A stretch of 64,000 nucleotides of DNA, taken from the NCBI RefSeq assembly GCF_024436035.1, contig NZ_JANFNG010000001.1, positions 15,689 to 79,688 on the forward strand. Reading direction: 5' to 3'. The DNA is from Streptomyces humicola (GTDB taxonomy: Bacteria > Actinomycetota > Actinomycetes > Streptomycetales > Streptomycetaceae). The translations under genes and the position numbers were made by a program. Within the stretch, counting starts at the first letter, position 1. Every line of letters starts with the position of its first letter. Under the pieces are notes generated by a model. That model was not told the origin of the DNA. It did not search any database and worked only from the letters and a program-made list of their open reading frames with translations. Shown piece after piece: positions 1 through 64,000 of this stretch.

Positions 1-549
1 CACCCAGTGGTAGACGAACAGGTGTGGCAGGTAGTCACCGTTGAGTGGCTCGTCAACGGTCCAGCCGACTTCGACGGTTGACTGCTGTGCGCTGTCCTGC
101 AGGGCCAGCTCCTGGAGCGAATGCTCGCCGTTCTGTGTGGGATCGACCACCGGATCGCCGACCAGCATGTCCACGCTTGCTCCGGCGGTGTCAGTCTGCT
201 GGCGGCCGTAGACGTAGTCGTAGCAGGCATCGAACCAGCAGATCGGGTGTTCACTGCCCGAGGCGGCGGCTCTGGCCACGGGCGGAACCGTCGGAGTCAC
301 CCCGGAGACGGCCGCCTGGGCGGGCGGACCTGTCAGCAGTGCGGCGACGGTGGCCACGGCCCCGAGGCCGGCTATGAGTGGGGCGCGCATGCGCATGAGC
401 TCTCCCCTCGTGGATGGCACGACGGTGATTGACGTAAGTAGCAATGTAAGAGCGATTACGCGATGACTTAACATAGGGTGGCGTGAGCGCGGAGGGCAAT
501 GGCCCGTCAGGAAGTAATCTGGCGGTAACTCCCGCCAGATGGAGGGGAC

Positions 550-1974
550 TTGGTGGCGACAGGCGAGGGGCCGGTCAGGTTGGATGAGGGAAGGGCGATC
601 GGGGCACGTGTCCAGAAGCTCCGTATTCAGCGGAAGCTGACTCAGCGCCAGTTGGCCGAGCCCAAGTACACGGCTGCCTACGTATCCACGCTGGAGGCCG
701 GCAAGGTCCGCCCATCGGAGACCGCCCTGCGTTACCTGGCCGACAGGCTGGGCACCAGCTACGAGCAGTTGGTCACCGGCATTCCGGCCGAGTTGCGGAC
801 GGAGCTGCGCGAGGGTCTGGCCGAGGCCCGCACTCTCATGAGCCAGGGATCAGAGCCGCACCGCGTCGAGGGCCTTCTCAGCCGTCTGCTCGTGCGGGCA
901 GAGCAGTACAATCTCGCCGATCTGCAGGCCGACCTGCACGTCGCGCTGGGTGACCAGCGGATCAATCAGGGTGAACTTGCCGAAGCCCGCGAGCATTTCG
1001 AACGGGCTGAGCGGCTGCTCGGGGACGAGCCTCTGCCCCGCCGGGTCCCGGCGCTGCGGGGCGTGGCCAGAGCCCACCACCTGGCTGGAGAGCTCCGATA
1101 CGCCTGCTACCGGCTGGAGAGCGGCATCGACGAGCTGAACGGTACCGGACTGCCCGACCCGGAGGCACTGCTGCTGCTCTACACCGCCGTGATCACCCCC
1201 TACCTGGACATGGGCTCTTTCGAACGTGCTGGCAAGGCCGCCGCCCTTGCGCTCGAACTGGCACCCCAAGTTCGGGATCCGGTCGCGGTCGCCGCGCTGC
1301 ACCGCTCGGTGGCCCGCACCCTGGCTGCTCAGGGTCGTTTTGAGGATGCCGAGACGTACCTGCTCCGCGCCCAATCGGTTTATCAGCAGTGGGAGATCCG
1401 CGCTGACCTCGCGCACTGCCATTGGATGCGCGGCTATCTGCACACCCAGCACGGCCTGTTGGCCGAGGCCGAGGACGAACTCCGGGCAGCAGGCGACATG
1501 CTCCGGGAGACGGGCGCCGAGCTCTACGCCGTGCAGGTCGAGGTCGAACTCGCCGACGTGCGATGGCGGCGCGGCCGGGCTGCGGACGCCGAGGAACTTC
1601 TCACCGCGCTGCTGGGCGGCCTTGGGCCGGGGCATGGCGCGGTGCATGCCGCCGCCGCGCACCGCCTTCTCGGGATGATCCGGGAGCAGCACGGTGACGA
1701 CGAGGCGGCCGAGCGCCACTACCAGGCCGCCGTACTGCTCCAGGAGGAGGCGGACGTCACCGGAGATCTTGCCGACACCTCCCGGCTGCTGGGGGATCTG
1801 CTGTACCGCCGAGGCCGCACCGATGAAGCGGTGGAGGCATACCGTCACGGGTTGACCCGCCTCGCAAGGCCGGGAACCACCACGCTAGGCCCGTCCCCGG
1901 CGACCCCGCCCATCGCGACCCCGCCCCTGAGCGGTGGCCGGTCGGACCGGAGCAGCCCGGACTTGAACGGCTGA
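550..1974 (+). CDS. XRE-family HTH transcriptional regulator with C-terminal TPR-like repeats
   Basis: N-terminal HTH_XRE motif (LTQRQLAEPKYTAAYVSTLEAGKVRPSETALRYLADRLG). Long alpha-helical repeat region follows, typical of Streptomyces XRE-TPR regulators. Confidence 0.7.
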   Translation: MVATGEGPVRLDEGRAIGARVQKLRIQRKLTQRQLAEPKYTAAYVSTLEAGKVRPSETALRYLADRLGTSYEQLVTGIPAELRTELREGLAEARTLMSQGSEPHRVEGLLSRLLVRAEQYNLADLQADLHVALGDQRINQGELAEAREHFERAERLLGDEPLPRRVPALRGVARAHHLAGELRYACYRLESGIDELNGTGLPDPEALLLLYTAVITPYLDMGSFERAGKAAALALELAPQVRDPVAVAALHRSVARTLAAQGRFEDAETYLLRAQSVYQQWEIRADLAHCHWMRGYLHTQHGLLAEAEDELRAAGDMLRETGAELYAVQVEVELADVRWRRGRAADAEELLTALLGGLGPGHGAVHAAAAHRLLGMIREQHGDDEAAERHYQAAVLLQEEADVTGDLADTSRLLGDLLYRRGRTDEAVEAYRHGLTRLARPGTTTLGPSPATPPIATPPLSGGRSDRSSPDLNG

Positions 1975-2394
1975 TGACGCCCCGCCGGGCTGCAGGCTTG
2001 GCTTACGGCCGCTGTACCGGACGGAGCGCGTGCCATCGGCCCGCTCCGCCCCAGAGCGATTGCGTGCCGCGTCGTGGGACTGCCCGTGTGTCCCGAGTCG
2101 TCGATGCGCTGCCGATGGCCATCCCGGTTGCCGCCGGTCAGCGCGACGGCGAGCGGGTGCCACGCGCGCTGTATTCGCCGTTAGCTCGTGACCACGACAA
2201 AGTCCCAGGCGCGTCCGGCCCTGCGAGCCGTGGCCAGTTCCAAAAGGACCCAGGGCAGGAAGGGGCGGATGACGCCAGGCTCGGGATTCCCCCTGATCAG
2301 GGGCGGCAGGGCCGCGACGGATGCGACACTCCAATTGCGACATGTCGAAACTAGAAGCTCCGCGCTCAACATGTCAACAGTGGAATGTAGAATC

Positions 2395-3012
2395 ATGGTC
2401 ATGACCCTTCGACACGCGATGCTCGGACTGCTGGCCAACGGCCCGGCCAGCGGGTACGACCTGCTGAAGACCTTCGACCTGTCGCTGGCCAACGTCTGGC
2501 CGGCCACGCAGAGCCAGGTCTACACAGAGCTCGGCAAGCTCGCCGACAGCGGGCTGATCACGGTCTCCGCCGAAGGGCCGCGCGGCCGCAAGGAGTACAC
2601 GATCACCGACGAAGGCCGCGCCGAACTGCGCCACTGGCTGACCGAGGTGGAACCGGAACTGCCGGGCCGCAATGGCGCCCTGCTGCGGGTCTTCTTCCTC
2701 GACCAGGTCGAGCGAAGGGAAGCACTCGGCTACCTCGGGGGCCGGGCGGAGCGGGCGGCCGAGGAGCACGCCAGGCTCACCGCCCTGCGCGAGGCCCTGA
2801 CCGGCGAGGGCGAGAGCGGCCCGCTGACGACACACGGGCTGCTCGCCCTGGAGTACGGGATCCGGTTCACGGCGATGATCGAGGAGTGGGCCCGCTGGGC
2901 GGCGGACCAGCTCAACCAGGTGGAGCACGTCGGGGACCCGGCCGACTCGCCGGCGCAGCCCCCCGCCCCCGCGGACTCCACACCAACCGCACCCAGCGGA
3001 ATCCCGATGTGA
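2395..3012 (+). CDS. PadR family transcriptional regulator
   Basis: Winged-helix PadR signature (AMLGLLANGPASGYDLLKTF...VYTELGKLADSGLI). The ATG at 2395 sits inside the longer ORF-track frame. Confidence 0.75.
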   Translation: MVMTLRHAMLGLLANGPASGYDLLKTFDLSLANVWPATQSQVYTELGKLADSGLITVSAEGPRGRKEYTITDEGRAELRHWLTEVEPELPGRNGALLRVFFLDQVERREALGYLGGRAERAAEEHARLTALREALTGEGESGPLTTHGLLALEYGIRFTAMIEEWARWAADQLNQVEHVGDPADSPAQPPAPADSTPTAPSGIPM

Positions 3013-3569
3013 TCAGCGGCCGATCGCCATCGGGGACGCCGGCACCCGAACTCCGGGGCTGGTCTTATTCCTGACAGCGTGCCGGTCCATGATTGTCGCG
3101 GGGCATGCGAGTCCGAAGGACGCCGAGGCGGCGGTTCCCTGGCCGGCGGACCCGTCCCGTACCGACCATGCGGCGCGTGTCTGCCGCTGACAGTTTCACG
3201 GTCTCCAGGGACGCCCAGGGTGAATGCGGGTGTGCGAGAGCTTCTCCCGTCTGCCGCAGGTGGTCGTCGGTCAACGCCGCGCTGCGAGAACTCCGGGAAG
3301 AGCCAGGCGGCGTGAGCCCTGCGGGGCAGTAACGGCGGCGACGTCGCCGCGAGCCATCCGGTCCGTGACGGACTGAACGCTCCCTGTGTCACCACCATTT
3401 GAAGACTGCCACACCTCTTGACGCTCCATCGCTTCACGAGTTGAATCACGGCGCGAACTAAGCCGTACATGAAGGCCGCCTTGAAGCGCCGTTCGCGCTC
3501 AGTCGGCCAGACCCATATTTCCGCCCACTCCCGCCCCCACATCCGGCTCCACTCCGGAAGGGAGATCCC

Positions 3570-5246
3570 ATGGCACCGCCCCTCCCCGGTCGGCACCGCC
3601 AACGCCGCCCTCGTCGGCTCATAGCCGCGTTCGCGTCCGCAGTCCTGGCGTCCGCGGGCCTGCTACTCGCCGGCCCGAGCATCCTCGCGCATGCCGGCGC
3701 CGTCACCGTCAGGACTGCCGCCCCGGGCTCCCCGGCCGCCGGCGAGCCGGTGAACATCTGGCTTACCAGCACAGACGATTCCGCGGGACGGCACGTCACC
3801 CGCGGTCTGGAACAGCAGACACCGATATCGTTCTCCTCCGGAACGGGCAGCGCCGGGCAGACGGTGACGGTCGACGAGAACACCCGGTACCAGCAGTTCA
3901 CCGGTGGCGGGGCGTCGTTCACCGACACCGCGGCGTGGCTGATGAACAGCAGCGGCGCGCTCAGCCCGGGCATCCGCAACCAGGTGATGCAGAAGCTGTT
4001 CGACCCCAAGTCGGGGATCGGTCTGGACTTCCTGCGCAATCCGATGGGCGCGTCCGACCTCGCGCGGTACGACTACACCTTCGACGACATGCCCGCAGGC
4101 CAAGCCGACCCGAACCTCGCCCATTTCTCTATCCAGCACGACCTCACCGACGTGCTGCCGCTCACCAAGCAGGCCGAGCAACTGAATCCGGAACTGAAGG
4201 TGCTGGGCACGCCCTGGACCGCCCCCGCATGGATGAAGGACAACGATGCCATGGACCAGGGGTGGCTGCAGGCCCAGTACTACGCGGCGTACGCCCAGTA
4301 CTTCGTGAAGTACATCCAGGCCTACCAGGCCCAGGGCGTGCACATCGACTACGTGACGCCGCAGAATGAGCCGACCTGCTGCTCGGGCTACCCCTCGATG
4401 CAGTGGAACGGATCAGGTCTCCACTACTTCACTGGCACGGACCTGCTGCCGGCGCTGCACGCCGCGGGACTGTCGACCAAGGTACTGGTGCTCGACTGGA
4501 ACTGGGACAGCTACGACTCCTACGGCGCCCCGACCGTCGACGACGCGGCCATCCGCAACGACCCCCTCTTCGGCGGCATCGCCTGGCACGGCTACAGCGG
4601 CGACGTCTCCGAGCAGACGACGGTCCACAACAAGTATCCGAGCGTCGATGCGTACGACACCGAGCACTCCGGCGGTACCTGGATCGCCAACCAGCAGCAG
4701 GAGGACATGAACAACATCATCGACTACACCCGCAACTGGGGTAAGTCGGTGGTCAAGTGGTCGCTCGCCGTCGACCAGAACATGGGCCCGCACAACGGCG
4801 GCTGCGGCACCTGCACCGGCCTGATCACCGTGCACAACGGCGACAGCCGCAGCGGCCAGGTCGACTACACCATCGAGTACTACGACATGGGACAGCTGAC
4901 CAAGTTCGTGAAGCCGGGCGCATACCGCATCGACTCAACCGCCAACTCGACCATTTCGAACGTCGCGTGGCTCAACCCCGACGGCTCCAAGGCGCTCATC
5001 GCGTACAACGGCAGCGGCTCCGCACAGCAGTTCACGGTGAACTGGGTAGGCCAGACCTTCACGTACTCGATCCCCGCGCAGACGTCGGCGACCTTCACCT
5101 GGACCGGGTCACAAGGCAATCAGGCATCGGGTGCCCACGCGGCGGGTCTCCATCTCTCCTCCGGCGCCTCCGCCCAAGGCACGCACACCGCGTCGTTCCT
5201 CCCTGCCGTCGTTCCCACCCGGCACACGCGTCTCACCCTCAGCTGA
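3570..5246 (+). CDS. secreted glycoside hydrolase family 30 (beta-1,6-glucanase / glucosylceramidase-like)
   Basis: Signal peptide is present. GH30 motifs QQFTGGGASFTD, TPWTAPAWMK and TPQNEP (catalytic Glu). Confidence 0.75.
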   Translation: MAPPLPGRHRQRRPRRLIAAFASAVLASAGLLLAGPSILAHAGAVTVRTAAPGSPAAGEPVNIWLTSTDDSAGRHVTRGLEQQTPISFSSGTGSAGQTVTVDENTRYQQFTGGGASFTDTAAWLMNSSGALSPGIRNQVMQKLFDPKSGIGLDFLRNPMGASDLARYDYTFDDMPAGQADPNLAHFSIQHDLTDVLPLTKQAEQLNPELKVLGTPWTAPAWMKDNDAMDQGWLQAQYYAAYAQYFVKYIQAYQAQGVHIDYVTPQNEPTCCSGYPSMQWNGSGLHYFTGTDLLPALHAAGLSTKVLVLDWNWDSYDSYGAPTVDDAAIRNDPLFGGIAWHGYSGDVSEQTTVHNKYPSVDAYDTEHSGGTWIANQQQEDMNNIIDYTRNWGKSVVKWSLAVDQNMGPHNGGCGTCTGLITVHNGDSRSGQVDYTIEYYDMGQLTKFVKPGAYRIDSTANSTISNVAWLNPDGSKALIAYNGSGSAQQFTVNWVGQTFTYSIPAQTSATFTWTGSQGNQASGAHAAGLHLSSGASAQGTHTASFLPAVVPTRHTRLTLS

Positions 5247-5321
5247 CGTGAGGCCGGCCTCCCCCCACACACACGGGGCCGGCGTCACGTCCCCATCCCC
5301 CCACACCACAGGAGTCCGTTC

Positions 5322-6224
5322 ATGCCGCGTTCATCCCTCCTCCGCCGTTCCCGCGTCGGCGCCACTGTGGCCGCCGCCCTGCTCACCACCGGCTGGACCC
5401 TCGCCACCACCTCGTCGGCCGACGGCGCCCAGGTCAAGCCGTCGGCGCCGGCCGCCACGACCACCTTCTCCGACGATTTCAACGGCCCGGCGGGCAGCGC
5501 GGTCGACTCGAGCAAGTGGCGGTACGAAACCGGCGACAACGTCAACAATCACGAGCGGGAGTACTACACCTCGGGCACGAACAACGCGGCGCTCGACGGC
5601 CAGGGCGATCTCGTCATCACCGTGCGCAAGGAGAACCCGGCCAACTATCAGTGCTGGTACGGATCATGCCAGTACACCTCCGCGCGGCTCAGCACCGCGC
5701 AGACCTTCACCCAGGCGTACGGCCACTTCGAAGCGCGGATGAAGATCCCGCGCGGCCAGGGCATGTGGCCTGCCTTCTGGATGCTCGGTGACGACATCGG
5801 CAGCGTGGGCTGGCCGAACTGCGGCGAGATCGACATCATGGAGAACATCGGCAAGGAGCCCGGCACCGTGCACGGCACCATCCACGGACCGGGCTACTCC
5901 GGCTCCAACGGCCTCGGCGCCGCCTACACGCTGCCGAATGGCCAAGCCTTCGCAGACGGCTTCCACACCTTCGCCGTCGACTGGTCGCCGAACTCGGTCT
6001 CGTTCTCGGTGGACGGCAACGTATACGAGACCCGTACCCCAGCGGACGTGGGCAGCAACAAGTGGGTCTTCGACCACCCCTTCTACATCATCCTCAACCT
6101 TGCCGTCGGCGGTTACTGGCCGGGCGACCCCGACAGCAGTACGCAGTTCCCGCAGCAACTCGTCGTGGATTACGTGCACGTCACCAGCGGGAAAAGCGCG
6201 GCCGCCGTACGCGCGCACGGCTGA
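5322..6224 (+). CDS. secreted glycoside hydrolase family 16 (endo-beta-1,3-glucanase / laminarinase)
   Basis: Signal peptide is present. Canonical GH16 catalytic motif GEIDIMENIG. Confidence 0.8.
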   Translation: MPRSSLLRRSRVGATVAAALLTTGWTLATTSSADGAQVKPSAPAATTTFSDDFNGPAGSAVDSSKWRYETGDNVNNHEREYYTSGTNNAALDGQGDLVITVRKENPANYQCWYGSCQYTSARLSTAQTFTQAYGHFEARMKIPRGQGMWPAFWMLGDDIGSVGWPNCGEIDIMENIGKEPGTVHGTIHGPGYSGSNGLGAAYTLPNGQAFADGFHTFAVDWSPNSVSFSVDGNVYETRTPADVGSNKWVFDHPFYIILNLAVGGYWPGDPDSSTQFPQQLVVDYVHVTSGKSAAAVRAHG

Positions 6225-6418
6225 GGCTTCCCGCCCGCAGGACGTCAACCATCCACGCCTATGGCCAGACCGGGACCGGGCGGCGTGACGGCGGGCGATC
6301 AGGTCGCGGTGCCGGCCCAACACCGTGTCCGGCTGTACCAACAACCGCATCTGATCGTCCGATGCAACAGCATCTGCGCCGGGAGCCGGTTGTTCGGTGA
6401 GTGCGGCGTTCGCCTCGC

Positions 6419-7405
6419 TCAGTTCCCGTAGGACACGGCCTGGTCGTAGAACGTCTGCACGCTGGGGCCGAAGACCACGCTGTACGAGATGTCCGGGGTG
6501 TCGCCGCCCTCCTCGTAGCCGCCGATGACTCCAATGATCGTGCCCGGGCTGCCTCCGACGAGCCACGGGCTGCCGCTGGTGCCGCCGGTGAACCCGGTGC
6601 ATGCGATCTCCAGTTGTGTGCTGCTGAAGGCGGAGATGCTGTTCGTGCACGTGATGGGTTCCTCGGAGGTCTCCGGGTAGCCGGTGATGGTGACCGGGGC
6701 GGCCGTGCCCTGGTCGATGCCGAGGGCGTAGCCGCCGGTCACCGATTGGATGTCGCGGCCGTTGAGGGGTGTCACTACGGCGAAGGCAACGTCGTAGTCC
6801 TGGTCGGAGTCCTGGGACCACTGCGCGGGGACGATGACGCGTTCCAGGTGCCAGACCCCGTAGGGGGCCACGCCGTCGTGGTATCCGGGGACGAAGACAT
6901 CGGACGTCGACTCCAGGCAGTGCGCCGCCGTCACGATCAGGTCCTTGCCGGGACTGTCCACCACGCTGGCCGTGCAGTGGTGAGGTCCGCTCAGTCCGTC
7001 GCTGAACACTGCGCCCGTCTGCGGGGCCGTCTGGGAGGGCGGGACCGTCCGCGAGACGCCCGTCGGCCACGTTGGTGAAGGGGAGGTGGCAGGAGTGGTC
7101 GCCGGGGCCGACGCGGGCGCCGGGGGGTGGTGCGAGGCGGTCGCAGTCTGGGCAGCGTGCACCGGTGAGGGGCCAGGCGTCGCGGACGCGGTCGGCCTGC
7201 CCGGGGACCGGGGCCGCGGGGTGGCGCTGGATGACGGCCGGGGTATGCCGGTCGGGGACGGGAGGTTCGCGGCGGTGGGTTCGAGGGCCTGGCTGGCCGC
7301 GGCGCCGCCGGTGATCAACAGGGCGAACGCCGTGAGTAACACGGTGCCCCGGAGCGGACGCCGCCTCCCGGCATGCCTGTCGCGTCCCAACTGCCCATGC
7401 TTCAT
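6419..7405 (-). CDS. secreted trypsin-like serine protease (S1 family) with Pro/Ala-rich linker
   Basis: Signal peptide, His motif TAAHC, Ser motif GGTSGSPW. Confidence 0.65.
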   Translation of the reverse strand: MKHGQLGRDRHAGRRRPLRGTVLLTAFALLITGGAAASQALEPTAANLPSPTGIPRPSSSATPRPRSPGRPTASATPGPSPVHAAQTATASHHPPAPASAPATTPATSPSPTWPTGVSRTVPPSQTAPQTGAVFSDGLSGPHHCTASVVDSPGKDLIVTAAHCLESTSDVFVPGYHDGVAPYGVWHLERVIVPAQWSQDSDQDYDVAFAVVTPLNGRDIQSVTGGYALGIDQGTAAPVTITGYPETSEEPITCTNSISAFSSTQLEIACTGFTGGTSGSPWLVGGSPGTIIGVIGGYEEGGDTPDISYSVVFGPSVQTFYDQAVSYGN

Positions 7406-7873
7406 CGAGGAGTTCCTTTCCTCTTGCTGCCTGTGCGTTACCCGTGCGGTGATCGCACATGCAGCACGGTCACAGCTGCCGATGAGGTCCTGATGGCAGG
7501 AGGGTGAGAAAGGAATGATTCATGCTGTGAGCGGCGGAAGCGTCTGGTCGAACAGCCAGGCGCGGAAGACGTGGCCCAGGTCCCGCCCCGTGCGGTCGCC
7601 GATGAGTGCGAGGAACTGAGGTGTTCCGGCGCAGCCGTGTCGGTGGCAGTCGGCCCGCTGCGGCAGATCGCGGCGGACTGGACCCTCGGCCAGTACATCG
7701 ACCGCATGCTGCTGGAACTCGGTCCGAGATTCTCCCCGGAGGACGTGTATGTGGCCGAACTGCTCGGCGCGATGCGCTCGACTGCGGCGCGGGCTTGGCT
7801 GACGACCGGGCCGCCGACGGTGGCGGCCCGGTCGTCAGCCAAGCCCGCACGCGCCTGTTCCTTGGCGGTGGTC

Positions 7874-8305
7874 TCAGTCGGGGTCGGTCAGCCTGCGCAG
7901 CAACCGGCCCGCCTCCAGCACCTTCTGCGCGTCCTGCGGCGACAGCGTGCCGAGGCGCTCGGCGAGTGCCCCGGCCTGGCTGTGCGCCACTGTGGACATC
8001 GTCCCTGAACTCGACTCGGTGATGACCACGCGAATGGCACGGCCGTCGGCCGGGTCGGGTTCACGGCGTACCAGCCCCGCGGACTCCAGGCTCGCGACGG
8101 CGGCGGTGACCGTCGGTTGCGAGCACGGGATCCGGTCGGCGATCACGCCGATACGCAAGGGACCGTACTGGGCGAGCAGGGCGAGGACGACGAGCTGGGT
8201 CGGTTGCAGGCGCGGATCAGGCCGCGCCTTGCGCAGGGTGCGCAGGAAGCGGTGCAAGGACACCAGGAGTTCCAGTGCCGCTTCCTCACTGACTGCCGCC
8301 GTCAT
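7874..8305 (-). CDS. MarR family transcriptional regulator
   Basis: MarR winged-helix pattern (PTQLVVLALLAQYGPLRIGVIADRI...PTVTAAVASLESAGLVRRE). Confidence 0.8.
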   Translation of the reverse strand: MTAAVSEEAALELLVSLHRFLRTLRKARPDPRLQPTQLVVLALLAQYGPLRIGVIADRIPCSQPTVTAAVASLESAGLVRREPDPADGRAIRVVITESSSGTMSTVAHSQAGALAERLGTLSPQDAQKVLEAGRLLRRLTDPD

Positions 8306-8331
8306 TCGCTCCTCACACTGCCTCGGTCAGG

Positions 8332-10176
8332 TCAAGCGAGGGTAATCGTAGGCGAGTACAGGTCCATCCACAGCGCGAGATCGAGCGTGCGCTCCAGACC
8401 GTGCCGGGACGCCTGGTGGATCTGCGGAGTGTCGACCTTCACCGCCTGCTCCAGCCATGCGCGGTCGACCAGGTCGAAGACCGGGTGCGAGGGCTTGGCC
8501 AACAGGTCCTTGGCATTGTCTTGCAGCGCCAGGGCGTACTTGGGATCCTGCGTCGAGGGGTACGGGCTCTTGACCCGGTCGTAGACGGACTTGGGCAATA
8601 CGTCCGCGGTGGCCTCGCGCAGCAGGCTCTTCTCCCTGCCGTCGAAGGACTTCAGTGCCCATGGGGTGTTGTAGACGTACTCCACCAGGCGGTGGTCGCA
8701 GAATGGGACCCGGACCTCCAGGCCGACCGCCATGCTGGCGCGGTCCTTGCGGTCGAGCAGGATCCGCACGAAGCGGGTCAGATGCAGGTAGCAGATGACG
8801 CGCATCCGGTACTCGAAGTCGCTCTCGCCGTCGAGGCGTTGGACACCGGAGACCGCCTTGGCGTAGCTGTCGCGGATGTAGCCGCCCAGGTCCAGGGAGT
8901 TGGTGACGGCAGCGGAGAGGATGTTGCCGTCGTCCCCGAAGTGCTGGGCGTACCGCACCAGCCAGGGGAATGTGTCCGCCTTGCGGGCGTCCTCGTCGAA
9001 GAACTGCTTGTAGCCGCCGAAGACCTCGTCCGCAGACTCGCCGGACAGGGCAACCGTTGAGTGCTGACGGATGGCTTTGAAGAGCAGGTAGAGGGAGGCG
9101 TCCATGTCGCCTAGGCCCGCGGGGATGTCACGGGCGCGGATGACCTTGGACCGCACCTCTGGGTCGGCGAGCTGGTCCGAGTCGAGGACGATGTCCTGGT
9201 GCTCGGTGCCGGAGTTGGCGGCGACGGCATGCACGAACGGGGTGTCGGGGGTGCCCCGCAGGTCGTCGGCGACGAAGTTCTCGGTCTGGCCGACGAAGTC
9301 CACCGCGAAACTGCGGACCGTCTTGCCCTCGGCGGCGAGCTGCTGCGCGGCGATCGCGGTCATGGCCGACGAGTCAAGGCCGCCGGAGAGCAGGGTGCAG
9401 CGCGGCACGTCGGCGACGAGCTGGCGGCGCACGATGTCGTCGAGGAGCGTGCGGACGTGCGCGATCGAGGTCTCCTTGTCGTCGGCGTGCTGCTGGGTCT
9501 CGAGCTTCCAGTAGACGTGGGTGCGTATGCCGCTCCGGCCTACAGTCACCACGGTCCCGGGCTCGACCTCGCGCATGCCCTCCCACACGGCGTGACCGGG
9601 CGTCTTGACGAACGCGAACAGCTCGCGCAGACCGTCCAGGGTGACGGTGCGTGCGGCGAGCGGGTTGGCGAGGATCGCCTTGGGCTCGGAGCCGAACAGC
9701 ACCCCATCGTCGGTCGGGTAGTAGTAGAACGGCTTGATGCCCATCCGGTCGCGGATCATGACGAGCTTCTGCTCGCGGCTGTCCCAGATGGCGAACGCAT
9801 ACATCCCGTTGAGGCGGTCGGCGACCGCCTCGCCCCACTCCAGGTAGCCGTGGAGGACCACTTCGGTGTCGGAAGTGGTGGAGAAACGGTGCCCGCGCGC
9901 AGCCAGTTCCTTGCGCAGCTCGGTGAAGTTGTAGGCCTCCCCGGAGTACACCATGGCCACGCTGCCGCCACCGGGGGCTTCGACGGTCATCGGCTGGCGG
10001 CCGCCGGGCAGATCGATGATGGCAAGCCGTCGGTGGCCGAGCGCGGCCGGTCCGTCGACCCAGGTGCCGCGGTCGTCGGGGCCACGGCAGGCCATCGTTT
10101 CGGTCATGGCGTCCACGGCGGCTTGTTCGTTCCGCAGGTCACGCTGGAACGAGACCCATCCGGCGATTCCGCACAT
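8332..10176 (-). CDS. asnB: asparagine synthase (glutamine-hydrolysing)
   Basis: Starts MCGIAGWV (N-terminal nucleophile Cys2). GATase class-II and synthetase domains (SGGLDSS). The start lies inside the longer ORF-track frame. Confidence 0.9.
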   Translation of the reverse strand: MCGIAGWVSFQRDLRNEQAAVDAMTETMACRGPDDRGTWVDGPAALGHRRLAIIDLPGGRQPMTVEAPGGGSVAMVYSGEAYNFTELRKELAARGHRFSTTSDTEVVLHGYLEWGEAVADRLNGMYAFAIWDSREQKLVMIRDRMGIKPFYYYPTDDGVLFGSEPKAILANPLAARTVTLDGLRELFAFVKTPGHAVWEGMREVEPGTVVTVGRSGIRTHVYWKLETQQHADDKETSIAHVRTLLDDIVRRQLVADVPRCTLLSGGLDSSAMTAIAAQQLAAEGKTVRSFAVDFVGQTENFVADDLRGTPDTPFVHAVAANSGTEHQDIVLDSDQLADPEVRSKVIRARDIPAGLGDMDASLYLLFKAIRQHSTVALSGESADEVFGGYKQFFDEDARKADTFPWLVRYAQHFGDDGNILSAAVTNSLDLGGYIRDSYAKAVSGVQRLDGESDFEYRMRVICYLHLTRFVRILLDRKDRASMAVGLEVRVPFCDHRLVEYVYNTPWALKSFDGREKSLLREATADVLPKSVYDRVKSPYPSTQDPKYALALQDNAKDLLAKPSHPVFDLVDRAWLEQAVKVDTPQIHQASRHGLERTLDLALWMDLYSPTITLA

Positions 10177-10529
10177 GTGTCGTCCTCCTACTGCACCGCA
10201 GTGTGTTCGTGTTTCCGTGGCGTTACGACCCCGTTGACGTGCGACGTCTCGTAGCGCCCTCTTCATGGAATGTAATTTGTATCGGGCACCTATGTAATTA
10301 GCATGCGTCCCCCGGCGCTGTTCGTCAACGCCGCTCGACGGCGTCCGAGATCTCGGGGCATGATTTCGGCCAAGCTGCTAAATCCCCCCTGGCCTACGGC
10401 GTGTCGCTGCGCGAGCGCCGTCGACGGGCTCTGCGGGAAACGGGAAACGGGCCGCGGTCCGGGCGCTCGTGCGAAGGGGGTGCGGGCGCGGGAGGGGCTG
10501 GATCTGATCGGCCCGCGCGGGTCCGTACC

Positions 10530-10996
10530 TCCAGATTGGGGCGGCTCATGGCGGGGTGCAGGTAGGCGCGGGCGGCGCTGAGTCGGCGCCCGCGGTGCAC
10601 ATTGCGGTCGAAGGCGGCAAAGCCCTCCTGGCGGTAGCCGTTGACATCGTCGGTCAGCGGGGTGACCCGCCCGCTGCACGGCTTGGAAGAAGGCGCCGTA
10701 CAGCGGGTTGGTGGCCGGTCCACGTTCGAGTACGAGAGGTCCATGATGGCCACGGAAGACCCTCTCTCGTACTGCCAGTCGTAGAGCCGCTTGCCGATGG
10801 GGAAAGTCAGCGCCGCCGGCATGTGGATGAGGACATCCCACCGGTAGTCGGGGCGCCCCGCTTCCAGCACCAGCACCCGGTTAGCGGGGTGGGCACTGAA
10901 CCGCGCCGCCAGTACGCAGCCGGCAGAACCCCCGCCGACGATAATGAAGTCGTCTGCCGCTCCGAAGCCATGGTCTCCTGCCGTAGCTATGGGCAT
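10530..10996 (-). pseudogene. GMC-family oxidoreductase (choline dehydrogenase-like) remnant: internal deletion, two frameshifts, C-terminally truncated
   Basis: FAD motif IIVGGGSAGCVLAARFS runs to YDWQYE. It then jumps to GHHGPLVLERGPATNPL in a second frame and to LTDDVNGYRQEGFAAFDRNV...RPNLEVRTRA in the first frame, then ends. About 70 aa are missing between the blocks. Confidence 0.6.
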
Positions 10997-11139
10997 CTGA
11001 GGTGCGATGCCTTTCTCTTCGGGCAGCTCAGCGCACACCATCTCCACCCGCACCGGGCCGCCGCCCGGCCCTTTGAGGCCGGACCGCCCCACCACCGGCA
11101 CCCTCCTCGACGAGCACGGATCGGTACATGGACCGGCGG

Positions 11140-14025
11140 TCAGGCCGGAGGCAGCGGCTGCTCGGCCCAGATGACCTTGCCTTGAGCGGTGTAGCGGGCA
11201 CCCCAGCGTTGGGCGAGCTGGGCGACGAGGAACAGGCCACGGCCGCCTTCGTCGGTTGCGGCGGCTTGGCGTAGGTGAGGGGAGGTGCAACTGGTGTCGG
11301 AGACCTCGCAGACAAGCGTCCGGTCGCGCAGCAGGCGCACCTGGATGGGGCCGGTTGCGTGGCGGATGGCGTTGGTGAGCAGCTCGCTGAGGATCAGTTC
11401 GGTGGTGAAACAGATCTCCTGCAGTTCCCAGATGGCGAGCTGCTGGGTGACCGCAGCACGAATGTCGGGCACGATGGCCGGGTCGGCGGGGAGGTCGTCC
11501 CAGCAGGCGATGTCGAACGGATCCAGACCGTGCGGTCGTACGACAAGCAAGGTGACGTCATCATCGCTTGGTTGGGACGACGGCAGCCCTTCGATAACGG
11601 CCAGGCAGGTCTCCTCCGGCGAGCGGTGAGGCCGGCCAAGAGTCCGGCGGAGATCCTCCAGAGCGATCTCTATGGATCGCTCGCGGTCCTCCACGAGCCC
11701 GTCGGTGTAAAGGACCAGTTGGCTGGCGTCCGGCAGTTCGATTTCGGCCGACTCGAACGGGAATCCACCCAGGCCGAGCGGCGGCCCGGCGGGAAGCTCG
11801 GGAAATGTCACCGTCCCGTCGGGCTCGACGAGCGCCGGCGGAAGGTGTCCCGCACGAGCCAGTCTGCAACGCCGGGACGTCGGATCGTAGATCGCGTAGA
11901 GGCAGGTGGCTCCCACGAACACGTCTGCCTCGCTCTCCTCCCTGGCCATCTGGTCGACCAGGTCGTCGAGGTGCGCGAGCAGTTCGTCCGGGGACAGTTC
12001 GAACGTCGAAAAGTTGCGCACGGCAGTGCGCAGACGCCCCATGGCCGCTGCGGCATGGACGCCGTGGCCGACCACGTCGCCGACGACCATGGCAACGCGG
12101 GTTCCCGACAGGGGTATGACATCGAACCAGTCACCACCGACTCCGGCGTGTGCGGGCAGGTAACGGTGAGCGACTTCCAAGGCATTCTGTTCGGGTAGGC
12201 CCCGGGGGAGCAGGCTGCGCTGAAGGGTGAGGGCCAAGGTGTGCTCGCGGGTATAGCGGCGCGCGTTGTCGATGCAGACGGCGGCGAAGGCGACCAGCTC
12301 CGACGCGACGCAGAGATCGTCGTCTTCGAAAGGTACCGAGCTTTGCGAACGGTAGAAACTGGCCACCCCCAGGGCCACTCCGCGCGCGCTCAGAGGGACG
12401 GCGATGAGGGAATGGAATCCCTGGTCGAGGATCGCTCCGGCGCGTATCAGGTCCTGGGCTGCCCAACCGCCCGCTGCCTTCAGGTCCGGCTCGATCGCCG
12501 GCGAACCGCACGCCAGGCACCTGGCCTGCGGTGTGCTGGGGGCGAAGCTGACCTGCTCACCCGCGGCATAGAAGAGGGAACTGTCCCGCCCGCCCACGGC
12601 AGCACGGTGCAACATCGCGATCGTGGCTGAGGGCTCGTCCCCGCAGAGCACGGAAGGGTACAGATCGACGGTGACGACATCGGCGAAGTTTTCGATCACC
12701 ACCTCAGTCAGTTCTTCGGAGGTACGGGCCACATCCAGGGTGGTGCCGATATGGCGGACGGACTCGCGAAGCAGCTCCAGGCGGCTGCGAGCCGCGAGGA
12801 CGAGCCTGCCGACGCCGGGCTCGCCAACGGCCAGCAGCGATCTGGAGTGGCGCCCAACGACCCCGTCGGCCACTGAGGCGACGGTGGGAGCGGAGGACGC
12901 AGACCCAGGGGCCCTGGCCGTCTCGTGCCCGTCGATCCTCGACAAGGGCGTCGATATGGAATCGGGCAAGTCACCCGTCGTGAATACTGTGGCGCAGGCA
13001 GGGATGACCACCTCGACCGAGACACCCTCGGATGCGTCCGCCACCGGCCGGGCCAGGAGGGTGGCCGCGCGACCGCCGGACAGCGGCACTTCGATGGCGG
13101 CCCTTCGACCAGAGGCGATCAGCTCTGCCGCCTTCTCCTCCACGATGAGCCGGTCGGAGCCGTTCGGTATGCCGTCGGTCGGGGCACCGAGGTCGATCCG
13201 CCTTCTCCCCTCGAAGGCGGATAGCCGCGCGCGGCGTTCGGCCTCCAGGTATGCCTGCAGCAGGGCACGCTCGCGATCCGTCGTCTGTGACAGCAACCTC
13301 CGTTCGATCGCGAGGCCTGCTTTCCGGGCCATGGCTTCCAACGTCGGGGCGAATTCGGTTCTCCGGGACGCAAAGTCCAGGACACCGACGATGCGTCCGC
13401 TCAGCGGGTCGTGCACCGGAACGGCCACGCAGCTTTCCACCGTCCATGCATCTGCGAAGTGCTCATGACCGTGGACGCGAGAAATGCTCCGCTCCACGAG
13501 TGCGAGGCCGATGGAATTGGTACCGGCGAGCGACTCGTGGAAGCTGAAGCCGGGTGCGCTACCGCCGACCTCCTCCAGATATTTGGTTACCCGCGGTTCG
13601 CCGGCCAGGCATCCGAGTACCACGCCATCGCCGTCGGTGAGGGTCACCGTCACCCACGCACCCGCAATCGCCGTTGCCAATGTGTCGAGCACAGGCTGCG
13701 CCGCGCGAACAAAATCGGTGTCCAGGTCGGGTTCTCCCTGGTAGGTGGACTCGACGCCTGCTGGCGTAAGACCCAGGGATTGGCAGCGGCGCCACGAAGA
13801 CAAGATTGCGCTGCGCACCCGGGCGACTACCGGCTCACCCGCAAGGAACCGCTCACGGCCGCGCGCGACGAACTCGTCGCCCCGATTGTCGTGCGCCACA
13901 TGGATCACTTCCCACTCGTGGAAGTTTCGGCGGTCGTACAGTCCAGCACTTAACAGGCGAGGACGCAGGTGAACGGCATTCCGGGCGAATATATCCCGTT
14001 CAATCGAACGGGGAAAGTCCTCCAC
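11140..14025 (-). CDS. multi-domain signalling protein: GAF domains + PP2C/SpoIIE phosphatase + C-terminal HATPase (anti-sigma-factor kinase-like)
   Basis: AcoR-like GAF N-terminus. PP2C motifs (GGDWFDVIPL, VGDVVGHGVHAAAAMGRLR). C-terminal ELLTNAIRHA...GRGLFLV HATPase_c. Confidence 0.75.
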   Translation of the reverse strand: MEDFPRSIERDIFARNAVHLRPRLLSAGLYDRRNFHEWEVIHVAHDNRGDEFVARGRERFLAGEPVVARVRSAILSSWRRCQSLGLTPAGVESTYQGEPDLDTDFVRAAQPVLDTLATAIAGAWVTVTLTDGDGVVLGCLAGEPRVTKYLEEVGGSAPGFSFHESLAGTNSIGLALVERSISRVHGHEHFADAWTVESCVAVPVHDPLSGRIVGVLDFASRRTEFAPTLEAMARKAGLAIERRLLSQTTDRERALLQAYLEAERRARLSAFEGRRRIDLGAPTDGIPNGSDRLIVEEKAAELIASGRRAAIEVPLSGGRAATLLARPVADASEGVSVEVVIPACATVFTTGDLPDSISTPLSRIDGHETARAPGSASSAPTVASVADGVVGRHSRSLLAVGEPGVGRLVLAARSRLELLRESVRHIGTTLDVARTSEELTEVVIENFADVVTVDLYPSVLCGDEPSATIAMLHRAAVGGRDSSLFYAAGEQVSFAPSTPQARCLACGSPAIEPDLKAAGGWAAQDLIRAGAILDQGFHSLIAVPLSARGVALGVASFYRSQSSVPFEDDDLCVASELVAFAAVCIDNARRYTREHTLALTLQRSLLPRGLPEQNALEVAHRYLPAHAGVGGDWFDVIPLSGTRVAMVVGDVVGHGVHAAAAMGRLRTAVRNFSTFELSPDELLAHLDDLVDQMAREESEADVFVGATCLYAIYDPTSRRCRLARAGHLPPALVEPDGTVTFPELPAGPPLGLGGFPFESAEIELPDASQLVLYTDGLVEDRERSIEIALEDLRRTLGRPHRSPEETCLAVIEGLPSSQPSDDDVTLLVVRPHGLDPFDIACWDDLPADPAIVPDIRAAVTQQLAIWELQEICFTTELILSELLTNAIRHATGPIQVRLLRDRTLVCEVSDTSCTSPHLRQAAATDEGGRGLFLVAQLAQRWGARYTAQGKVIWAEQPLPPA

Positions 14026-14233
14026 CGATCAGGCGATCCTTCCTCTCACCTGCATGGATGGACTTTTCGGCCCCCACAACGTCGCGGGCGTCCGCAAGGC
14101 TCTCGTCGACCAGGGTTCAGCCGTCGCTGACCACGGTGCCGCTCTCGGCATCGAGTGGAGATCGTCGAGCCGAACCCGCAGCCGGTCGGCTTCGTGCCAC
14201 AGCTTCGATGCGACAGGATCCGTGCGAATGTGG

Positions 14234-16351
14234 TCAGTTGGCTCGTCCCGGGGGGTGTCCTCCGCTGGGGGCGAAGGGTTGTGCGTGGGCGATGAGCAAG
14301 GCGACGTCGTCGTGGTCCTCGGGGCTTCGGAGTTCTCGAAGGAGCCGGTCACAGGTGTCCTCCAGGAGCCGGTCGGGGGCGTCGAGCAGGTGGAGGAGGG
14401 CTTCGAGGCGCTGGTCAATGGGGTGGTGGCGGGTTTCGACGAGGCCGTCGGTGTACAAGACGAGCCTGTCGCCGGGGTCGAGGCGGAAAGTGGTGGTCTC
14501 AAAGAGGACACCGCCCAGTCCCAGCGGCGCGCCGGTGGGAAGATCGAGCAGTTCGGGATCCTTGCCACCGCGTATGAGAGCGGGTGGCAGGTGTCCGGCG
14601 GTGGCGATGCGACACCTGGCGGTGTGTGGATCGTAGACGGAGTAGCAGCAGGTGGCGATGTAGTTCTCCAGACCTGTGGTGATCCTGTCCAGGTGATGGA
14701 GCACGTCGGCCGGGTCGAGATCGAGGTCGGCGAAGGCGCGGGTGGCAGTGCGCAGGCGTCCCATGGTGGCAGCGGCGTCGATGCCGCTGCCCATCACGTC
14801 GCCTACCACGAGGGCGGTCTTGTCTGCGTCGAGAGGGATGACGTCGTACCAATCGCCGCCGACCTCATAGGCGGCCTGCGCGGGCAAGTACCGTGAGGCG
14901 ACTACCAGGCCAGGGTGACGAGGCGGATGTTCCGGAAGCAGGCTGCGCTGCAGGGTCTCGGCGGCGTTACGCACGCTCTGGTACCAGCGGGCGTTGTCGA
15001 TGCACACCGCCGCGCGGGAGGCAAGCTCACATGCGAGGGTGAGATCGTCCTGGTCGAGCGGCCGCGGATTGCGGGCACGCGCGAGGCCGAGGAAGCCCAG
15101 GACCTCACCGCGGGCGATGAGCGGAACCGCCAGGTAGGAGTGAATCCCGGCTCGCGCAAGGAGGGCGGCGGCGTCGGAGTCACGGGCGATGCGGGCCAGG
15201 TCTCCGTCGTCGACATGGGAGATCAGAAACGGGCAGCCGGTACGGACACAGCGAGTGGCCAGGCGGTCGGGCTCGTATGCGGCGATGTGGCCTGGCGGAT
15301 CGGCGGCCTGGACGGCTTCGGTGGAATAGGCCGCCTTCACCGCGAGCGCGCGGAACAGTGCCGGGCCGCCGCTGGGGGCAGGCGCGCGGTTGTCCAGGAC
15401 AGAGTCGAGGACATCGACTGCTGCCATGTCGGCGAGTTCTGGCACGGTGACCTCGGCCAGCTCGCAAGCGGTCTGCTCCACTTCCAAGGTGGTGCCGATA
15501 CGGGCGGAGCCGTCGGCGATCAGGGCCAGGCGTCGCCGAGCCCGGGCGGCCTCGGTGATCGCTTGGTATCGTTCAGTGACGTCAACGACCGAATCGGCCA
15601 CCCCCAGCACGTTCCCGGCGGGGTCCTCCAGTCGGTAGAACGACAGCGACCAGGCGTGGTCGTGATCCGGGTCGATGGGCGGTCGGGCGATGGTGTAGCG
15701 ATCGACCAGCGGCACGCCGGTCTCCAGGACCTTTCGCATCGCGGCCTCGAGCACGTCGACGGGCAGGCAAGGCAGGACATCGCGGTAGCGGCGGCCGAGG
15801 TGGTCCTTCGCCGGAAGGCCGTGAATCCGCTCGAGAGCGGGGTTGACGGCCACATAGCAGAGGTCGGTGTCAAGGACGGCCAGCCCGATCGGTGACTGGG
15901 AGACCAGCCGGGTGGACAACGCGAGGTCCCGCTCCACCTCGCGCAGGGTGGGCTCATCGGTGGCCAGCCCCAGGGCGTAGAAGTCCCCGCGATCATCCAG
16001 CAGCCGCATATTGCGGAATTCCACCAGGCGGGTGGTGCCGTCCTTGTGCCGGATGGGGAAGGCCCCGGCCCACGTCTCACCGCTCGCCATGACGTCGACG
16101 AACAACTTGATGATCAGATCCTGGTTCTTCTCGTGAACCAGCAACGGCGCCGCGTACTGGCCAAGCGCCTCACCGGCCGTGTAGCCGAGTAGCTCTTCGG
16201 CCTGCGGACTCCACAAGACGATGCGCCCATCAGCGTCCAACAGCACCGCGGCGACAGAGAGGAGATCCATCAGCCCGCTCGGCCGAGATGAGCCGTCCGC
16301 CGGCCGGCTGGTGTCAGTCGGACGCCTGTCGGTTGTGCTCATTGCAGGCAC
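14234..16351 (-). CDS. PAS-PAS-GAF-PP2C (SpoIIE-family) protein phosphatase
   Basis: PAS S-box blocks and a GAF region. PP2C motifs (GGDWYDVIPL, VGDVMGSGIDAAATMGRLR). Confidence 0.75.
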   Translation of the reverse strand: MPAMSTTDRRPTDTSRPADGSSRPSGLMDLLSVAAVLLDADGRIVLWSPQAEELLGYTAGEALGQYAAPLLVHEKNQDLIIKLFVDVMASGETWAGAFPIRHKDGTTRLVEFRNMRLLDDRGDFYALGLATDEPTLREVERDLALSTRLVSQSPIGLAVLDTDLCYVAVNPALERIHGLPAKDHLGRRYRDVLPCLPVDVLEAAMRKVLETGVPLVDRYTIARPPIDPDHDHAWSLSFYRLEDPAGNVLGVADSVVDVTERYQAITEAARARRRLALIADGSARIGTTLEVEQTACELAEVTVPELADMAAVDVLDSVLDNRAPAPSGGPALFRALAVKAAYSTEAVQAADPPGHIAAYEPDRLATRCVRTGCPFLISHVDDGDLARIARDSDAAALLARAGIHSYLAVPLIARGEVLGFLGLARARNPRPLDQDDLTLACELASRAAVCIDNARWYQSVRNAAETLQRSLLPEHPPRHPGLVVASRYLPAQAAYEVGGDWYDVIPLDADKTALVVGDVMGSGIDAAATMGRLRTATRAFADLDLDPADVLHHLDRITTGLENYIATCCYSVYDPHTARCRIATAGHLPPALIRGGKDPELLDLPTGAPLGLGGVLFETTTFRLDPGDRLVLYTDGLVETRHHPIDQRLEALLHLLDAPDRLLEDTCDRLLRELRSPEDHDDVALLIAHAQPFAPSGGHPPGRAN

Positions 16352-16554
16352 TCCCTTCGCCTGCCGGCAACATGCGAGCCCTCCGCCAGCTCCCTACCGC
16401 GACCTGCAGCTCAGCTGGCTTGCATCAGGTTCCATGGTCTCGCGGATCGGCCGAGCGCACAGCCCCCGGTCCAGCCGCGTCGCGCCGGAAGGCCCACCGC
16501 TCACCGTTGTGTCCTGCCGGTGGCGAGCCGCCCTTGCCGGAGCGTCTGCGCAGG

Positions 16555-16599
16555 ACTGAGGGGTCAGCCCCAGTCCGACCCCTCCGACCCCTCAGTCCT
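16555..16599 (-). terminator. stem-loop (CTGAGGGGTC ... GACCCCTCAG) directly after the small ORF stop
   Basis: 10-bp perfect inverted repeat with a ~25-nt loop, read directly from the sequence. Confidence 0.35.
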
Positions 16600-16605
16600 G
16601 GGAGC

Positions 16606-16677
16606 TCAGTAATAGCTCTTGTGGCACCGCTTGCGGCGACGACGGTGCCTGCCGTCGAGCCATCCGAAGATGCCCAT
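16606..16677 (-). CDS. 23-aa highly basic small protein (MGIFGWLDGRHRRRRKRCHKSYY)
   Basis: AGGAGG lies 8 nt upstream of the ATG. GC3-rich codons. The stop is followed at once by a 10-bp perfect inverted repeat. I translated this by hand; it is not in the ORF track. Confidence 0.3.
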   Translation of the reverse strand: MGIFGWLDGRHRRRRKRCHKSYY

Positions 16678-17001
16678 GTTCGACCTGCCTCCTGCGCATC
16701 ACCCGGTCGAGAGGATCACCCTCGTCGCATATTCGCCTACCCGCTCTGCGCGTGTGCACCAGCCGAGCTGTCCGGCCCGCCCCGGCGAACAGAGCACCGC
16801 CGCGTCACGGCGACGGTGGGGCTTTCGGAGGCCCCTCAGACGTCGGCCGGGTGCCTGGATGCCGTCCGCGCAGTCGATGTTGCCCTTGCCCTTGGCGGCG
16901 GGACACGGTAGTGGAACTGCACGGCGATCGGGTCGTGGCCGCCTTTCGTCGGCAGGTTCGGTGCGGGACGACTCAACGTCCCACACCGGGCCGCCGAGTT
17001 G

Positions 17002-18459
17002 TCACCGCCGGTGTGCCGAGGCGGCTGTTGAGCTGGGCGTCGTTTGGTATGGCGCCGTGGCGTGCTGGGCTGCGTAGAGCAGCGCGGGCTTCATCTTCGG
17101 CCAGAAGTAGCTGTCCTGGCAGGAGTACGGCGGCGTGAATCCGTCGCAGCCGCGGTTGTCGACGTCGCCGATCTCGATGGTGAAGCTGGCGAGGCCGAGC
17201 TTGTCGTAGGTCCAGTCGTCGGTACCGCCGGACGCGTCGTAGAGGATCTCGCCGGCCTGGCCGTACTGGTAGCCGGTGATCGAGCCCAGCTGGGCGGCGA
17301 TGCCGCGCAGCGCGCTGTCGTTCCCGGTGTGCACGGTGGAGTCGTACTCCCATGGGAACAGCACCATGCTGGCGTCGCTGTGCATGGTGATCATCATGCC
17401 CCGGGCGGTGTCCGGTGCCGGGTCGGTGACGCCGCTGCCGGTGCGCACCGCGGGGTACAGCTCGCGGAAGAGCCCCTCCAGCGCGGTGTTCTCGGTCTCG
17501 GAGTCCGCGGCGGGGCCGTCGTACTCCTGGTCGCACGGCTGGTGCGAGATTCCGGTGGTGTCCCAGTGGGTGCCCGCGTTGCGGTTGAGGTCGACGCCGA
17601 TCTGGCTCTCCGCGCTCGCGCCGCAGGACGAGCCATTGGTGTCGTCGGCGTTCTTGCGCTGCAGAACGGGGTTGTCACCCCCCTGTGCGACCATGTCGAC
17701 GCCGTCGGGATTGGCGTCGGGAACGACCCACATCTCGGTGGTGTCCATGAGCTTGGTGATGTCCGAGTCCTTGCCGTACTGACCCGTCAACTCGTCGATC
17801 CAGCGCCACGAGATCTCCCCGGTGGCGATCTCGCGCGCATGGATCTGGCTCATCAGGAAGAACCGCGGTTTGGCCGAGTTGGGGTTGAGCTGACAGTCCC
17901 CCTGCTGCATCTTCGTGATGCAGATGGCCTTGAGATCCTCACCGCCCTTCCCCTGCTTCTTCAGCCACGACTGCCCGTACGTCACGACTGTCGCGAGGTC
18001 CGGGTGCTGGCTGACGACCTGGTCCATGTGCGCGTACTGCGCGTCCACGGTGTGATAGCCGCCGTCGTATGTGTCGTCCACGCCGGTGGCATGGGGCTTG
18101 TCCAGCCTGAGGGGCTTCGGCTTGGGCATCGACTTGACGACCTTCGGCGAGAAGCCGAGCGTGCGCAAGCCGCTTGCGGCCGTCGAATCGCCCATCACGA
18201 ACAGGTCGTTGCCCTGCCGGTGTTCCATCAGGTCGTACCCGTCGCGCATCAGCGTCTGGGCGTCCTGCTCAAGGTGGTGCGTCCGCACCCGGTAGACGAA
18301 CACGGTGTTCTGGGTGGCGTTCTGGGCTGTGTCGCCGGCCGCCCGCGCGGGGTTGGCGTACGTGGTGACGTGGGCCGATGCGGCCTGGGGCAGTAGGGCC
18401 GCGGCGACCGCGACAACCGCTCCGGCGGCTATGCCCGCCGCCAGGCGTTTGCGTGGCAT
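17002..18459 (-). CDS. secreted M14 zinc carboxypeptidase (carboxypeptidase T-like)
   Basis: Signal peptide (MPRKRLAAGIAAGAVVAVAAALLP). M14 motif QIHAREIATGE. The start lies inside the longer ORF. Confidence 0.8.
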   Translation of the reverse strand: MPRKRLAAGIAAGAVVAVAAALLPQAASAHVTTYANPARAAGDTAQNATQNTVFVYRVRTHHLEQDAQTLMRDGYDLMEHRQGNDLFVMGDSTAASGLRTLGFSPKVVKSMPKPKPLRLDKPHATGVDDTYDGGYHTVDAQYAHMDQVVSQHPDLATVVTYGQSWLKKQGKGGEDLKAICITKMQQGDCQLNPNSAKPRFFLMSQIHAREIATGEISWRWIDELTGQYGKDSDITKLMDTTEMWVVPDANPDGVDMVAQGGDNPVLQRKNADDTNGSSCGASAESQIGVDLNRNAGTHWDTTGISHQPCDQEYDGPAADSETENTALEGLFRELYPAVRTGSGVTDPAPDTARGMMITMHSDASMVLFPWEYDSTVHTGNDSALRGIAAQLGSITGYQYGQAGEILYDASGGTDDWTYDKLGLASFTIEIGDVDNRGCDGFTPPYSCQDSYFWPKMKPALLYAAQHATAPYQTTPSSTAASAHRR

Positions 18460-18937
18460 GGGTGGGGGACCTTCCGTGGGGGGACAGGTGCCCCGCAAAT
18501 ATGGCATGCCCGCGTCACGCGCGAGAATGTGTCGTCAAAGGAGACGCACAGCTTTCGGCCGTTCGCCGACGCCGCCGGTCGGCTACTCCAGCGGTTGGTC
18601 GGTCCGGATGACCTTGCCGGTCTCGGCGTAGCGGGTGCCCCAGCGCTCCGTGAACTGGGCAACCAGGACGAACCTTCGTGTTTCGGTTCGGGCTGACTGA
18701 TCTGGGGGATCCCCGTGTTGGTGGCCGCGAGGCTGCTGTCGGAGGGCGGGCATGTCGAGGGCCCGGCGCCATGGCCGGGTGCTCCTGGGGATCCTCGGGT
18801 CGTGGGTGGTCGGTGGCGGGCTCGTCTCTCAAGTGGCCGGTCGGGGCAGTGCCGGCAGGCGGCTGAACGCCGCGTTCACGCGAGCGCCTCGCCGGGATTC
18901 CGGGGGCCGCAGGTCAGGCGGCCTGCGTGAGAGCGCC

Positions 18938-19954
18938 TCAGTACTGCTCGGTTTCGATGTACCCCGTGTCGTCGTCGGCGCCGAAGGCGCCCGCGGCAGC
19001 GGTGGTGTCGAATCCGGGCGGGCTGTCCTTGAAGGCCAGGCCCATACCGGCCAGCTTCGCCTTGACCTCGTCGATCGACTTCGCACCGAAGTTGCGGACG
19101 TCGAGCAGGTCGGCCTCGCTGCGCGCCACGAGCTCGCCCACGGAGTGGATGCCCTCGCGCTTGAGGCAGTTGTAGGAACGGACGGTCAGCTCGAGCTCCT
19201 CGATCGGCAGTGCGAGGTCAGAGGCTAGGGCGGCGTCCGTCGGGGACGGGCCCATGTCGATGCCCTCGGCGTCGATGTTGAGCTCGCGGGCGAGCCCGAA
19301 GAGCTCGACCAGCGTCTTACCGGCCGAGGCCATCGCGTCACGCGGGCGCATGGCCTGCTTGGTCTCGATGTCGAGGATCAGCTTGTCGAAGTCGGTGCGC
19401 TGCTCGACACGGGTCGCCTCGACCTTGTAGGTGACCTTGAGCGCCGGGCTGTAGATGGAGTCGACCGGGATCCGGCCGATCTCCTGGCCCTGCTGCTTGT
19501 TCTGGACCGCGGAGACGTAGCCGCGACCGCGCTCGACGGTCAGCTCCATCTCCAGCTTTCCCTTGCCGTTGAGGGTGGCGAGGACCAGGTCCGGGTTGTG
19601 CACCTCGACACCGGCCGGCGGGGCGATGTCGGCGGCGGTGACCAGACCGGGCCCCTGCTTGCGCAGGTACATCACGACCGGCTCGTCGTGCTCGGAGGAG
19701 ACGACCAGGCTCTTGATGTTGAGGATGAGGTCGGTCACGTCCTCCTTGACGCCCGGCACGGTGGTGAACTCGTGCAGCACGCCGTCGATCCGGATGCTGG
19801 TGACGGCAGCGCCGGGGATGGAGGAGAGGAGAGTGCGACGCAGGGAGTTACCGAGGGTGTAGCCGAAGCCCGGCTCCAGCGGCTCGATGACGAACCGGGA
19901 GCGGTATGCGTCCACGACCTCTTCGGTGAGAGACGGACGCTGAGCGATCAGCAT
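18938..19954 (-). CDS. rpoA: DNA-directed RNA polymerase alpha subunit
   Basis: 338 aa from [14 protein letters not shown] to the C-terminal alpha-CTD. It matches canonical actinomycete RpoA almost residue for residue. GGAGG RBS 9 nt upstream. No rpsK or rplQ neighbours. Confidence 0.9.
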
Positions 19955-20412
19955 GAGGTATTGCCTCCAGTTTTCGGCGCCCGCTATGTGATGCCGGTCC
20001 ACCGAGCGGTAGCCCGGTGTTGATACTGCAAGGCTACGGGCGTACGAGCTGAATAGCTTCGTACCACCCGTAATGGGGCGTGGCGAGCGCGCGACGATCT
20101 TCGTCAACCTGCGGCATCGATCGGAGTGCCAGGCGGTGGCGCGGCCGGAGCGCGATCTACCGGGCCGCCGCCCCGGGCGTCGAGGCTCATGTCCGGGTAG
20201 CGGACAGCGAACGACAAGTGGGGAGGCCATCGGCGTTCACTTCTGACTACCACGGTCACGCCTCAGTCACCGGACGCTGCTACGCGCGCAGCAGGGGGGC
20301 GTTTCATCCAGAGATGCAGGGAACGCAGAACGGCAGTCGACGATCGAAGCGTACGTTGTGCACGCCGGGCCGCACGTACCTACTGCGTCTCGGCTCGCCA
20401 CCGGAATCGTGA

Positions 20413-21018
20413 CTACTGAAAGCGGCCGCGATGCCGGGCGGCCTTGGCGCTGTTGCCGCAGCGTTGCATGGAGCACCACTTGCGGGGCTTTCCCTGAGCG
20501 GTGTCCAGATAGATCATGCGGCAGATCTCGGAGTCGCACTCTCGGAGCCGCCCTCGCAGGTCCGGGGCGGTGATCAGGGTGATCGCGTCGCGCGCGATCA
20601 CGGAGAGCAGCGCGGGAGCCGCGAGGCGGGGGCTGCCACCCGATTCGGGGAGTCCGTCCCTGCCGATGCGCAGCCTGGGTGCCGGCGGCTCGACCTGGGC
20701 CAGGCGGTTGACCAGGTCCACCGATTCCGGCTGCGGCGTGCGGCTGTGGAGGTAGGCGACGACGACGTCGTACGCGGCGGAGCGGAGGTCGTGGAGTGCG
20801 GTGACGAGCGCCGGCGTGGCGTCGTCGGGGTCGAGGGCGAGGTTGACCCCTTCGCACCAGGCTCCCAGGCGGTCGAGGCCGTCGAGTCGTTCGATCGGGG
20901 AGCTGGGCCGGCGGCCGACCGTGGCGATGAGGTTGAGCGACAGCGTGCCGCCGTCGAAGCGCAGCTCGCGAAGGCGGGCCGTGTTCCGGGTGCGGGGGGT
21001 TGATACGCCGGCGCTCAT
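20413..21018 (-). CDS. CGNR zinc-finger (ABATE domain) protein
   Basis: C-terminal CxxC...CGNSAKAARHRGR CGNR motif. Confidence 0.7.
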   Translation of the reverse strand: MSAGVSTPRTRNTARLRELRFDGGTLSLNLIATVGRRPSSPIERLDGLDRLGAWCEGVNLALDPDDATPALVTALHDLRSAAYDVVVAYLHSRTPQPESVDLVNRLAQVEPPAPRLRIGRDGLPESGGSPRLAAPALLSVIARDAITLITAPDLRGRLRECDSEICRMIYLDTAQGKPRKWCSMQRCGNSAKAARHRGRFQ

Positions 21019-21175
21019 GGCATGATAGTAACCTGAAGAACGGTTACTAAGGAAAGTGTGCGAAACCCTCACCCTGGCCGACGTCGGGGACGATCGCGGT
21101 CAGCGGGACATCCCATTGCCCCGACCACCTCGCGTGAGCCTCCTCATCCGCCTCGTTCAACCGGAAGGACGTGTC

Positions 21176-22108
21176 ATGCGTATCGCTGTCGTGGGAGCCG
21201 GCGGTGTCGGAGGGTATTTCGGGACCCGTCTCGCCGAGGCAGGCAACGAGGTGACGTTCGTCGCCCGTGGCCGGCATCTTCGGGCCGTTCGCGAGCACGG
21301 CCTGCTGGTGCGCAGCCCGCTGGGAGAGTTCCGGGCACCGGCCGCGTCGTTCGTCCCGCGCATCGGGGACGTGGATCCCGTCGATGTGGTGCTGGTGGCG
21401 GTGAAGCTGTGGGACACCGAGGAGGTGGCCGCCCAGTTGCGGCCGCTGGTGGACGCCGGTGCCAGGGTGATCTCGTTGCAGAACGGCGCTCACAAGGACA
21501 GCGTCTTGCGCCGCTATCTGCCGCCGGAGGCGGTGTGGGGCGGTGTCTGCTACATCTCCGCGGTCATCGAGGAGCCCGGGGTCGTCTCCCATCGAGGGCA
21601 GATGCAAAAGCTGGTCTTCGGCACATACGGCGACCAGGAGGACGCCGGGGCACGGAACTTCCTCGATGCGTGCGTGAAGTCCGGTCTCCAGGCGGAGATC
21701 AGCGCGGACATCGCTCGGGCCATCTGGGAGAAGTTCGTTTTCCTGGTGGGGCTTTCGGCGACAACTACGGTGGTGCGGCAGCCGATTGGCGTCATCCGGC
21801 GTGACACCAGGACACGGGCGTTGCTGCGCGACGTGATGGCTGAGGCAGTCGCCGTCGGCCGAACGGCCGGGGTGAACCTCGACTCCGGATTCGCCGACGA
21901 CCGGCTGGCGTTCTGCGACACCCTGCCGGAGTCGATGACCTCGTCCATGCACCACGACCTGGACCAAGGCAACCGGCTGGAACTGCCGTGGCTCAGTGGC
22001 GGTGTCGTCGACCTCGGCCGGGAGCTGGGCGTCGACACTCCCCGCAACCGGACGGTTGCCGACATCCTGGCCCCCTACACGTTCGGCCGGCCGGCCGTGA
22101 ACGGTTGA
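21176..22108 (+). CDS. 2-dehydropantoate 2-reductase (ApbA/PanE family) oxidoreductase
   Basis: N-terminal Rossmann MRIAVVGAGGVGGYFG. ApbA_C-like C-terminal half. Confidence 0.7.
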   Translation: MRIAVVGAGGVGGYFGTRLAEAGNEVTFVARGRHLRAVREHGLLVRSPLGEFRAPAASFVPRIGDVDPVDVVLVAVKLWDTEEVAAQLRPLVDAGARVISLQNGAHKDSVLRRYLPPEAVWGGVCYISAVIEEPGVVSHRGQMQKLVFGTYGDQEDAGARNFLDACVKSGLQAEISADIARAIWEKFVFLVGLSATTTVVRQPIGVIRRDTRTRALLRDVMAEAVAVGRTAGVNLDSGFADDRLAFCDTLPESMTSSMHHDLDQGNRLELPWLSGGVVDLGRELGVDTPRNRTVADILAPYTFGRPAVNG

Positions 22109-22211
22109 CGTTCACTCCCTTGGGTTGGCGGTGGTGACCTCCCACTAAGGATGAAGGCCAGCGGGTGCTGACTTCGTCGGTATCCAGACCGCGGTGAAGC
22201 AATCCGTCCCC

Positions 22212-22568
22212 TCAGCTCGCTGGCGTACTCCGGAAGGCGGGCCAGTTCCCACGCCGCCCGCTCAGTGGTGCGGCCGCCGGTCTGCACGGCGAACCAGGAC
22301 GTCTCCCCGAGGTCCTTGTGCCGGTGATCCGGTCGCTCGCCGTGAGTGCGCAGGCATTTACGGCGGCGCGCGGGAAGTACGCCACCGGGTACCGGCCGGG
22401 CTCGTGCAGCAGGATCACGTCCTCGCTGTCGGCGATCCACTCGCCGTTGAAGAGCACACGCATCCGCCGACGCAGTCGCTCGGCGAACAGCAGCCGCTCG
22501 GGTAGCGGATCAGACGTCAGGAGCCGTCCAGTCGGCGGGTCCGAGGCCGCCCGTAACCCAGGATGCAC
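22212..22568 (-). pseudogene. DUF427 domain protein, frameshifted
   Basis: The N-terminal part (RVLFNGEWIADS...YFPRAAV) is in one frame. The continuation (HKDLGETSWFAVQ...RAAWE) is in the overlapping minus-strand ORF 22075..22440. The frame switches near 22340. Confidence 0.4.
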
Positions 22569-22686
22569 TTCGGTGGGCCACCGCTCGACCCGTGCGTTAT
22601 TTATGAATGTTGGCCGTCCAGCGCCGAGCCGGCTCTGATGCCGACGGCGGTGACTGCTTGTGGGTGAACGATGAGACTACGCCCTC

Positions 22687-23367
22687 GTGCCGACGACAAC
22701 TCGTCGATCGGGCCCATTATGGTTGGTGTTTGTGCCGTTGAGCTGTGCGTTTGTGAACCTCAAACCCGGAGTGGGAAAGACGACCAGTGCTGTCTGGCTG
22801 GCCCATGCGCTGCACGAGTCGGGACTTTCGCCGCTGCTGGTCGACGGCGACCCCGCGGCCTCCGCGCTGCGCTGGAGCGAACTGGCCGAAGGCTTTCCGT
22901 TTCCCGTGATCGCCCTTCCGGTGGGGGACGTCCACCGGCGCGTGAACGACTTCCTCGGCGAACGGCAGGCCGTCGTGCTCGACGCGCCGCAGCTGGAGGA
23001 CCACGCCCGCATCACCCGCAGCATCATGAGGTACGCGAGCGAGTGGATCGTGCCGGTGACCCCCGCGCCCATCGAACTGGACCGGATGGCCCCCATCCGC
23101 GGAGAGATGGAAGACGTGCAGTCCTTGCGCGCCGAGCCGGCCCGCACTGCGGTCCTGCTGAATCGCACCAATCGCCCCGATGCCACGCGCACCGGCCCCG
23201 ATGCCGACGCTCGTGAGGCGCTCACCGAGTGGGGCTTCGACGTGCTGGACACCCAGATCGCGCGGCTCGACTTGTATGCCCAGTCGTTCGGGAGCGCGGT
23301 CGAAGTCACAGGCTCGGCGTACATGGACCTCGCGGATGAACTCATCAAGCGTCAGGAAGAGGCATGA
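22687..23367 (+). CDS. ParA/MinD-like partition ATPase (deviant Walker A NLKPGVGKTT)
   Basis: Walker A variant, DGDP and PxxxLD blocks. Orphan, not at an origin locus. Confidence 0.6.
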   Translation: MPTTTRRSGPLWLVFVPLSCAFVNLKPGVGKTTSAVWLAHALHESGLSPLLVDGDPAASALRWSELAEGFPFPVIALPVGDVHRRVNDFLGERQAVVLDAPQLEDHARITRSIMRYASEWIVPVTPAPIELDRMAPIRGEMEDVQSLRAEPARTAVLLNRTNRPDATRTGPDADAREALTEWGFDVLDTQIARLDLYAQSFGSAVEVTGSAYMDLADELIKRQEEA

Positions 23368-23609
23368 ACCAGCGCAAGGACAGCTACCGTGCGGCACTGC
23401 GGCGCGGACAGGACATCGCCGCACCCAGGCCCGCCAAGGTCACCACACTGGACAGCAGATACGTCCGGGTGACCATCGAGGTGGACCCGGACCTACGGCG
23501 CGACCTGACGCGATGGGCGGGCACGCCGGTCTCCGCGCTGGTGCTCACCGGTACCGCCCTTCTACGCACCGTCGCCAGGGTGGCCGGATCCGCCGACGCG
23601 GAGGCCTGA
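23364..23609 (+). CDS. small ribbon-helix-helix (RHH)-like protein translationally coupled to ParA (ParG-like candidate)
   Basis: ATGA start/stop overlap with ParA. VRVTIEVDPDLRRDLTRWA resembles a CopG/RHH beta-strand-helix. Confidence 0.35.
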   Translation: MNQRKDSYRAALRRGQDIAAPRPAKVTTLDSRYVRVTIEVDPDLRRDLTRWAGTPVSALVLTGTALLRTVARVAGSADAEA

Positions 23610-23711
23610 CCAGGCCCGCCGGCGGGGTGCGGGCACGGGGGCAGCACATCAGCCCCGACGACACGGGTTTTCTGCTGTCGGGACTCAATAAGTGGACAGG
23701 GGGGCGAGACG

Positions 23712-23815
23712 GTGTCCGTGCCAGGGCCCGGGGTGAGCAAGACAGCGGCAGATTGGCTGGTTGGTCGTTACCGGGTGATCGAGCAAATCGGGCGGGGCGG
23801 TATGGGCGAGCCGCA
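23712..23815 (+). pseudogene. Ser/Thr protein kinase N-terminal fragment
   Basis: LVGRYRVIEQIGRGGMGE is the Gly-rich ATP loop of Hanks kinases. The sequence diverges immediately afterwards. Confidence 0.35.
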
Positions 23816-24515
23816 GCACCAGGGCCTGGATGGACCGGATGGTCCGCGAGTGTCCTGGTCGCTTCGGCCTGCGCTGCTGGGCGTTGCCCTTGCCGCCGGA
23901 CAGGCGTGTCAGGCTCATCGATCGGGCGGCATGCTGCACACCCTGCCGTTCCTGATCCCCAGTACCGCGGACGCGCCGGCCGTGGCGCTCGCCACGATCG
24001 CCTTCGAACTGGTGGCCCTGGCCTGGATCCGATGGCTTCGGTACCGGCTTCCTCCGCTCCTTCGCCGTCATCGCGATCGGTGGGTCGGTCATCACGAACG
24101 TCAGCGCCGTGCTCGGCGCGGTCAGCTGACCAGGCAGGTCCCCGCAGCAGCGCTGCCAGCGGCCCATGGCTCCAACAGTGCATGGCCCCGGCGCGGTCGG
24201 TGAGCACGGCTACGTGCCGTCTCACAGGGTCGCATGACGACGGATGCGCACGGTCGTTACGGGATCCAGCTTCGAGGGCCCCGACAAGCCCTGCAAAGAA
24301 CCAGCAAAGGTGTGATGCCCGGCCTCGCCGGGCGCCACGGAAACCTCATCGCTGAGGTGTCCGCAGGAATGGCCCCTGCCTACGCTTTACAAGGCAAAGG
24401 GGCCCTTAGACCTTCGGATTCCGTTGACGCCAGGGGGTTGTGGCGACGTTTTAGCCATGGCACGCTCCACTGCGTCGCGACACCGAGATCACCGCCTGAC
24501 CAAACGCAACCGCGA

Positions 24516-24944
24516 AGGGCCACCGTGTATTTCGAGACGCTCAAAGCCAAGATCCACCGTGCCACCGTCACCCAGTCGCACCTCAACTACGTCGGCTCCA
24601 TCACGATCGACCTCGATCTGATGGAAGCGGCAGGCATCCGTCGCCACGAGAAGGTCGACCTGGTCAACGTCACCAACGGCGCCCGTCTGTCGACCTACGT
24701 CATCGAAGGACCCAGGGGATCTGGCGTCATCGGGGTCAACGGCCCATCCGCCCGGCAAGCCCAGGTCGGCGACCTCGTCCTGATCGTGTCGTACGCCTCG
24801 GTCACGCCGGAGGAGGCCGATGGGTTCGAGCCGAGGGTCGTCTTCGTCGACAGCAAGAACAAGATCACTGGCTTCGGCGGGGACGCAGCCGAAGTGCCGC
24901 CCGGGAGTGGCCTCGTGCGTGGCGACCAGATAGCCGGTGTCTGA
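24516..24944 (+). CDS. panD: aspartate 1-decarboxylase (pyruvoyl-dependent)
   Basis: GTG start. KIHRATVTQ...YVGSITID carries the Gly-Ser self-cleavage site, then GSGVIGVNG. 142 aa. Confidence 0.85.
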
Positions 24945-25046
24945 GCGGATGGGCCCCGGGGCGCGCCGGGCCCGTCCGTATCACCCTGCTCCTCAGGCAG
25001 CCTCCCCCGCCTCCTCGGCGACATCTCGACCCCGAACGGGAATAAA

Positions 25047-26441
25047 TTGACCTCCACGCTTTGCGCATCCACGGTGCTGAAGAACGCTCTCACGCACTAC
25101 CACGCAGAACTGCAGGACGCTATGGCGGCCTTGGAAGGCGACCGCGTCGAAGGCGACGAAGCCTTCTCGCCCGCCTTCCGCCTGCCCGACCCCAGTGCCG
25201 CCCTCGAGCGGTTCTTCTCGGTGTCCGACATCGGCGTCACCGAACTGCCCGCCTATCATGGTCACGCCCTCCGCCTTCTCGACTTGATGCGGAACCCGGG
25301 AACGCATACCACCAAGACGCTCGCCTCGCTCACCATCATCGCCCGGGCCGTGCGGCACATCACCGAGACCGGTGAACGCATCATGATCGTCACCCCGTCG
25401 TCCGCGAACAAGGCCACAGCCCTGCGTGACGCGGTTCATCGAGCCATTAGCGCTGGACTGGTGACGGAGAATCAGCTGCAGATCACCAGTGTGGTGCCCG
25501 CGGTGTCCACCGCCAAGCTCTGGTCGTCACCGTTGAGCGAGCACGCTGAGCTACGACGTCGCAATCCGCTGGTGGTGCACGAATCGGAAGAGCCGGCCTC
25601 GGTCAAGGAACTGGCGTCCGCGTTCGCGGCCGAAAACGCCGAACGTCTCCAAAGACGGTACGGCGTCCGTATCTGGTACACGCTCGGGCTCGACAACTAC
25701 CGGGCCGCGGACATGATCCGCGCGTTCGCCGAGCGGGACCTGCTGCCCGGAGCGGACAGCGGCACTCCAACCCGTACCCATGTCCACTCCGTCTCCAGCG
25801 CCTTCGGCCTGCTCGGTCATGACCTGGGGCACCGCAAGGTCACGGAAAACGGCTGCCGAACGCTGCCGCAGGCCCGCTATTTCCTCGTCCAGCACCTCGG
25901 CACTCCGGACATGGTGCTCAGTCTCCGCCATGGCACACACGACCGCGGAAACCTGCCCGTGTACCGCCTGGACCAGGCCGAGGGCCTGTACCGACAGGAC
26001 GAGGACCCGCACTTCCCTGCGACGACGTTTGATCCCGAGGAACAGCTCGATCCCACTTTCTACACCCGCCGTCCGGTCACCTCTGCGCAGATGGATAGCA
26101 TCATCGCCGCGCAGGGCGGAGGCGGCGTTGTCGTCTCGCTGCACGAGTGCCTGAGCCGGTACGCCGAAGTGCGCGCCCTGCTGGCCGATGCCGATGTCAC
26201 GTTGCCCGTCGACCCCCGACGGCTGCGCGAGTGGTCGCTCGTGATGGCGGTCACCGGAACCCTGAACGCCGCCGACCGCGGGCTGCTGCCGGACAGTGGC
26301 GACGTGCTGATCCACGGCTCCGGCAGCTACAGCGACCGGGATTACCATCCAGTGCCTGCCCATCACCGTTTCACGGCGGCGGACATGACGGCTCTTGCAG
26401 GCCACGTCGAGGACGCAGTCCGCGCCGCAACCTCCCGCTGA
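25047..26441 (+). CDS. divergent fold-type-II PLP-enzyme-like protein (threonine synthase / Trp-synthase-beta superfamily-like)
   Basis: By-eye alignment to ThrC. GVTELP aligns to EGGTPL. NPGTHTTKT aligns to NPTGSFKDR, and the Lys is retained. TPSSANKATAL...ISAGL aligns to ASTGNTSASAAAY..AGI, and the Asn is retained. Spacing is conserved. Confidence 0.35.
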   Translation: MTSTLCASTVLKNALTHYHAELQDAMAALEGDRVEGDEAFSPAFRLPDPSAALERFFSVSDIGVTELPAYHGHALRLLDLMRNPGTHTTKTLASLTIIARAVRHITETGERIMIVTPSSANKATALRDAVHRAISAGLVTENQLQITSVVPAVSTAKLWSSPLSEHAELRRRNPLVVHESEEPASVKELASAFAAENAERLQRRYGVRIWYTLGLDNYRAADMIRAFAERDLLPGADSGTPTRTHVHSVSSAFGLLGHDLGHRKVTENGCRTLPQARYFLVQHLGTPDMVLSLRHGTHDRGNLPVYRLDQAEGLYRQDEDPHFPATTFDPEEQLDPTFYTRRPVTSAQMDSIIAAQGGGGVVVSLHECLSRYAEVRALLADADVTLPVDPRRLREWSLVMAVTGTLNAADRGLLPDSGDVLIHGSGSYSDRDYHPVPAHHRFTAADMTALAGHVEDAVRAATSR

Positions 26442-26482
26442 ACCCGCCGCGTCCGCCGGTAACCATACGAACAGGAGCAGTC

Positions 26483-27235
26483 ATGCCCAGGCAACCGGAC
26501 AGTCTGCTGTCCCTCACCGACTTCAACGGCACGCCATTGGCGGAAGAGATGGTGTGGAAGACGTTCCACGGCCTGATGGAGCGCCATGGCTATGTCTTCA
26601 TGAGTAACGTGCCCGACGCGTTCGATCCGGTGGCCTTCTGCAAGAGGCTCGGCGACTTCGTCCCTCAGTACACCGGTGTGCTGGTCGGCGACGTCACCCC
26701 GGAGCCGGGAATGGAGGAATTCTATCACGCGGGAAACACCAAGCCCCTGTATCCGCATTCAGAAGGCTACGACTTCGAAGGTCTGCCTCCCCGCTACCTC
26801 GCCCTGTGGTGCGAGACCCCCAACACCGGCGCAGGCGGCGAGACGACGATCGCCGACGCCCGCGCCTGGACTGAGTCGCTGGCCGAGGCCGACCGCGCGT
26901 ATCTGCGCGAGCGCATCTGGGCGTGGGAGACCACGGACGCGATGCGTCATCTCGGCCTCGACCTGCACCCCGAGCACCCGGTCATCGAGGACCACCCGGA
27001 CGGCACCATCGTCCGCTACTCCTTCAACAACCTGGTGCGCGGCGGGGATGATCGGATCGGGCCGCTGCTCGACAGCGCGAAGGAGTACTTCGAACGCGAG
27101 CACGTGGCGATCCAGTACGAGCGGCGAGACATGCTCGTCTTCGACAACTGGCGCATGCTGCACGCCCGCAACGCGTTCACCGACACCGGGCGCCACCTGC
27201 GCCGTATCCAGATCGCCCACCGGATCACGGCATGA
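26483..27235 (+). CDS. TauD/TfdA-like Fe(II)/2-oxoglutarate-dependent oxygenase
   Basis: AGGAG RBS. HSEGYDFEG (HxD/E), distal His, and RxxxxxH near the C-terminus (LHARNAF...RHLRRIQ). Confidence 0.55.
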   Translation: MPRQPDSLLSLTDFNGTPLAEEMVWKTFHGLMERHGYVFMSNVPDAFDPVAFCKRLGDFVPQYTGVLVGDVTPEPGMEEFYHAGNTKPLYPHSEGYDFEGLPPRYLALWCETPNTGAGGETTIADARAWTESLAEADRAYLRERIWAWETTDAMRHLGLDLHPEHPVIEDHPDGTIVRYSFNNLVRGGDDRIGPLLDSAKEYFEREHVAIQYERRDMLVFDNWRMLHARNAFTDTGRHLRRIQIAHRITA

Positions 27236-28320
27236 CCGCTGCAGCACCGGCGGGCGTCGCCGTGGTGGGCGGCGGATCGCTGGCCCGCAGCATCTGTTAC
27301 TCGCTGGCACTCGCAGTCGATCCGCCGCCCGGCACCGTGACCGTTCTCGCCCGTTCCGCACGGGCGGCGAGGGAGATCGCGTGCATCGCCAACACGCGAG
27401 CCGCGACCTCCGCGTCCCCCACTCGGTTCACAGCCGAGGTCCTGGACGCCTCGGACCACGGGACGGCTGCCCGCTTGCTGCAACGCATCCGACCGCGCGT
27501 CGTACTCCACTGCGCGTCACTGCAGTCACCTTGGGAGAGCACACGCGCTCCATCCGCCTGGACCAAGCTCCTAGCAGCCGGCGGGTTCGGCATCGCTCTA
27601 CCGCTGCACGCGGTACTCGCCCGGGACATCGCCCGAGCAGTCCAACTCAGCGGTGTCCCCGCGATGTTCGTCAACGCCTGTTATCCGGACGCAGTCAACC
27701 CTCTTCTGCACGCCGAGGAACTGCCCGCGTTCTGCGGTGTGGGGAACTCCGCAACGCTGGCGGCCTCGCTCCACGCCGTACTGCAACCGCAGGCGGACGA
27801 GCGGCTGCGTATCCTCGCCCACCACGCCCATCTGCACGCTCCCGTAGATCCCTCGGACGAGGTCCGGGTGTGGCTCGGTGACAGGTCGGTGGAGCGGGTG
27901 GGTGAACTGCTCGCAAGCCACCGTGCCTGCTCCCGCGAGGAGTTGAATGCGGTGACGGGACACACGGCTGCCGTGCTCGCTTCCCGCCTGGCTGCCGGTA
28001 CCGAGGTACGCGCCAACCTTCCCGGGCCGCTGGGACTGCCGGGCGGCTACCCCGTCCGCATCCAGGATGCCCGGGTCACGCTTGACCTGCCGAACGGCCT
28101 CACTCCGGAAGAGGCCGTCGCGTGGCAGCTGCGCATGGCCGAGCACGACGGCGTCGTGGTCACGCCTTCCGGCGATGCGCGCTTCGGCCAACGGGCCCAA
28201 GAGGCCCTGTCCGAACATCTGGCGGACGTACCGGAGTGCCACAGAGCACCGGAGGTGAAGGTGCTGGCGTTGCAACTACTGAGCCTGCGCGAGAAGTTGC
28301 GCAGAAAGCCGTCCGTGTGA
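27232..28320 (+). CDS. NAD(P)-binding Rossmann-fold oxidoreductase (saccharopine-dehydrogenase/OCD-like, uncertain)
   Basis: ATGA overlap with the upstream gene. N-terminal GVAVVGGGSLARS dinucleotide-binding motif. Confidence 0.4.
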   Translation: MTAAAPAGVAVVGGGSLARSICYSLALAVDPPPGTVTVLARSARAAREIACIANTRAATSASPTRFTAEVLDASDHGTAARLLQRIRPRVVLHCASLQSPWESTRAPSAWTKLLAAGGFGIALPLHAVLARDIARAVQLSGVPAMFVNACYPDAVNPLLHAEELPAFCGVGNSATLAASLHAVLQPQADERLRILAHHAHLHAPVDPSDEVRVWLGDRSVERVGELLASHRACSREELNAVTGHTAAVLASRLAAGTEVRANLPGPLGLPGGYPVRIQDARVTLDLPNGLTPEEAVAWQLRMAEHDGVVVTPSGDARFGQRAQEALSEHLADVPECHRAPEVKVLALQLLSLREKLRRKPSV

Positions 28321-28656
28321 CGTCCGCTGCCCGCCGGGGTGCGGCGGTCGGGCACGGGCGAGGACAACGGCTCAACCTTGAAGGTGGCAGGCGAGCCGGC
28401 CGCCACGCCTGTTGGAGACAGCGGCGAGCCGTCCCGAGGCCCGCGTGCTGCTCGCCCTGGCCCCGACCCCGGCGCGGGCGGCCCGCCTGTCCATGGCACA
28501 GCTCCGGTCGGGTCTCGAGCGAGCGGGCCCCAGCCGCGGTATCGAGGCCGAAGCCGAGCGGCTGCGCGAGGTCTTCCGGGCCGACTACGCCCACGAATCA
28601 AGGGCGCCCCCTGCCGCCGCGGCGGAAGGGGGCGCCCTCGTACGCGTGCCGGTGGA

Positions 28657-30084
28657 TCAACGCCGCTTGCGGGCGCCGCCCTCCTGGTGGGGCGGGGTCT
28701 GCTGCGTGCCCGGGAGCGTTGGCTTCGGTAGGGTCGCGACTTCCTGCTTGGCCTGCGCCAACTGCTGCGCGGTGTCGTCAGGCAGCTGTGGCGGGCGCGG
28801 CGCCGCATGCGAGAAGCCGAAGGCGGAGGTCAGGTCGCCGAAGGTGCGGCGCCGCCACTGGCTGATGTTGGGCTCCTCGACACCGGTGAAGCGCTCGAGG
28901 AACTGCAGCACCGAGGTGTGGTCGAAGGATTCACCGGCCGCCCAACCGCCCACCGTCCACGGCGAGATGATGATGCACGGCACCCGGAAGCCGCCGCCGA
29001 TCGGCAGGCCGTCGACGAACTCGTCGGCCGTACCGGGGTTGGGGGTGGGCGGCGGTACGTGATCGAAAAGGCCGTCGTTCTCGTCGTAGTTGAGGATGAA
29101 CGCCGTCTTCGCCCACACCTTCGGGTTACTGGCAATCGCCTCGATCTTGGAGGCGACGAAGTCGGCACCGGCGGCCGGCAGATAGTCCGGGTGTTCGGAC
29201 TGGGTGCTGGTGGGGAGGATCCACGAGACCGCGGGGAGGCGGTCATTGCGCGCGTCGTCCTCGAAGGTGCCCTCCGGCTGGAAGGTCATGCCGTTGTCGT
29301 ACAGCGGGTCGCCGGGCTTGGCGTCCTGGAACTGCTGGAACTCCGACAGCATGTTGGTGCCGTAGTTGTCGGTCTGCTGGTAGACCTTCCAGCTGATCCC
29401 GGCCGCCTGCAGCCGCTCCGCGTACGTCGTCCAGCGGTAGGGCTCGGGCGCGACGTTGGAGAGTACGGGCCCGCCCCTGGTGCCGGAGGGGTCAATCGTG
29501 CCGGTCATCCAGTACAGGCGGTTGGGCCAGGTCGGGCCCATGATCGAGCAGAAGTAGTTGTCGCAGATGGTGAAGTTCTCCGCGAGCGCGAACTGGAACG
29601 GTATGTCGTCGCGGGTGTAGTAGCCCATGACGTACGGGCCGTTGGCACCGTCGGCAGCCCGGTGCGCGGGCAGCCACTGGTCCATCTTGCCGCCGTTCCA
29701 CGCCTGGTGCTGTACGGCCCAGGCGTGGCTGGTGGACGGGATCGACTGGGCGCTCGTGGTGTGCGTATCCAGGTGGAACGGCAGCAGGTAGCCGTCGGGG
29801 TTGACGGAGTCGGGCTGGTAGAAGACCGAGCGGCCTGTGCTGAGGCGCAGGGCGTCGGGGTCGCCGAAGCCGCGTACGCCGCGCAGCGTGCCGAAGTAGT
29901 GGTCGAAGGAACGGTTCTCCTGCATAAGCAGGACGACGTGCTCGACGTCCGCGAGCGAGCCGTGCGTCGCGGGTCCCGCCGCGACCGCCTGCTGGATGCT
30001 CGGCGGGAGCAGCGTCAGCGCGGCGGCCCCGCCGACCGCGCCCGCCGCCGCGCCGAGAAGTCTGCGTCGGGTCATGTCCGGCAT
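28657..30084 (-). CDS. Tat-secreted phosphoesterase family protein (phospholipase C / acid phosphatase AcpA-like)
   Basis: Twin-arginine signal MTRRRLLGAAAG. ENRSFDHYFGTLRGVRGFGDP phosphoesterase motif. Confidence 0.8.
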   Translation of the reverse strand: MPDMTRRRLLGAAAGAVGGAAALTLLPPSIQQAVAAGPATHGSLADVEHVVLLMQENRSFDHYFGTLRGVRGFGDPDALRLSTGRSVFYQPDSVNPDGYLLPFHLDTHTTSAQSIPSTSHAWAVQHQAWNGGKMDQWLPAHRAADGANGPYVMGYYTRDDIPFQFALAENFTICDNYFCSIMGPTWPNRLYWMTGTIDPSGTRGGPVLSNVAPEPYRWTTYAERLQAAGISWKVYQQTDNYGTNMLSEFQQFQDAKPGDPLYDNGMTFQPEGTFEDDARNDRLPAVSWILPTSTQSEHPDYLPAAGADFVASKIEAIASNPKVWAKTAFILNYDENDGLFDHVPPPTPNPGTADEFVDGLPIGGGFRVPCIIISPWTVGGWAAGESFDHTSVLQFLERFTGVEEPNISQWRRRTFGDLTSAFGFSHAAPRPPQLPDDTAQQLAQAKQEVATLPKPTLPGTQQTPPHQEGGARKRR

Positions 30085-30603
30085 GGATGTCTCTCCCTTG
30101 AATCGCTGAGATCCAGGCCCCGGGGACGGGCCGCAGTCGACTCTGCTGGCGGGTTCGAGTCAGAGGGAGGATGGATTGCGTGAACAACGCATCAACTGAA
30201 AGGGAATTAGTATTGAGTTGACGGGGTGGGTCGGCCGGACTGTGCGGCGGATGTGTCGTCCGGCCCGGTCATGCCGTTCTGGCCGCGGCGCAGCTGTTCC
30301 TCGAGCGACTGAAGAAATTCGGGGTTGTCGTCGGGGGCGACTCAGCCCGCCGGTGGTTCGGTGAGGGGCCTCCGGCCGCGAACACCGGCTCCGGGGCCAC
30401 CTGCGTGCCTTCGGCATGTCCCGCGTCCGGCTGCGCGAGGTGGCGCATGCGGGGGAAATGCCGCGGGTGCGGCAGAGCCGCTTGTAGCCGCACAGACGTG
30501 GCGGTGAGGTTGCGGGTGCCGAAGACCCCCTCCGCATCCCGTGACCCACGTGTTCTCATGAGTGGCCGACGTTCGCCGGATGGGCGTGTCAGGCTGATCG
30601 ATC

Positions 30604-31260
30604 GTGCTGCTGCGACTGCCCTACCTCGCCATGTCGATCGTGTTCGCCGTCATACGGCTGCTTCCGATGAGCGATGTAGACAAGGACATCCAGATATTGA
30701 CGCTGCGCCACCAGCTGGCCGTCCTGCACCGGCAAATCGACAGGCACAGGTCGTCCCGGCGGACCGCGCCTTCCTCGCCGCGTTCCTTCACCGGCTGCCC
30801 CGCATTCTCCCCGGACACGATCCTGCGGTGGCGCCGCGACCTCATGCGCCGCCGCCACGCCGATACCTTCCGCCGCAAGCGGGCCGGCAGGCCGCCGACC
30901 CGCCGCGCCACCCAAGCCCTCGTCCTGCGCCTGGCCCGCGAGAACGCAGGCTGGGGCTACCGGCGCATCCACGGCGAACTCGCCGGCCTCGGCATCAAGG
31001 TCGCACCCTCCACCGTGTGGGAGATCCTCCGGGCGCAGGGGATCGAGCCGGCGCCCGAACGCGATCACCAGACCTGGGCCGCCTTCCTGCGAAGCCCGCC
31101 CACACGATCCTGGCCTGCGACTTTTTCACCGCCACCACGCTCAGCGGGGCGAGACTCTATGTCTTCGCCGTCATCGAGCACGCCAACCGCCGCGCTCGCC
31201 TCATCGGTTCCGACTGCGGACAACGCCCGTTGCCTGACGCGCTTCAGGCAAGGGGGGCGT
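30604..31260 (+). mobile_element. DDE (rve integrase-core) transposase remnant, IS481/IS3-like, frameshifted and truncated
   Basis: LARENAGWGYRRIHGELAGLGIKVAPSTVWEIL is followed in the +1 frame by HTILACDFFTATTLSGARLYVFAVIEHANRRARLIG. No complete DDE domain. Confidence 0.65.
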
Positions 31261-31397
31261 AACGCTGATTTTCGACTTCATGCCGGAGCAACCGGATATG
31301 CCGACGTTTCGCCTGCCGAAAAACCTATCCAGTGACGTCAGGCGGATTGACTGTCCACGTCGCCTTGAGTGATGGCCAGCCGACTCACTGGAGTTGT

Positions 31398-32603
31398 TCA
31401 TGCTTCTCGGGGAGCCGAGGCGGCGGGGGCCGGTGCGGAGACCGCTCCGTCCATGCTTGGTGCGAGGGTGGAGTTCCGCAGCGTCTCCAGGACTGCCAAC
31501 CCCTGCGCGACAACCCCTGATGCGACCTCGTTGACACCCTCGGTGCCGTTGAGGATGGTCAGGCGGGACCCGGCGATACCTCGGGCTGCCGCCTCGGTGA
31601 GCACCGGCAGGTTTTCCACGACGCGATTCGCTGCGATGAGCTCCTGGTTGCCGTCTCTTAGTGACGCCGCCCGGGCGGTGTTGGCGTCGGCTTGCGCCTG
31701 CGCGATGGCCCGCTCGGTGTAGGCCCGCCCGTCCGCCTCGAACTTCGTCCGGTCGCGTTGGGCCTCGGCCAGGGTACGCTGCCGGTAGGCTTCCGCGTCT
31801 GCGGGGCGGCGTACTTCGGCTTCCAGCCGCTGTGCCGCGAGAGCTGCCTGACGCTGTGCCAAGGCAGTTTGTTCCTCGATGACTTCCTGGGACGCCCTGG
31901 CTTCGGCCAGCGGGCCCGCTTGGGCGGCACGGGCGTTGGACTGCTCGGTCTCGGCCAGGAATCCTGCCCGCTTGATCGCCGTGTCGCGTTCGTACTCGGC
32001 CTTCAGAGCAGCGGCCTGCTGTTCACGCTCGGCCGCTTCTTGGTCGGCCTTGGCCTGCGCGATCCGGGCCTGGCTGGCGACGGCCGCGGCATGCGGGGCC
32101 GCCAGGTTGTTGATGTAACCGGTTGCGTCTGAGATCTCTTGGATCTGCAGGGCGTCGACGACGATGCCCAGCTTTTCCATCTCGGTGTGGCTGGCCTCCT
32201 TGACCTCCTGCGCGACCCTGTCGCGTTCCCGGATGATCTGCTCGACCGTCAGACCGCCGACGATGGAGCGCAGATGCCCGGCGAAGATACGGCCGGAGAG
32301 TTCTTCCATGCGTTCCTGTTCGGTCAGGAAGCGCCGGGCTGCGTTGGCGATGGACACTGAGTCGTCGCCCACCTTGAACGCTGCGACGGCGCGGACGTTG
32401 AGCCGGATGCCTTGTTGCGTGACGCAGTCCTCGACGATCTCCGCCTCCCGTAGCGCGAGAGACAGCATGCGAGCCTTCTGTTTGATGGGGAGCACGAAGC
32501 TGCCGTGTCCGGTAACGATGCGGAACTGCGTGTCGTGCGCCGGACGCTTGGAGCCGGAGATGAGCATGGCCTCGTTGGGCGCGGGAACGTGCCAGAACAA
32601 CAT
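31398..32603 (-). CDS. SPFH/band-7 (flotillin-like) protein
   Basis: N-terminal MLFWHVPAPNEAMLISG. SPFH domain and a long Ala/Gln/Glu-rich coiled coil. Confidence 0.8.
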   Translation of the reverse strand: MLFWHVPAPNEAMLISGSKRPAHDTQFRIVTGHGSFVLPIKQKARMLSLALREAEIVEDCVTQQGIRLNVRAVAAFKVGDDSVSIANAARRFLTEQERMEELSGRIFAGHLRSIVGGLTVEQIIRERDRVAQEVKEASHTEMEKLGIVVDALQIQEISDATGYINNLAAPHAAAVASQARIAQAKADQEAAEREQQAAALKAEYERDTAIKRAGFLAETEQSNARAAQAGPLAEARASQEVIEEQTALAQRQAALAAQRLEAEVRRPADAEAYRQRTLAEAQRDRTKFEADGRAYTERAIAQAQADANTARAASLRDGNQELIAANRVVENLPVLTEAAARGIAGSRLTILNGTEGVNEVASGVVAQGLAVLETLRNSTLAPSMDGAVSAPAPAASAPREA

Positions 32604-32644
32604 AGAGGCCTCCTGTCGGATCGATTACGGCGAGTCGATTGCGG

Positions 32645-32863
32645 CTATGGGAAGGGCGCGACAATGACAGAGCGAGCCGAGGTACAGTCCACGACGATCA
32701 CGAGGGCGTGTTTGCCGATCGGCTTCTCGGACCAGGCCGCGAACGCCTCGGTCCCGCCGCGCACCGCGACCAGAACTTCGCCAGGCCCGTCCGGCGGGAT
32801 CGAAACGGTCACCCGCCCGATGGCTCCGATCGGACTTTGGTCTGCCTTGTCCAGTGGCTCCAT
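32645..32863 (-). CDS. NfeD-like short OB-fold protein, partner of the flotillin gene
   Basis: 72 aa. IGRVTVSIPPDGPGEVLVAVRGGTEAFAAWSEKPIGKHALVIVVD is an NfeD C-terminal beta-barrel pattern. It lies immediately upstream of the SPFH gene. Confidence 0.5.
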   Translation of the reverse strand: MEPLDKADQSPIGAIGRVTVSIPPDGPGEVLVAVRGGTEAFAAWSEKPIGKHALVIVVDCTSARSVIVAPFP

Positions 32864-33426
32864 ACATTTATCATCCCGCCCTCTGCTCCGACGGGCCCCC
32901 AGCCTGCGCGAACGGAACTCGCCCGCCCGGCGCTCGGTCTGTGGCCGGCTCCGGATACGCCCACGGACGGCTGCCGGGCGGGCCCCGGTACGCGGGGTGT
33001 CCTGGACAGCTCCACCGTACTCCCGGCGCGCTGCGCGGGCCCTGCTCGAAGGAGACCACCAAACGCTCCTACCTGGCCGGCTGGGCCGAGTACGGCTACT
33101 GCGCCAGCCACAGGCGCTACTTCTGGGGCCTGCGATTGCACCTGGTCTGCACCGGCCGGCCGCATCCGTACGTGCCGCGGGACGAGGGGTTCCCGGCCGA
33201 CAGCTGTGGTTATGGCAATGCGTGCCCTTTGGGTAACTCATTGCGATTCACCAGACTTCGCCACTTCTTGACGATCCGAGCAGCCACTATCACTTCCCGA
33301 CTTGGGTTATTGCGTCCGTAGTGCGAGCCTTGTAGATAGAGATCGTTGGGGCAAAGTTTGAGGCCCCAACCGGGTGCCGGTTCCCCCTGGCACCCCGGCC
33401 GCGATCAGCAGGAAGGAGGGTCGGAC

Positions 33427-33549
33427 ATGGCTATATTCGGAGCCTTCGGCCGCCATTACGGCCGCCACTTCGGGCGTCACTGGGACGGTGGCGACGGTGG
33501 CGACTGGGGCGACGACTGGGGATACGGATGGGGCGACTGGTGCGACTGA
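33427..33549 (+). CDS. 40-aa Gly/Trp/His/Asp-rich peptide (MAIFGAFGRHYGRHFGRHWDGGDGGDWGDDWGYGWGDWCD)
   Basis: AGGAGG lies 7 nt upstream of the ATG. Internal repeats GRHYGRHFGRHW and DWGDDWGYGWGDW. Confidence 0.4.
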   Translation: MAIFGAFGRHYGRHFGRHWDGGDGGDWGDDWGYGWGDWCD

Positions 33550-34288
33550 AGCACCCTTGACGATCCCTCGCCATGATCCTTCACGTACAAGTTAAAAGGG
33601 ACTGCAAAAGGGGTCGGCGGTCTGCCCGTCGGCCCCTTTTCCCTGCATCCTGCGATCACAACGGGCGATCGAACGCTCTGCGAACGCGATCGAAGGCGTC
33701 ATCCCCGTCATCTACGACCAGAACTCGTTCACCGCATCCAGGTCCTCAACACCCGTGCAGGTCGGTCACCTTCTCACCTACGATCCGGAACGCGATGGCC
33801 ACCGATCTGGTCCAGCTTTTTGCCGCCTCGCTGGCCGTGATGTGGTGCACGCACATCACATGTCCCCTGCCATCCACCGAGCGCATGGACGGAGCCGCTT
33901 ACCGGCGGGGGCTTTCGCACGCGCAGCGGACGCGACGGGCCGGGAACCGGCAGCAGCGGGCACCAGCATTGCTGATCAGTCGCGAGCGATGGCATGGGCC
34001 CCACTGGTTCACCTCGTGCGCCGCGCTTCACTACCTGGCTGACACGCGAGCCGAAGTGCAGTCTGGTCGCATCCGCCGGTTTCCCCACGGCCCCCGCAGT
34101 CCGGAAGTCCACGCCTGGGCCGCCCACCAACCGCGGCGTGTCGCGGACGGGCTGCGTGGGGAGGGAGGAGGCGCGGTGGGGCGGCGTCCTGGCTGGTCGG
34201 CGGCGCTGGGACGGTGCAGGGTGGAGACGTGGTGGCCTGGCAACGCGTTGCCGGTCCGCGGCAGCCATGGCAGGGAAGCCGTGCGCTG

Positions 34289-35376
34289 ATGGCGCTGCCC
34301 CTCATGCTCATCGTGCTCATCACCGTGGTGGACGTCCATTCTCCCGCAGGCGTCCATCTGGGGCCGGCGCTGGTCATCGCGCCCGCGATCACTGCTTCCT
34401 TCGCCGGCCCCCGTCTGACGGGTTTCATCGGAATCCTGGCCCTGGCGGCCCAGGTGCTCATTGCCGTGTTCCATGGCGGCGTGATCACCACCAACCACAT
34501 GGTGCAGATCGCCACCCTCGCCGTCCTCTCGGTCTTGATCGTGTCCTTCTGTGCGGTGCGCGAGCGGCGCGGACGGGAGCTGGCTCAGGTCCGGTCGGTG
34601 GCCGAGGCCGCGCAGCACGTCCTGTTGTGGCCGCTCCCGGAGAAGATTGGTCCGCTGCGGATCGCCTGCCTGTACCTGGCCGCCGAGGACGAGGCCCAGA
34701 TCGGTGGCGACCTGTACGCCGCCAGCCGCACCGAGACCGGCGTCCGCGTGATGATCGGCGACGTGCGGGGGCAAGGGCCTGTCCGCCATCGGAGAGGCCG
34801 CCCTCCTGCTCGGATCCTTCCGCGAGGCCGCCCACCAGCACACGACCCTGCCCGCACTGGCCGCCGCCCTGGAACAAAGCGTTACCCGCTACCTGGCCGA
34901 CTTCGAGCCGGCCGACGAGGCAGGGGAACGCTTCGCCACCACTTTGCTGCTGGAAATCCCCGACGACGGCCACATCACATCGATGACCAGCTGCGGCCAC
35001 CCCCCGCCCCTGCTGCTCAGCCCCGGCAACGCCGTGCACCCCGCACCCCCGCTCGGCATCGGCGGCACAGGCCCGGAGGACTACGGTCTCGATGTGGTCT
35101 CCTTCGAGCCCGGAGACACCCTCCTGCTCTACACCGACGGTGTCGTCGAAGCCCGCGACGCCGACGGCGGCTTCTACCCGTTCACGGAGCGGGCCGCACA
35201 GTGGACCGACCACAGCCCCGAGGCACTTCTCCACCACCTCCGCCGCGATCTCCTCTCTCACGTCGGAGGACGCCTCGGCGACGACGCCGCACTCATCGCG
35301 CTCCACCGCACGCCGACCGTCCACCGGGACCGCCACCACGGAAAGATCACCCACGGGCTCCGCCACCGCCCCTGAG
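34289..35376 (+). CDS. membrane-anchored SpoIIE/PP2C phosphatase, apparently frameshifted in a G5 run near 34780
   Basis: N-terminal TM helices (LMLIVLITVV, FIGILALAAQVLIAV). PP2C motifs GGDLYAA and VMIGDVRG. The frame then shifts at cgggggcaagg. The rest of the domain (LYTDGVVEARDADGGFY) is found in ORF 34944..35375. Confidence 0.5.
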
Positions 35377-35951
35377 CTCCGCCACCGCCCCTGAACCTTG
35401 TCGGTCTGATGACTTCCACCTGGAACGGCAGGCGTTGGACGACGTAGTCGAGGAACTGGATAGCGGTGGCCTGGTTCAGCGTCGGGTAGATGCGGGCAGC
35501 ACGCGCAGCCTTGTGCGACATGGCGTATGACCGCCCGGCGCCGCTTGGCCTCACGATCAAGCGGTGGTTCTTCGACATGGGTGATCTCCGTAGTGGCCGG
35601 AGACCCAGGCGCACGCGACCATGAACGCACCCCCGCCTACGCCGAACCCACCTCGCCTGGAGCGTCGTCACCTTCATGCTCCGACGCCTTGTCCGCACCA
35701 GCGTTCCAGCGGCCTGCTCGCCGCGTGAGCGGCGGGTTCAACGCGACCCTTCCCGAAGCCGCAGAACTCAGTCGGCGCAGTCCGGCCCGGGACCACTCTC
35801 CACCCAACCTGTCGGCGAGGACCTGTAGCGTGACCGCAGATGCCGCCTTTTCGCCTCACGGCCAGGACGTTCGGGAGCCCCACGTGGCCAAAGACGACGA
35901 ACTTTCGCCACCAAGCAGGCACCAGGCCACGGTCCTGCATGCAAGCGTGGG

Positions 35952-36758
35952 GTGTGCCTCATGACCCCCGCTTACGGCACTTACGGCAGGTTCATCCAGC
36001 AGATCCGGCTGGCCTCCGGTGTCGACCACAGCCGGTACCCGTTCAGCCTTCCCGCTGTGAGGCAACTTGCCTGTTCAGGCGCACTCGCCCTGGCGCCGGG
36101 GGTCACGTTCCTCGTGGGTGAGAACGGCGCAGGCAAATCGACGCTGATCGAGGCGATCGCGGTGGCCGCAGGGTTCAATCCCGAGGGTGGTAGCCGGAAC
36201 TTCCGGTTCGCCACCCGAGCCACCGAGTCCGTGCTGGGTGACCACCTGATCCTGACCCGGGGGATCCGCAAACCTCGTACCGACTTCTTCCTGCGCGCGG
36301 AGTCCTACTACAACGTGGCCAGTGAGATCGAACGACTCCATCGAGCCGGAGGCCCGCCACTGCTACGGGCCTACGGTGGCGTGTCCCCGCACGAGCGCTC
36401 CCACGGGCAGTCGTTTCTCGATCTGGCCACCCACCGCTTCGGACCCGAGGGACTGTACCTGCTGGACGAGCCGGAGGCCGCCCTGTCAGTCCAAAGTTGC
36501 CTCGCCCTGCTCTCCCGCATGCACGAACTGGTCGAACAAGGCAGCCAGTTTCTCGTCGCCACGCACTCGCCGATTCTCCTCGCTCTCCCCGGCGCGACGA
36601 TCATGGAGATCTCCGACGAAGGCACGCTGGAGCAGGTCGACTTCGACCAGGCCCTCCCAGTGCGCCTGACACGCGAGTTCCTCGGAGCACCGGGCCGGTT
36701 CCTGAATAATCTTCTAGGGACCGGCGAGATCAACGGTACTCAAGGCAGTTGGCACTGA
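35952..36758 (+). CDS. AAA/ABC-like ATPase (AAA_21 / COG3910-type predicted ATPase)
   Basis: Walker A GENGAGKST, Walker B LYLLDEPEAALS, H-loop VATHSP. Confidence 0.6.
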   Translation: MCLMTPAYGTYGRFIQQIRLASGVDHSRYPFSLPAVRQLACSGALALAPGVTFLVGENGAGKSTLIEAIAVAAGFNPEGGSRNFRFATRATESVLGDHLILTRGIRKPRTDFFLRAESYYNVASEIERLHRAGGPPLLRAYGGVSPHERSHGQSFLDLATHRFGPEGLYLLDEPEAALSVQSCLALLSRMHELVEQGSQFLVATHSPILLALPGATIMEISDEGTLEQVDFDQALPVRLTREFLGAPGRFLNNLLGTGEINGTQGSWH

Positions 36759-36869
36759 AGCAGGTATTGGAGAGCGCCCTCAGGCCCGCATTCTGCTGAC
36801 CCGGCTCCATACCGAACACCCCGAAATCGCGCTGGTCCGGGGCGGACAACGCCTATGGCGGTGAGGAGT

Positions 36870-37400
36870 TCACCACCTGGGGCCGGTGGGCGTTGTGGTG
36901 CAGCTCGAACTGGCGGAGGGCGTGGCGCAGGTGGCGCTCGTTCCAGATGAGGGTGCGGTCCAGGAGTTCGTGGCGGCAGGTCTGGACCTAGCGCTCCCGT
37001 GCACCCTGCGGTAGCCCCACGATGGGTTCTCCCGGACCAGGTGCGGGATCAGGATGCGGATCGAGCGAACGGCGGACGGGCGGCCTGGCCCCTTCGGTCG
37101 GCAGGTGCGGGCGTGGCGCTGCTTGATCAGGTCGCGGTGCCATCGCAGCACGGTGTCGGGTTGGACCAGGAACCGGAGCCGGCGCAGAACCTGGCCCGGC
37201 AGCGGCACCAGCGGAGCGGCGAGGAAGGCCCGGCCTTCCGAGGCGGACTTCGCCCGGTCCGTATCGAGCTGCCGCTCAAGGGCCATGATCTGGTGGCGCA
37301 TGGCGAGAATCTCCGCGTCCTTGACGCGGTCGCTCGTCGGTAGCAGCCGCAGCGCGGCGAACGCGCTGGTGACGGTCAGGTAGGCGAGCGGCGAGACGAA
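36870..37400 (-). mobile_element. second remnant of the same rve-type transposase family (N-terminal part, frameshifted)
   Basis: LVRENPSWGYRRVHG motif and the same upstream helix pattern (DVDKDIQILTLRHQLAVL vs DRVKDAEILAMRHQIMAL). Confidence 0.55.
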
Positions 37401-37778
37401 GCAACGAGTGCTCATCCTGCCGCAGCGCCGAACAAGCCCCTGAGCTGTATGGATGACATTCTCGGCAGGCGCACTGTGCTCGCGGGCGGGCAACTCTCAA
37501 GTCGCATCACGATAGCCCGGCGCTCCGGCGAAGGGCGCATCTCGGGGCCTGAGTTGATCTGCACGGAATCGTGAACCGGCCGGAAGGCAGGGTTCCAGCG
37601 AAGGCGAATGCTCCAATTGCCCCAGCTCGCGCACGCTGTTGTCCTGGCCCTCTTGTCTGGGTGCCGTCAAATGCGCTGGAATGCGTGAGCTTGTCGGGAC
37701 GGGTGTTCCAAAAGCACACACGCGTCCAAGACCGGCATGCGCCCCTGCATGCCCCCTGACGTCTTACCAGACGAGAGG

Positions 37779-40700
37779 ATGTCAATGTTCGGCTGGAGAA
37801 AATCCCAGCTCGTTGGTGTCACACTCACCGCCGCGTCCCTCGCCCTGGCCTTCGGGACCACGGCGAACGGCGCCCCGCTGCCTTCAGTGCCCAATGCCCA
37901 GGCGGTCGCGGACAGCAGAGCACCGGCACCGGTGATCGTGATTTTGAAGGACCAGATACCGGGCGTCCCCGCCGACGCCGCGCATCTGAAGGAGCGAGCG
38001 CAGAAGACCGCAGCGGCGCAGGCCCCGCTGCTGGCCAAGGTCAAAGCGGAGGGCGGCACCCGGATCAAGACCTTCGTGGTCGGCAACGCCTTCTCCGCGA
38101 CGGTGAGTCCGGCGCTGCGGGCCGCGCTGCAGGCCGACCCGGCGGTGGCCTCCGTCGTGCCCGACGAGTCGGTGTCGGTCACCCCGACCAGCGGCACCGA
38201 CACCACACAGGGGACCGCGAGCGCCGCAACGGCCCACGCGGCGGCAGCGCCCAAGGCGCACCGCACCTCCGGTAACGAGCTGCCCACCAACACGATTTGC
38301 CCGAGCAACCCGGCCAAGCCCCTGCTGGAGCCCGAGGCGCTCTACTCGACGCACGTCGAAGGCACCCCCGGATCGCCGGGCGCCCACGCCATCGCCACCG
38401 GCAAGGGCGTCAAGGTCGCCTACATAGCCGACGGCCTGGACCCCAACGACCCGGACTTCATCCGCCCCGACGGCTCGCACGCGGTCATCGACCACCAGGA
38501 CTTCTCCGGTGACGGTTGGGACGCGCCGAGCGGTGCGGCGGAAGCCTTCGGCGACGCCTCGGCGATGGTCGCGCAGGGCACCCAGACCTACGACCTGTCG
38601 AAGTTCGTCAACCCCACGCACCCGCTGCCCGTCGGCTGCAACATCCGGATCGAGGGCGTGGCGCCCGGTGCCTCCCTGGTGGCCCTCAAGGCCGGCGGCA
38701 CCCTCTTCCCCAACTCGGCGATCCTGCAGTCCATCGACTACGCCGTCTCGGTGGCTCACGTCAACGTGCTCAACGAGTCGTTCGGCAGCAACGTCACCCC
38801 GGACAGCGGCGCGCACGACACCATCTCGCTCTTCAACGACGAGGCGGTCGCCGCGGGTGTGACGGTGACGGTCTCCAGTGGGGACGCCGGAGTCAACAGC
38901 ACCGTCGGCACTCCGTCGACCGACCCCAACGTGATCTCGGTGGGCGCCTCGACGGACAACGAGTCGTATCTGCAGACCGGTTACGCGGCCGCTCAGTTCT
39001 CCAACGGCACCTGGGCGGACAACAGGATCTCGGCGCTCTCCTCCGGCGGCTTCACGCAGGCGGGGCGCACCGTGGACCTGGTCGCCCCGGGTGAGGCGGA
39101 CTGGGCGCTCTGTTCGCCCAAGATCACCGAGTTCACCGAGTGCACCAACTACAACGGCAGCGGCAGCCCGATCCAGCCGTTCGGCGGGACCAGCCAGGCC
39201 GCGCCGCTGACGGCCGGTGCGGCTGCCCTGGTGATCCAGGCGTACCGGGACGGCCACCACGGCCAGTCCCCGACCCCCGCGCTGGTCAAACAGTTCCTCA
39301 CCGGCACTGCCCAGGACCTCGGCCTGCCGGCCCAGGAGCAGGGCGCGGGTCTGCTGAACGTGCGCGGCGCCGTCGAAGCCGCCCGCGGCTACCAGAGCCC
39401 GGCGGGCGCGCAGGCGAGCAGCACGGTCGCAGTCACCACCGGTCAGGTGGACATCACCGGCCGCCCCGGCTCGTTGCACACCGCGAACGTCACCGTGGTC
39501 AACACCGGCCACACCGCGCAGACGGTGACGGGCGCCACGCGCACCTTTGCCCCGCAGTCCAACGCGCAGCAGACGGTGGCGCTCAACTCCACCACCGACC
39601 CGCAGTTCCCGTACGCCACCAACGGCGCGCCTTGGGTGCATCACGATGTGAAGTTCACCGTCCCGCCGGGGGCCGACCGGCTCTCCGCGTCGATCGCCTG
39701 GCAGGGCAAGGCACAGCCGTCGGGGTCGTCCACGGTGACCCCGGTGGTCCGGATGACCCTGCTTGATCCGTCCGGCCGGCTGGAGACCAACACCCGGCCG
39801 CAGGGCGCCGCGGTCTCGCCGAACTTCGGCGTGGTCGACGTCCCGCACCCGGTCGCCGGCCAGTGGACCGCGATCCTCTACACCCCGGCCGGCAGCAACG
39901 GCTTCACCGGTCCGGTGCTGCTGGACACCGCCACCCAGCGCGCGGTGCAGGACGGCTTGGTGAGCCCGCAGGTGACCACCTTGGCCCCGGGCCGGAGCGC
40001 CACCCTGCACGTTCACCTCACCACCCCGGCGACCAGCGGTGACGCCGCCGAGTCGATCACCGTGGCGAGCTCAGGCGGCCACACCACCAGCGTTCCGGTC
40101 ATCCTGCGCAGCCTCGTCGACCTCTCCGGGAAGAGCGGTGCCTTCAGCGGTGTCATCACCGGTGGCAACGCCCGCGACGCCTCGCCCGCGCAGCAGTTCA
40201 CCTACGCGTTCGATGTGCCGGCCGGCCACCGCGACCTGCGGGCCGGGGTGGACCTCAGCGACTCCAACGTGGTGGTGCAGGCCGCGCTGATCAGCCCCAA
40301 CGGCACCCCGATCGACATCGAGAGCAACGGGCTCTTCAACGCCGCTGGCGCCCTGACCGGCACCGGGCGTGGCGTGTCGGTCACCACCGTCAACCCGGCT
40401 GCCGGTCGCTGGCGCCTCGTGCTGGTGGTGGTCAACCCGGTGAGCGGCGCCGAGCTCAGCTCCCCGTTCCAGGGCACCATCGGCTTGGACCAGGACCAGG
40501 CGACCGTGCCCGGCCTGCCGAACAGCGCGGCCACCAAGCTCCCGGCCGGCAAGCCGACCACGCTCAACGTCTCTTACACCAACAACACCGCGGCCACTCA
40601 GCTGGTGCAGGCCGACGGCCGGCTCGCCACATACGTGGACCTGCCGTTGGTGCCGCAGGGCACCTCGGCCACCGTCACCCTGCCGCTCAGCGTGACCTCG

Positions 40701-41261
40701 GTGACCCCGGGCTTCCTCGTACCGCCGGGCACCGACAAGTTCACCGCCGTGGCATCCTCCTCGACCTCCGCGCAGCTGGAGATGAGCGGCGTGGCCGGAT
40801 CGCCCGACCTGTTCGGTGACCTCACCTCCGCGCAGGCCGGCTCCACGATCTCGGTGGTCAAGGACGAGGGCAGCACCTCGCAGCCGATCGTGCCGGGCTT
40901 CTGGGGCAGCTACGTGCAGCAGATCGGCCCGTTCCCGGCCGCGGGCGCGCCAGCCGGCACCTCCACGCTCACCGCGAGCGCCCACACCCTGGCGTTCGAC
41001 CCGGCGCTGACCTCCAGCACCAACGACCCCTTCGCCGCCGCGTGGAATGCCTCGGCACCGGCGGTCGCGCCGCTCGCCGTCAAGCCCGACGCCATGGGCA
41101 CCCTGCGGATCACCATCACCCCGCAGGGCCCGAAGGGCAGCATCGTGCACGGCGTGCTGTACCTGGTGTCCGACCCGGAGGGCGTACTCACCGCCAACAA
41201 CCAGTTCGGCACCACCGGTTCGGTGCTGGCGGCGATTCCGTACAGCTACACCGTGAGCTGA
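37779..41261 (+). CDS. secreted subtilase (S8 family)-like peptidase with long C-terminal beta-rich extension (1160 aa)
   Basis: Signal peptide. Asp block VAYIADGLD, oxyanion block VNVLNESFG, Ser block GGTSQAAPLTAGAA. The canonical HGTH His block is not recognisable by eye. Confidence 0.7.
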   Translation: MSMFGWRKSQLVGVTLTAASLALAFGTTANGAPLPSVPNAQAVADSRAPAPVIVILKDQIPGVPADAAHLKERAQKTAAAQAPLLAKVKAEGGTRIKTFVVGNAFSATVSPALRAALQADPAVASVVPDESVSVTPTSGTDTTQGTASAATAHAAAAPKAHRTSGNELPTNTICPSNPAKPLLEPEALYSTHVEGTPGSPGAHAIATGKGVKVAYIADGLDPNDPDFIRPDGSHAVIDHQDFSGDGWDAPSGAAEAFGDASAMVAQGTQTYDLSKFVNPTHPLPVGCNIRIEGVAPGASLVALKAGGTLFPNSAILQSIDYAVSVAHVNVLNESFGSNVTPDSGAHDTISLFNDEAVAAGVTVTVSSGDAGVNSTVGTPSTDPNVISVGASTDNESYLQTGYAAAQFSNGTWADNRISALSSGGFTQAGRTVDLVAPGEADWALCSPKITEFTECTNYNGSGSPIQPFGGTSQAAPLTAGAAALVIQAYRDGHHGQSPTPALVKQFLTGTAQDLGLPAQEQGAGLLNVRGAVEAARGYQSPAGAQASSTVAVTTGQVDITGRPGSLHTANVTVVNTGHTAQTVTGATRTFAPQSNAQQTVALNSTTDPQFPYATNGAPWVHHDVKFTVPPGADRLSASIAWQGKAQPSGSSTVTPVVRMTLLDPSGRLETNTRPQGAAVSPNFGVVDVPHPVAGQWTAILYTPAGSNGFTGPVLLDTATQRAVQDGLVSPQVTTLAPGRSATLHVHLTTPATSGDAAESITVASSGGHTTSVPVILRSLVDLSGKSGAFSGVITGGNARDASPAQQFTYAFDVPAGHRDLRAGVDLSDSNVVVQAALISPNGTPIDIESNGLFNAAGALTGTGRGVSVTTVNPAAGRWRLVLVVVNPVSGAELSSPFQGTIGLDQDQATVPGLPNSAATKLPAGKPTTLNVSYTNNTAATQLVQADGRLATYVDLPLVPQGTSATVTLPLSVTSVTPGFLVPPGTDKFTAVASSSTSAQLEMSGVAGSPDLFGDLTSAQAGSTISVVKDEGSTSQPIVPGFWGSYVQQIGPFPAAGAPAGTSTLTASAHTLAFDPALTSSTNDPFAAAWNASAPAVAPLAVKPDAMGTLRITITPQGPKGSIVHGVLYLVSDPEGVLTANNQFGTTGSVLAAIPYSYTVS

Positions 41262-41278
41262 CATCTGTCAGTGAACAG

Positions 41279-41310
41279 GCCGAGGCTGCCCCGCACCGGG
41301 GCGGCCTCGG
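41279..41310 (+). terminator. GC-rich hairpin after the subtilase stop (CCGAGGCTGCCCCG / CGGGGCGGCCTCGG)
   Basis: 14-bp inverted repeat with one mismatch and a 3-4 nt loop. Confidence 0.4.
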
Positions 41311-41389
41311 CTGCTTATGGTCTGCCGCTCGAAAATACGAAGCGCTGGCACGCCACGACCTGCGTGCCGAAGCGTCGCTGGGCGCCCGC

Positions 41390-41517
41390 CCACCGTAGCC
41401 TCGATCCGCGCCCCGGTGCTGTGCCTGGCCCGGGAGAACAACCCGTGGGGATATCGCCGGATCCATGGTGAGCTCGCGGCGCTGGGGATCAATCACCCGG
41501 ATCGCGAGTGGGGATGA
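41390..41517 (+). mobile_element. third tiny remnant of the same transposase family
   Basis: LARENNPWGYRRIHGELAALGI fragment only. Confidence 0.45.
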
Positions 41518-41583
41518 GGCCCATGCCTTGGAGTGTCAGGGAGCTCGCGGGCCCGCGAGGTGCGGGCCGCCTGCCCGACATCC

Positions 41584-43035
41584 TCAGTCGGCGAGGGCGC
41601 CCATGGGGTCCCAGGCGGGGAGGACGATCGGCGGTTGGTCGAGGGCGGCAGCCAGCTCCGGCGGCAGCGCGGAGCGCCGGACCGCGATCTCGAAGACATG
41701 CTCACCGAACCACGAGTCGTTCATGGTCCAGAAGCCCTTGTCGGCCTTCTCCTCACCCCAGCTGTTCTCCACCCGCCAGCGGCGCGGGCTCCCGTCCACC
41801 ACGTCGACGCCGGTGAACAGCATCGCGTGAGTCATCTGCGTGTCGTGGTGCAGCAGCCGGGCGGCCTTGTCCATGGTGAAAGGGGCGTCGTAGACGGCCG
41901 CGTAGTCGAAGAGCCCGGCGTCCCAGACACCGACGTCCGCGCGCATCATCTTGGCCACGTCGCAGCCGAACCACACCGGCTCTCCGCCGACGATCGCGTC
42001 CATGGCCAGCCGCTTCAGCAGCTCCATCTGCGCGTTGAGATAGACCACCGGCGGGGCGTCCACGATATTGCCCAGATACTCGACGGTGAAGGTGCGGCCC
42101 ACCGGGCTCGACTCACGCGGATCGTGCACCAGGCAGACGTACTCGTCCAGCGGCAGCTGCACATACGAGGCGGCGAACTCTGCCGGGGTGAGCCAGCCGT
42201 CGCGGTGGAACTCCCTGTCCTTGTCCTCCCACTGCCACAGGAAACGCTGCGGAGGCGTGCCGAGGTGGATGCTGAGCACCCGGTGGACGGCGGCCAGCAC
42301 CTCCCGCTTGCGCTCCCGCTGCGCTTCGACTCCCTCGGTGGCCTGCTCGCGCAGGTCGCGGGCGCCCTGGCGGAGCAGAGTTTGCAGGGCCCGGTTCATC
42401 GCCCGGGTCGCGGAGGAGCTGTCGGTCTCCGGCATGGCCGACTTGGGTACCAGGCCGTGCTTGGCGACCAACGCCACGAACATGTTCCACTGCCCGCCGT
42501 CACCGATGGGGTCCGCCAGCAGGTGCGCCACCGTGCGGTCGTCCACATCCCGGTCTGAGGTCTCGATGACCGCCTCGAAGAAGTGGTTCGCCCGTTCGAA
42601 CTTGTCCCACCAGAGCAGGTAGTTCTGGGAGAACTCGAAGTCCTTCACGCCCAGCTTCCGCGCGGCGCCGACCCGGAGCAGGTTGAGCCCGGCGAACATC
42701 CAGCAGCGCCCACTCTGCTTCTGGTTGGTGACCTTCCAGTCGTCCAGGTGGTGGGAGACCGAGTGGTCGATGCCGGTGAGGACCCGCCGGTCCAGGGCGA
42801 CATCGTCCACCGGTGTCTGAGTGACGGCGTTCTGCATCAGCTGGTTCACCGGCCGGGCGGCGAACTCCTTCTCGAAGAGCTTGAGCTGATCCGAGGTCAA
42901 ACTGCGATCCATGGCCTGACGAGAGTCATCGTTTCCGAAGGTCACAGCGGTCTGCCTCCAGTTCCCAGTGGTTCTCGAGCAGTCATCGAGAGGGGCGCGG
43001 CCCTCACCGTCGCACGGCCGTTCAGCCGGAGTCAA
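41584..43035 (-). CDS. aminopeptidase C / bleomycin hydrolase (C1B cysteine peptidase)
   Basis: QKQSGRCWMFAGLNLLR active-site Cys block. C-terminal His/Asn region. The start is uncertain; an internal M is at 42912. Confidence 0.8.
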   Translation of the reverse strand: MTPAERPCDGEGRAPLDDCSRTTGNWRQTAVTFGNDDSRQAMDRSLTSDQLKLFEKEFAARPVNQLMQNAVTQTPVDDVALDRRVLTGIDHSVSHHLDDWKVTNQKQSGRCWMFAGLNLLRVGAARKLGVKDFEFSQNYLLWWDKFERANHFFEAVIETSDRDVDDRTVAHLLADPIGDGGQWNMFVALVAKHGLVPKSAMPETDSSSATRAMNRALQTLLRQGARDLREQATEGVEAQRERKREVLAAVHRVLSIHLGTPPQRFLWQWEDKDREFHRDGWLTPAEFAASYVQLPLDEYVCLVHDPRESSPVGRTFTVEYLGNIVDAPPVVYLNAQMELLKRLAMDAIVGGEPVWFGCDVAKMMRADVGVWDAGLFDYAAVYDAPFTMDKAARLLHHDTQMTHAMLFTGVDVVDGSPRRWRVENSWGEEKADKGFWTMNDSWFGEHVFEIAVRRSALPPELAAALDQPPIVLPAWDPMGALAD

Positions 43036-43420
43036 CGGAGTACCGAAGGTGAGCCGCCACCGCCGAGAAGTGCCGCTCGCCCACCGACTGGACGGGCAGC
43101 ACGGGTGCTCAGCCGTAGGGGAAGCGGGCCGGGTCGGGGGCTGGGTGGCGCGGGCGTTCGCCGGCGGAGAGAGCGGCGGCGTACACGCCGGAGGCGGGGA
43201 CGATCTTGAAGCCTTGCCGGAGAATCCCGTGGGACGCCCTCTTCGCCGCCCGGATCAACCTCAACATCCACGCCATCCGCGCCACCGCCGAGAGCCGACC
43301 GATCGTCGACCCCGGCTCGAGCGCCTGACTGAGAGACCCTGCACACGGCGCCGCCGCCGGGCGCGGGACCGGCGTCGCACGCTCGGAGCAGCGGAAGAGC
43401 GCGACTCGTCGAATGGGGGA

Positions 43421-43948
43421 ATGGTGAGACCTATGGAGACATGGGATGCAATCACCTCGCGGCGCAACGTACGGGACTTCACCGACCGTCCGATCCCCGA
43501 CGAGGACCTCAGACGAATCCTGGAAGCCGGGCGCCGCGCGCCCTCCTCGCGGAACTGGCAGCCGTGGGACTTCGTGGTCGTGACCGAGCACGCCCAGCTC
43601 GCCGAACTGTCGAAGGTGTGGCGGGGCGCGGGATACGTGGCAGGCTCGGCGGCGACGATCGCGCTCGTCGTCGGCGTCTACGACGGCGCCGACGAGCGGG
43701 AACGCGCCCAGTACGATCTGGGGCAGGCCACCATGGCGATCATGGTGACGGCAGCGGACCTCGGTGTCGGGAGCGGCCATGCGGCGGTCGCCGACCAGGA
43801 CCTCGCACGCCAGGTCCTCGGCCTGCCCGCCGACCGGGAGTGCGCCTACCTGATCGCGCTGGGCTACCCGGCCGAACGACCGCTGAGCCCCCTGCAGCGT
43901 CCGGACCGTCGCCCGTTCGACGAGGTGGTCCACTGGGGCCGCTGGTAG
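43421..43948 (+). CDS. nitroreductase family protein
   Basis: RRNVRDFTDRPIPDEDL...RAPSSRNWQPWDFVVV nitroreductase signature. Confidence 0.8.
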   Translation: MVRPMETWDAITSRRNVRDFTDRPIPDEDLRRILEAGRRAPSSRNWQPWDFVVVTEHAQLAELSKVWRGAGYVAGSAATIALVVGVYDGADERERAQYDLGQATMAIMVTAADLGVGSGHAAVADQDLARQVLGLPADRECAYLIALGYPAERPLSPLQRPDRRPFDEVVHWGRW

Positions 43949-44123
43949 GAGCGGGCCGCGCCCGTACCGCCCGCACGGGGACCGGCATCGCTGCACGGAC
44001 TGCGCGGGATGGGATCTATGCGTTGGAGCGTCCGCGGGGATGCCGACGGGGGCTGAGGGACGTCAGCCCGTAAACCTGTGAGGCACGCTTGTCCGAGGAG
44101 GCGATTGGGACTCTGGCAGCCTG

Positions 44124-44624
<501 letters not shown>

Positions 44625-44794
44625 TACCGCCGCATTGTGGCTGCCCAACGCCACAACTCCGAGGTGCGAGCGAGAGGAGGAGCCGGTCCGCCGCTCACGA
44701 AATCGGTGGGCGGCGGGCCATTGGTAACGGGATCGAGAAAATGATGCACTGTTGAAATGTGGTGCGTCCGCGTTGAGATGGTTCGAGGGAGCTG

Positions 44795-46027
44795 ATGATG
44801 CCGAGCGAGAAACTCACGTTCGTCGGATCGCAGGGTGCGCCGTTGGCCGGCCGGCTGGACCTGCCCGAGTCGGAACCAGGCGCCTACGCCCTGTTCGCGC
44901 ACTGCTTCACGTGCAACAAGGACGTTGTGGCCGCGTCAAGGATCTCCCGGGCACTGGCCGGGCTCGGGATCGCGGTTCTGCGATTCGACTTCACAGGACT
45001 CGGCGAATCCGGCGGGGATTTCGGCAACACGGATTTCAGCTCCAACATCGACGATCTGGTGTGCGCGGCCGACTACCTTCGAAAGCACTTCGCTGCACCG
45101 ACCCTTCTTGTCGGACACTCGCTCGGTGGCGCGGCCGTGATCGCTGCTGCGCACCGCGTCCCAGAGGTGCGGGCCGTGGCGACCATCGGTGCCCCTGCCG
45201 ACGCGGGGCATGTGCTTCGCCTGCTGGGCCGCGGCCAGGCCGACTTCGAGCAGCGGGGTGAGGCCGAGGTGATCCTTGCCGGACGCTCCTTCCGCATCCG
45301 CCGGCAGTTTCTCGACGACGTCGCCGCGCAACCGCAGGCCGAGCGCATCGCCGATCTCGATGCGGCGCTGCTGGTACTGCACTCACCGAACGACGAGATC
45401 GTTGACGTGGACAACGCACGGCGCATCTTCGACGCCGCCCATCACCCCAAGTCCTACATCTCTCTCGACGGTGCCGACCACCTGCTCGGCAAACGCTCCG
45501 ACGCACAGTTCGCGGCGACCGTACTCGCCGCCTGGGCCGCCCGCTATGCCATCGATCCGGCGGCCAGCCACCCGCAGCCTCAGCCGGAGCACACGCCGGC
45601 CGAGGGCTGCGTCGAGGTCGCCGAGAACAGCAACTCCCCGTTCGGGCAGCGCATCACGGCCGGTCGTCACGTCCTGGCCGCGGACGAACCCCGGCCGATC
45701 GGAGCCGGCAGCGGACCCGGTCCGTATGACCTGTTGTTGGCCGCACTCGGTGCCTGCACATCGATGACGGTTCGAATGTACGCCCAGCGCAAGCAGTGGC
45801 CGTTGGAGAAAGTGACGGTACGGCTGAGCCATTCACGTATTCATGCGCAGGACTGCGCCGACTGCGAGACGCGGACCGGAACACTGGATCGGGTCGAGCG
45901 CACGATCCACTTCGCCGGCAGCCTCGACGACGATCAGCGTCGGCACTTGCTTGAGATCGCGGATAAATGCCCTGTGCACCGCACGCTGTGCTCCGAGGTG
46001 CAGATAGAGACCACCGAGGCGTCCTGA
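44795..46027 (+). CDS. bifunctional alpha/beta-hydrolase + OsmC/Ohr-family fusion protein
   Basis: N-terminal hydrolase with GHSLGG nucleophile elbow. C-terminal OsmC pattern (LLAALGACTSMT...CPVHRTL). Confidence 0.75.
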   Translation: MMPSEKLTFVGSQGAPLAGRLDLPESEPGAYALFAHCFTCNKDVVAASRISRALAGLGIAVLRFDFTGLGESGGDFGNTDFSSNIDDLVCAADYLRKHFAAPTLLVGHSLGGAAVIAAAHRVPEVRAVATIGAPADAGHVLRLLGRGQADFEQRGEAEVILAGRSFRIRRQFLDDVAAQPQAERIADLDAALLVLHSPNDEIVDVDNARRIFDAAHHPKSYISLDGADHLLGKRSDAQFAATVLAAWAARYAIDPAASHPQPQPEHTPAEGCVEVAENSNSPFGQRITAGRHVLAADEPRPIGAGSGPGPYDLLLAALGACTSMTVRMYAQRKQWPLEKVTVRLSHSRIHAQDCADCETRTGTLDRVERTIHFAGSLDDDQRRHLLEIADKCPVHRTLCSEVQIETTEAS

Positions 46028-46115
46028 GAGCATGCCGCGAGAAGCAGCCACCCGAGTAGCGAGGACACCTCTCGGATGCCGCCGAGGTACACCGCTCACG
46101 CTCGTCGGCCCCCAG

Positions 46116-47024
46116 TCAGGAGTCTGCGGCGGTCCTGGCGGCAGGCTGCCGCTGTCGCGGGTGGGCCACCACGGACTGGGCGAGCGGCTGGCTGGTGAGC
46201 AGCACCGCTCCACACAGCACGACCGCCGCGCCCAGCACCTCCGGCAGAAGCCACCATCCGCCGCGCACGTGCTCTCCGTAAAGCGTGACGCCCAGGGAGA
46301 GGCTCACCAATGCGTCCCCCAGGGTCAGGGCTGGCTGCGAAGCGGTGATGGGTCCTGACTGAACGGCGTTCTCCAGGAGGAACAGCGCGCTGACGCCTAC
46401 CACGGCGAAGGCGTAGGTCTGCCAGGCGAGGAAGAACCCCGAGATGCCGCCGACCTGCCAGGCGTATGTGGCCTCCTTGATCAGAGCCGCGGTGAGGGCA
46501 TACCCGATGGCCGACGCCGCCCCGAAGCCCGACGCCCGCACTGCGCCGGCTGGCCGGCGCAGTGCGACAGCCACGAGGGCGACGATGGCGGCGCAGCAAC
46601 AGATCAAAACCAGCACCCACGGGCCCAGGCGCGGATGGCCGGTCCCGGGCGACGGCGCGGCTGCGGCCAGCCCCCCGCCCAGCCCGACCACGATGCACAC
46701 CACCCCCGCCCAGCACCGGTGGGACAGCCGACGACCCAGCACCACACCGCCGATCAACAACGCGAACGGCAGCTCCAGCACGAAAATCGGCTGCACCACC
46801 GACAGCGCTCCCAACGACAACGCGACGGCTTGGAAGACGGCAGCTCCGATCACCCCTGCCATGCCGCCCAGCCAGACACGGCGGTGCAGCAGCGTGACGG
46901 CGAGTCCCAGTCGCAGATGCTCCGAGACCGGTACCGTGCGTGCCGCACGCCGCTGCAGCACCGTTGCCAGCGCGTTGCTAGCCGCCGCCAGCAACGCGAA
47001 CACGATCGAAAGCGCACCCTCCAC
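46116..47024 (-). CDS. DMT-superfamily (EamA-like) membrane transporter
   Basis: About 10 hydrophobic helices in two EamA-like halves. Confidence 0.6.
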   Translation of the reverse strand: MEGALSIVFALLAAASNALATVLQRRAARTVPVSEHLRLGLAVTLLHRRVWLGGMAGVIGAAVFQAVALSLGALSVVQPIFVLELPFALLIGGVVLGRRLSHRCWAGVVCIVVGLGGGLAAAAPSPGTGHPRLGPWVLVLICCCAAIVALVAVALRRPAGAVRASGFGAASAIGYALTAALIKEATYAWQVGGISGFFLAWQTYAFAVVGVSALFLLENAVQSGPITASQPALTLGDALVSLSLGVTLYGEHVRGGWWLLPEVLGAAVVLCGAVLLTSQPLAQSVVAHPRQRQPAARTAADS

Positions 47025-47327
47025 CGAGCGCCTCCCTGTTCATCGATGGGCTGGCCGTGTAATCCCGGGCGGCTGACATGTCAACGACCACTCCGTTGCC
47101 ATCCCATCCACTGAGGAGAGGAGCCGCCTGCGCGCCATGGTGAGCCGATGATGGGTCAGAGGTACGGCCTTGATACATGTGGTGGTCAATTACATAGCGC
47201 GGTCAATCGACGAAGTCTTCTCCGTGCCCAGGCTTATGCGGCCTACCGGGCCCGGCAGGAAAGTGCGCATCGGAACCCGCCGCCGTGATGGGCACCGTCT
47301 GATGACTCGGTGATGCTAGGAGACGGA

Positions 47328-47744
47328 TCACAGGTCCGGGAAAGGCTCGGCCAGCGATGCCAGCACATGGTCGGCCTTCGTGGCGCGCAGCTCCGGAACC
47401 GTGTAGTGACCGGTGGCCACCCCGATCGCGGTCGCGTTCGACGCGAGCGCTGCCTCGACCAGCACGCGATATTCCATCGAGGACCAGATGTCCTCCGACA
47501 GGTGACACAGGTACGCGGTGTACAAACGGCCCAGCTCGTCGCAGCTGGGCTCGCGGCCAAGTACTGCGCGGAACGTTTCCCGTCCGACCTGTGGATCGGT
47601 CTCTCCGGCTGAAGAGTGCTCTCCGATGTCGGCTGCCACACCATACAGGCGGTCGAATGCCCAGGCCCAGCTGCGCGCCCCTGAGCCCCCGGTGTGGACG
47701 AGGGTTTTGTCAATATCAAACAAAACCGCGATCGGACCCGACAT
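47328..47744 (-). CDS. HAD-like hydrolase, short and possibly internally truncated
   Basis: Motif I VLFDIDKTLV. It is only 138 aa and the cap region appears to be missing. Confidence 0.45.
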   Translation of the reverse strand: MSGPIAVLFDIDKTLVHTGGSGARSWAWAFDRLYGVAADIGEHSSAGETDPQVGRETFRAVLGREPSCDELGRLYTAYLCHLSEDIWSSMEYRVLVEAALASNATAIGVATGHYTVPELRATKADHVLASLAEPFPDL

Positions 47745-48311
47745 CTTACCTTCTCCTCTGAATCACCGCCGGGCTGCCTGGACGGGCAGCGGTCTTCTCG
47801 CCAGCCAACGACACCACCTCCTGCTAGCCGCTATACGGGCACCGCGGACCCTTCGCCGATGAACAGCACCATGACGTGCCGGTGCAGCGTCCATTCTGCT
47901 GCCAATTCGCCCATGAGGCGCGGCGACACAGGCGGCGCCCGGCTCACCTTCGTTGCAGGCCTCGACCGTCGTCTTCGGCGTGCCGGCCGTGTTGCGCTCC
48001 AACGCGCTGACCACCGGGCGCAACGCCCTACGCGGCTCGCCCGGACGCCGCCCCGGGGCCCCACCTGATAGAAGCCGGGCTGGGGCCGGGCGAAATGTTG
48101 AGGGGGCGTATCGGCGGACCTAGGCTGGTGGGAGTGGGTCAGCGAGACGCCCCGCACTCGGCCAAGCAGCATCCTTCCTGGACAGGCGGTCCTGCCGGAA
48201 CCGGTGACCTGCCTCATCGCGGCCGTGGCTCTACTTCGGCTTCTCGGTCAGGCTCGTCGACGCAGTGCACAAGCGTAGACATTCCTCGCGAGCATGGAGG
48301 GCGGCTAGCCG

Positions 48312-50360
48312 ATGACCGATCTGGACACGCTGTCGGTGAACACGATTCGCGGGCTGTGTATGGACGCGATCCAGAAGGCCCAGTCTGGGCACCCGGGGAC
48401 TCCGATGGGGATGGCACCCGTTGCCTACACGCTGTGGCAGCGTTTTCTGCGTTTCGATCCTGCCGATCCGATCTGGCCGAACCGCGACCGGTTCGTGCTT
48501 TCGGAGGGTCATGCCTCCGCCCTGCTGTGGTCGCTGTTGCACCTGACCGGCGTCCGCGCGGTCGATCCCGACTACGAGGTGCTGGGTCGCCCGTCGGTCG
48601 CACTTGATGACCTGAAGTCGTTCCGGCAGCTGAATTCCCGCTGTCCTGGCCACCCTGAGTACCGGTGGACGAGCGGTGTCGAGACGACCACCGGTCCGCT
48701 CGGACAGGGGGTGGCCACCTCGGTCGGCATGGCCATCGCCGGCCAGTGGCTGGCGGCGCGGTACAACCGTGACGACTTCACGCTCTTCGATTTCGACGTG
48801 TATGCGCTCGCCGGGGACGGCTGCATGATGGAGGGCATCTCCTCGGAGGCCGCTTCGCTCGCCGGACACTTGCAGCTGTCCAACCTGTGCTGGATCTACG
48901 ACTCCAACCGCATCAGCATCGAGGGCTACACCGACATCACCTTCACCGAGGATGTCGCCGCCCGCTTCCTGGCCTACGGCTGGAACGTGACTGTCGTCGC
49001 CGATGCCAACGACCTCGATCAGATCAGCCGCGCCTTCCACACCTTCCGGGCCGAAACCGAGCGTCCGACCCTGGTCCTGGTCCACAGCCACATCGGCTAC
49101 GGCTCGCCGGTCGAGGACTCACCGAAAGCACACGGGGCTCCGTTCGGGATCGAGGGGGTCAAAGCGACCAAGCGCTTCCTTGGGATGCCGCCGGACGCCG
49201 AGTTCTACATCCCCGATGGCATCTACGACTGGTTCGCACGGGGGATCGGGGCGAGGGGCGCCGAGCTGCGCAGTGGCTGGGAGAAGCAGTTCGTCGACTA
49301 CCGCGGATTGCACCCCGATTGCGCCGACGAGTTGGAGCGGATCCAGCGCCGGGAGCTGCCCGAGGGCTGGGAGCAGGCGCTGCCTACCTTCCCGCCCGAC
49401 CCGAAGGGTCTGGCGAGCCGCGATTCATCGGGTCAGGTGCTTCAGGCCGTTGCCAAGGCGGTGCCGTGGGTGCTCGGTGGATCCGCCGACCTGGCACCGT
49501 CGACCAAGACGCGGCTCGCCTTCGACGGAGCGGGTGATTTCCAGCCCGGCGAACGGTCCGGGCGCAACTTGCACTTCGGAGTCCGTGAGCACGCGGCGGC
49601 GGCCGTCGTGAACGGTATGGCGCTGACGAAGCTGCGGCCGTACTGGTCCGGGTTCCTGATCTTCTCCGACTACGCCAAGGGAGCCATACGCCTCTCCGCG
49701 CTGATGGAGATCCCGACCGTGCACATTTTCACCCATGACTCCATCGGGGTCGGTGAGGACGGACCCACCCACCAGCCCGTCGAGCAGCTCGCGGGGCTGC
49801 GTGCGACGCCCGGGCTACTCGTCTTCCGTCCTGCCGACGCGAACGAGGTGGTGGAGACCTGGCGGGTGGTCACTGCCCTACGCCGGGAGCCGGCGGCGCT
49901 GGTCCTCTCCCGCCAGGCCCTTCCCACCTTCGACCGCAGTCGGCTCGGGGCGGCCAGCGGGGTTGCGCGGGGTGCCTATGTGCTGGCCGATGCGCCCTCG
50001 GGCGAGCCGCAGGTGATCCTGCTCGCCACCGGCTCGGAGGTGTCGTTGGCCATGGCCGCGCATGAGGAGCTCACATCCGAGGGCATCGCGTCTCGGGTGG
50101 TGAGCATGCCGTGCTGGGAACTGTTCGACCGCCAACCGCGGGAGTACCGCGACCAGGTGCTGCCACCCGCGGTGACAGCCAGGGTCGCTGTCGAGGAGGC
50201 GTCCACGCTCGGCTGGGACCGGTACGTCGGCGACGGTGGTGCCATCGTCGGCATGCACACCTTCGGCGCCTCCGCGCCCCTCAAACAGCTGCTCAACAAG
50301 TTCGGCTTCACTCCCGAGCGCCTCGCCCAGGCAGCACGTGAGCTGGTGTCACAGGGCTAG
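48312..50360 (+). CDS. tkt: transketolase
   Basis: N-terminal GHPGTPMGMAP ThDP motif. Full-length 682 aa, with GDG...E ThDP-binding and the C-terminal domain. Confidence 0.9.
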   Translation: MTDLDTLSVNTIRGLCMDAIQKAQSGHPGTPMGMAPVAYTLWQRFLRFDPADPIWPNRDRFVLSEGHASALLWSLLHLTGVRAVDPDYEVLGRPSVALDDLKSFRQLNSRCPGHPEYRWTSGVETTTGPLGQGVATSVGMAIAGQWLAARYNRDDFTLFDFDVYALAGDGCMMEGISSEAASLAGHLQLSNLCWIYDSNRISIEGYTDITFTEDVAARFLAYGWNVTVVADANDLDQISRAFHTFRAETERPTLVLVHSHIGYGSPVEDSPKAHGAPFGIEGVKATKRFLGMPPDAEFYIPDGIYDWFARGIGARGAELRSGWEKQFVDYRGLHPDCADELERIQRRELPEGWEQALPTFPPDPKGLASRDSSGQVLQAVAKAVPWVLGGSADLAPSTKTRLAFDGAGDFQPGERSGRNLHFGVREHAAAAVVNGMALTKLRPYWSGFLIFSDYAKGAIRLSALMEIPTVHIFTHDSIGVGEDGPTHQPVEQLAGLRATPGLLVFRPADANEVVETWRVVTALRREPAALVLSRQALPTFDRSRLGAASGVARGAYVLADAPSGEPQVILLATGSEVSLAMAAHEELTSEGIASRVVSMPCWELFDRQPREYRDQVLPPAVTARVAVEEASTLGWDRYVGDGGAIVGMHTFGASAPLKQLLNKFGFTPERLAQAARELVSQG

Positions 50361-50553
50361 GAGACAGACGTGAAAGCGACTCAATCCCTGCACGAACTGC
50401 AGAGCCTGTGGTTGGACAACATCACCCGCGGCATGCTCGACTCCGGGCAGCTCCAGCACTCCAGCTTCCTCGGACAAGTCCATGGAGGCGCGTCATCCCG
50501 TCGTGAGCCATCAAGCCGGATCAATTGACGACACGTGCTAGAGGAGAGCAGCC

Positions 50554-51591
50554 ATGGCAACCGACACCCCCATGCAGCTCGGCGTGATCGGGCTCGGACG
50601 GATGGGCGCGAACATCGTCCGCAGACTCATGCGGGACGGCCATCACTGTGTGGTGTACGACCTGAACGAGACCGCCGTGAAAGAACTGGAGGGCGAGGGC
50701 GGCGTCGGTGCCAGTTCGCTCGAGGACTTCGTGGCCAAGCTGGAGCGGCCCCGCGCTGCCTGGCTCATGCTGCCTGCCGCCGTCGTACAGCGGACCCTCG
50801 ACCAGCTGGTCGAACTGCTCGATCCGGACGATGCGGTCATCGACGGAGGCAACTCCTACTACCGGGACGACATCACCCGCTCCAAGCAGCTTGCTCCTCG
50901 CCGGATCCACTACCTGGACTGCGGGACCTCAGGCGGTGTCTGGGGACTGGAACGCGGCTACTGTCTCATGATCGGCGGAGAGCCCGAATCCGTTGCCCGA
51001 CTCGACCCGATCTTCCGCACCATCGCGCCGGGTGCCGGCTCCGCGGAACCGACACCGAGCAGGACGCGGACCGACGGGACAGCGCCCGACGGATATCTGC
51101 ACTGCGGACCGAGCGGTGCCGGTCACTTCGTGAAGATGGTCCACAACGGGATCGAGTACGGGATGATGGCCGCGATCGCCGAGGGACTGAGCATCATCAA
51201 GAACGCCGACGCCGGACTGCGCGACCGCACCGCCGACGCCGAGACCGCCCCGCTGCGCGAGCCGGAGGCCTACCAGTACCGGATCGACGTCGGCGAAGTC
51301 GCCGAGGTATGGCGCCGCGGCTCGGTCGTGGGGTCGTGGCTCGTCGACCTGACCGCCGACGCCCTCGCCCGATCGCCGCGGCTGGAGGAGTTCACCGGCC
51401 GCGTCTCGGACTCCGGCGAAGGCCGCTGGACGGTCCTCGCGGCAGTCGACGAAGGCGTACCCGCCGCCGTGATCACCACGGCGCTCACCGAGCGATTCGA
51501 ATCCCGGGGCCTCGGCGAGTACGCCGACAGGGTCCTGTCCGCCATGCGCAGCGAATTCGGCGGCCACGCCGAGAAGAGGAGCCAGCCCTGA
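50554..51591 (+). CDS. 6-phosphogluconate dehydrogenase (decarboxylating)-like, short Gnd/YqeC type
   Basis: MQLGVIGLGRMGANIVRRL Rossmann. Substrate-binding blocks GGNSYY and HFVKMVHNGIEYG. Confidence 0.8.
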   Translation: MATDTPMQLGVIGLGRMGANIVRRLMRDGHHCVVYDLNETAVKELEGEGGVGASSLEDFVAKLERPRAAWLMLPAAVVQRTLDQLVELLDPDDAVIDGGNSYYRDDITRSKQLAPRRIHYLDCGTSGGVWGLERGYCLMIGGEPESVARLDPIFRTIAPGAGSAEPTPSRTRTDGTAPDGYLHCGPSGAGHFVKMVHNGIEYGMMAAIAEGLSIIKNADAGLRDRTADAETAPLREPEAYQYRIDVGEVAEVWRRGSVVGSWLVDLTADALARSPRLEEFTGRVSDSGEGRWTVLAAVDEGVPAAVITTALTERFESRGLGEYADRVLSAMRSEFGGHAEKRSQP

Positions 51592-51699
51592 CGCGTCCGG
51601 ACGATCACGTGATCGCACTCTTCGGAGCCACCGGCGACCTCGCCAAACGCAAATTGATCCCAGGGAAAGCACCATCTCGTCGACACCGCACAGGCGCCG

Positions 51700-52080
51700 C
51701 TATCGCCTGCGCATGATCTGCGGCTCGAAGCTGCCCTCGCGATCGCGTGGCACGTCGACCTCGACCGGGCCGACCTCAGTGATGACGGTCTTCGACCGTG
51801 TTCCATCGCGTGAGTTCCCCGATCCAGCCCCGGGCTTGTCGCGCTTCTCGTAGCCAAGATGGCCGGTGCTCTCGCCCTCGAGGGCAGACTCCAGAACCCT
51901 TTTCGTCAGCTGTTGCAGCGGCCCACACCCGCCGGTCAGCTTGATGTCTTGGGCACGAGCACAGTCGACCAACTGTCCGGTCAACTCAACTGCTCGTCCA
52001 ACGCGTCCGGCTTCTGCTCGATCCGCTGGACTTCCTCAACCGCCTCGGCAGATGCGATCACATCGCTCATCAGGTGTTCT
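51700..52080 (-). mobile_element. IS256-family (mutator-type) transposase N-terminal remnant with internal stop, C-terminally truncated
   Basis: LQQLTKRVLESALEGESTGHLGYEKRDKPGAGSGNSRDGTRSKTVITEVGPVEVDVPRDREGSFEPQI is the classic IS256 block. An upstream piece (MSDVIASAEAVEEVQRIEQKPDALDEQLS) is separated from it by TGA. Confidence 0.7.
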
Positions 52081-52367
52081 TCCTTGATCGGGAGTTACAC
52101 CGATGACCGTACAGTCTCCGGTTGACGAGCGGACTGTGGAGGATCTCTGAATGAACTGGGGGAGTTGTGTCGGTGGCCGATTGGCGACGATGCCGCCGCG
52201 GCCTCTTGACCTGCATAGCCGGGTGATCGACTTCCTTTGCATCGTACTTGTCGCCGCGGGCGCGTTCCACGATGAGGAACGGCCAACGGAGTGCGGCCTC
52301 GTGGGGGCAGACAATGCATTAACCCTCCTGACAGGCCAGGGACGGCAACACAGCAAAGGAGCGGGAA

Positions 52368-53843
52368 ATGGCACTTCAGCGAGACGACTGGCTCGACGTA
52401 GCACGCAAGGTGGACTGGGAGTTCCGCTACGTCGATGAGCGCGAGGTGTATCCGGAGGTTGTCAGCGGTTCTCCGTGGTTGTCCCACGAGTCGTGGAAGA
52501 ACTGGGAGGAGGCGTACCGGAACACCTACCGCGAGTATGTTCAAAACCAGCTCGTCAAGGACGACTCCGTATTCGCGGTCCGGGACGCGCTCGGCAAGGC
52601 TAAGATCACGGAGCGGTTGGACCCTGCGTGGGTGCAGCTGGCAAAGTTCCATAACGGAGCGATTGCCCTCGGGGAATACGCTGCATGTCTGGGCGAGCTG
52701 CGAATGGCGCGCTTCGGCAGGGATGGCGCGTGGCGGACGATGGCGAACCTGGGTGCGCTCGACGAGATCCGGCACACGCAGATTCCGCTGATGATCGGTC
52801 AGGACCTGCTGAAGTTCGACTCCAGGTTCGACTGGACGCATAAGGCGTACCACACCAACGAGTGGGCGATGATCGCTGCCCGTCACCTGTTCGACGACAT
52901 GTTCACCGCTGCGAATGCGTTGGACACCGCGATTCAGCTCACGTTCGTCTTCGAGACCGGGTTTACGAACCTGCAGTTCATCGCTATGGCGGCGATGGCA
53001 GACGGTGCGGACGACCATGTGTTCGAGAAGATGCTGGCGAGCATCCAGACCGATGAGTCACGGCATGCTCAGCAGGGTCATCCTGTGCTGCGGACGCTGA
53101 TCGAGAATGGCGGCAAGGAATACGGACAGTACCTGCTGGACAAGATGTGGTGGCGGTCGTGGCGGATTTTCCTCGCGCTCACCGGCACATCGATGGACTA
53201 CCTGACTCCGGTTCATGCCCGTCGGCAGTCCTTCAAGGAGTTCATGGAGGAGTGGATCAACGACCAGTTCCTCAAGAACCTTGAGGAGTTCGGTCTGGAG
53301 AAGCCATGGTTCTGGGACCAGTTCGTGGAGGAGTTGGATCACGCCCATCACAGCTTCCAGCTCGGTTTGTACACCTACCGGCAGACTCTGTGGTTCGACG
53401 AGCCGGTGCCCAGCCCGGAAGAGCGGGCTTGGCTGGAGGAGAAGTACCCGGGCTGGACTGAGACGTACGGCTCCATCTGGGACAACATCGAGAAGATGTG
53501 GGATGAGCGCGGCGAACTGGGAACGCTGCCGTACTCGTTGCCGTCGCTGTGTAACCTGTGCCAGCTCCCGACGGCGTTCCGGGGGCCTGGCAAGAACACG
53601 GCATGCACTCTCGAGCACAACGGTCGGAAGTACCTTTTCTGCTCCGAGCCGTGCCGGTGGATCTTCCAGCAGCAGCCGGAACGTTTCGCGGAGCATCAGT
53701 CGGTCATCGACCGGATTTTCAAGGGCGACTGCCCCACGGACATCTACGCGGTACTGGACTGGATGGGCGTGGAGCAGCACGGAAAGGACCTCCACAACGG
53801 GGAACACCCGTGGCGGCAGAAGCGCGCGGCGGTGTCGGCGTGA
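52368..53843 (+). CDS. soluble diiron monooxygenase hydroxylase alpha subunit (TmoA/IsoA-like, group 2)
   Basis: Two diiron ligand motifs (E..DEIRH and E..DESRH). About 490 aa. AAGGAG RBS. Confidence 0.85.
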   Translation: MALQRDDWLDVARKVDWEFRYVDEREVYPEVVSGSPWLSHESWKNWEEAYRNTYREYVQNQLVKDDSVFAVRDALGKAKITERLDPAWVQLAKFHNGAIALGEYAACLGELRMARFGRDGAWRTMANLGALDEIRHTQIPLMIGQDLLKFDSRFDWTHKAYHTNEWAMIAARHLFDDMFTAANALDTAIQLTFVFETGFTNLQFIAMAAMADGADDHVFEKMLASIQTDESRHAQQGHPVLRTLIENGGKEYGQYLLDKMWWRSWRIFLALTGTSMDYLTPVHARRQSFKEFMEEWINDQFLKNLEEFGLEKPWFWDQFVEELDHAHHSFQLGLYTYRQTLWFDEPVPSPEERAWLEEKYPGWTETYGSIWDNIEKMWDERGELGTLPYSLPSLCNLCQLPTAFRGPGKNTACTLEHNGRKYLFCSEPCRWIFQQQPERFAEHQSVIDRIFKGDCPTDIYAVLDWMGVEQHGKDLHNGEHPWRQKRAAVSA

Positions 53844-53895
53844 GCATGTACTGGGATTTCCTGCTACCTGCTGAGCAAGAGCTGAAGGAGACGAC

Positions 53896-54144
53896 GTGAT
53901 TATCCCGCTGTACGGCTTCTTCGAAGGGGACTTTCTGGGTCTTGTGTTGATCGCGATGCCGGATCAGCCGGTCTCCACGCTGGCTGAGCAGCTTTCTGGT
54001 TGGGTGCTCGACCTGCGGGTGGATCGCACGGGTGGTGCGCTTGAGGTCCTGAACGAGGCCGGAGAGATTCTCGATCAGAGCAAGTCGATCGAAGAGGCGG
54101 GCCTAGGTTACGGCGACATGTTCCATGTGAGGCAGGCGGCGTGA
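53896..54144 (+). CDS. monooxygenase gamma subunit (TmoB / Toluene_X-like)
   Basis: 82 aa. Position and size match tmoB or isoB. GTG start with AAGGAG RBS. Confidence 0.5.
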   Translation: MIIPLYGFFEGDFLGLVLIAMPDQPVSTLAEQLSGWVLDLRVDRTGGALEVLNEAGEILDQSKSIEEAGLGYGDMFHVRQAA

Positions 54145-54494
54145 GCACTCAAGTCAGCAGCACGTGGGTTCAGGTGACGACGCTGGATGAACTCTGGGAG
54201 GGCGAGATGCTCCCGGTCAGTGTCGATGAGACCGACGTGCTGGTCGTGAACGCCGGGGGGACAGTTGTCGCTTTCGAGGACAGCTGCCCCCACGTGGGCA
54301 CCGCATTGTCCACGGGCACGTTCGACGGCAAAGAGATCATGTGCCCTTCGCATGAGTGGACCTTCACGGCGACCACGGGGAAGGGCATTAATCCGGCGGC
54401 TGCGTGTCTTCGTCGTTATGCGGTTCGGATCGAGGGCGAGGCCGTGTATATCAACCTGCACGACGTCCTGCAAGAGGAGAAGGGAATGGCATGA
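54141..54494 (+). CDS. Rieske-type [2Fe-2S] ferredoxin (TmoC-like)
   Basis: CPHVG...CPSHEW Rieske CxH/CxxH ligands. GTGA overlap with the upstream gene. Confidence 0.8.
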   Translation: MSTQVSSTWVQVTTLDELWEGEMLPVSVDETDVLVVNAGGTVVAFEDSCPHVGTALSTGTFDGKEIMCPSHEWTFTATTGKGINPAAACLRRYAVRIEGEAVYINLHDVLQEEKGMA

Positions 54495-54832
54495 CGGAAA
54501 ACGCTGACGAGCGCCGGACACTCAGTCAGGTTATCGAGCGCGGCGTCGGACCGGTGCTGCAGTCGACACCGCTGGGCAAGGCGATCATCGCGGCCATCGA
54601 GGAAGAGAACGAAGAGGTCTTCGTCGAGGACGCCGGCGCCTACTTCCGGGTGTTCGTGCCGGACGAGTGTCGGGTGACCCGTGAGGCGATCGAAGGCAAC
54701 TACGGCCGCAAGATCCGGTTTCCTGGCGATCTAGAGGTGATCATGTCCTCATTTGCCGGAGTCCTGTCTATGAGTCAGGACCGGGCTGTCTGGTCGCTTC
54801 CGCCACGGCACCTTTCCTCTTCAGGAGCGTGA
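54491..54832 (+). CDS. monooxygenase effector/coupling protein (MmoB/DmpM family, TmoD-like)
   Basis: 113 aa. GPVLQSTPLGKAIIAAIEEENEEVFVEDAGAYFRV resembles effector proteins. ATGA overlap with the ferredoxin gene. Confidence 0.6.
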   Translation: MTENADERRTLSQVIERGVGPVLQSTPLGKAIIAAIEEENEEVFVEDAGAYFRVFVPDECRVTREAIEGNYGRKIRFPGDLEVIMSSFAGVLSMSQDRAVWSLPPRHLSSSGA

Positions 54833-55845
54833 TGACAATGACCGAACGGAGCGAGAAGAAGCTCAAGACATACTCGATGCTCCAGACTGGTCGGAGGTTG
54901 CCGTCCAACTACGAGCTCGTGAGTTCGCGGCTGCACTACCACTACCCGCACAACTTCGAGCTCAGCAACGAGAACCCGGTCAGCAAGTGGTACTACCAGT
55001 ACCGCGAGTCGTCGCCGTTGCAGGCCCATGACTGGGAGGCTTTCGCTGATCCCCGTAGCACGACCTACCGGGGTTACAACGAGCTGCAGAACGACAAAGA
55101 GACCGTTGTCGACGGGCTCCTGCGAGAGATCGACGAGAGCAACTACGACGACGAATTGGCAGCCGAGTGGGTTACCTTCCTGCATCGCTGGTATGGTGCG
55201 TGGCGCTTTCCGGTGCACGGGCTGGAGATGATCAGTGCCTACGTCGGGCAGATGGCTCCGGTGTCTCGTATCACGAACGCTGGTGCGTTCCAGTCTGCTG
55301 ACGAGATGCGCCGGATCCAGCGAATCGCTTACCGTTCAGCGCAGCTGAATGCGCGTAGGGGAGGCTGTGAACCTGGCGAGCAGAAGGCGTTCTGGGAGGA
55401 TGGCGAGCCGTTCCAGGCGGTGCGGGAGCTCATCGAACGGGCGCTGATCGCGTATGACTGGGGCGAGGCGTTCACCGTGCTGAACCTGGTCATCAAGCCA
55501 CATCTCGATAGGTTGCTGAACGAGGAACTGGCAGGGGTGCTGGCTGCGACAAACGGCGACACCATGTTGCGTGAGATTCACTTCTCCCTCAACGAGGACG
55601 CGCTGTGGCATCGGGAATGGTCCCGCGAACTCGCGCGTGTCGCCATCGCTGACACTCCAGTGAATGCTGACCGGTTTGCTGCCTGGGTCGACGAGTGGCG
55701 ACCGAGGGCTGTCGCGGCAGTCGAGAGCTATGTGTCGGTCTTCGAGCAGGCGCCGGTTCGGGTGGATGCGAATGGGGTGTTCGCGCGGATCACGGCGGCT
55801 GCCGAGGAGGACGTGAAGGCGGCTCTCGCGACGCCGGTCGGCTGA
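54829..55845 (+). CDS. soluble diiron monooxygenase hydroxylase beta subunit (TmoE-like)
   Basis: ~338 aa all-helical protein directly after the effector, in the canonical group-2 operon position. Start overlaps the effector stop. Confidence 0.65.
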   Translation: MMTMTERSEKKLKTYSMLQTGRRLPSNYELVSSRLHYHYPHNFELSNENPVSKWYYQYRESSPLQAHDWEAFADPRSTTYRGYNELQNDKETVVDGLLREIDESNYDDELAAEWVTFLHRWYGAWRFPVHGLEMISAYVGQMAPVSRITNAGAFQSADEMRRIQRIAYRSAQLNARRGGCEPGEQKAFWEDGEPFQAVRELIERALIAYDWGEAFTVLNLVIKPHLDRLLNEELAGVLAATNGDTMLREIHFSLNEDALWHREWSRELARVAIADTPVNADRFAAWVDEWRPRAVAAVESYVSVFEQAPVRVDANGVFARITAAAEEDVKAALATPVG

Positions 55846-55924
55846 GCGGCGGAGTGTGGGCTGGAGGGTGAGCTCACGTCCGTAGATGTAACTCGAAACA
55901 ATCTCAAGGAGAACGGAGAGAATT

Positions 55925-56335
55925 ATGGCTGGAGAGCTGAAGTTCTTCTCGCCCGAATGGTGTGCTGCCGCGATTGAAGTGTGCAACGCGAGTGAGCGTA
56001 TGTACCAGGGTTTCAAGGACCCGAAGAACTTCACACACAGGATGGAGTTCGGGTGTACGGACCGGGACCTGCCTACGCATGTGGAGTGGAGGGAAGGCCA
56101 GGTCGTGGCCTGGGGTCCTGCGCAGTACGAAGAGTCGGACCTGTGGCTGAAGATTCACGCGGACATCGACACATGGCGTGATGTGGCCGAGGGCAAGATC
56201 GAGGGTGGGAAGGCCCTGATGGCCGGCCGGATCAAGTTCGTCAAGGGACCGATGTCGGCGGCGATCGAGAATGGCGGGGCGTTCAACGGCTTCCTCGCGG
56301 CCTGGGGTGATGTCCCGACCGACTGGGACGTCTGA
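55925..56335 (+). CDS. SCP2 sterol/lipid-binding domain protein
   Basis: SCP2 C-terminal pattern KALMAGRIKFVKGPMSAAIENGGAFNGFLAAWG. AGGAGA RBS. Confidence 0.7.
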   Translation: MAGELKFFSPEWCAAAIEVCNASERMYQGFKDPKNFTHRMEFGCTDRDLPTHVEWREGQVVAWGPAQYEESDLWLKIHADIDTWRDVAEGKIEGGKALMAGRIKFVKGPMSAAIENGGAFNGFLAAWGDVPTDWDV

Positions 56336-56858
56336 GCAGGAGTTCTGCACGAATAGGTGTGGGAATTGATGGAAGGCGGGTCGGTGTGCTGGTAGCTGGG
56401 GTGTTCATGTCGGCCGTGCTCGCAACTGGAGTCGGTGTGGCGGCTTGGCTTGACACTCGTCCACGTGCACAGACCCCGGGTGTTGATTCTGCAGCCGGAT
56501 GCACCCCGGTCCGCCTTCCGTTCCCCAAGGGTCGACGGGCTGCACGTTGGTGACGATACTGCTGTGATCCTTCGTCCCAGTGCACGCCTTGCCGGGAACC
56601 TGGCAGCGGCAGGCCGATGCATTCCTGGAGGATCTGCAGATTTCACCCCGGGTGACGAACTGGCATCGGAAATATTCCGAGGGCGGTACGTGTCCTGCTG
56701 GCGGTGCTGCTCGGACTGGTTGCGTTTGAGTATGGCTGGTGTAGTCGTAGCGGCGGATGCGAGGCGGTCTTCTCCTACTCCAACTCGGTGTCCACCCCTT
56801 GAATGGGGCGAGGACGCCAGGTCGGATATCCCTAATGGCGCAGGATTCTTTTGAGGTG

Positions 56859-57317
56859 TCAACGATGAAAGCAGCAACGAAGAAGGACTATGGAGTCTCC
56901 CTCTACGACGGGGACCTTTCGAACGGTCTCGCCAATATTTTGGCAACGCTGCTGGCACAAAACTTCGAGAATTTCCCGGAGCGGGTGAAGATAGCTCGGC
57001 GCATGCCGCGGCCAGTGGCTGTTTACAGCACGGATACCGACAGCACTGCAACGATCGTGTTCGGTGCAGAGGAGGCCGTCATTTACAACGATCTGGTCGG
57101 CCGTCCCAGTGTGCTGGTGAAGGCCACCGTCGACCAGATTCTCGATGTCTCTCAGCTCAAAATGGTCGGTTCCGGTCTTGTCCCGGTCGGTTTCTTCACC
57201 AGGCGTGGTGTTCGTGTACTTGGTGAGATTGCCAAGCACCGGCTCGTCGTCAAGGGTCTGCTCACCCACACGGTGATGTCGCTGCAGCTTATCGCCCTGT
57301 TGTCCATCGCTGAATGA
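56859..57317 (+). CDS. second SCP2-like domain protein (low similarity)
   Basis: Pattern VLVKATVDQILDVSQLKM...GFFTRRGVRVLGEIAKHRLVVKGL resembles the SCP2 C-terminus. GAGGTG RBS. Confidence 0.35.
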   Translation, partial: STMKAATKKDYGVSLYDGDLSNGLANILATLLAQNFENFPERVKIARRMPRPVAVYSTDTDSTATIVFGAEEAVIYNDLVGRPSVLVKATVDQILDVSQLKMVGSGLVPVGFFTRRGVRVLGEIAKHRLVVKGLLTHTVMSLQLIALLSIAE

Positions 57318-57507
57318 GAGAAGGCCGGAGGAGAAACGCCACAATTGCGAGGTGGCTTGCGAGGTGGCGGGGTACGCGGTTGCCGGCCGGACGAGAAGTA
57401 TTTTATGCAGCAGTGTGTGGTGGAGCGCTGACAGCATGCGCTCAGTGCCTCGGGGTCGTGGCCGTCGATTGGTAAGGGCCTATAGTGCACGCGCGAAAGG
57501 ACGCGAT

Positions 57508-58116
57508 GTGAGTAGTCATGCGAAAGCCCAGTCCCTGTACAGCCGAACAGATGTGACGTTGCCGTTGCGGGTGAAGAGGGCGGGCCCGGTAACGCGGGTT
57601 CTTCAGGTAGTGGTCATCCTCGCCCTGATCCCGGTGGGCGCGTTCTATCTGTATCCCCGGATATATAATCTTGTGGCCACGCCGTATCGATTGGACAAGG
57701 CGGTGGTCTATGCAAACCGCTACAACCCTGGACTCTTCAAGATCGTGAACGAGGAACAGGTGACTTTGCAGGCATTCGGCGCTCTCGATCAGATGAACGC
57801 AGCCATCGCGAGGGTCCAGGGTGTCGATTCCCAGGTCGCGGACCAGCTGAGGACCTTGGTGGGGCAGATCAGGGGTGATCTGCAGGCGACCTTGAATTCG
57901 GCGGACGGGGACGTGAGCGGTCTTGTCAGCAGCCTCAACGCGTTGGACGCACGGTTGGAGGGACTCAATCCTCCCGTGGACGGAGCAACCAGCGCTGTGG
58001 CACGAGATCGGGCAACGCTTGCCGGGATCCTCGACGAGGCACGGGCTACCGCCGCGAAGGTGCATACCGCCCGGGAAGAAGCGGACGGCTCCGCTCAGAA
58101 TGTTTCTGGGCATTAA
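57508..58116 (+). CDS. membrane-anchored alpha-helical protein, paralog 1 of 5 (unknown function, DUF948-like?)
   Basis: N-terminal TM (VLQVVVILALIPVGAFYLY) followed by an A/Q/L/T/V-rich helical repeat region. The GTG start was chosen inside ORF 57352..58116. Confidence 0.45.
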   Translation: MSSHAKAQSLYSRTDVTLPLRVKRAGPVTRVLQVVVILALIPVGAFYLYPRIYNLVATPYRLDKAVVYANRYNPGLFKIVNEEQVTLQAFGALDQMNAAIARVQGVDSQVADQLRTLVGQIRGDLQATLNSADGDVSGLVSSLNALDARLEGLNPPVDGATSAVARDRATLAGILDEARATAAKVHTAREEADGSAQNVSGH

Positions 58117-58127
58117 CTCGTAGGGAG

Positions 58128-58664
58128 ATGACCGTGTTTTTCGGACGTGCACACGGCCCGGCCCGCATGATTTTGGCCATTGCCGCTGTTGGTGTACTTG
58201 GTCTACTCAGTTTCGTCGTGTTCAACCTGAACCACCGTCTGGACAACCAGCAACGCGCGAACTTGCAGACCTTGGCGGCATCGAAAGCGATCGTCGAAGT
58301 CAACGACAAGGTGACCGAACGCCTGGCCCAACTCACCGCACTCACAGGTACGGCGCGTCAGGCGGTGAGGCAAACCCAAGGGCTGGAACCGCTGTTGGAG
58401 CAGCTGAAGACGGCTGTCCAGCCCGCCGCGGCAGCGGTTTCCACCGGTAGCTCCGGCGCGCAGACCAGCAACCGTCAGCTCACAACGATCCAGAACGTAC
58501 TCAACGAGGTACGCGACAAGGTCGTTCCCTTGGTCGATTCGGCGGGCAAGTTCGGCGACCAGGGAAAACAGCTCGTGTCGATCGTACAGGGACTCGTGTC
58601 CGACCTGCAGGGCGCTGTGGCCGACGCGAAGACGATTAACCAGTCACTGCCACTGCCCAGCTGA
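58128..58664 (+). CDS. membrane-anchored alpha-helical protein, paralog 2 of 5
   Basis: GGGAG RBS. TM (MILAIAAVGVLGLLSFVVF) then Q/A/T/L-rich helices. Confidence 0.55.
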   Translation: MTVFFGRAHGPARMILAIAAVGVLGLLSFVVFNLNHRLDNQQRANLQTLAASKAIVEVNDKVTERLAQLTALTGTARQAVRQTQGLEPLLEQLKTAVQPAAAAVSTGSSGAQTSNRQLTTIQNVLNEVRDKVVPLVDSAGKFGDQGKQLVSIVQGLVSDLQGAVADAKTINQSLPLPS

Positions 58665-58711
58665 CGGATCGATTTCCACCGCCGCGGGAACTGACACACA
58701 AGAGGTGAACC

Positions 58712-59284
58712 GTGAACAGGCGCACGGATATCCCAGACTCGGTGCTACGAAGCTCAAGCACCGTGGCTATCACCACCGAGTGGATGGGGAAGATTGCCGC
58801 CATCATCGCCATAGCACTTTTCTTCCTGGTGATGACGGCTATCCACAAGGGCCTGCTCGTGCAAAGCAGCGCACGATCGATTGTTCAGAACTTCCACACC
58901 ACCAACAATTTTTTCGCCACCCGGGCGGACTTCAATGACCCGGCACTGGCAAAGCAGGAACTGCAAACGCTGGCCGGAGTGCTGACTCAACTCAATGGCA
59001 CCACGGTGCAGGATGTGAATGACCTCGCAGCGACTCTGCCGAACGTCGCCCGTCTGCTGGATGCGGGCAAGGGCGATGTGGACATCGCCAAACAGATGCA
59101 GGGTGTGGCCGGCACGCTGCAGGGTTCGGCCAGCAGCTTGCACCGGATCGCCGGGGGTGCCGAGGGCAGCGTCTCCACCGTCAACAATTCGCTGGCCGCG
59201 GCTATCAACCTGGTCGGTCAACTCAACGCGCAGCTTGCCATTACTGAACAGAAACTGTCAGTACTGCCCGCGACAGGGAGGTAG
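58712..59284 (+). CDS. membrane-anchored alpha-helical protein, paralog 3 of 5
   Basis: TM (IAAIIAIALFFLVMTAI) then repeats such as LQTLAGVLTQLNGTTVQDVNDLAATLPNVARLL. Confidence 0.55.
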   Translation: MNRRTDIPDSVLRSSSTVAITTEWMGKIAAIIAIALFFLVMTAIHKGLLVQSSARSIVQNFHTTNNFFATRADFNDPALAKQELQTLAGVLTQLNGTTVQDVNDLAATLPNVARLLDAGKGDVDIAKQMQGVAGTLQGSASSLHRIAGGAEGSVSTVNNSLAAAINLVGQLNAQLAITEQKLSVLPATGR

Positions 59285-59289
59285 AACCC

Positions 59290-59943
59290 GTGCTTACCAA
59301 GAAGGTCTGGTTCGCGACAGTGGCCACCCTGGGAGGCGGGGCGTGCATTGTCATCGGAATGCTCAACCGATTTGTTCCCCACCTGCAGGACCTCTCCGAC
59401 CCGCTCGGTAGGCCCTCCGCACTGAGTCTTCAGGTCATCCACTCGGCCAGCCAGTTCGACAGCATCACCTCGGTGCTGGTACCCAAGCACCACGACTTGG
59501 GCCAGCGCATCCAGGTACTGCACACCGTCGCCGACGACCTGGACGGGCTGGTGAACAAGGCCGGCGGCCTGGTGCCTTCGGCGCAGGCGGTCAACGGCGA
59601 TACCACCACCGTTCAGGGTGTTGCCACGCCGCTGCCGCCGCTGATCAACAAGGTGACCGGGCGGGCTCAACAGGCCACTCCGCAGGTGAATGCGCTCGGT
59701 AACGCGGTCTCTTCGGTGACGACACAACTGAACGCGGTTGACGTCAACATGACGGCCATTGCCACGGACCTCGGCGCGCTCGGTCCGCGTGCGCAGGAGA
59801 TCGTCGCGATACTTCAGGAGATCGAAGCGGAGTCAGAACGCATCCGGCCTGTCGCTCCGCTGCTGCCGGTGCTCAGCACGGTGACCAACATCACCTCCAG
59901 CAACGGCCAACCGATCCTTGGACTGCTCGGCCCGCTGACGTGA
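59290..59943 (+). CDS. membrane-anchored alpha-helical protein, paralog 4 of 5
   Basis: GGGAGG RBS. TM (VWFATVATLGGGACIVIGML). Similar TVQ/QLN-type repeats. Confidence 0.55.
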   Translation: MLTKKVWFATVATLGGGACIVIGMLNRFVPHLQDLSDPLGRPSALSLQVIHSASQFDSITSVLVPKHHDLGQRIQVLHTVADDLDGLVNKAGGLVPSAQAVNGDTTTVQGVATPLPPLINKVTGRAQQATPQVNALGNAVSSVTTQLNAVDVNMTAIATDLGALGPRAQEIVAILQEIEAESERIRPVAPLLPVLSTVTNITSSNGQPILGLLGPLT

Positions 59944-59979
59944 CCCGGACAACAACAGCCGTACAAGGGAGGCAGCTTT

Positions 59980-60507
59980 ATGTTCCGGCTCTCCTGGGCC
60001 ATTACCCTTATCTTCTCGCTCGGCATGCTGACGGGAATCCTGGTTGTCACACGGGACCTTGCCGAGACCAACGCCATCTTCAAAGACGGCGTCGTTCAAG
60101 CGGAGAAGGTCAACTCCACCACCGATACAGCGTTGGGTGCGACCGGCCAGCTGCCGCCCGCAGACAAGGCGATCGGCCAGGGACTGCCGCAGGTGGTCGA
60201 TGTTCTCGGTTCGCTGAGCAAGGCGCAAACCACGCTCGGCACGCTGGGCAACCAGCTCGGTAATCTCGGCACCGTGCTCACCCGAGCGGATCCGCCGCTG
60301 GTGGGAATTATTGGTGCCGCACAGCAGTCAACCAATCAGGCCAATGCGGCCGCCGCTCCTGCCGCGTCGATCGTGCGGCTGCTCGCCCAGGCGGATCAGC
60401 GAGTACAGGCCCTGGCCCCGCTTTTGGACCAGACCGCGGCACGTGCCCGGAACATCAACTCCAAGCTCCACGTGTTGATGCTGCTGCCGGGCTCCGGAGG
60501 CGGCTGA
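59980..60507 (+). CDS. membrane-anchored alpha-helical protein, paralog 5 of 5
   Basis: GGGAGG RBS. TM (LSWAITLIFSLGMLTGILVV). Similar helical repeats. Confidence 0.55.
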   Translation: MFRLSWAITLIFSLGMLTGILVVTRDLAETNAIFKDGVVQAEKVNSTTDTALGATGQLPPADKAIGQGLPQVVDVLGSLSKAQTTLGTLGNQLGNLGTVLTRADPPLVGIIGAAQQSTNQANAAAAPAASIVRLLAQADQRVQALAPLLDQTAARARNINSKLHVLMLLPGSGGG

Positions 60508-60515
60508 CTACGAAC

Positions 60516-60548
60516 CGTCCTCCACTCTCGCTTGGAGAGTGGAGGACG
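60516..60548 (+). terminator. perfect 14-bp stem / 5-nt loop hairpin (CGTCCTCCACTCTC gcttg GAGAGTGGAGGACG) after paralog 5
   Basis: Read directly from the sequence, 9 nt after the stop codon. Confidence 0.6.
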
Positions 60549-60860
60549 AGTGGATGTTGCTGCGGATGAGGCTGGACTCGCAGTCCAAATGATCATTTCA
60601 AAATGAGATCGGCGTGGCGGTTGCGTAGGTGTACTCGTATCGAGCACCCTCACGCGGCGGCGGAGCCCGCCCCGTCGCAAACCCAGCCAGCTGTTCGCCA
60701 ACCGCGCCTACACACGGGGATGCGCGAACTGGAAGGCGGTGGGGAATCGCTCGGCCGGGTGCGCAAGCCGGGTGGCCGGTCGTAAGCGGTCTCGGAGCGG
60801 GATGGGGGACTGCGAGCTCCACTGCTGGCCCTGGTCGAGCCCGACGAACGCGGGGACCGG

Positions 60861-61140
60861 ATGTCGCCGCTGCGCTGGACGGTGAAGTCGATCCGACAGC
60901 TGGCTGTCGAGCTTTCCGGTCATGGCCACCGCGTCGGCCGCGACACCGATCGTGACCTACTGCGCGCTGAGGGCTTCAGCAGGCCAACGCCAAGGCTCTG
61001 GAGGGCAGGTAGCACCTGGCCCGCGACGCGCAGTTCCGCTACCTCATCGAGCAGGCCCGCGAGCGCCGCGATACCGGGAAGTCGGTCATCGGTACGGACA
61101 CAGCCGCCGAAGCGGAGGAGATCATCCGGCGCTGAGGGAG
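60861..61140 (+). mobile_element. ISAzo13-family transposase remnant (in-frame TAG plus frameshift, truncated)
   Basis: MSPLRWTVKSIRQLAVELSGHGHRVGRDTDRDLLRAEGFS is followed by LQANAKALEG-stop-HLARDAQFRYLIEQARERRDTGKSVIGTDT. This matches the ISAzo13 N-terminus. Confidence 0.55.
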
Positions 61141-62022
61141 CAGGTAGTCCATCGAACAGGCGATCACGGACGCGAAGGACCTTCCTCGGCACCGGCGGCG
61201 CGCGCAGCCGCACCGACCAGGCGCTGGAAGTCGCTGTTCCCTTTCAACTCGACTGTCGAACCGTGCTGGTGCTCTGGTACATCCGCGCCGGCAACGCTCA
61301 ACGCGACGTCCGCGCCCGCCGCGCAGCGGCCCGTGGTACCGCCCCAAGCAGCACGTCTCCCTTCAAGGCAACGATCACCGCATTCCAGCGGGCCCGGATT
61401 ACCGCAGCCGCCAGGCCAACCCGGCTTCGTGCTATTCCACAACGCCCCACTGACCCGTGCCGCTCCCGCCGCGTAACGGCGAAACTTTAGTTCCTCATTT
61501 GTCCTCACACCGCCGTTCCGCAGGAAGGAACGTCTCCTGCGGACAGGCCGAAGCCACAGTAAATACAACCGGAGATTTCTCTGTGGGTTGGGGTCGGTCG
61601 GGCCAGCGGTGCATGTGAGGAGGTAGCGCGTGTTCTCGTCGACGCTCTTGTGGATGTGCGTCCGGACCGCATCTGGAGATCGAGTCGAGGTACGGGCGGG
61701 CGTGAGATTTCGTCTTGGAGGGGGAGGGGCCTAAATCACGTACGTCGACGGTCAGGGGCCGTGCCGGGGCGCACCCTGCCCAGTGGATCGGCCGCAAATG
61801 TCAAGGCCAACCAGGCATCGAGGTGTCTTTTGTGTGCCTATCGGCCGTACTGCTTTGCGGGGGGGAAGCTGCCACGGGTAAGGCAGCGCAATCCGACAGG
61901 CGTGCATCAGGTCCAAAGTGGCGTACCGGCAGGGCCCACCCTCCGACCACCCTCGACCGGTGTGCTCCGTGTGGGGCTGTTGCACTACTGACGTACGTGG
62001 CGGGGAGACCGAGGTGCCCGAT

Positions 62023-62796
62023 ATGAGGGATGTGCCTGTGAACCGCTCCACTGTCGACGGAGGGCTGAAATCAGTATGGGCCGCGCTGGAACTGCTGGAC
62101 TGTTTCGAGGCCGCCCATGAGCTTGGAGTCTCCGACATCGCCCGACAGTTGGGTGTCGCGAAGAGCACTGCTCACCGGCTGCTCACCACGTTGTGTGCCC
62201 GCGGGCTGGTTGAGAAGAACCCGCAAAGCGGGCAATACCACCTGGGTTTGCACTTGTTGGAGTTGGGCCTGCTGGTGGCGGGCCGCTTCCGGCTCCGTCA
62301 GGCCGCGCTGCCGTTGCTGGAAGAGCTGCGGCAGCGTACCGGCTGCACGGTCCACCTGTCGGTCCCAGAGGGTGCGGACGTTTTGTTTGTGGAGCGTCTC
62401 CAGTCGCTGAACGGAATGCATCTGCTGGCCAACGTCGGACGGCGGCTGCCGGCACACTGCACCAGCTCAGGTAAGGTGATGGCGGCCTTCGACGCCACCC
62501 TTGCCCGGCAGCGACGTGAGGCCGGATTCCCCGTCCTCACGTCTTCCACAATTCGCACTCCGGCCGTCTGGGATCGGGTTCTTGTCGAGACGCGACGGCG
62601 CGGGTTCGCAGTCAGCCGCGACGAGATGACGGTCGGGCTGACGTCATTGGCTGCACCGCTCCGCGACAACGCGGGGCGGGCCCGTGCAGCGATCTCCGTC
62701 GTCGGACCGACTCGGGAGGTCGGAGACAGCATTGAACGCTCGGCGCGACTGGTGACCGAGGCTGCGCGCAAGCTCAGCCGCCGCCTGTGCCTGTGA
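62023..62796 (+). CDS. IclR family transcriptional regulator
   Basis: N-terminal HTH (ELGVSDIARQLGVAKSTAHRLLTTL). C-terminal IclR effector domain. Confidence 0.8.
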   Translation: MRDVPVNRSTVDGGLKSVWAALELLDCFEAAHELGVSDIARQLGVAKSTAHRLLTTLCARGLVEKNPQSGQYHLGLHLLELGLLVAGRFRLRQAALPLLEELRQRTGCTVHLSVPEGADVLFVERLQSLNGMHLLANVGRRLPAHCTSSGKVMAAFDATLARQRREAGFPVLTSSTIRTPAVWDRVLVETRRRGFAVSRDEMTVGLTSLAAPLRDNAGRARAAISVVGPTREVGDSIERSARLVTEAARKLSRRLCL

Positions 62797-63158
62797 TGAG
62801 GGCTGCGGGTCGGGAAGATGTGGTGCGTGGCCGCCGCCAGGTGAGTATGGACGCCTGTTCGGGAACGCTGTGAAGATCTGGGGGAGTGCAGGAGCCGGAT
62901 CAATCGGCCATCGGGTTCCGAAGCGCGCTGACAGCGTCCGGAGCATCCGAGTACTGCGAAAGCCGGACGCAAGCCGGGCGATCCACCGTCGGTTACGACT
63001 TTCTGTGCGGCCCCTGCCTGCTGCCCGCCGCGATTGGCGGACGGCGCACCGAGGATTGGAGCGTTCCACGCTCAGGAACGTATGCACGATCGACATCGCC
63101 CCGTCTCTAGCTTCTACGACCAGTGGTCCGTTCCGTACGAGTCGAGGTGGTGTGATAC

Positions 63159-63947
63159 GTGAACGCAGTCGCTCAGGCAGAGGCAGCCGATCTGCTTTTG
63201 TCTGCCTACGAGTCCCGGGTTCCGGTGGATCCGTTGGTGGAGAAGTACGGAGGGCTCACGCTGGACGATGCGTACGAGATCCAGCTGCTCCAGATCCGCC
63301 ACCGGATGATGGCCGGAGCCACGGTGAAGGGGCACAAGGTGGGCCTGTCGTCACCCGCCATGCAGCGGCAGATGGGCGTCAGCCAGCCGGACTACGGCCA
63401 TCTGCTCGATGACATGTTCTGGCTCGAACACCTACCGATCCCGGCCGACCGGTTCCTTCAGCCACGGGTCGAGCCGGAGGTCGCTTTCGTGCTCAAGCGT
63501 CCGTTGCAGGGACCCGGTGTGACGGTTGCCGAGGCAGCTGCGGCAGTCGACTTCGTCCTGCCCGCACTCGAGCTCATCGACAGCCGGATCCGGGACTGGA
63601 AGATCAGCATTTTCGACACCATCGCGGACAACGCGTCATCGGGCGGCGTGGTGCTCGGCAGCACCCTCACGCGTCTGTCTGCAGTGGATCTGCGTCTCGT
63701 TGGCTGCAACCTGCACAAGGACGGTGAGCTCGTTGCCACGGGCGCGGGCGGCGCGGTCCTGGGGTCGCCGCTGACGTCGCTGGTGTGGCTGGCCAACACG
63801 GTCGGCGCGCATGGCGTCGCACTGGAGGCAGGACACGTCGTGCTGCCCGGTTCTGTCACCGCGTCGATCCCGGTTCGCGGAGGCGACAGCGTGACCGCCG
63901 CCTTCGCCGGGCTCGGCAGCGTGACCGCGCGTTTCACGGAGGAGTGA
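63159..63947 (+). CDS. 2-keto-4-pentenoate hydratase (MhpD/XylJ/BphH family)
   Basis: GTG start. Hydratase/FAH-family blocks (LDDAYEIQ, EPEVAFVL, AAVDFVLPALELIDSRI). Confidence 0.8.
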   Translation: MNAVAQAEAADLLLSAYESRVPVDPLVEKYGGLTLDDAYEIQLLQIRHRMMAGATVKGHKVGLSSPAMQRQMGVSQPDYGHLLDDMFWLEHLPIPADRFLQPRVEPEVAFVLKRPLQGPGVTVAEAAAAVDFVLPALELIDSRIRDWKISIFDTIADNASSGGVVLGSTLTRLSAVDLRLVGCNLHKDGELVATGAGGAVLGSPLTSLVWLANTVGAHGVALEAGHVVLPGSVTASIPVRGGDSVTAAFAGLGSVTARFTEE

Positions 63948-63949
63948 GC

Positions 63950-64000
63950 ATGACGAAGGCGACGGCCGCGATCGTCGGCCCGGGCAATATCGGCACCGAC
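63950..64000 (+). CDS. acetaldehyde dehydrogenase (acetylating), MhpF/DmpF-like, 5' end only
   Basis: MTKATAAIVGPGNIGTD is the characteristic N-terminal NAD motif. The ATG overlaps the hydratase stop. Truncated by the window edge. Confidence 0.6.
   Translation, partial: MTKATAAIVGPGNIGTD

Follow-up and report, generated by a model that had tools for sequence, protein, structure and literature searches.

The rpoA gene at the centre of this analysis lies in a 64-kb window, the whole stretch of Streptomyces humicola DNA that was analysed, and occupies positions 18938–19954 on the minus strand. The gene runs from an ATG start codon to a TGA stop codon and encodes a protein of 338 residues, which is composed of the N-terminal domain (αNTD), linker, C-terminal domain (αCTD) and acidic C-terminal tail of an RNA polymerase (RNAP) α subunit. 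Residues 1–338 align with positions 1–338 of the NCBIfam RpoA equivalog profile NF003514 (648.7 bits; cutoff of 434), and the TIGR02027 profile is matched with 378.7 bits (cutoff of 227.8). The Pfam domains RNA_pol_L (PF01193), RNA_pol_A_bac (PF01000) and RNA_pol_A_CTD (PF03118) all exceed their gathering scores and make up the family architecture of RpoA, a dimerisation domain with an insert domain (αNTD) together with the αCTD. The full-length rpoA proposed in an earlier sequence-only reading of this DNA is confirmed by the 338-residue open reading frame, the end-to-end NF003514 match and the three Pfam α domains. Its good ribosome-binding site was likewise located, as a Shine-Dalgarno GGAGG motif (19964–19968, minus strand) that precedes the ATG by 9 nt and is conserved in the leader alignment.

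The window RpoA aligns over residues 1–338 with the S. coelicolor RpoA chain of a solved RNAP structure (PDB 7vpd; E 4e-209). The ~95% identity to this α subunit, solved within RNAP, suggests that the window protein would dimerise and nucleate β/β′ assembly. In comparison with the consensus of 58 canonical copies, that is, copies in the ribosomal operon, the window protein differs by 15 substitutions and is two residues short in its acidic tail. The substitutions are conservative, with the exceptions of E16A, P318T and D323G. Ten derived residues (E16A, V171A, V194L, V196I, A245S, I286V, L308F, P318T, D323G and F336Y, in alignment columns) fall at columns with little or no variation among the 58 canonical Streptomycetaceae copies. 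The product had been described as essentially identical to canonical RpoA; the high similarity holds, but the wording is slightly overstated for a protein of ~95% identity with ten changes at invariant or nearly invariant columns. Residues R259, N262, C263, G290, K292 and S293 show no variation across the window copy and all 29 orphans, the rpoA copies outside the ribosomal operon that are described below. We take these residues to correspond to the DNA-contact residues R265, N268, C269, G296, K298 and S299 of the E. coli αCTD, with a numbering offset of 6.

The window rpoA is located between two co-directional genes. A putative regulator with ABATE and zf-CGNR domains (20413–21072, minus strand) is positioned upstream, and an M14 zinc carboxypeptidase (Peptidase_M14; 17002–18507, minus strand) is positioned downstream; the Pfam assignments agree with the neighbours named in the sequence-only reading. 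The operon partners that it had found missing beside the gene are absent throughout the 64 kb, as tblastn yielded no match to RpsM, RpsK, RpsD or RplQ anywhere within the window. The 430-nt downstream spacer (18508–18937, minus strand) lacks an L17 ribosomal-protein leader and displays no terminator-like site and no exceptional fold. In the 340-nt upstream spacer (20073–20412, minus strand), where a promoter of its own, if any, would be expected, we observed no similarity to the other loci compared, no sigma-70-like promoter match and no Rfam match. Consensus scans for promoters and terminators around rpoA also produced no match.

The surroundings of the gene are accessory and plasmid-like, which bears out and extends the accessory setting that the DNA had suggested at first sight. 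The window has a G+C content of ~67% and consists of DNA of the accessory type, with genes for regulators, secreted hydrolases and PAS/GAF-SpoIIE phosphatases and with paralogues of primary-metabolism genes (asnB, panE, panD, a transketolase gene and a 6-phosphogluconate-dehydrogenase-like gene). Its truncated genes include a SpoIIE fragment at 34755–35375. A ParA-family gene and an overlapping 81-codon open reading frame are found 2.7 kb upstream of rpoA. The encoded ParA is 84.6% identical to the ParA of a 678-kb linear Streptomyces plasmid and ~50% identical to those of small Streptomyces plasmids. The carboxypeptidase displays 73% identity to a protein encoded by the S. cattleya megaplasmid pSCAT, where the homologue of the window phosphoesterase gene (28657–30159) lies 1.3 kb from the carboxypeptidase homologue. 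In the window, the phosphoesterase and carboxypeptidase genes are parted by a ~10-kb block (18508–28656) that contains rpoA, the CGNR gene, panE, the ParA-like gene with its small open reading frame, panD and a DUF6002 gene. The plasmid-type ParA and the synteny break relative to pSCAT indicate that the region is plasmid-like or plasmid-derived. No direct or inverted repeats were found to flank rpoA or the 10-kb block, and thus no transposon or att-site mechanism can be proposed.

Homology between the window and canonical loci extends from ~120 nt upstream of the start codon to the stop codon, and the homologous upstream segment folds into a structured leader with two conserved hairpins. Hairpin 1 (20029–20072, minus strand) has the sequence TACGGGTGGTACGAAGC-TATTCA-GCTCGTACGCCCGTA followed by GTAGCCTTG, with a consensus of GGGCGGTACGG...CCGTACCGCCC followed by GTACCCTTG, and forms the 5′ limit of canonical homology. 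All seven pairs of helix 2 at 20029–20072 exhibit changes on both sides. Hairpin 2 (19975–19996, minus strand; CGGCATC-ACATAGCG-GGCGCCG) is present 5′ of both canonical and orphan rpoA genes and conforms to the consensus GGC(G/A)TC-AAATAGC-GG(C/T)GCC, ~12 nt before the ribosome-binding site. In hairpin 2, 94% of helix cells are paired, and clear compensatory changes are observed at column pairs 197:218 (GC in 24, CG in 22 and UA in 5), 199:216 (GC in 56 and AU in 6) and 201:214 (GC in 47 and AU in 19). An additional GC-rich hairpin (CACCGGGCTACCGCTCGGTG; 20000–20019, minus strand) resides between the two conserved hairpins at a variable insertion site that is also filled in some canonical leaders. 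In an alignment of 67 sequences, 88% of leader cells are paired with a covariation score of 0.25, whereas controls with slid 3′ partners gave 33–44% and 0.03–0.07, respectively; none of 500 shuffles reached the observed values. No Rfam family matches the rpoA leader, including that of the window, and the hairpins constitute a candidate cis-regulatory element. Conserved TTGCAG...TAG elements in the leader were considered as a promoter; this reading was dropped because the spacing of the elements varies by tens of nucleotides between species.

On the 3′ side, the L17 leader (RF03132) was detected between rpoA and rplQ in two canonical control loci (L003 and L004), whereas neither the window nor any of the 21 orphan loci tested contained it. 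The window rpoA thus does not occupy the position of the canonical α-operon gene, which is preceded by rpsK or rpsD and followed by the L17 leader and rplQ. The homology borders and the missing L17 leader indicate that every orphan comprises the rpoA leader and coding sequence, excised from between two ribosomal-protein units. The borders of the window unit are the same as those of 24 orphans from genomes and ten from plasmids. Such narrow borders, common to several apparent lineages, may have arisen through a single origin followed by gene conversion or through selection against ribosomal-protein fragments. That the orphans have kept the structured leader speaks for their expression by the post-transcriptional route that the housekeeping gene uses.

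The genome scan that provided these loci covered one genome per species, and the 80 best loci were chosen by similarity to the window protein. The gene order rpsM-rpsK-(rpsD)-rpoA-rplQ was present at the expected spacing in 56 of the 80. The other 24 are orphans with no rpsM, rpsK, rpsD or rplQ within 6 kb, a fraction that is not an estimate of prevalence because the loci were selected by similarity to the window protein. They come from Streptomyces, Streptacidiphilus and Actinacidiphila, in part from complete chromosomes. Further orphans lie in the arms of two complete chromosomes, at 7.84 of 9.86 Mb in S. noursei and at 9.0 of 9.46 Mb in the related strain A1-5, with conserved synteny between the two. 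On plasmids, blastn against PLSDB identified rpoA in 22 Streptomyces records with 85–91% DNA identity. Many of these plasmid genes are positioned 30–85 kb from a terminus of a linear plasmid, and two copies are present in some of the records. All ten plasmid copies inspected are orphans without ribosomal-protein neighbours, in settings as varied as stress genes and an SSB-terminal-protein backbone that lies 8 kb from a telomere. The window rpoA has the same features, being a full-length gene with its native leader in accessory, plasmid-like DNA without flanking ribosomal-protein genes, and taken alone it is an ordinary member of the orphan class. No neighbouring gene was found to be conserved among the orphans, and tblastx of the orphan loci against the window returned only high-GC noise. 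Streptomyces-like rpoA was not found in viral and phage collections. In protein clustering at 90% identity, canonical and orphan Streptomyces RpoA proteins merge into one cluster of 2133 members.

The window rpoA is distant in synonymous sites from every gene with which it was compared. Its nearest sequence by DNA is the canonical gene L003, with 92.1% identity, a dS of 0.226 and a dN/dS of 0.11, followed by the nearest orphan (L026) at 91.0% and the plasmid copies at ~90.4%. The dS values to all compared sequences are 0.23–0.30, the same as those between species, which indicates that the window gene was not recently copied from any gene in the sample. At the protein level, E16A, A245S and L308F are common to the window copy and linear-plasmid orphans of other strains (L001, L002 and L095), and E16A, L308F and V196I are shared with L026. 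All 58 canonical copies contain E, A, L and V at columns 16, 245, 308 and 196, respectively. Apart from the window copy, the sublineage defined by E16A and L308F, with or without A245S, is found on linear plasmids of 0.16–1.3 Mb. Tree support for the placement of the window copy with these shared derived substitutions is moderate. The window copy and L026 were grouped in 83% of nucleotide neighbour-joining (NJ) bootstraps, and the two were grouped with L001 in 45% of amino-acid NJ bootstraps. In the nucleotide analysis, L001 instead joins a different plasmid lineage, which suggests mosaicism or recombination. At least three other orphan groups are distinguished by I269V/V276L with or without M304L, by A248V/E255D/I269V and by V84D/V85L/A241T/S271T/L306M. 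The orphans are interspersed with canonical genes in the NJ trees. A single clean orphan clade was therefore rejected, since the trees and the derived-residue patterns indicate several lineages with probable recombination. Because its derived E16A, A245S and L308F residues are common to plasmid orphans and absent from the 58 canonical copies, the window rpoA is assigned to an older accessory lineage, which was probably acquired with mobile DNA.

This pattern bears directly on the recent duplication into an arm-like region that the sequence-only reading had favoured as the source of the gene. A fresh copy of the chromosomal rpoA of the same genome would explain the very high protein similarity to canonical RpoA, the near-canonical codon bias and the proximity of the window gene to the canonical L003 and L004 genes in the NJ nucleotide tree. 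Moreover, in the Streptomyces sp. NPDC026673 assembly, which contains both canonical L041 and orphan L058, the orphan clusters with the canonical gene of its own genome, demonstrating that local duplication or gene conversion does occur. However, the comparison of nucleotide identity and synonymous differences that had been proposed as a check, run here against the sampled canonical copies, gave 92.1% identity and a dS of 0.226 for the closest one, a value like those typical between species (median 0.286). In addition, three of the ten changes at canonical invariant or nearly invariant columns are common to plasmid orphans of other strains, and the unit borders are the same as those of all other orphans. 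Duplication within the genome is thus unlikely as the origin of the window gene.

Two further explanations were weighed. In one of them, raised in the sequence-only reading as a rearranged ribosomal neighbourhood, the window rpoA is the sole rpoA and the ribosomal-protein genes have moved elsewhere. Every non-orphan Streptomycetaceae locus retrieved (56 of 56) retains rpsM-rpsK-(rpsD)-rpoA-rplQ, and orphan and canonical copies coexist in NPDC026673, the single assembly from which both kinds were retrieved, and in S. avermitilis (PMC3294249). The window gene also bears orphan-lineage markers that are absent from canonical genes, lacks the L17 leader and lies near plasmid-type partition genes, and we consider a sole copy extremely improbable. 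In the other, a chimeric join in the assembly placed rpoA in a foreign context. Such a join would leave canonical sequence and usually rpsK, rpsD or rplQ fragments, neither of which the window copy has. A like arrangement is present in many independent complete plasmid and chromosome assemblies, and the borders contain no repeats. An assembly artefact is accordingly hardly credible.

The coding sequences of the orphans are under strong constraint. The median dN/dS is 0.044 between canonical genes, 0.097 between canonical and orphan genes and 0.134 between orphans, and the values between the window copy and its 15 closest sequences by dS are 0.10–0.15. According to these medians, orphan proteins evolve ~2–3-fold faster yet remain strongly constrained. 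The codon bias of the window rpoA (ENC 28.7 and GC3 0.923) is close to that of the highly expressed canonical gene (medians of ENC 28.3 and GC3 0.933); the orphan medians are ENC 29.3 and GC3 0.912. The window rpoA is intact, is under purifying selection, exhibits the codon bias of a highly expressed gene and keeps the mapped DNA-contact residues; it is real and probably functional.

A redundant duplicate without a function of its own could instead be drifting towards a pseudogene. Consistent with such drift, dN is 2–3-fold higher in orphans, their codon bias is slightly relaxed (ENC of 29.3 versus 28.3; p = 2e-4), some orphans are strongly diverged (30 derived changes in L086) and other genes in the window, such as the one represented by the SpoIIE fragment, are truncated. 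However, no frameshift or internal stop codon was observed in any of 33 orphans inspected, and dN/dS values of ~0.1–0.13 are far below 1. The functional residues and leader structure are retained, and orphans persist in synteny in S. noursei and strain A1-5. Decay of the gene is therefore improbable. Given the small number and conservative nature of the substitutions, however, the copy may have no function distinct from that of the canonical gene and could be redundant.

Another potential role is suggested by analogy with the β subunit. Duplicated rpoB alleles of actinomycetes, such as Nonomuraea rpoB(R), carry substitutions in the rifampicin-binding region and have known effects on antibiotic production. 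The window rpoA resembles them as an extra gene for a core RNAP subunit in a large-genome actinomycete, and it could by analogy encode a specialised resistant or decoy target against a compound, phage or plasmid effector that acts on α. The carriage of orphans on mobile DNA and the location of one plasmid copy (L084) among defence and toxin–antitoxin genes are in line with such a role. Furthermore, compared with canonical variation, the non-consensus states of orphans are relatively more frequent in the linker and αCTD (odds ratio of 2.6; p = 0.026). Unlike the rpoB duplicates, α has no comparable drug-site logic, and we know of no α-targeting agent in Streptomyces. A Pfam survey of the window revealed no PKS, NRPS or other biosynthetic core near rpoA, and the gene is neither embedded in nor adjacent to a biosynthetic cluster, as a self-resistance copy would be. 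No biosynthetic cluster or defence genes were present within 10 kb of the window rpoA, no neighbour is conserved across orphans and the substitutions are conservative. A resistant or decoy target is thus very unlikely.

The evidence is best explained if the gene is an accessory rpoA paralogue, still intact, of a class carried on plasmids and chromosome arms, which was probably acquired with mobile DNA and coexists with the operon copy, and we regard this explanation as likely to be correct. The mobile unit would comprise the native rpoA 5′ leader, with its two conserved hairpins and ribosome-binding site, and the complete coding sequence, without ribosomal-protein genes. A heterogeneous set of such orphans appears to persist and move on the linear plasmids, megaplasmids and chromosome arms of Streptomyces, and the window copy belongs to this set and lies in a ~10-kb block beside a plasmid-type ParA module. 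The source genome presumably also keeps the canonical operon copy. The window rpoA would be expressed and translated from its native leader, and the product could join the RNAP core as a homodimer or as a heterodimer with the chromosomal α. The resulting RNAP isoform would differ slightly from the housekeeping form at the N-terminus, β′-proximal region, αCTD, linker and tail. Candidate effects of the isoform include increased dosage, a backup function and altered contacts with activators or plasmid promoters. More speculatively, linear plasmids and arms may spread alternative α subunits that are co-assembled with the host α into mixed RNAP populations. Through their differences in the αCTD, linker and tail, such polymerases would then favour the transcription of accessory or plasmid genes or act preferentially with certain activators, and the leader retained in every orphan would keep the housekeeping post-transcriptional control. 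We raise this extension tentatively, as a possibility with the odds against it.

The window copy and the canonical operon rpoA of Streptomyces share the domain architecture, length class, ~95% identity, leader hairpins and ribosome-binding site. They differ in that the window copy has no flanking ribosomal-protein genes or downstream L17 leader, carries ten substitutions at invariant or nearly invariant columns and has a tail that is two residues shorter, and the orphan class evolves roughly 2–3-fold faster in protein sequence. Another counterpart is the second rpoA of S. avermitilis MA-4680, in which one of the two rpoA genes is not part of the ribosomal operon (Mukhamedyarov et al. 2011, PMC3294249). 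That gene was called a fairly recent duplication without drastic substitutions (PMC3294249). As known from the paper's description, it is likewise a second, highly similar rpoA outside the ribosomal operon; the paper only mentions the gene and includes it in a tree, and does not describe its context, lineage or function. In contrast, the window copy groups with plasmid-borne orphans, and the phenomenon observed here is widespread and involves several lineages.

Francisella provides a precedent for RNAP with two non-identical α subunits, and its genomes, too, contain two rpoA genes, one of which lies outside the ribosomal operon. Both paralogues, rpoA1 and rpoA2, evolved faster after the duplication, with changes at residues of dimerisation and β/β′ contact, and only the α1/α2 heterodimer assembles efficiently in vitro (PMC3294249). 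The window copy lacks strong divergence of the Francisella type, as it differs from the canonical consensus by 15 substitutions and the two-residue tail deletion. It is ~95% identical to canonical α with conservative changes, is accessory rather than genus-wide and is carried on mobile DNA. Our search of the full-text literature found no functional study of extra-operonic Streptomyces rpoA, and PMC3294249 was the sole mention. The presence of such genes on many plasmids and in several lineages, under purifying selection and with a shared structured leader and constant borders, is undescribed as far as the searchable literature shows. Extra-operonic Streptomyces rpoA was thus noted once before, without analysis (PMC3294249), and the window locus adds another case. 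The window rpoA is not a one-off and is unlikely to be a fresh duplication.

The rpoA gene is used as a single-copy marker in phylogenetics and multilocus sequence analysis and as a marker of completeness and contamination. Recurrent, recombining extra copies with 88–97% identity can mislead such marker-based analyses. The RNAP core is usually considered invariant within a cell, and Francisella is the standard counterexample. Expression of the many rpoA copies on Streptomyces plasmids and arms would mean that these bacteria could produce more than one core enzyme and that components of the host transcription apparatus could be encoded on plasmids. Mixed core enzymes would have a bearing on the regulation of accessory genomes and antibiotic clusters. 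If the tentative model of co-assembled α subunits is true, heterogeneity of the RNAP core would be a common and horizontally transferable trait in Streptomyces.

The window rpoA (18938-19954, minus strand) carries a two-hairpin 5' leader at 19975-20072 on the minus strand. In alignment A1, which takes in the leaders of comparison loci L003-L086, this leader is kept 5' of canonical rpoA, located in the ribosomal-protein operon, and of orphan rpoA, located outside it, alike across Streptomycetaceae. The base changes in the hairpins are clearly compensatory, and the AAATAG loop is nearly invariant. None of the Rfam families fits the two-hairpin structure, a candidate element for cis-regulation or processing.

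A second leader bears on the 3' limit of the orphan genes. At the canonical loci L003 and L004, the L17-Actino-Proteobacteria ribosomal-protein leader (RF03132) is located between rpoA and rplQ (7083-7138 and 7142-7197, respectively). RF03132 is found after orphan rpoA neither in the window nor in 21 orphan loci, and all of the orphans thus end in the short stretch that separates the stop codon from the L17 leader. RNA genes are observed beside two orphans, and these may be extra copies or integration landmarks. A bacterial small SRP RNA gene (7282-7376) lies ~270 nt downstream of rpoA at locus L063, and a tRNA gene (5738-5822) lies ~180 nt upstream of rpoA at locus L061.

The surroundings of the window rpoA were compared with the S. 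cattleya megaplasmid pSCAT (window 18508-28656 against pSCAT 844190-875464). On the megaplasmid, 1.3 kb separates the phosphoesterase gene from the M14 carboxypeptidase gene; in the window this distance is 10 kb, and the rpoA, CGNR, panE, ParA, panD and DUF6002 genes lie between the two. No repeats were found flanking the window block 18508-28656. The ParA-family ATPase gene and an overlapping 81-codon ORF (22687-23609, plus strand) are arranged in a layout typical for a plasmid partition module. The ParA protein is 84.6% identical to one encoded on a 678-kb linear Streptomyces plasmid, on which the small ORF after ParA is also present; the 81-codon ORF has no match in Pfam.

Apparent extra copies of asnB (8332-10377), panE (21056-22108), panD (24234-24944), a transketolase gene (48309-50360) and a 6-phosphogluconate-dehydrogenase-like gene (50542-51591) are located in the same accessory region, and rpoA is thus not the sole housekeeping-type gene there. 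The segment at about 52000-59000, with a G+C content of ~60% compared with 66-72% in the rest of the window, is probably an island acquired separately and starts with a methane/phenol/alkene hydroxylase-family gene containing a YHS domain (52332-53843). Two large GAF/PAS-SpoIIE (PP2C) phosphatase genes are positioned in tandem (11140-14025 and 14234-16351), one of which contains a HATPase anti-sigma-like domain. A 206-aa SpoIIE-only ORF (34755-35375) may be a truncated third SpoIIE phosphatase copy.

The rpoA copies also differ in their start codons. ATG is used in all canonical copies and in the window lineage, and GTG in most orphans of the other, I269V-type lineages, in which it may lower translation initiation. 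The rpoA gene at L050 (S. bobili) resides in the canonical context; it has V248 and V269, two residues of the orphan type, and clusters with the orphans L056 and L028. In the plasmid orphan L001, the body exhibits the markers of the window sublineage (lineage-1), whereas the tail and nucleotide affinity are those of another plasmid lineage. Judged from these sequences, the L050 and L001 patterns suggest gene conversion or recombination among rpoA copies.

Follow-up and report, generated by a model that had tools for sequence, protein, structure and literature searches.

Analysis of a 64-kb stretch of Streptomyces humicola DNA (the window) revealed four intact genes on the + strand (24525-28320), encoding PanD, a DUF6002 protein, a TauD-like oxygenase and an oxidoreductase. 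We somewhat favour the view that the cassette is the enzymatic core of a specialised-metabolism operon, small and horizontally mobile, which by analogy would make a beta-alanine-derived amino acid and not vitamin B5. Actinobacterial clusters built around DUF6002 form a large, uncharacterised family, of which this cassette is the minimal version.

Gene organization

The four same-strand open reading frames of a preliminary description were all found again, with spacers of 102, 41 and -4 nt, the last being an ATGA overlap. The operon start proposed there (24516) is 9 nt too early and lies inside the ribosome-binding site (RBS) GAAGGG; panD begins at a GTG at 24525. The genes had also been called tightly coupled, which is right for the spacers but has to be qualified by a conserved stable hairpin within the panD-DUF6002 spacer. 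This GC-rich stem-loop (24945-24979, + strand; MFE -29.2 kcal/mol, z=-3.6) directly follows the panD stop codon and has counterparts at the same position in L001, L005 and L082; it lacks a T-run, and a terminator scan found no terminator there. It is a candidate intra-operon attenuator or RNA-stability element.

DNA upstream of panD is conserved over ~240 nt in nine species. When nine cassettes of different Streptomyces species were aligned, a 5' regulatory region emerged (24293-24524, + strand) that comprises a GCAAAG...GCAAAG repeat (24293-24309), ACGGAAAC, TTCGGATTCCGTTGAC, CTTGTGG, the palindrome GTCGCGAC (24474-24481) and the RBS. A search of Rfam gave no match to this region and covariation across the alignment is weak, so a promoter/operator appears more likely than a structured RNA.

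Assignment of the four proteins

The first gene (24525-24944, + strand, GTG start) encodes a 139-aa pyruvoyl-dependent aspartate 1-decarboxylase, which matches PF02261 (E=6e-48) and scores 158.3 bits against TIGR00223, where the equivalog cut-off is 106. In an alignment of 19 PanDs including the window protein, the Gly24-Ser25 self-cleavage site and the catalytic residues K9, H11, Y22, R54, T57, Y58 and N72 are all invariant, which bears out the earlier description of a genuine pyruvoyl PanD. Cassette-type PanDs are 78-94% identical to the window protein and carry Pro74-Ser75, where other PanDs have Ala-Ala; judged by sequence, the window PanD is a member of this cassette-specific clade. panD is a very rare gene within any genome, and one Streptomyces PanD (P0303) adjoins an NRPS and a thioesterase.

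The second gene (25047-26441, + strand) is the signature gene of the cluster family and encodes a 464-aa protein that matches PF19465 (DUF6002) with E=7.5e-194. Its TTG start is supported by an RBS-like GAACGGGAA followed by four nucleotides and TTG or GTG, an arrangement kept in 9/9 cassettes; the start annotated by NCBI (GTG 25074; 455 aa) is not conserved across them. The preliminary description of a divergent threonine-synthase-like PLP-fold protein agrees with a fold test, which predicted the fold-type-II PLP fold of the tryptophan-synthase-beta/threonine-synthase superfamily with threonine synthase and cysteate synthase as nearest folds. DUF6002 is thus predicted to be a fold-type-II PLP enzyme of the threonine-synthase/cysteate-synthase type. 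Three invariant elements, K81 at the N-terminal end of helix 82-99, S109-S110-x-N112 and G348-G351, are candidates by pattern fit for the Schiff-base lysine, the Ser-x-x-Asn substrate loop and the glycine-rich phosphate loop. At the sequence level, the window protein has no match to PF00291 (PALP), which matches only 1/22 DUF6002 members (E=1.8e-5), and neither a DUF6002 profile search of the PDB nor hhalign against E. coli ThrC found anything. DUF6002 is present in 337 species genomes and on a single plasmid in PLSDB, from Bacillus cereus; no paper mentioning it was found.

The third gene (26483-27235, + strand, GGAG RBS) encodes a 250-aa TauD/TfdA-family Fe(II)/2-oxoglutarate oxygenase (PF02668: E=5e-27, 95.8 bits, cut-off 27) that consists of the catalytic core only and has an HxE-type triad. 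Across 12 orthologues of five genera, H92-x-E94, H227 and R237/R240/R241 do not vary; the earlier assignment therefore stands, with the iron triad and the 2-oxoglutarate-binding arginine retained. Among PDB entries 7tcl matches best (E=1.5e-7), and the best named NCBIfam relatives, TmpA and gamma-butyrobetaine dioxygenase (BBOX), reach 32 bits against cut-offs of at least 400. Taurine dioxygenase proper was rejected, as the protein does not match the NCBIfam TauD equivalog.

The last gene (27232-28320, + strand, its ATG overlapping the stop codon of the oxygenase gene) encodes a 362-aa NAD(P)-dependent oxidoreductase of an unnamed family, which has no match in Pfam or NCBIfam but is annotated as a protein by NCBI and has 340 homologues. 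An antisense ORF (27598-28275) within it has equally good GC3; nevertheless, it is the + frame that stays open and conserved over ~350 aa in other genera (35-78% identity). In line with the Rossmann enzyme described earlier, the prediction gives an N-terminal Rossmann domain within a full two-domain LDH/MDH-like fold. Some databases name the protein saccharopine dehydrogenase (PF03435), which was rejected because Pfam gives no match and the fold beyond the Rossmann domain differs. The Pfam families Ldh_1_N and Ldh_1_C do not match the protein. An invariant His cluster (197/198/200) is a candidate source of the catalytic histidine (His195 of LDH/MDH), and in a by-eye alignment the segment opposite L-D-x-x-R reads T-L-A-A-S-L, with neither the Asp nor the Arg of the Asp168/Arg171 motif.

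Conservation of the cassette

Co-occurrence in related genomes had been named beforehand as one half of the test that could refute an accessory role, and the cassette passes this half. The four genes recur in the same order, with an EamA exporter gene after them, in nine or more further Streptomyces genomes whose flanks are unrelated (L001-L003, L005-L008 and two S. decoyicus strains; in L004 the contig ends before panD). Between S. humicola and S. decoyicus the protein lengths are identical and dN/dS is 0.07, 0.19, 0.11 and 0.32 for the four genes in order, and the genes are under purifying selection. The window's flanking genes for PLC, ParA, PanE and ABATE are found in 0/80 sampled DUF6002 loci, and the cassette is inherited as a block, independent of its flanks. 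Across genera, 35/80 loci have PanD no more than 10 kb from DUF6002, and in 24/80 it is the gene directly upstream, in the same orientation; among 17 loci with TauD (assigned by clustering), 15 also have PanD and 14 the oxidoreductase.

This recurrence, together with the central position of DUF6002 in varied biosynthetic clusters, supports the earlier suggestion of an accessory small-molecule pathway rather than housekeeping pantothenate synthesis. That panD is an ordinary pantothenate gene beside three functionally unrelated neighbours is very improbable. Its full equivalog-level match with all catalytic residues would fit such a role, as would a PanE/ApbA-family reductase 2.4 kb upstream of the cassette, but in other species the four genes keep their order without a PanE-like gene. 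Furthermore, pantothenate synthesis is universal, but the cassette is sporadic and was seen in only a few Streptomyces species. The PanDs of the cassettes group in a clade of their own and share just 59-65% identity with the common Streptomyces PanDs. Within S. decoyicus, two strains carry the cassette PanD, and a further strain has a different one (62% identical).

Unlike the copies in all its close relatives, the S. humicola cassette has no EamA exporter gene. Gene fragments and an IS-like HTH ORF flank the cassette, which lies near a contig end (locus tag NGB36_00195), probably in a chromosome arm. The missing exporter and the flanking gene debris mean that this copy may yield a different end product, or none, and would suit a decaying remnant. 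We consider such decay improbable, given four full-length ORFs of S. decoyicus-identical length with low dN/dS and a conserved upstream regulatory region; another transporter could take over export. The plasmid-type remnants reported beside the cassette have weak support: the ParA-like ATPase is below its NCBIfam cut-off, the kinase fragment is faint and the 81-aa ORF has no RHH match.

The wider DUF6002 cluster family

NRPS, ATP-grasp and asparagine-synthetase (AsnS)-like genes are frequent in DUF6002 clusters, which also feature KS, condensation and LanB-N-type domains, class-III aminotransferases, methyltransferases and MFS or EamA exporters. In some loci PanD is replaced by a split TPP enzyme resembling sulfopyruvate/phosphonopyruvate decarboxylase, or by PepM and Ppd; two loci are clearly phosphonate clusters with the latter pair. 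The product of the TPP decarboxylases, X-CH2-CHO, is the aldehyde counterpart of the X-CH2-CH2-NH2 made by PanD. Simple redundancy of the two decarboxylases is disfavoured, as L006 and L007 contain PanD/TauD and a TPP decarboxylase within one operon. Neither is nearby in ~39% of the sampled loci, so beta-alanine need not be a universal co-substrate. More tentatively, DUF6002 could be a new class of PLP amino-acid synthase that joins activated serine or homoserine to X-CH2-CH2-NH2 or X-CH2-CHO. X in this scheme is carboxylate, phosphonate or possibly sulfonate.

A sulfonate pathway is a rival reading. DUF6002 would act as a cysteate synthase (O-phosphoserine + sulfite -> L-cysteate) and the PanD paralogue would decarboxylate cysteate to taurine; the TauD-like and LDH/MDH-like enzymes would then process the C2 sulfonate, for example to sulfoacetaldehyde and isethionate, and in sister clusters a ComDE-like TPP enzyme would decarboxylate sulfopyruvate. 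The TPP enzyme does score best against sulfopyruvate decarboxylase alpha, the name that NCBI also gives it in the B. cereus record; the oxygenase comes from the taurine-dioxygenase family; class-III aminotransferases, which include taurine:pyruvate aminotransferases, occur in extended clusters; and Pro-Ser replaces Ala-Ala near the active site of the cassette PanDs. We nevertheless regard this pathway as unlikely. PanD is above the cut-off for aspartate 1-decarboxylase, for which L-cysteate is an inhibitor and not a substrate, and DUF6002-linked PanDs of other cluster types keep the ordinary Ala-Ala. The TPP subunits fall below the ComD/ComE cut-offs and score equally against phosphonopyruvate decarboxylase, the oxygenase combines an HxE triad with the lack of a TauD equivalog match, sulfite-supplying genes were not noticed within the clusters and two of the loci are plainly of the phosphonate, not the sulfonate, kind.

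Proposed pathway

A pathway from beta-alanine is proposed in which every chemical step is drawn by analogy, since DUF6002, the oxidoreductase family and this TauD clade have no characterised member. PanD would convert L-aspartate into beta-alanine, and DUF6002 would catalyze a PLP-dependent beta- or gamma-replacement on O-phospho- or O-acetyl-activated serine or homoserine, as its closest structural relatives do. With beta-alanine or an oxidised derivative as nucleophile, this would yield a diamino or polycarboxy amino acid of the N-(2-carboxyethyl) type. The beta-alanine-derived part could be hydroxylated by the TauD-like enzyme, probably at the carbon adjoining the carboxylate, in parallel with the position that TauD and TmpA attack relative to the substrate acid group. 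The LDH/MDH-like enzyme may interconvert the 2-hydroxy group so formed and a 2-oxo (or imine) function; as a point against the scheme, the enzyme by eye lacks the Asp168/Arg171 motif of true 2-hydroxyacid LDH/MDHs. The outcome would be a non-proteinogenic amino acid, small and polar, which EamA would export in those species that have its gene.

The cassette could instead be a dedicated supply of L-2,3-diaminopropionate (Dap) or a similar diamino acid, which seems doubtful. In its favour, DUF6002 directly adjoins the oxidoreductase in several loci (L021, L024, L033, L056, L063, L072 and L077). In one version the PLP enzyme would join beta-alanine to O-phosphoserine and the dehydrogenase would cleave the adduct; this resembles SbnA/SbnB, but it requires no hydroxylase, and the dehydrogenase is outside the SbnB/CmnK (ornithine cyclodeaminase) family. 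Alternatively, the route would be linear (Asp -> beta-alanine -> isoserine -> 3-amino-2-oxopropanoate -> Dap): after PanD, a hydroxylase, a 2-hydroxyacid dehydrogenase and finally an amination would act one after another. Hydroxylase, LDH/MDH-like dehydrogenase and class-III aminotransferase, the classic route from C-H to C-NH2, do occur together in the extended clusters L011, L028, L045, L046 and L065; fold-type-II PLP enzymes are not known to act as aminotransferases. The neighbouring NRPS, ATP-grasp and AsnS-like genes are typical Dap consumers, but the minimal cassette encodes an exporter and lacks any consumer, which makes a free end product likelier than a building block.

If the proposed synthase class is real, it would define a family of widespread and chemically unexplored natural products of actinobacteria and of one Bacillus plasmid. 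The window cassette, with four enzymes leading from aspartate to an exported amino acid not described before, would be its simplest form.

Comparison with known systems

The likeness to SbnA/SbnB drawn in the preliminary description is an analogy only. SbnA/SbnB (staphyloferrin B), CmnB/CmnK and VioB/VioK (tuberactinomycins) make L-2,3-diaminopropionate with two enzymes and have no sequence-level relationship to the cassette, in which PanD and the oxygenase are extra and beta-alanine, not glutamate, would be the amine donor. An SbnA-like (cysteine-synthase family) PLP enzyme was rejected because DUF6002 is structurally closer to threonine synthase and cysteate synthase, and an SbnB-like ornithine cyclodeaminase/mu-crystallin dehydrogenase because the oxidoreductase fold is LDH/MDH-like instead.

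Over its whole length, DUF6002 has its best structural match in cysteate synthase (Methanosarcina MA_3297; Bacteroidota CapA), although sequence similarity is too low for HMM detection. Coenzyme M and sulfonolipid pathways pair cysteate synthase with the sulfopyruvate decarboxylase ComDE, and in sister clusters a ComDE-like split TPP decarboxylase adjoins DUF6002. The cassette, however, has a true PanD as its decarboxylase, genes related to sulfur were not seen, and PepM and Ppd mark other sister clusters as phosphonate clusters. DUF6002 is only 12-18% identical to threonine synthase (ThrC), from which it also differs by an extra N-terminal segment, a conserved ~60-aa insertion and a genomic context of secondary metabolism rather than thrABC.

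A PanD paralogue in a natural-product cluster is known from cryptophycin (CrpG). Like CrpG-type paralogues, the cassette PanD is a pyruvoyl decarboxylase copy inside a biosynthetic cluster that would supply a beta-amino acid, but its coupling is to the PLP enzyme DUF6002, not directly to an NRPS, and the minimal cassette has no assembly line. The early steps of clavulanate biosynthesis use CEAS (TPP), beta-lactam synthetase (AsnS-like) and clavaminate synthase (TauD-family, HxE). The wider DUF6002 cluster family likewise brings together a 2-carboxyethyl-amine precursor with TPP and AsnS-like enzymes and an HxE TauD-family oxygenase; this is a resemblance of parts only, as the TPP enzyme is of the ComDE/Ppd rather than the CEAS type and the window cassette has no AsnS-like gene.

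Results

The four cassette genes lie on the + strand, and reading of the sequence confirmed their spacers of 102, 41 and −4 nt. panD (24525–24944) has a GTG start behind the ribosome binding site (RBS) GAAGGG; the gene had been recognized correctly in the preliminary description, although the cassette start placed at 24516 precedes the GTG by 9 nt and falls inside this RBS. It is followed by the gene for a DUF6002 protein (PF19465; 25047–26441, 464 aa, TTG start), a TauD-like oxygenase gene with a GGAG RBS (26483–27235, 250 aa) and an oxidoreductase gene whose start lies within an ATGA overlap (27232–28320, 362 aa). NCBI annotates the DUF6002 protein as 455 aa from GTG 25074, a start that is probably 27 nt too late. 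The signal GAACGGGAA-N4-TTG/GTG at the 25047 position is conserved in nine of nine aligned cassettes, as is the N-terminal MTSTL..., while GTG 25074 shows no conservation across these nine; the originally proposed 464-aa reading is therefore preferred. The window is high-GC actinomycete DNA (G+C ca. 68 %), and two of the proteins it encodes match Streptomyces humicola RB6PN25 proteins from a 727-kb contig with 100 % identity. For the fourth gene, GC by codon position is ambiguous and an antisense ORF looks just as good; only the + frame remains open with conservation across some 350 aa in distant genera.

PanD is a genuine pyruvoyl aspartate decarboxylase, as first described: it scores 158 bits against TIGR00223 (cut-off 106), which is full equivalog level, and its Gly24–Ser25 processing site and residues K9, H11, Y22, R54, T57, Y58 and N72 are invariant. 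The 464-aa protein matches Pfam DUF6002 along its full length (E=7.5e-194). Its assignment as a threonine-synthase-like PLP-fold protein is upheld by fold comparison and finds no counterpart in sequence, since the DUF6002 profile matched no PDB sequence and hhalign of the DUF6002 alignment with E. coli ThrC gave no match; the link to PLP enzymes is thus one of fold. Foldseek matches comprised threonine synthases, CapA2, O-ureidoserine synthase and O-phosphoserine sulfhydrylase, with the highest whole-length TM score for CapA2 (0.60), and one family member reached PF00291 (E=1.8e-5). An invariant lysine, K81 in N-P-x-T-x-T-T-K (K90 counted from the TTG start), is accompanied by an S-S-x-N-K-A loop and a GGGG loop; judged from their placement, these would correspond to the Schiff-base lysine, substrate-carboxylate loop and phosphate loop expected for the superfamily.

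The 250-aa protein proved to be the TauD/TfdA-family oxygenase that had been proposed, with an invariant H92-x-E94...H227 triad and invariant Arg237/240/241. It gave no equivalog match as a taurine dioxygenase, and its nearest named relatives, TmpA and gamma-butyrobetaine dioxygenase, are both far under cut-off. The 362-aa oxidoreductase could not be assigned to a family and matched no PDB sequence. Its LDH/MDH-like fold rules out the annotations as a saccharopine dehydrogenase or TrkA protein; judged by eye, the protein keeps a His cluster (197/198/200) and appears to lack the Asp168/Arg171 motif that marks true 2-hydroxyacid dehydrogenases.

When one genome per species was scanned, DUF6002 relatives were detected in at least 337 genomes; the best 80 loci were retrieved together with their 10-kb flanks. 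Co-occurrence of the four genes, in the same order and with the same spacing, was established in seven Streptomyces loci (L001–L003 and L005–L008) and in two S. decoyicus strains, all of which carry an EamA/DMT exporter gene after the cassette; in L004 the contig ends before panD. Gene lengths are identical to those of the S. decoyicus orthologues, with dN/dS values of 0.07, 0.19, 0.11 and 0.32 for panD and the DUF6002, TauD-like and oxidoreductase genes, respectively. The S. decoyicus chromosome (9.23 Mb) carries the cassette at 8.35 Mb.

This unit inheritance contradicts the reading of panD as a housekeeping gene with unrelated neighbors, which we consider very improbable. Cassette-type PanDs also form a separate clade, being 78–94 % identical to the window PanD compared with 59–65 % for ordinary Streptomyces PanDs, and S. 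decoyicus strains have the cassette PanD, while another strain of the species has a different PanD beside an NRPS. In this other strain (contig JBEXGW010000015.1; L084, 4303–4719), the paralogue shares 62 % identity with the cassette PanD and is encoded next to a thioesterase as well as the NRPS module; PanD copies thus seem to be commonly recruited into Streptomyces clusters.

The genes that flank the cassette in the window (phospholipase-C-like, ParA-like, PanE-like and an ABATE/CGNR regulator) occur in none of the 80 loci, which indicates that the cassette moves independently of its surroundings. A tie between the PanE-like gene and the cassette was rejected on the same count (absent from 80/80 loci). 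The plasmid-type remnants noted earlier are weak, as the ParA-like gene scores under its cut-off and is unlinked to the cassette elsewhere; a plasmid origin was rejected, DUF6002 being found on only one PLSDB plasmid, from Bacillus cereus.

The exporter gene is missing from the window copy. Upstream lies a mosaic ORF (+ strand, 23712–24200) that joins a C-terminal fragment of the iron exporter MbfA to a faint N-terminal Ser/Thr-kinase fragment, and an ORF with only an IS481/IS630/IS3-like HTH domain is found at 30604–31332 (+ strand). These three features would fit a decaying copy, but the four ORFs and the promoter region are intact, and we regard decay as improbable. On the opposite strand, a 475-aa phospholipase-C/phosphoesterase-family gene (28657–30084) converges on the cassette end, where relatives have the EamA exporter; its product covers only the first ca. 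500 of 688 positions of the phosphocholine-specific phospholipase C model and scores just under the cut-off. Beyond the last gene, inspection by eye suggested an IS110-like fragment (28382–28657), for which HMMs gave no support. Elsewhere in the window, an RpoA paralogue with all three RpoA domains (− strand, 18938–20230) sits between zinc carboxypeptidase and ABATE/CGNR regulator genes, outside any ribosomal-protein operon context, and a drop in G+C from about 0.68 to 0.60–0.62 across some 8 kb (52000–60000) suggests a separately acquired island.

An alignment of nine Streptomyces species revealed about 240 nt of conserved DNA 5′ of panD (24293–24524, + strand), which contains a GCAAAG-N5-GCAAAG repeat (24293–24309), ACGGAAAC, a −35-like box (TTGAC/T) and the palindrome GTCGCGAC (24474–24481). 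The region is a candidate operator for a regulator. A structured RNA or riboswitch at this site was rejected (no Rfam match; covariation term of −0.9 kcal/mol). A GC-rich hairpin (+ strand, 24945–24979; −29 kcal/mol, z −3.6) directly follows the panD stop codon, a position kept in the cassettes of other species. It may act as an intra-operon attenuator or RNA-stability element, and the expression level of panD may therefore differ from that of the three downstream genes.

Among the 80 DUF6002 loci, tblastn located PanD within 10 kb in 35 (in 24 of them immediately upstream and on the same strand), the oxidoreductase in 27 and a TauD-like gene in 17. In the clustering, the TauD-like gene accompanied PanD in 15 of its 17 loci and the oxidoreductase in 14. 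A split TPP decarboxylase akin to the sulfopyruvate and phosphonopyruvate enzymes stands with DUF6002 instead in 18 of the 80 loci, and also on a 481-kb B. cereus plasmid (NZ_CP085499.1, L081, 10768–17269) in the order TPP decarboxylase alpha/beta, DUF6002, family c1, EamA exporter, histidyl-tRNA-synthetase paralogue and ParB-N-terminal-domain protein. The synthetase paralogue may point to a tRNA-dependent step or else to self-resistance against a product that targets HisRS. A 349-aa neighbor in this operon was rejected as the oxidoreductase; it belongs to c1. PanD yields products of the type X-CH2-CH2-NH2, and decarboxylases of the TPP/phosphonopyruvate type yield X-CH2-CHO. The two are largely alternative in DUF6002 loci, and strict exclusivity is weakened by L006 and L007, the only loci that have both.

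In Amycolatopsis xylanica (L033, 6056–14365) and Kitasatospora sp. GAS204B (L021), DUF6002 is part of a phosphonate cluster that encodes, in this order, PepM, Ppd, an FAD/NAD(P) oxidase, DUF6002, the oxidoreductase, a molybdopterin oxidoreductase and an MFS protein; the DUF6002/oxidoreductase pair therefore probably also acts on a phosphonate C2 unit. The commonest neighbors are c1 (ca. 378 aa, 52/80 loci) and c2 (ca. 444 aa, 32/80), which have no match in Pfam, NCBIfam or PDB sequences. Other frequent neighbors are F420-type luciferase-like oxidoreductases, asparagine-synthetase-like enzymes, ATP-grasp ligases, NRPS, KS and condensation-domain proteins, a LanB-N-terminal (tRNA-dependent) enzyme, methyltransferases, exporters and a class-III aminotransferase that adjoins the oxidoreductase. 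Such neighborhoods are the signature of a precursor-making enzyme common to many specialized-metabolite clusters. Literature searches on DUF6002/PF19465 and on combinations of the cassette enzyme names returned nothing relevant.

Discussion

Inheritance as a unit, intact catalytic motifs, the protein folds and a biosynthetic setting are established for the cassette. Going beyond these, we cautiously favor a general scheme in which the cassette makes a beta-alanine-derived amino acid, and would commit much less firmly to any given order of its steps. PanD would supply beta-alanine in situ. In all the nearest structural relatives of DUF6002, loss of phosphate or acetate from an O-phospho- or O-acetyl-serine or -homoserine substrate precedes addition of a nucleophile. 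We infer the same kind of replacement for DUF6002, with beta-alanine or an oxidized form of it as partner, which would give an N-(2-carboxyethyl)-type diamino or polycarboxy amino acid. By analogy with TauD and TmpA, whose point of attack is the carbon adjoining the acid group, the TauD-like enzyme may hydroxylate the beta-alanine-derived part to a 2-hydroxy acid, which the tightly co-occurring LDH/MDH-like enzyme could interconvert with the 2-oxo acid (or imine). A class-III aminotransferase would act next in extended clusters, completing a hydroxylase, dehydrogenase and transaminase triad, and the EamA protein would export the product.

A sulfonate route, in which a cysteate synthase feeds cysteate to PanD for taurine chemistry, is prompted by the several components whose nearest characterized relatives belong to C2/C3 sulfonate metabolism. 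It is rather unlikely, as both score and residues mark PanD as a normal aspartate decarboxylase, the TPP subunits fall short of the cut-offs for ComDE, and the sister clusters include phosphonate clusters. We give similarly little weight to a supply of L-2,3-diaminopropionate (Dap), by SbnA/B-like chemistry or via isoserine and aminopyruvate: this is chemically attractive, but the dehydrogenase is unlike SbnB and the minimal cassette has an exporter and no consumer.

If the proposed synthesis of a beta-alanine-derived amino acid is correct, DUF6002, a domain of unknown function that occurs in no fewer than 337 species, would acquire a role as the central enzyme in a recurring biosynthetic module built into NRPS, ATP-grasp, tRNA-dependent (LanB-like) and phosphonate clusters, and another panD paralogue recruited to secondary metabolism would be documented. 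With its four or five genes, the Streptomyces cassette is compact enough for expression and in vitro reconstitution and is therefore the most tractable entry to the DUF6002 reaction and product class. It offers genome mining a solid lead to an unstudied enzyme family, and involves neither a long-standing open question nor a surprise of principle. The SbnA/SbnB-like logic suggested at the outset holds as a likeness of style, in that the cassette works like the small amino-acid-building operons of SbnA/SbnB and CmnB/CmnK, but the cassette is not a member of that type: its PLP enzyme represents a separate uncharacterized family nearer to ThrS and cysteate synthase, its oxidoreductase has a different fold, and PanD and the oxygenase are added.

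Follow-up and report, generated by a model that had tools for sequence, protein, structure and literature searches.

A probable mosaic catabolic region in Streptomyces humicola RB6PN25 that combines group-2-type diiron monooxygenase genes, a seven-gene accessory cassette and a lower meta-cleavage operon

One stretch of DNA from the peat-soil strain Streptomyces humicola RB6PN25 was analysed over its whole length of 64,000 nucleotides, referred to here as the window. Three gene modules lie at its right end. The first (52.4-56.3 kb, possibly to 57.3 kb) carries intact tmoABCDE-type genes for a monooxygenase, the second (55.9-60.5 kb) consists of seven accessory genes, and the third (62.0-68.4 kb) comprises an IclR regulator and a lower meta-cleavage operon. 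The accessory genes fill nearly half of a low-GC stretch and were absent from the first-pass annotation of this DNA. The features are listed below.

51588..51665, + strand: truncated 5′ end of zwf (glucose-6-phosphate dehydrogenase), broken off near codon 36
51661..52114, − strand: remnant of an IS256-family transposase (Pfam Transposase_mut positions 11-96 of 379, E 8e-19)
52368..53843, + strand: hydroxylase alpha subunit, TmoA/TouA-like, 491 aa (Pfam Phenol_Hydrox, E 1e-60; YHS)
53896..54144, + strand: hydroxylase gamma subunit, TmoB-like, 82 aa (Pfam TmoB, 30.8 bits, cut-off 25)
54141..54494, + strand: Rieske-type [2Fe-2S] ferredoxin, TmoC-like, 117 aa (Pfam Rieske, E 3e-18)
54491..54832, + strand: effector/coupling protein, TmoD/MmoB-like, 113 aa (Pfam MmoB_DmpM, E 1e-18)
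54832..55845, + strand: hydroxylase beta subunit, TmoE-like, 335-337 aa (Pfam Phenol_Hydrox, E 6e-59)
55925..56335, + strand: cassette gene 1, soluble SCP2-domain protein, 136 aa (Pfam SCP2, 25.5 bits, cut-off 21.3)
56865..57317, + strand: cassette gene 2, predicted soluble SCP2-fold protein, 150 aa (predicted structure; no Pfam match)
57436..58116, + strand: cassette gene 3, single-pass membrane protein TM1 (one hydrophobic segment, rest helical; start codon uncertain)
58134..58664, + strand: cassette gene 4, single-pass membrane protein TM2, 176 aa (hydrophobic segment, collinear homologues)
58712..59284, + strand: cassette gene 5, single-pass membrane protein TM3, 190 aa (hydrophobic segment, collinear homologues)
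59290..59943, + strand: cassette gene 6, single-pass membrane protein TM4, 217 aa (NGB36_00365)
59980..60507, + strand: cassette gene 7, single-pass membrane protein TM5, 175 aa (hydrophobic segment, collinear homologues)
about 60713..61101, + strand: remnant of an ISAzo13-family transposase (Pfam DDE_Tnp_ISAZ013 positions 15-57 of 308)
62023..62796, + strand: IclR-family transcriptional regulator (Pfam IclR_C, E 1e-33; HTH_IclR, E 2e-15)
63159..63947, + strand: 2-keto-4-pentenoate hydratase, DmpE/MhpD-like (Pfam FAA_hydrolase; NCBI name)
63950..64000, + strand: first 17 codons of an acetylating acetaldehyde dehydrogenase, DmpF-like (translation MTKATAAIVGPGNIGTD)

The monooxygenase genes encode alpha, a TmoB-like gamma, a Rieske ferredoxin, an MmoB/DmpM effector and beta, which bears out the TmoABCDE/IsoABCDE order given in the first-pass annotation. 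TouABCDEF of Pseudomonas sp. OX1 and TmoABCDEF of P. mendocina KR1 have the same five proteins in the same order. The alpha subunit (NCBI WP_255917953) carries a C-terminal YHS domain with four Cys, a full site that TouA is without; the ferredoxin translation contains the CPH...CPSH motif, and beta has the NCBI locus tag NGB36_00335 (337 aa). Alpha matches TouA (E 3e-147) and TmoA (1e-145) far more strongly than phenol hydroxylase (2e-47) or MmoX (1e-26); it is of the group-2-type soluble diiron monooxygenase (SDIMO) kind proposed earlier and is no Streptomyces paralogue. It aligns end to end with TouA and TmoA, and in TouA numbering it keeps all six iron ligands and T201, N202 and F205. The pocket residues I100, A107, F176, L192 and F196 are those of the aromatic enzymes, and these, the iron ligands and T201 are identical in TouA and TmoA.

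That said, alpha is only 47% identical to TouA. The figure is 50-51% for the Rhodococcus pRB98 enzyme, 43% for IsoA and XamoA and 28% for a group-1 alpha. The best match (84-85%) comes from an Acidimicrobiales MAG, and alpha falls into a 100%-bootstrap clade with MAG sequences from Acidimicrobiia and Mycobacterium, in which all named matches are MAGs or metagenomes. This clade branches outside the characterised aromatic enzymes, a placement with 66-76% support. It also differs from Tou and Tmo by a distinctive change of Q141 to P. Membership of a separate, uncharacterised clade, together with Q141P, makes any substrate assignment weak. The only other Streptomyces copy that we found, in sp. NPDC005202, is a deleted remnant in which an internal deletion joins alpha residues 1-151 to beta residues 188-335.

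Unlike the Tou and Tmo operons, this one has no tmoF/touF reductase gene. A TmoF-type reductase was found neither in the 64-kb window nor in the next 5.3 kb, and a gene for an SCP2-domain protein (cassette gene 1, without a hydrophobic segment) occupies the tmoF position of the canonical operon. It starts 79 bp after beta, the arrangement also seen in the Acidimicrobiales MAG, and its product is 94% identical to that of Streptomyces sp. NPDC005202, 73% to that of the MAG and 55-56% to that of Rhodococcus pRB98. A linked reductase is present in 0 of 20 loci of the alpha clade. Loci without a reductase are therefore the rule in this clade, and its absence here is no sign of loss.

Of the seven products of this conserved cassette, two are soluble SCP2-fold proteins and five are helical membrane proteins with a single pass. 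The fold of the second soluble protein is predicted from an AlphaFold2 model (pLDDT 89.8), whose best Foldseek match in the PDB is UbiJ-SCP2 6h6p (E 4e-6, TM 0.72), followed by sterol carrier proteins; this protein has 202 homologues, mostly 60-78% identical. TM1 is 44-55% identical and collinear at six other loci, and TM2 homologues occur on 18 plasmids (17 from Rhodococcus, one from Gordonia) at 54-65% identity. TM4 is far rarer, with only 8 homologue clusters among 5.8 billion proteins, and its low-confidence AlphaFold2 model (pLDDT 56) suggests a membrane helix that leads into a long helical hairpin.

Styrene clusters of actinobacteria carry this set too, where it is known as the 'seven hypothetical genes'. 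The set on Gordonia rubripertincta CWB2 plasmid pGCWB2 shares family, order and sizes with ours (TM2 54% identical) and lies next to styAB. A very similar set is reported for R. opacus 1CP (pR1CP1), styrene induces the cassette in both strains, and five of the proteins are described as having a membrane segment (PMC13101518). That paper gives the function as unknown and identifies no fold, whereas here the SCP2 fold is assigned to one protein by Pfam and to a second by structure prediction. An SCP2B homologue with an R1CP locus tag lies on an R. opacus plasmid. In the 1CP and CWB2 clusters the partner is a flavin styrene monooxygenase; here it is a diiron enzyme. The cassette is also collinear beside a toluene-monooxygenase-like operon on pRB98, in the isoprene cluster of Nocardioides sp. 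WS12, by a Streptomyces phenol-hydroxylase cluster and by the meta-cleavage genes of RHA1 and DK17, so that toluene-type, isoprene, phenol-hydroxylase and alkylbenzene clusters all adjoin it. It accompanies oxygenases whose substrates are volatile and hydrophobic. Its products may capture and hand over membrane-dissolved substrate, or may protect the membrane.

Plasmid pRB98 of Rhodococcus oxybenzonivorans has a toluene-monooxygenase-like operon with a duplicated accessory cassette. Downstream of its monooxygenase genes all seven cassette genes recur in unchanged order, and their proteins are 48-64% identical to ours. However, a reductase gene is retained there, placed after beta and ahead of the first SCP2 gene. 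The pRB98 monooxygenase resembles ours no more than the Pseudomonas enzymes do (alpha 51%, beta 41%), and its alpha sits in the clade of characterised enzymes.

Both the IclR regulator and the 2-keto-4-pentenoate hydratase reported earlier are present. The hydratase gene, 81% identical to a gene on a plasmid of Streptomyces sp. NBC_01454, is the first of a six-gene operon. The acetaldehyde dehydrogenase is also real, but only its first 17 codons lie inside the window and the full gene continues on the same contig. Inspection beyond 64 kb, which the first-pass annotation had recommended, yields an aldolase and the rest of the lower operon (4-oxalocrotonate decarboxylase, tautomerase and semialdehyde dehydrogenase, by Pfam family), but a catechol 2,3-dioxygenase is found neither in the next 5.3 kb nor in the 64-kb window. 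The same holds for a semialdehyde hydrolase. The operon thus matches the Dmp/Xyl set dmpCEFGHI and differs from these systems in that dmpB and dmpD are absent from the locus. Its closest counterpart is not in Pseudomonas but on the NBC_01454 plasmid, with which it shares gene order and 79-89% amino acid identity.

The left junction of the acquired DNA is the cut in zwf, a scar joined to the IS256 remnant. This zwf closes an accessory tkt-gnd-zwf operon, which is uncut on a linear plasmid of Streptomyces sp. NBC_00467. The remnant is 77% identical over 26 aa to Zwf residues 11-36 from that plasmid, although its match to Pfam G6PD_N is weak and below the cut-off (E 0.0024, 19 bits), and the remainder of the gene was not found in the window or the next 5.3 kb. 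The neighbours had been read as Streptomyces-type core genes, which does not hold, as tkt belongs to this accessory operon and the rpoA-like gene is isolated, with accessory genes around it. Both broken transposases noted earlier were recovered. The IS256 remnant keeps only the N-terminal part of its gene (DNA 81% identical to S. viridifaciens IS256), and the ISAzo13 remnant (DNA 72-75% identical to Streptomyces ISAzo13 genes) stands between the low-GC modules and the regulator and meta-cleavage module. Neither an integrase nor a tRNA or flanking repeat was found at the region.

Base composition falls sharply at about 52.0 kb, as had been claimed, though from 0.68 and not from the ~70% given for the upstream DNA. 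In 2-kb windows between 52 and 60 kb, GC lies at 0.601-0.619 (z = -4.2 to -5.4 against a background of 0.680 +/- 0.014, n=26 windows). The low stretch does not reach the window end; it stops at about 60 kb, and the windows at 60-64 kb have values of 0.653-0.661 (z = -1.8 and -1.3). Host-like values are seen in the meta-cleavage operon (63.2-68.4 kb; GC 0.67-0.70, GC3 0.82-0.87, T3 0.06-0.11). A shift towards T-ending codons is real for the low-GC genes as a group, where T3 rises from 0.081 in the background to 0.14-0.15 and C3 drops from 0.50 to 0.35, but alpha itself has a GC3 of 0.83, inside the host range. Compared with 34 background genes, the group differs in T3 (Mann-Whitney p = 2e-6), third-position GC skew (p = 7e-6) and GC3, with p values between 2e-6 and 9e-5. 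When the monooxygenase proteins are recoded with host codon usage the expected GC is already 0.635 against 0.615 observed, and so about two thirds of the drop in these genes is due to amino acid composition; the codon shift remains. Cassette genes lie 4-6 GC points below the same expectation. The dinucleotide signature of the segment deviates only mildly.

The modules thus differ from one another in nearest relatives and in composition. What had been described as a single acquired oxidation island does have a foreign monooxygenase, insertion-sequence scars, a cut host gene and a full lower operon, but it is three modules and not one. We consider it likely that the region, which runs from 51.67 kb to the window end and about 4.4 kb further, is a mosaic built by insertion-sequence-mediated rearrangement inside the accessory tkt-gnd-zwf operon of RB6PN25. 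Catabolic islands of this general kind are already known, and a similar linkage of monooxygenase to meta-cleavage genes occurs on pBN2 of Paraburkholderia aromaticivorans. This patchwork joins a monooxygenase lineage otherwise met only in uncultured soil bacteria to an accessory set and a Streptomyces-type ring-breakdown operon. If the genes are expressed and the modules work together, NADH would supply electrons to a reductase encoded at another site, from which they would reach the Rieske ferredoxin and then the diiron site of alpha, with the effector gating oxygen activation, as homology to T4MO and ToMO suggests. The enzyme might then hydroxylate a small hydrophobic ring compound (such as benzene, toluene or phenol) stepwise to a catechol, and module 3 would process the product of ring cleavage by the 4-oxalocrotonate branch, yielding pyruvate and acetyl-CoA. 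With no reductase or ring-cleaving dioxygenase at the locus, it can work only with genes encoded elsewhere, and with these two and the hydrolase missing the pathway stays a proposal.

It is possible, but in our view unlikely, that the substrate is instead an alkene or another biogenic volatile (such as isoprene, ethene, propene or a terpene) and that the meta-cleavage genes adjoin the monooxygenase by an accident of rearrangement. Group 2 takes in isoprene and alkene monooxygenases, the cassette lies a few genes downstream of isoABCDEF in WS12 (group-2 gene order; cassette proteins 50-67% identical) and in styrene side-chain clusters, and the strain is from peat soil. The ISAzo13 scar also parts modules with different histories, and the alpha clade is uncharacterised and has its own residue at position 141. 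However, alpha is nearer to TouA and the Rhodococcus enzyme (47-50%) than to IsoA and XamoA, which deviate at positions 141, 192 and 196, with T192 and V/L196 in place of the L192 and F196 found here. The WS12 alpha is only 43% identical and has different pocket residues, and its cluster includes isoF and glutathione genes that our locus lacks; among the window genes called or scanned there are no isoGHIJ, glutathione or coenzyme-M genes. In the Acidimicrobiales MAG, moreover, the SDIMO, an SCP2 protein, a membrane protein, a second SCP2 protein and the meta-cleavage genes are contiguous, with no insertion sequence between monooxygenase and meta-cleavage genes.

Equally doubtful is that the region is a decaying, non-functional relic, from which rearrangements took the reductase and ring-cleavage genes while the rest is turning into pseudogenes. 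The two transposase remnants, the cut zwf, the three missing enzymes and the alpha-beta fusion in NPDC005202, the nearest Streptomyces copy, all fit such decay. Against it, all five monooxygenase and all seven cassette genes are full-length, the catalytic residues are conserved, the clade lacks linked reductases throughout, and the short gap between beta and cassette gene 1 is that of the MAG.

The idea that no horizontal transfer took place, and that native genes have low GC through the unusual amino acid composition of their proteins, draws on the recoded GC, the host-like GC3 of alpha and the mild dinucleotide deviation, but is very improbable and already largely refuted by the codon statistics, the cassette's GC deficit, the scarred border with its cut host gene, the deleted state of the only other Streptomyces copy found, and nearest relatives in another class of Actinomycetota.

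The segment that begins near 52.1 kb, read in the first-pass annotation as a single acquired oxidation island, is largely confirmed as acquired, but it is a three-part mosaic from which two essential partners are locally absent. The parts are a set of tmoABCDE-type monooxygenase genes (52.4–56.3 kb), a cassette of seven genes (55.9–60.5 kb) and an IclR regulator with a lower meta-cleavage operon (62.0–68.4 kb), which runs past the end of the window. The linkage of toluene-monooxygenase-type enzymes to meta-cleavage genes is well known from textbooks, which makes the island as such unsurprising.

The monooxygenase genes had been called correctly from the sequence alone. All five are intact, they follow the order A-B-C-D-E, and neighbouring genes overlap or are adjacent:

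52368–53843 (+): alpha subunit (WP_255917953), 491 aa, Pfam Phenol_Hydrox (E 1e-60) and YHS
gamma subunit, 82 aa, Pfam TmoB
Rieske ferredoxin, 117 aa, Pfam Rieske
effector, 113 aa, Pfam MmoB_DmpM
54832–55845 (+): beta subunit, 335–337 aa, Pfam Phenol_Hydrox

The alpha subunit keeps all of the diiron ligands (E104, E134, H137, E197, E231 and H234 in TouA numbering), as well as T201, N202 and F205. The pocket residues I100, G103, A107, F176, L192, F196 and F205 match those of TouA, TmoA or the Rhodococcus enzyme, while position 141 is P, not Q, and this P is common to the clade of the window alpha. The pockets of IsoA and XamoA differ from this, with D141, T192 and V/L196 in place of P141, L192 and F196. 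There is also a four-Cys site (C395, C398, C425 and C429). Compared with solved structures, the alpha subunit is closest to TouA (3e-147) and TmoA (1e-145), followed by phenol hydroxylase (2e-47) and MmoX (1e-26).

Table. Identity of the window alpha subunit to other alpha subunits.
Acidimicrobiales MAG: 85%
Rhodococcus pRB98 toluene-monooxygenase-like enzyme: 50%
TouA: 47%
IsoA (Nocardioides WS12): 43%
XamoA (Xanthobacter Py2): 43%
group-1 alpha: 28%

The placement among group-2 SDIMOs is borne out by these identities (43–50% to group-2 enzymes; 28% for group 1). Given the diiron motifs and affinity of its alpha subunit, and the set and order of its subunits, the enzyme is a predicted member of the group-2 four-component monooxygenases.

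Within this group the enzyme stands apart. In a neighbour-joining tree (200 bootstraps) the window alpha groups with the Acidimicrobiales MAG and three Acidimicrobiia sequences (100%), and then joins a clade of Mycobacterium, Acidimicrobiia and Streptosporangiaceae MAG sequences of 65–69% identity (100%). The clade that contains every characterised enzyme is monophyletic at 76%, and the window lineage lies outside it; its link with a large soil clade of Acidobacteria type is weak (66%). Branching with TouA, TmoA or Tbu-type enzymes was not seen in this tree; the window alpha sits in a separate clade whose labelled members all come from MAGs. A search of 5.8 billion proteins, in which the window alpha falls inside a cluster represented by an 84% relative, gave named matches above ~60% identity only from MAGs or metagenomes, and some clusters of alpha homologues have 245–660 members. 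A genome scan with the alpha subunit found no other Streptomyces genomes with an intact copy. The relatives above ~60% are Acidimicrobiia, Mycobacterium-like and related soil MAGs, and a cultured type strain with an intact copy would open this clade to experiment.

Two relatives have unusual surroundings. The Acidimicrobiia MAG SAW267 has three alpha genes on three contigs (L004, L005 and L072), 75–76% identical to that of the window, and no beta, gamma, ferredoxin or effector genes are detectable beside them. In an Actinomycetota MAG of the 68% clade (L010; 9207–10034 and 14537–18669), a MEDS-domain sensor gene precedes the five monooxygenase genes, which are followed by an AraC regulator and an IS21 element; this arrangement suggests that the 68% lineage is also mobile.

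The first of the absent partners is the reductase. The beta gene is followed after 79 bp, at the tmoF position, by an SCP2-domain gene. Seven tblastn probes (from pRB98, WS12, a DmpP-type gene, XamoF, Paraburkholderia BN5 and two MAGs) revealed no TmoF/TouF/IsoF-type reductase in the window or in the 5.3-kb extension that follows it. The same probes found a linked reductase at none of 20 loci in the window's clade, so the absence is a property of the lineage and not strain-specific damage. A clade without linked reductases raises the question of the electron source. Elsewhere the probes match 3 of 60 other loci: these are group-2-type loci from soil MAGs (Acidobacteria, Chloroflexota and others; L021–L081), only three of which have a TmoF-like reductase within 10 kb. 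Among uncultured soil lineages, reductase-free operons may be the usual state.

The second absent partner is the ring-cleavage enzyme. A probe from Streptomyces sp. NPDC005202 detected no catechol 2,3-dioxygenase in the window or extension, and there is no Glyoxalase-family gene among the genes scanned. Probes for a semialdehyde hydrolase, an HbpS-like protein and a XylT-type ferredoxin were also negative in the window and extension. The Pfam scans, which covered 34 called genes (14 called ORFs and uncalled stretches were left out) and precomputed families for 42.4–64 kb and the extension, contain no isoGHIJ/glutathione or coenzyme-M genes. The isoprene cluster of Nocardioides WS12, which has linked epoxide-handling genes, is the comparison here.

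By homology to T4MO and ToMO, electrons would pass from a reductase encoded elsewhere to the Rieske ferredoxin and then to the hydroxylase. With oxygen activation gated by the effector, the enzyme would turn a monoaromatic compound into a catechol by hydroxylation. A dioxygenase from outside the locus would cleave the ring, and the 4-oxalocrotonate branch would lead to pyruvate and acetyl-CoA.

The first-pass inventory of the low-GC segment was incomplete in one respect: seven genes between the beta gene and the ISAzo13 scar (55925–60507) went unmentioned. The first encodes a protein of 136 aa with a Pfam SCP2 match above threshold. The second encodes a protein of 150 aa with no family match and 202 homologues, most of them 60–78% identical; its AlphaFold2 model (pLDDT 89.8) has UbiJ-SCP2 as its best Foldseek match (E 4e-6, TM 0.72), with classical sterol carrier proteins next. 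By hydropathy both are soluble. The other five (TM1–TM5, 175–226 aa) each have exactly one strong hydrophobic segment near the N-terminus, with the rest predicted to be helical and with positive residues balanced on both sides of the membrane helix. Pfam and NCBIfam return only sub-threshold, coiled-coil-type matches for these five, and the model of TM4 (NGB36_00365) has a pLDDT of 56. Weak pairwise BLAST similarity (TM4–TM5, 3e-6) might point to paralogy among the five, but profile–profile comparison of the family alignments gives at most 12% probability and does not show it. Between the two SCP2 genes lies a 529-bp spacer (56336–56864, GC 0.61) without a convincing ORF, which is not homologous to the shorter spacers found at this position in relatives.

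The same cassette is found at a number of other loci. All seven genes are collinear, at 44–94% identity, on pRB98, in NPDC005202 and in WS12, while the soil metagenome, RHA1 and DK17 loci have six cassette genes, with no more than a fragment of SCP2 gene 1.

Table. Other loci with the cassette, their setting, and identity to the window proteins.
Rhodococcus oxybenzonivorans pRB98 (L084), two copies: one immediately following a toluene-monooxygenase-like operon with a reductase gene; 48–64%
Nocardioides sp. WS12 (L088): inside the isoprene cluster; 50–67%
Streptomyces sp. NPDC005202 (L087): by a group-1 phenol hydroxylase, catechol 2,3-dioxygenase and reductase; 44–94%
R. jostii RHA1 pRHL2 (L085) and Rhodococcus sp. 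DK17 pDK2 (L086): after lower meta-cleavage genes, six intact genes and a fragment of SCP2 gene 1; 47–64%
Gordonia rubripertincta CWB2 (L089): after styAB, with the same gene sizes and order; TM2 54%
Soil metagenome contig (L083): six of the seven genes, no oxygenase within 10 kb; 45–64%

The partner oxygenases belong to at least four classes (diiron groups 1 and 2, Rieske dioxygenase pathways and flavin styrene monooxygenase) and the hosts to Rhodococcus, Gordonia, Nocardioides and Streptomyces. Nearly all records annotate the genes as hypothetical; the exception is SCP2 gene 1, which has a name in both Streptomyces records. A 2026 study describes "seven hypothetical genes" of R. opacus 1CP and reports their induction by styrene in this strain and in CWB2, the only two for which induction is reported; five of the seven proteins have a membrane segment, and the set is given no function (PMC13101518). 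The window cassette is this same set. The known company of the styrene-induced cassette is thereby widened to toluene-type, isoprene, phenol-hydroxylase and alkylbenzene clusters. We found no literature that joins Rhodococcus, toluene monooxygenase and SCP2, and the genome paper of Nocardioides WS12 makes no mention of the cassette.

Some cassette loci have an eighth family, a membrane protein of ~350 aa that is internally duplicated and has four predicted helices (L003 13936–14994, L086 6287–7333 and L089 9117–10349), with a half-size version on pRB98 (L084 1101–1655). No remnant of this family is found in the window.

The repeated company of oxygenases for volatile, hydrophobic compounds, together with the two SCP2 folds, suggests that the cassette may capture or hand over substrate dissolved in the membrane, or else protect the membrane. 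For the first of these, the five helical single-pass proteins could form a membrane-anchored assembly that works with two cytosolic SCP2-fold carriers, and the carriers would take membrane-dissolved substrate to whichever soluble oxygenase is encoded nearby. The SCP2 domain of UbiJ, which serves the soluble enzymes of ubiquinone synthesis, offers an analogy. The SCP2 fold of two cassette proteins makes substrate handling a testable hypothesis. We put forward, as a tentative and at present rather unlikely joint proposal, that the cassette is a general apparatus of the Actinomycetota for volatile hydrophobic substrates and that RB6PN25 is the only cultured strain with a monooxygenase from an abundant, group-2-type soil clade that needs no dedicated reductase.

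As for the substrate of the window enzyme, its higher identity to aromatic enzymes, its pocket residues and the meta-cleavage genes linked to it point to an aromatic compound. This assignment is weakened because the enzyme belongs to a separate clade and the cassette is also found in isoprene and styrene clusters.

The call of lower meta-cleavage genes holds: a Dmp/Xyl-type set of six enzymes lies on the same contig, beginning in the window and continuing past it. The order is IclR, hydratase, acetaldehyde dehydrogenase, aldolase, 4-oxalocrotonate decarboxylase, tautomerase and semialdehyde dehydrogenase, and the enzymes match the Pfam families FAA_hydrolase (twice), AcetDehyd-dimer, HMGL-like with DmpG_comm, Tautomerase and Aldedh. 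A look beyond 64 kb for aldolase and catechol dioxygenase genes had been proposed at first pass; the extension contains the former, and the probe for the latter was negative there. Streptomyces sp. NBC_01454 has a collinear operon on a plasmid of 639 kb, where five of six proteins are 79–89% identical and the tautomerase 59%; identities to the Acidimicrobiales MAG are 64–78%. By these relatives the meta-cleavage operon is Streptomyces-type.

The nearest relatives of the three modules differ. The monooxygenase genes and both SCP2 genes are closest to the Acidimicrobiales MAG (alpha 84–85%, SCP2 72–73%) and to a degraded copy in NPDC005202 (L087 8156–9525, JBEXHW010000065.1), in which an internal deletion joins alpha residues 1–151 to beta residues 188–335. 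The NPDC005202 copy is 84–87% identical to the window in DNA and 90–94% in the SCP2 proteins, and an intact group-1 phenol hydroxylase adjoins it, along with a catechol 2,3-dioxygenase and a reductase. TM1–TM5 share only 44–55% with NPDC005202, and the Rhodococcus and soil-metagenome versions are closer. The Acidimicrobiales MAG has monooxygenase, SCP2, membrane protein, second SCP2 and meta-cleavage genes in one contiguous stretch that no insertion sequence interrupts. RB6PN25 is thus not alone in the functional pairing, though the window copy has been assembled from parts.

The composition of the region is uneven. Outside the island, 2-kb windows have a GC content of 0.680 ± 0.014 (range 0.653–0.716). 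Low GC had been reported from ~52.1 kb to the window end; this is true of the four 2-kb windows of 52–60 kb (0.601–0.619, z = −4.2 to −5.4) but not of the two of 60–64 kb (0.653 and 0.661, z = −1.8 and −1.3). The meta-cleavage genes in the extension are host-like (GC 0.67–0.70, GC3 0.82–0.87, T3 0.06–0.11), and no deviation from the host is seen over 60–68.4 kb.

Part of the GC signal reflects the proteins themselves. When the island proteins are rewritten with the codon usage of 34 background genes, the monooxygenase genes are expected to have a GC of 0.635 (0.615 observed) and the cassette genes one of 0.658 (0.616 observed). Amino-acid composition thus accounts for about two thirds of the shortfall in the monooxygenase genes; the GC3 of the alpha gene, 0.83, is inside the host range. 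The shift towards T-ending codons noted at first pass is confirmed: from background to island, T at third positions rises from 0.081 to 0.14–0.15 and C falls from 0.50 to 0.35. Comparison of 14 island genes with the 34 from the background gives p = 2e-6 for T3, 7e-6 for third-position GC skew and 9e-5 for GC3. The dinucleotide signature of the island deviates only mildly.

Three gene remnants are found, two at the left border and one inside the region:

51,588–51,665: zwf 5′ remnant directly after the gnd stop codon; 26 residues, 77% identical to residues 11–36 of NBC_00467 Zwf
51,661–52,114 (−): IS256-family transposase remnant, the 5′ part of the gene; Pfam profile positions 11–96 of 379
60,713–61,101: ISAzo13-family gene remnant of about 390 bp, separating the end of the cassette from the IclR gene

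The zwf gene is cut at about codon 36, and none of the other 450 Zwf residues are found in the window or extension. The IS256 remnant, 81% identical in DNA to a Streptomyces copy, adjoins the truncated zwf, and as two truncated genes are joined here the left junction is a deletion or recombination scar. On the right, the meta-cleavage operon ends at ~68.4 kb and is followed by a 577-bp low-GC spacer and a secreted-protein gene. Among the usual marks of a genomic island, the region has deviant composition (52–60 kb only) and border scars with a disrupted host gene; there is no tRNA within the window, no integrase among the genes scanned and no meaningful flanking direct repeats. Promoter and terminator searches gave nothing useful.

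The neighbourhood itself had been taken for core genome, on account of rpoA and tkt, and this does not stand. The tkt gene is part of a tkt-gnd-zwf operon (48312–51665), with no transaldolase gene between tkt and gnd, and an intact tkt-gnd-zwf is found on a linear plasmid of Streptomyces sp. NBC_00467 (Gnd 82% identical). Since this operon is also plasmid-borne and the rpoA-like gene is solitary, the neighbourhood is accessory and not core. The rpoA-like gene (18938–20230, −) has all three RpoA Pfam domains, is flanked by a zinc carboxypeptidase gene and unrelated genes outside any ribosomal-protein operon, and is probably a second copy.

We found no literature under the strain designation RB6PN25, and only passing mentions of the species name in two taxonomy papers. 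Thai peat swamp forest soil is given as the source of the species (reference cited in PMC10525797). The remaining genes of the window encode regulators, glycoside hydrolases, proteases and SpoIIE phosphatases, and the gene at 25047–26441 (+) matches the uncharacterised family DUF6002 very strongly over its full length (E 7.5e-194).

Follow-up and report, generated by a model that had tools for sequence, protein, structure and literature searches.

How a toluene-type monooxygenase obtains its electrons when no reductase gene follows its hydroxylase genes, and what the carrier-like genes that do follow them contribute, are the questions raised by a locus of Streptomyces humicola, which we analyzed within a window of 64,000 nucleotides (the whole stretch of DNA under study). 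The locus is a meeting of two independent features, a reductase-less operon and an accessory cassette. Together they probably constitute a horizontally acquired island of two units between 52.0 and 60.6 kb, in which a reductase-less SDIMO is followed by a seven-gene cassette for substrate handling.

The monooxygenase operon contains five genes on the forward strand. The first (52368 to 53843) encodes a TmoA/TouA-like SDIMO hydroxylase alpha subunit of 491 aa, recognized by Pfam Phenol_Hydrox (1.1e-60) and YHS, that keeps the diiron ligands E103, E133-x-x-H136, E196, and E230-x-x-H233 and matches the PDB chains of ToMO TouA (1t0q; E = 3e-147) and T4MO TmoA (3dhg; 1e-145). It is followed by a TmoB-like small hydroxylase subunit of 82 aa (53896 to 54144; Pfam TmoB, 30.8 bits against a gathering threshold of 25), a TmoC-like Rieske [2Fe-2S] ferredoxin of 117 aa with the motif C49-P-H51 ... 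C68-P-S-H71 (54141 to 54494; Pfam Rieske, 2.7e-18, 66 bits), a TmoD-like effector/coupling protein of 113 aa (54491 to 54832; Pfam MmoB_DmpM, 1.9e-18; start from the gene call), and a TmoE-like hydroxylase beta subunit of 335 aa (54838 to 55845; Pfam Phenol_Hydrox, 5.9e-59; gene call). The diiron alpha subunit, the beta and TmoB-type subunits, the Rieske ferredoxin, and the effector that mark a group-2 SDIMO were all found, and an operon-linked NADH oxidoreductase (Fer2, FAD_binding_6, and NAD_binding_1) was found neither in the window nor in the adjoining downstream sequence (L002). The substrates would probably be benzene, toluene, or phenol-type aromatics, because the operon adjoins an IclR-family regulator (62023 to 62796, forward; Pfam HTH_IclR and IclR_C) and a meta-cleavage lower-pathway operon ahead of which that regulator lies. 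The first meta-cleavage gene is of the 2-oxopent-4-enoate hydratase type (63159 to 63947, forward; FAA_hydrolase), and the series runs on past the window with DmpF-, DmpG-, 4-OD-, tautomerase-, and aldehyde-dehydrogenase-type genes (L002).

The initial annotation described a group-2 SDIMO operon lacking a linked NADH:ferredoxin oxidoreductase gene and saw no reductase ORF between 52 and 64 kb; Pfam, tblastn, and profile searches agree on both counts. Neither IsoF/TmoF-type reductases used as tblastn queries nor a nine-sequence reductase profile run over six-frame ORFs at an E value of ≤10 gave a match anywhere in the window or in the next 8 kb (L002), where a reductase just outside the window had been sought. 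The sole match of the profile at that E value was the positive case, a relative (L010) whose reductase gene lies 3.5 kb downstream. Other reductase types were considered by reading the translations of approximately 44 likely genes of the window and were rejected: an ApbA protein and a nitroreductase-family protein were seen, and the remainder belonged to nonredox families. Ten reductase-sized ORFs of the window scanned with Pfam gave ApbA, DUF6002, TauD, AAA, a nitroreductase-family protein, and RpoA.

Linked reductases are also missing beyond S. humicola. The systematic search in relatives covered FNR-type reductases (Fer2/FAD/NAD) only, and L008, L011, and 80 metagenomic loci whose alpha subunits are 50 to 84% identical yielded no TmoF/IsoF-type enzyme. 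The sequence available in those 80 loci extends for at least 1.5 kb after beta in 39 and for 3 kb or more on each side in 19; within these limits, a reductase was present in none, S1 and S2 (the SCP2-fold genes described below) were present in one, and the genes 3' of beta encode histidine kinases, response regulators, and similar proteins. In an Acidimicrobiales relative whose alpha subunit is 84% identical, the layout is likewise reductase-less within 10 kb on either side. To judge from these sequence comparisons, the absence of a linked reductase appears to be the rule for this SDIMO clade. Because operons of the clade lack the oxidoreductase gene, the Rieske ferredoxin must, we infer, receive electrons from NADH by way of a reductase whose gene lies elsewhere in the genome. 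Of the two options in the initial annotation, only a supply of electrons in trans is left.

Directly downstream of the operon lies the cassette. Its first gene, S1 (55925 to 56335, forward), starts 79 nt past the beta stop codon and is preceded by AAGGAG...GGAGAG, as expected from an earlier remark on a strong ribosome-binding site. S1 is a cytoplasmic protein of 136 aa with 7 Trp that belongs to the SCP2 family (Pfam PF02036, E = 1.8e-5, 25.5 bits against a gathering threshold of 21.3). Its family profile matches SCP2-like PDB chains (1wfr at 2e-6 and 2cx7 at 4e-6), and its homologues form 43 clusters at 54 to 94% identity. The constant partner of S1, S2 (56865 to 57317, forward; 150 aa), combines an SCP2 fold with a hydrophobic C-terminal helix; it gave no Pfam, NCBIfam, or PDB sequence match and is SCP2-like by fold only (alpha/beta, structural superfamily). 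Thus, the original assignment of both proteins to SCP2 was upheld by Pfam for S1, and S2, below threshold, retains it by fold. The two were rejected as paralogues, with an hhalign probability of 0.08% (0.1% with larger alignments) and no detectable sequence kinship. There are three cysteines in S1 and none in S2; neither protein could carry a [2Fe-2S] cluster, nor did either match FAD- or NAD-binding Pfam families.

Between S1 and S2 is an intergenic gap of 529 bp (56336 to 56864, no strand), in line with the noncoding gap of approximately 520 bp first noted there. Its content was left unassigned by Rfam, pattern, and remnant searches: there was no Rfam family at an E value of ≤1 and no promoter or terminator pattern. 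A decayed gene was rejected, as tblastn with Y (an optional gene treated below), reductases, module proteins, and 25 neighboring catabolic proteins gave chance-level matches only and hence no pseudogene signal. The gap holds approximately 340 nt extra relative to its counterpart in Streptomyces sp. NPDC005202, which measures 241 bp.

Five genes for single-pass membrane proteins with helical domains, M1 to M5, complete the cassette, all on the forward strand. M1 (57436 to 58116) has a basic N terminus, one transmembrane helix (hydropathy peak at residues 55 to 73), and a helical C-terminal domain; it exceeds the threshold of no Pfam family, and its orthologues occupy the same position in full-cassette loci. 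M2 (58134 to 58664) has its transmembrane segment at residues 12 to 30 and homologues in 53 clusters, the named ones all actinobacterial. The AF2 model of M2 is all-helical at low confidence (pLDDT 49.8), and thus the membrane part is known in rough outline only. M2 gave weak, subthreshold matches to the helical region of perilipin (E = 0.034 and 0.0044); PF03036 is on record for P0183. M3 (58712 to 59284), M4 (59290 to 59943), and M5 (59980 to 60507), the last gene of the cassette, were recognized by hydropathy and by their position in relatives. In Pfam searches at an E value of ≤10, M1 to M5 of the window and of Gordonia gave only subthreshold matches of the coiled-coil type. We rejected the idea that they are close paralogues, as hhalign detected weak similarity only between M4 and M5 (47%) and between M3 and M4 (12%). 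By the positive-inside rule alone, their helical domains probably face outward. Some cassettes have an optional eighth gene before S1, Y, which encodes a four-transmembrane protein; it is found in CWB2 and on RHA1 pRHL2 and is absent from the window. Y was rejected as a fusion of M-like units, having no profile similarity to any of them.

Where the cassette occurs is informative about what it serves. S2 follows S1 in all 25 species-level genome loci, M1 to M5 come next in 14 of them, and 12 of the 25 have an SDIMO alpha gene no more than 10 kb away. A comparative search for other SDIMO loci with SCP2 genes 3' of beta was successful: the ABCDE-S1 junction recurs in the closest relatives, L008 and L010, and in L012, L014, L021, and L034 the order is beta-reductase-S1-S2. 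The latter loci indicate that S1-S2 was added to a reductase, not swapped for one. S1-S2 also stands beside StyA/StyB flavin monooxygenase clusters (L023 to L026, L031, L036, and L118) and adjoins a P450 in Rhodococcus JVH1 (L003), and thus what the pair tracks is the class of substrate and not the hydroxylase of the SDIMO. The Gordonia isoprene clusters L004 and L013 carry the cassette as well. Hosts include Rhodococcus, Gordonia, Mycobacterium-related genera, Nocardioides, Streptomyces, and Acidimicrobiia. The cassette is found on 19 plasmids of Rhodococcus or Gordonia and is chromosomal in several genomes, and transposases are often near. Within catabolic operons its genes are co-oriented with short gaps. 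Moreover, S1, S2, and M1 to M5 match, gene for gene and at 45 to 68% identity, genes of Rhodococcus opacus 1CP (L118) and Gordonia rubripertincta CWB2 (L036), in which they are the "seven hypothetical proteins" reported as styrene induced, of which five have a transmembrane segment (PMC13101518, which cites Heine et al. 2018 for the CWB2 cluster).

The monooxygenase operon and the cassette form an 8.7-kb unit that is a lower-GC island between transposase fragments. GC falls from approximately 0.67 to approximately 0.61 across 52 to 60 kb. The left edge is marked by a Mutator-family fragment (51700 to 51984, reverse; Pfam Transposase_mut, 8.3e-19, profile positions 11 to 96 of 379) and the right edge by a decayed ISAzo13-family fragment (60861 to 61490, forward; Pfam DDE_Tnp_ISAZ013, 2.9e-7, ORF residues 1 to 43 only). 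At the same locus, Streptomyces sp. NPDC005202 has a clean 2.66-kb deletion that spans alpha to beta.

Such a setting could mean that the reductase gene was recently deleted in an IS-mediated rearrangement and that the operon is inactive or decaying, a reading consistent with the transposase fragments on both flanks, the alpha-to-beta deletion in NPDC005202, and the downstream reductase gene of L010. All five SDIMO ORFs are intact, however, with catalytic motifs present; the Acidimicrobiales relative is equally reductase-less, and absence is general across the clade. We consider a recent loss very unlikely. Still less credence is due to the initial proposal that the SCP2 proteins replace the reductase, or complex specifically with the hydroxylase, in a distinct SDIMO variant with coupled carriers. 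S1 does sit in the slot of tmoF, isoF, or touF in characterized operons, and the repeated ABCDE-S1 junction might be read in the same way. Nonetheless, four loci have both a reductase and S1-S2, StyAB and P450 systems are also accompanied by the pair, and 79 of the 80 reductase-less metagenomic relatives are without it. The cysteine content and the Pfam results for cofactor binding also speak against an electron-transferring role. We conclude that the comparative data largely refute the proposal.

The role of the cassette is most likely substrate handling, not electron transfer, as the folds, the topology, the gene neighborhoods, and the published styrene induction suggest. Its two different cytoplasmic SCP2-fold proteins and five different single-pass proteins form a self-contained mobile actinobacterial module. 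This module accompanies oxygenase clusters that act on small, volatile, hydrophobic hydrocarbons, irrespective of the kind of oxygenase and with or without a reductase. Most likely, it binds the hydrophobic substrate, or the reactive product first formed from it, and shuttles or buffers this compound between membrane and cytosolic oxygenase. Alternatively, the cassette might serve tolerance instead of feeding the oxygenase: M1 to M5 would coat or stabilize the membrane under solvent stress, and S1 and S2 would sequester the toxic hydrocarbon or epoxide. Styrene, isoprene, and toluene-type aromatics are all membrane toxic, induction by styrene (PMC13101518) fits tolerance as well as delivery, and the repeated weak matches of M2 to the helical region of perilipin might be taken as a further sign. 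Those matches are subthreshold in Pfam, however, the cassette lies within catabolic operons and not in general stress regulons, and the present evidence fits substrate delivery equally; a protective role strikes us as rather unlikely. That the cassette serves plasmids or other mobile elements and has nothing to do with hydrocarbon metabolism, being a mere passenger on catabolic islands, is very unlikely. Its presence on 19 plasmids, often near transposases, is what one would expect of a passenger; styrene induction in two strains (PMC13101518), insertion among co-oriented catabolic genes of unrelated clusters, and a chromosomal location in several genomes are not.

If substrate handling is indeed the role, we tentatively entertain a bolder possibility, to which we give clearly less than even weight. 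S1, S2, and M1 to M5, with Y as an option, could be a dedicated, hitherto uncharacterized actinobacterial machine that captures small volatile hydrocarbons such as styrene, isoprene, and benzene or toluene at the envelope, its two SCP2 proteins relaying them to oxygenases in the cytosol. Independently of this, toluene-type diiron monooxygenases of a large clade from soil could work without a reductase gene of their own. The capture machine would then do for hydrocarbons what Mce systems do in lipid import and what the UbiJ-UbiK complex does in substrate presentation. How Gram-positive degraders take up volatile, membrane-toxic hydrocarbons and present them safely to cytosolic oxygenases is little understood. 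The styrene-induced "hypothetical" set now has a structural handle in two SCP2-fold carriers and five membrane-anchored helical proteins, and its range widens to clusters of isoprene, styrene, toluene-type, and P450 oxygenases. The cassette is open to experiment by ligand binding and by knockouts in tractable strains. In addition, gene-based surveys that look for a complete tmoABCDEF set on a single contig would overlook the whole reductase-less clade, and for heterologous expression of its SDIMOs, the reductase will have to be chosen separately.

Known systems resemble each unit in part. The order A-B-C-D-E, the five protein families, the diiron ligands, and the Rieske ferredoxin are shared with ToMO (TouABCDEF) and T4MO (TmoABCDEF), whereas their sixth gene, for the Fer2/FAD/NAD oxidoreductase, is absent here from the operon, the 64-kb window, and the 8 kb beyond. 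For the cassette, an analogy is offered by actinobacterial Mce lipid uptake, in which adjacent genes encode several different single-pass proteins that have long helical extracytoplasmic regions and are tied to hydrophobic-substrate use. Unlike Mce systems, however, the cassette has no MCE domain, YrbE permease, or MceG ATPase, and M1 to M5 have no Pfam match to Mce families. UbiJ and UbiT, SCP2 proteins with an accessory part in ubiquinone biosynthesis, differ from S1 and S2 in pathway, gene context, and partners and share 9 to 13% identity with them in structural alignments and no sequence similarity. In alkyl sulfatases (Pisa1 and YjcS) and Eis acetyltransferases, an SCP2-like substrate-recruiting domain is fused C terminally, whereas S1 and S2 are free-standing.

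Whether the arrangement had been described before has a divided answer. The initial annotation took it to be undescribed. The seven genes had already been reported as styrene induced (PMC13101518); the SCP2 nature of two of them and the link to an SDIMO were not found in the literature searched, in which nothing connected SCP2 or sterol carriers with SDIMO, isoprene, or styrene monooxygenases. An isoprene-induced protein of 157 aa and unknown function, SZ00_06083, has been reported in Rhodococcus AD45 (PMC4676930). The nearest known counterparts are the styrene clusters of pR1CP1 and pGCWB2 (PMC13101518), which have orthologous S1, S2, and M1 to M5 in the same order and orientation, five of the seven being single-transmembrane proteins. 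They differ in their neighbors, StyAB(CD) there and a preceding SDIMO operon in Streptomyces, and in CWB2, as on RHA1 pRHL2, gene Y precedes S1, whereas the window is without it. The papers on the seven genes give no fold assignment; that of SCP2 to S1 and S2 comes from the present analysis.

Two independent features meet at the junction between beta, the last gene of a soluble diiron monooxygenase (SDIMO) operon, and S1: a five-gene operon typical of its clade and a mobile seven-gene cassette, associated with hydrocarbons, the first two genes of which (S1 and S2) encode SCP2-fold proteins. The operon has the textbook tmoABCDE layout, with five genes in one orientation encoding the hydroxylase alpha subunit (52368-53843, +), a TmoB-like subunit (53896-54144, +), a Rieske ferredoxin with an intact CPH...CPSH motif (54141-54494, +), an MmoB/DmpM effector (54491-54832, +), and the hydroxylase beta subunit (54838-55845, +). 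Alpha keeps all six diiron ligands and matched the alpha chains in the structures of ToMO and T4MO (E ~1e-146), whereas phenol hydroxylase and methane monooxygenase were far poorer matches; the operon belongs to the group-2 SDIMOs. GC content drops from ~68% in the window to ~61% between 52 and 60.5 kb, a stretch with a Mutator-family transposase fragment on its left (51700-51984, -) and a decayed ISAzo13-type fragment on its right (starting at 60861). Transketolase and 6-phosphogluconate dehydrogenase genes lie upstream, and an IclR regulator lies downstream, followed by a meta-cleavage lower pathway (hydratase, DmpF, DmpG, 4-oxalocrotonate decarboxylase, tautomerase, and aldehyde dehydrogenase) that runs past the window end. 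Elsewhere, a possible second rpoA copy (18941-20236, -) encodes an RNA polymerase alpha subunit of full length (RNA_pol_A_bac, RNA_pol_L, and CTD domains); its neighbors, judged only from reading their translations, encode a predicted carboxypeptidase and zinc-finger protein rather than ribosomal proteins. A DUF6002 match (E 1e-193; 24945-26438, +) sits beside a TauD-family dioxygenase and a gene that is PanD-like from reading its translation only, an uncharacterized small cluster with no relation to the SDIMO finding.

The initial annotation saw no ferredoxin-NAD reductase between 52 and 64 kb, and indeed, both tblastn with Gordonia IsoF and a profile of nine TmoF/IsoF-type reductases from related loci (all six-frame ORFs, E <= 10) were empty over the entire 64-kb window. 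Window ORFs of reductase-like size encoded a ketopantoate reductase, DUF6002, TauD, an AAA ATPase, a nitroreductase-family protein, and the RpoA paralogue. The profile was likewise negative for the 8 kb downstream, for the relatives L008 and L011, and for all 80 metagenomic loci retrieved with the window alpha (50 to 84% identical); its sole match was the expected reductase of locus L010. Alpha and beta were both present in 52 of the 80 loci, at least 1.5 kb followed beta in 39, and at least 3 kb was available on both sides in 19; where inspected, the genes after beta encoded histidine kinases, response regulators, a PucR-type regulator, and the like. Lack of a linked reductase, seen in all 80 relatives, therefore characterizes the clade as a whole and is no quirk of this locus. 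Soil metagenome contigs (L039-L117) carry a large set of tmoABCDE-type operons (alpha 50 to 73% identical) with reductase and SCP2 genes absent within <=10 kb, often with PAS histidine kinases and response regulators directly 3' of beta, and surveys requiring tmoABCDEF on a single contig would overlook them all. To our knowledge, characterized operons all include the reductase (tmoF, touF, isoF, or xamoF). The six-gene cluster is restated in PMC13603553. The initially stated rule that beta is followed by a reductase thus holds for characterized operons but fails for uncharacterized relatives of the window operon. The Rieske ferredoxin must draw its electrons from a reductase whose gene lies elsewhere. 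Yen and Karl in 1992 reportedly found that tmoABCDE by itself gives active T4MO in E. coli, with tmoF merely raising activity, which makes electron supply in trans plausible. A gene for a flavoprotein of the nitroreductase family (42920-43945, +) precedes the operon by 8.4 kb, and another is ~6 kb upstream in an Acidimicrobiales relative (L032 1-248, -). Such flavoproteins are not known to act as ferredoxin reductases, and the proximity to both operons is probably coincidental.

As initially annotated, S1 (55925-56335, +; 136 amino acids) is an SCP2-family gene with a good Shine-Dalgarno sequence; its start is 79 nt past the beta stop. S1 passed the Pfam SCP2 threshold (25.5 versus 21.3 bits), and its family profile matched two solved SCP2-like proteins. 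S2 fell below HMM thresholds, and the initial call of two SCP2-like genes fails for S2 at that level but is restored by fold. The intervening gap, put initially at ~520 noncoding bp, is 529 bp with no recognizable content. Relative to collinear Streptomyces sp. NPDC005202, the S1 of which is 94% identical, the gap holds ~340 extra nt directly past the S1 stop (56341-56677, 61% GC), in which neither an RNA family nor an ORF with coding bias was found; R. opacus pHG203 has a ~517-bp gap at the same position. In NPDC005202 (L007 8156-10245 compared with window 52324-57356), a clean 2.66-kb deletion fuses alpha codon ~124 to beta codon ~186 and destroys the SDIMO, while S1 and S2 are retained at 84 to 86% DNA identity. 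Similarity ends with S2, and the M1-M5 proteins encoded beyond are just 44 to 55% identical; therefore, a recombination breakpoint lies between S2 and M1. We infer that S1 and S2 are cytoplasmic and lack signal peptides, and the hydrophobic C-terminal helix of S2 could serve as a membrane anchor or as a contact with a partner. A redox role is disfavored because S2 has no cysteines, S1 has three, and neither matched FAD- or NAD-binding Pfam families.

S1 relatives were found at 25 loci when one genome per species was scanned, and S2 was next in every case. At 14 of these, as in the window, S2 is followed in fixed order by M1 (57436-58116, +), M2 (58134-58664, +), M3 (58712-59284, +), M4 (59290-59943, +), and M5 (59980-60507, +), each encoding a short, mostly basic N terminus, one transmembrane helix, and a helical domain of ~150 residues. 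The M proteins matched no Pfam family, are at most very distant kin, and are probably oriented N-in, C-out. An optional eighth gene, Y, absent from the window, encodes 336 to 410 amino acids with four predicted transmembrane segments, an internal duplication, and no Pfam family; it replaces or joins M1-M5 and sits ahead of S1, inside the S1-S2 pair, or behind S2 (L032 10405-11463, L003 8729-9739, L034 10996-12087, L036 10160-11392, and L037 ~8409-9410). An Acidimicrobiia MAG (L020 2462-7156) has the order M1-M5, S1, and two tandem S2 copies (65 and 69% identical to window S2).

At 12 of the 25 loci, the cassette has an SDIMO alpha gene no more than 10 kb away. The initial annotation placed the SCP2 pair in the position of the reductase, perhaps as a variant with hydrophobic-ligand carriers coupled to the hydroxylase, but the order A-(B)-C-D-E-reductase-S1-S2 occurs in Nocardioides aquiterrae (L012), a Nocardioidaceae MAG (L014), R. 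opacus pHG203 (L021), and a metagenomic contig (L034). Thus, S1-S2 was added after the reductase, not swapped for it. SCP2 genes also lie downstream of beta in the nearest relative of the window, the Acidimicrobiales contig (alpha 84% identical). There, the meta-cleavage genes known from the window come after ABCDE-S1-Y-S2, and no reductase was found within 10 kb. The initial observation is confirmed and its interpretation supported in part. Moreover, the cassette follows isoABCDEF-aldH-gshB-CoA-disulfide reductase-AraC in Gordonia isoprene clusters and StyA/StyB styrene monooxygenase at five Rhodococcus loci and on the annotated R. opacus 1CP and G. rubripertincta CWB2 plasmids, and a P450 system and catechol dioxygenase adjoin S1-S2 in Rhodococcus JVH1. 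Across these loci, the constant is substrate type (small, volatile, hydrophobic alkenes and aromatics) rather than oxygenase type.

The cassette has been noticed, yet remains uncharacterized, having been reported as seven styrene-induced hypothetical proteins in R. opacus 1CP and G. rubripertincta CWB2, for which the only known property given was a likely transmembrane section in five (PMC13101518). Gene-for-gene tblastn equated the seven with S1, S2, and M1-M5. The seven genes were thus already on record, but their SCP2 component and SDIMO association, which the initial annotation did not know as described, appear unreported in the literature searched, in which no paper tied SCP2/sterol-carrier proteins to SDIMO, isoprene, or styrene monooxygenases. 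Rhodococcus sp. AD45 SZ00_06083 (157 amino acids, no conserved domains) is strongly induced by isoprene and has relatives in R. JVH1 and R. opacus PD630 (PMC4676930), both of which also carry S1/S2. The main live alternative for the cassette is solvent protection. Most likely, however, the cassette would bind the hydrophobic substrate or reactive first product at the membrane and then present or buffer it for the cytosolic oxygenase. Interest centers on what the cassette does, a question that can now be tested, and on how large the reductase-less clade is. The closest analogy is UbiJ, an SCP2 protein from which hydroxylases receive hydrophobic intermediates and which would resemble S1 and S2 in function and fold, not in family.
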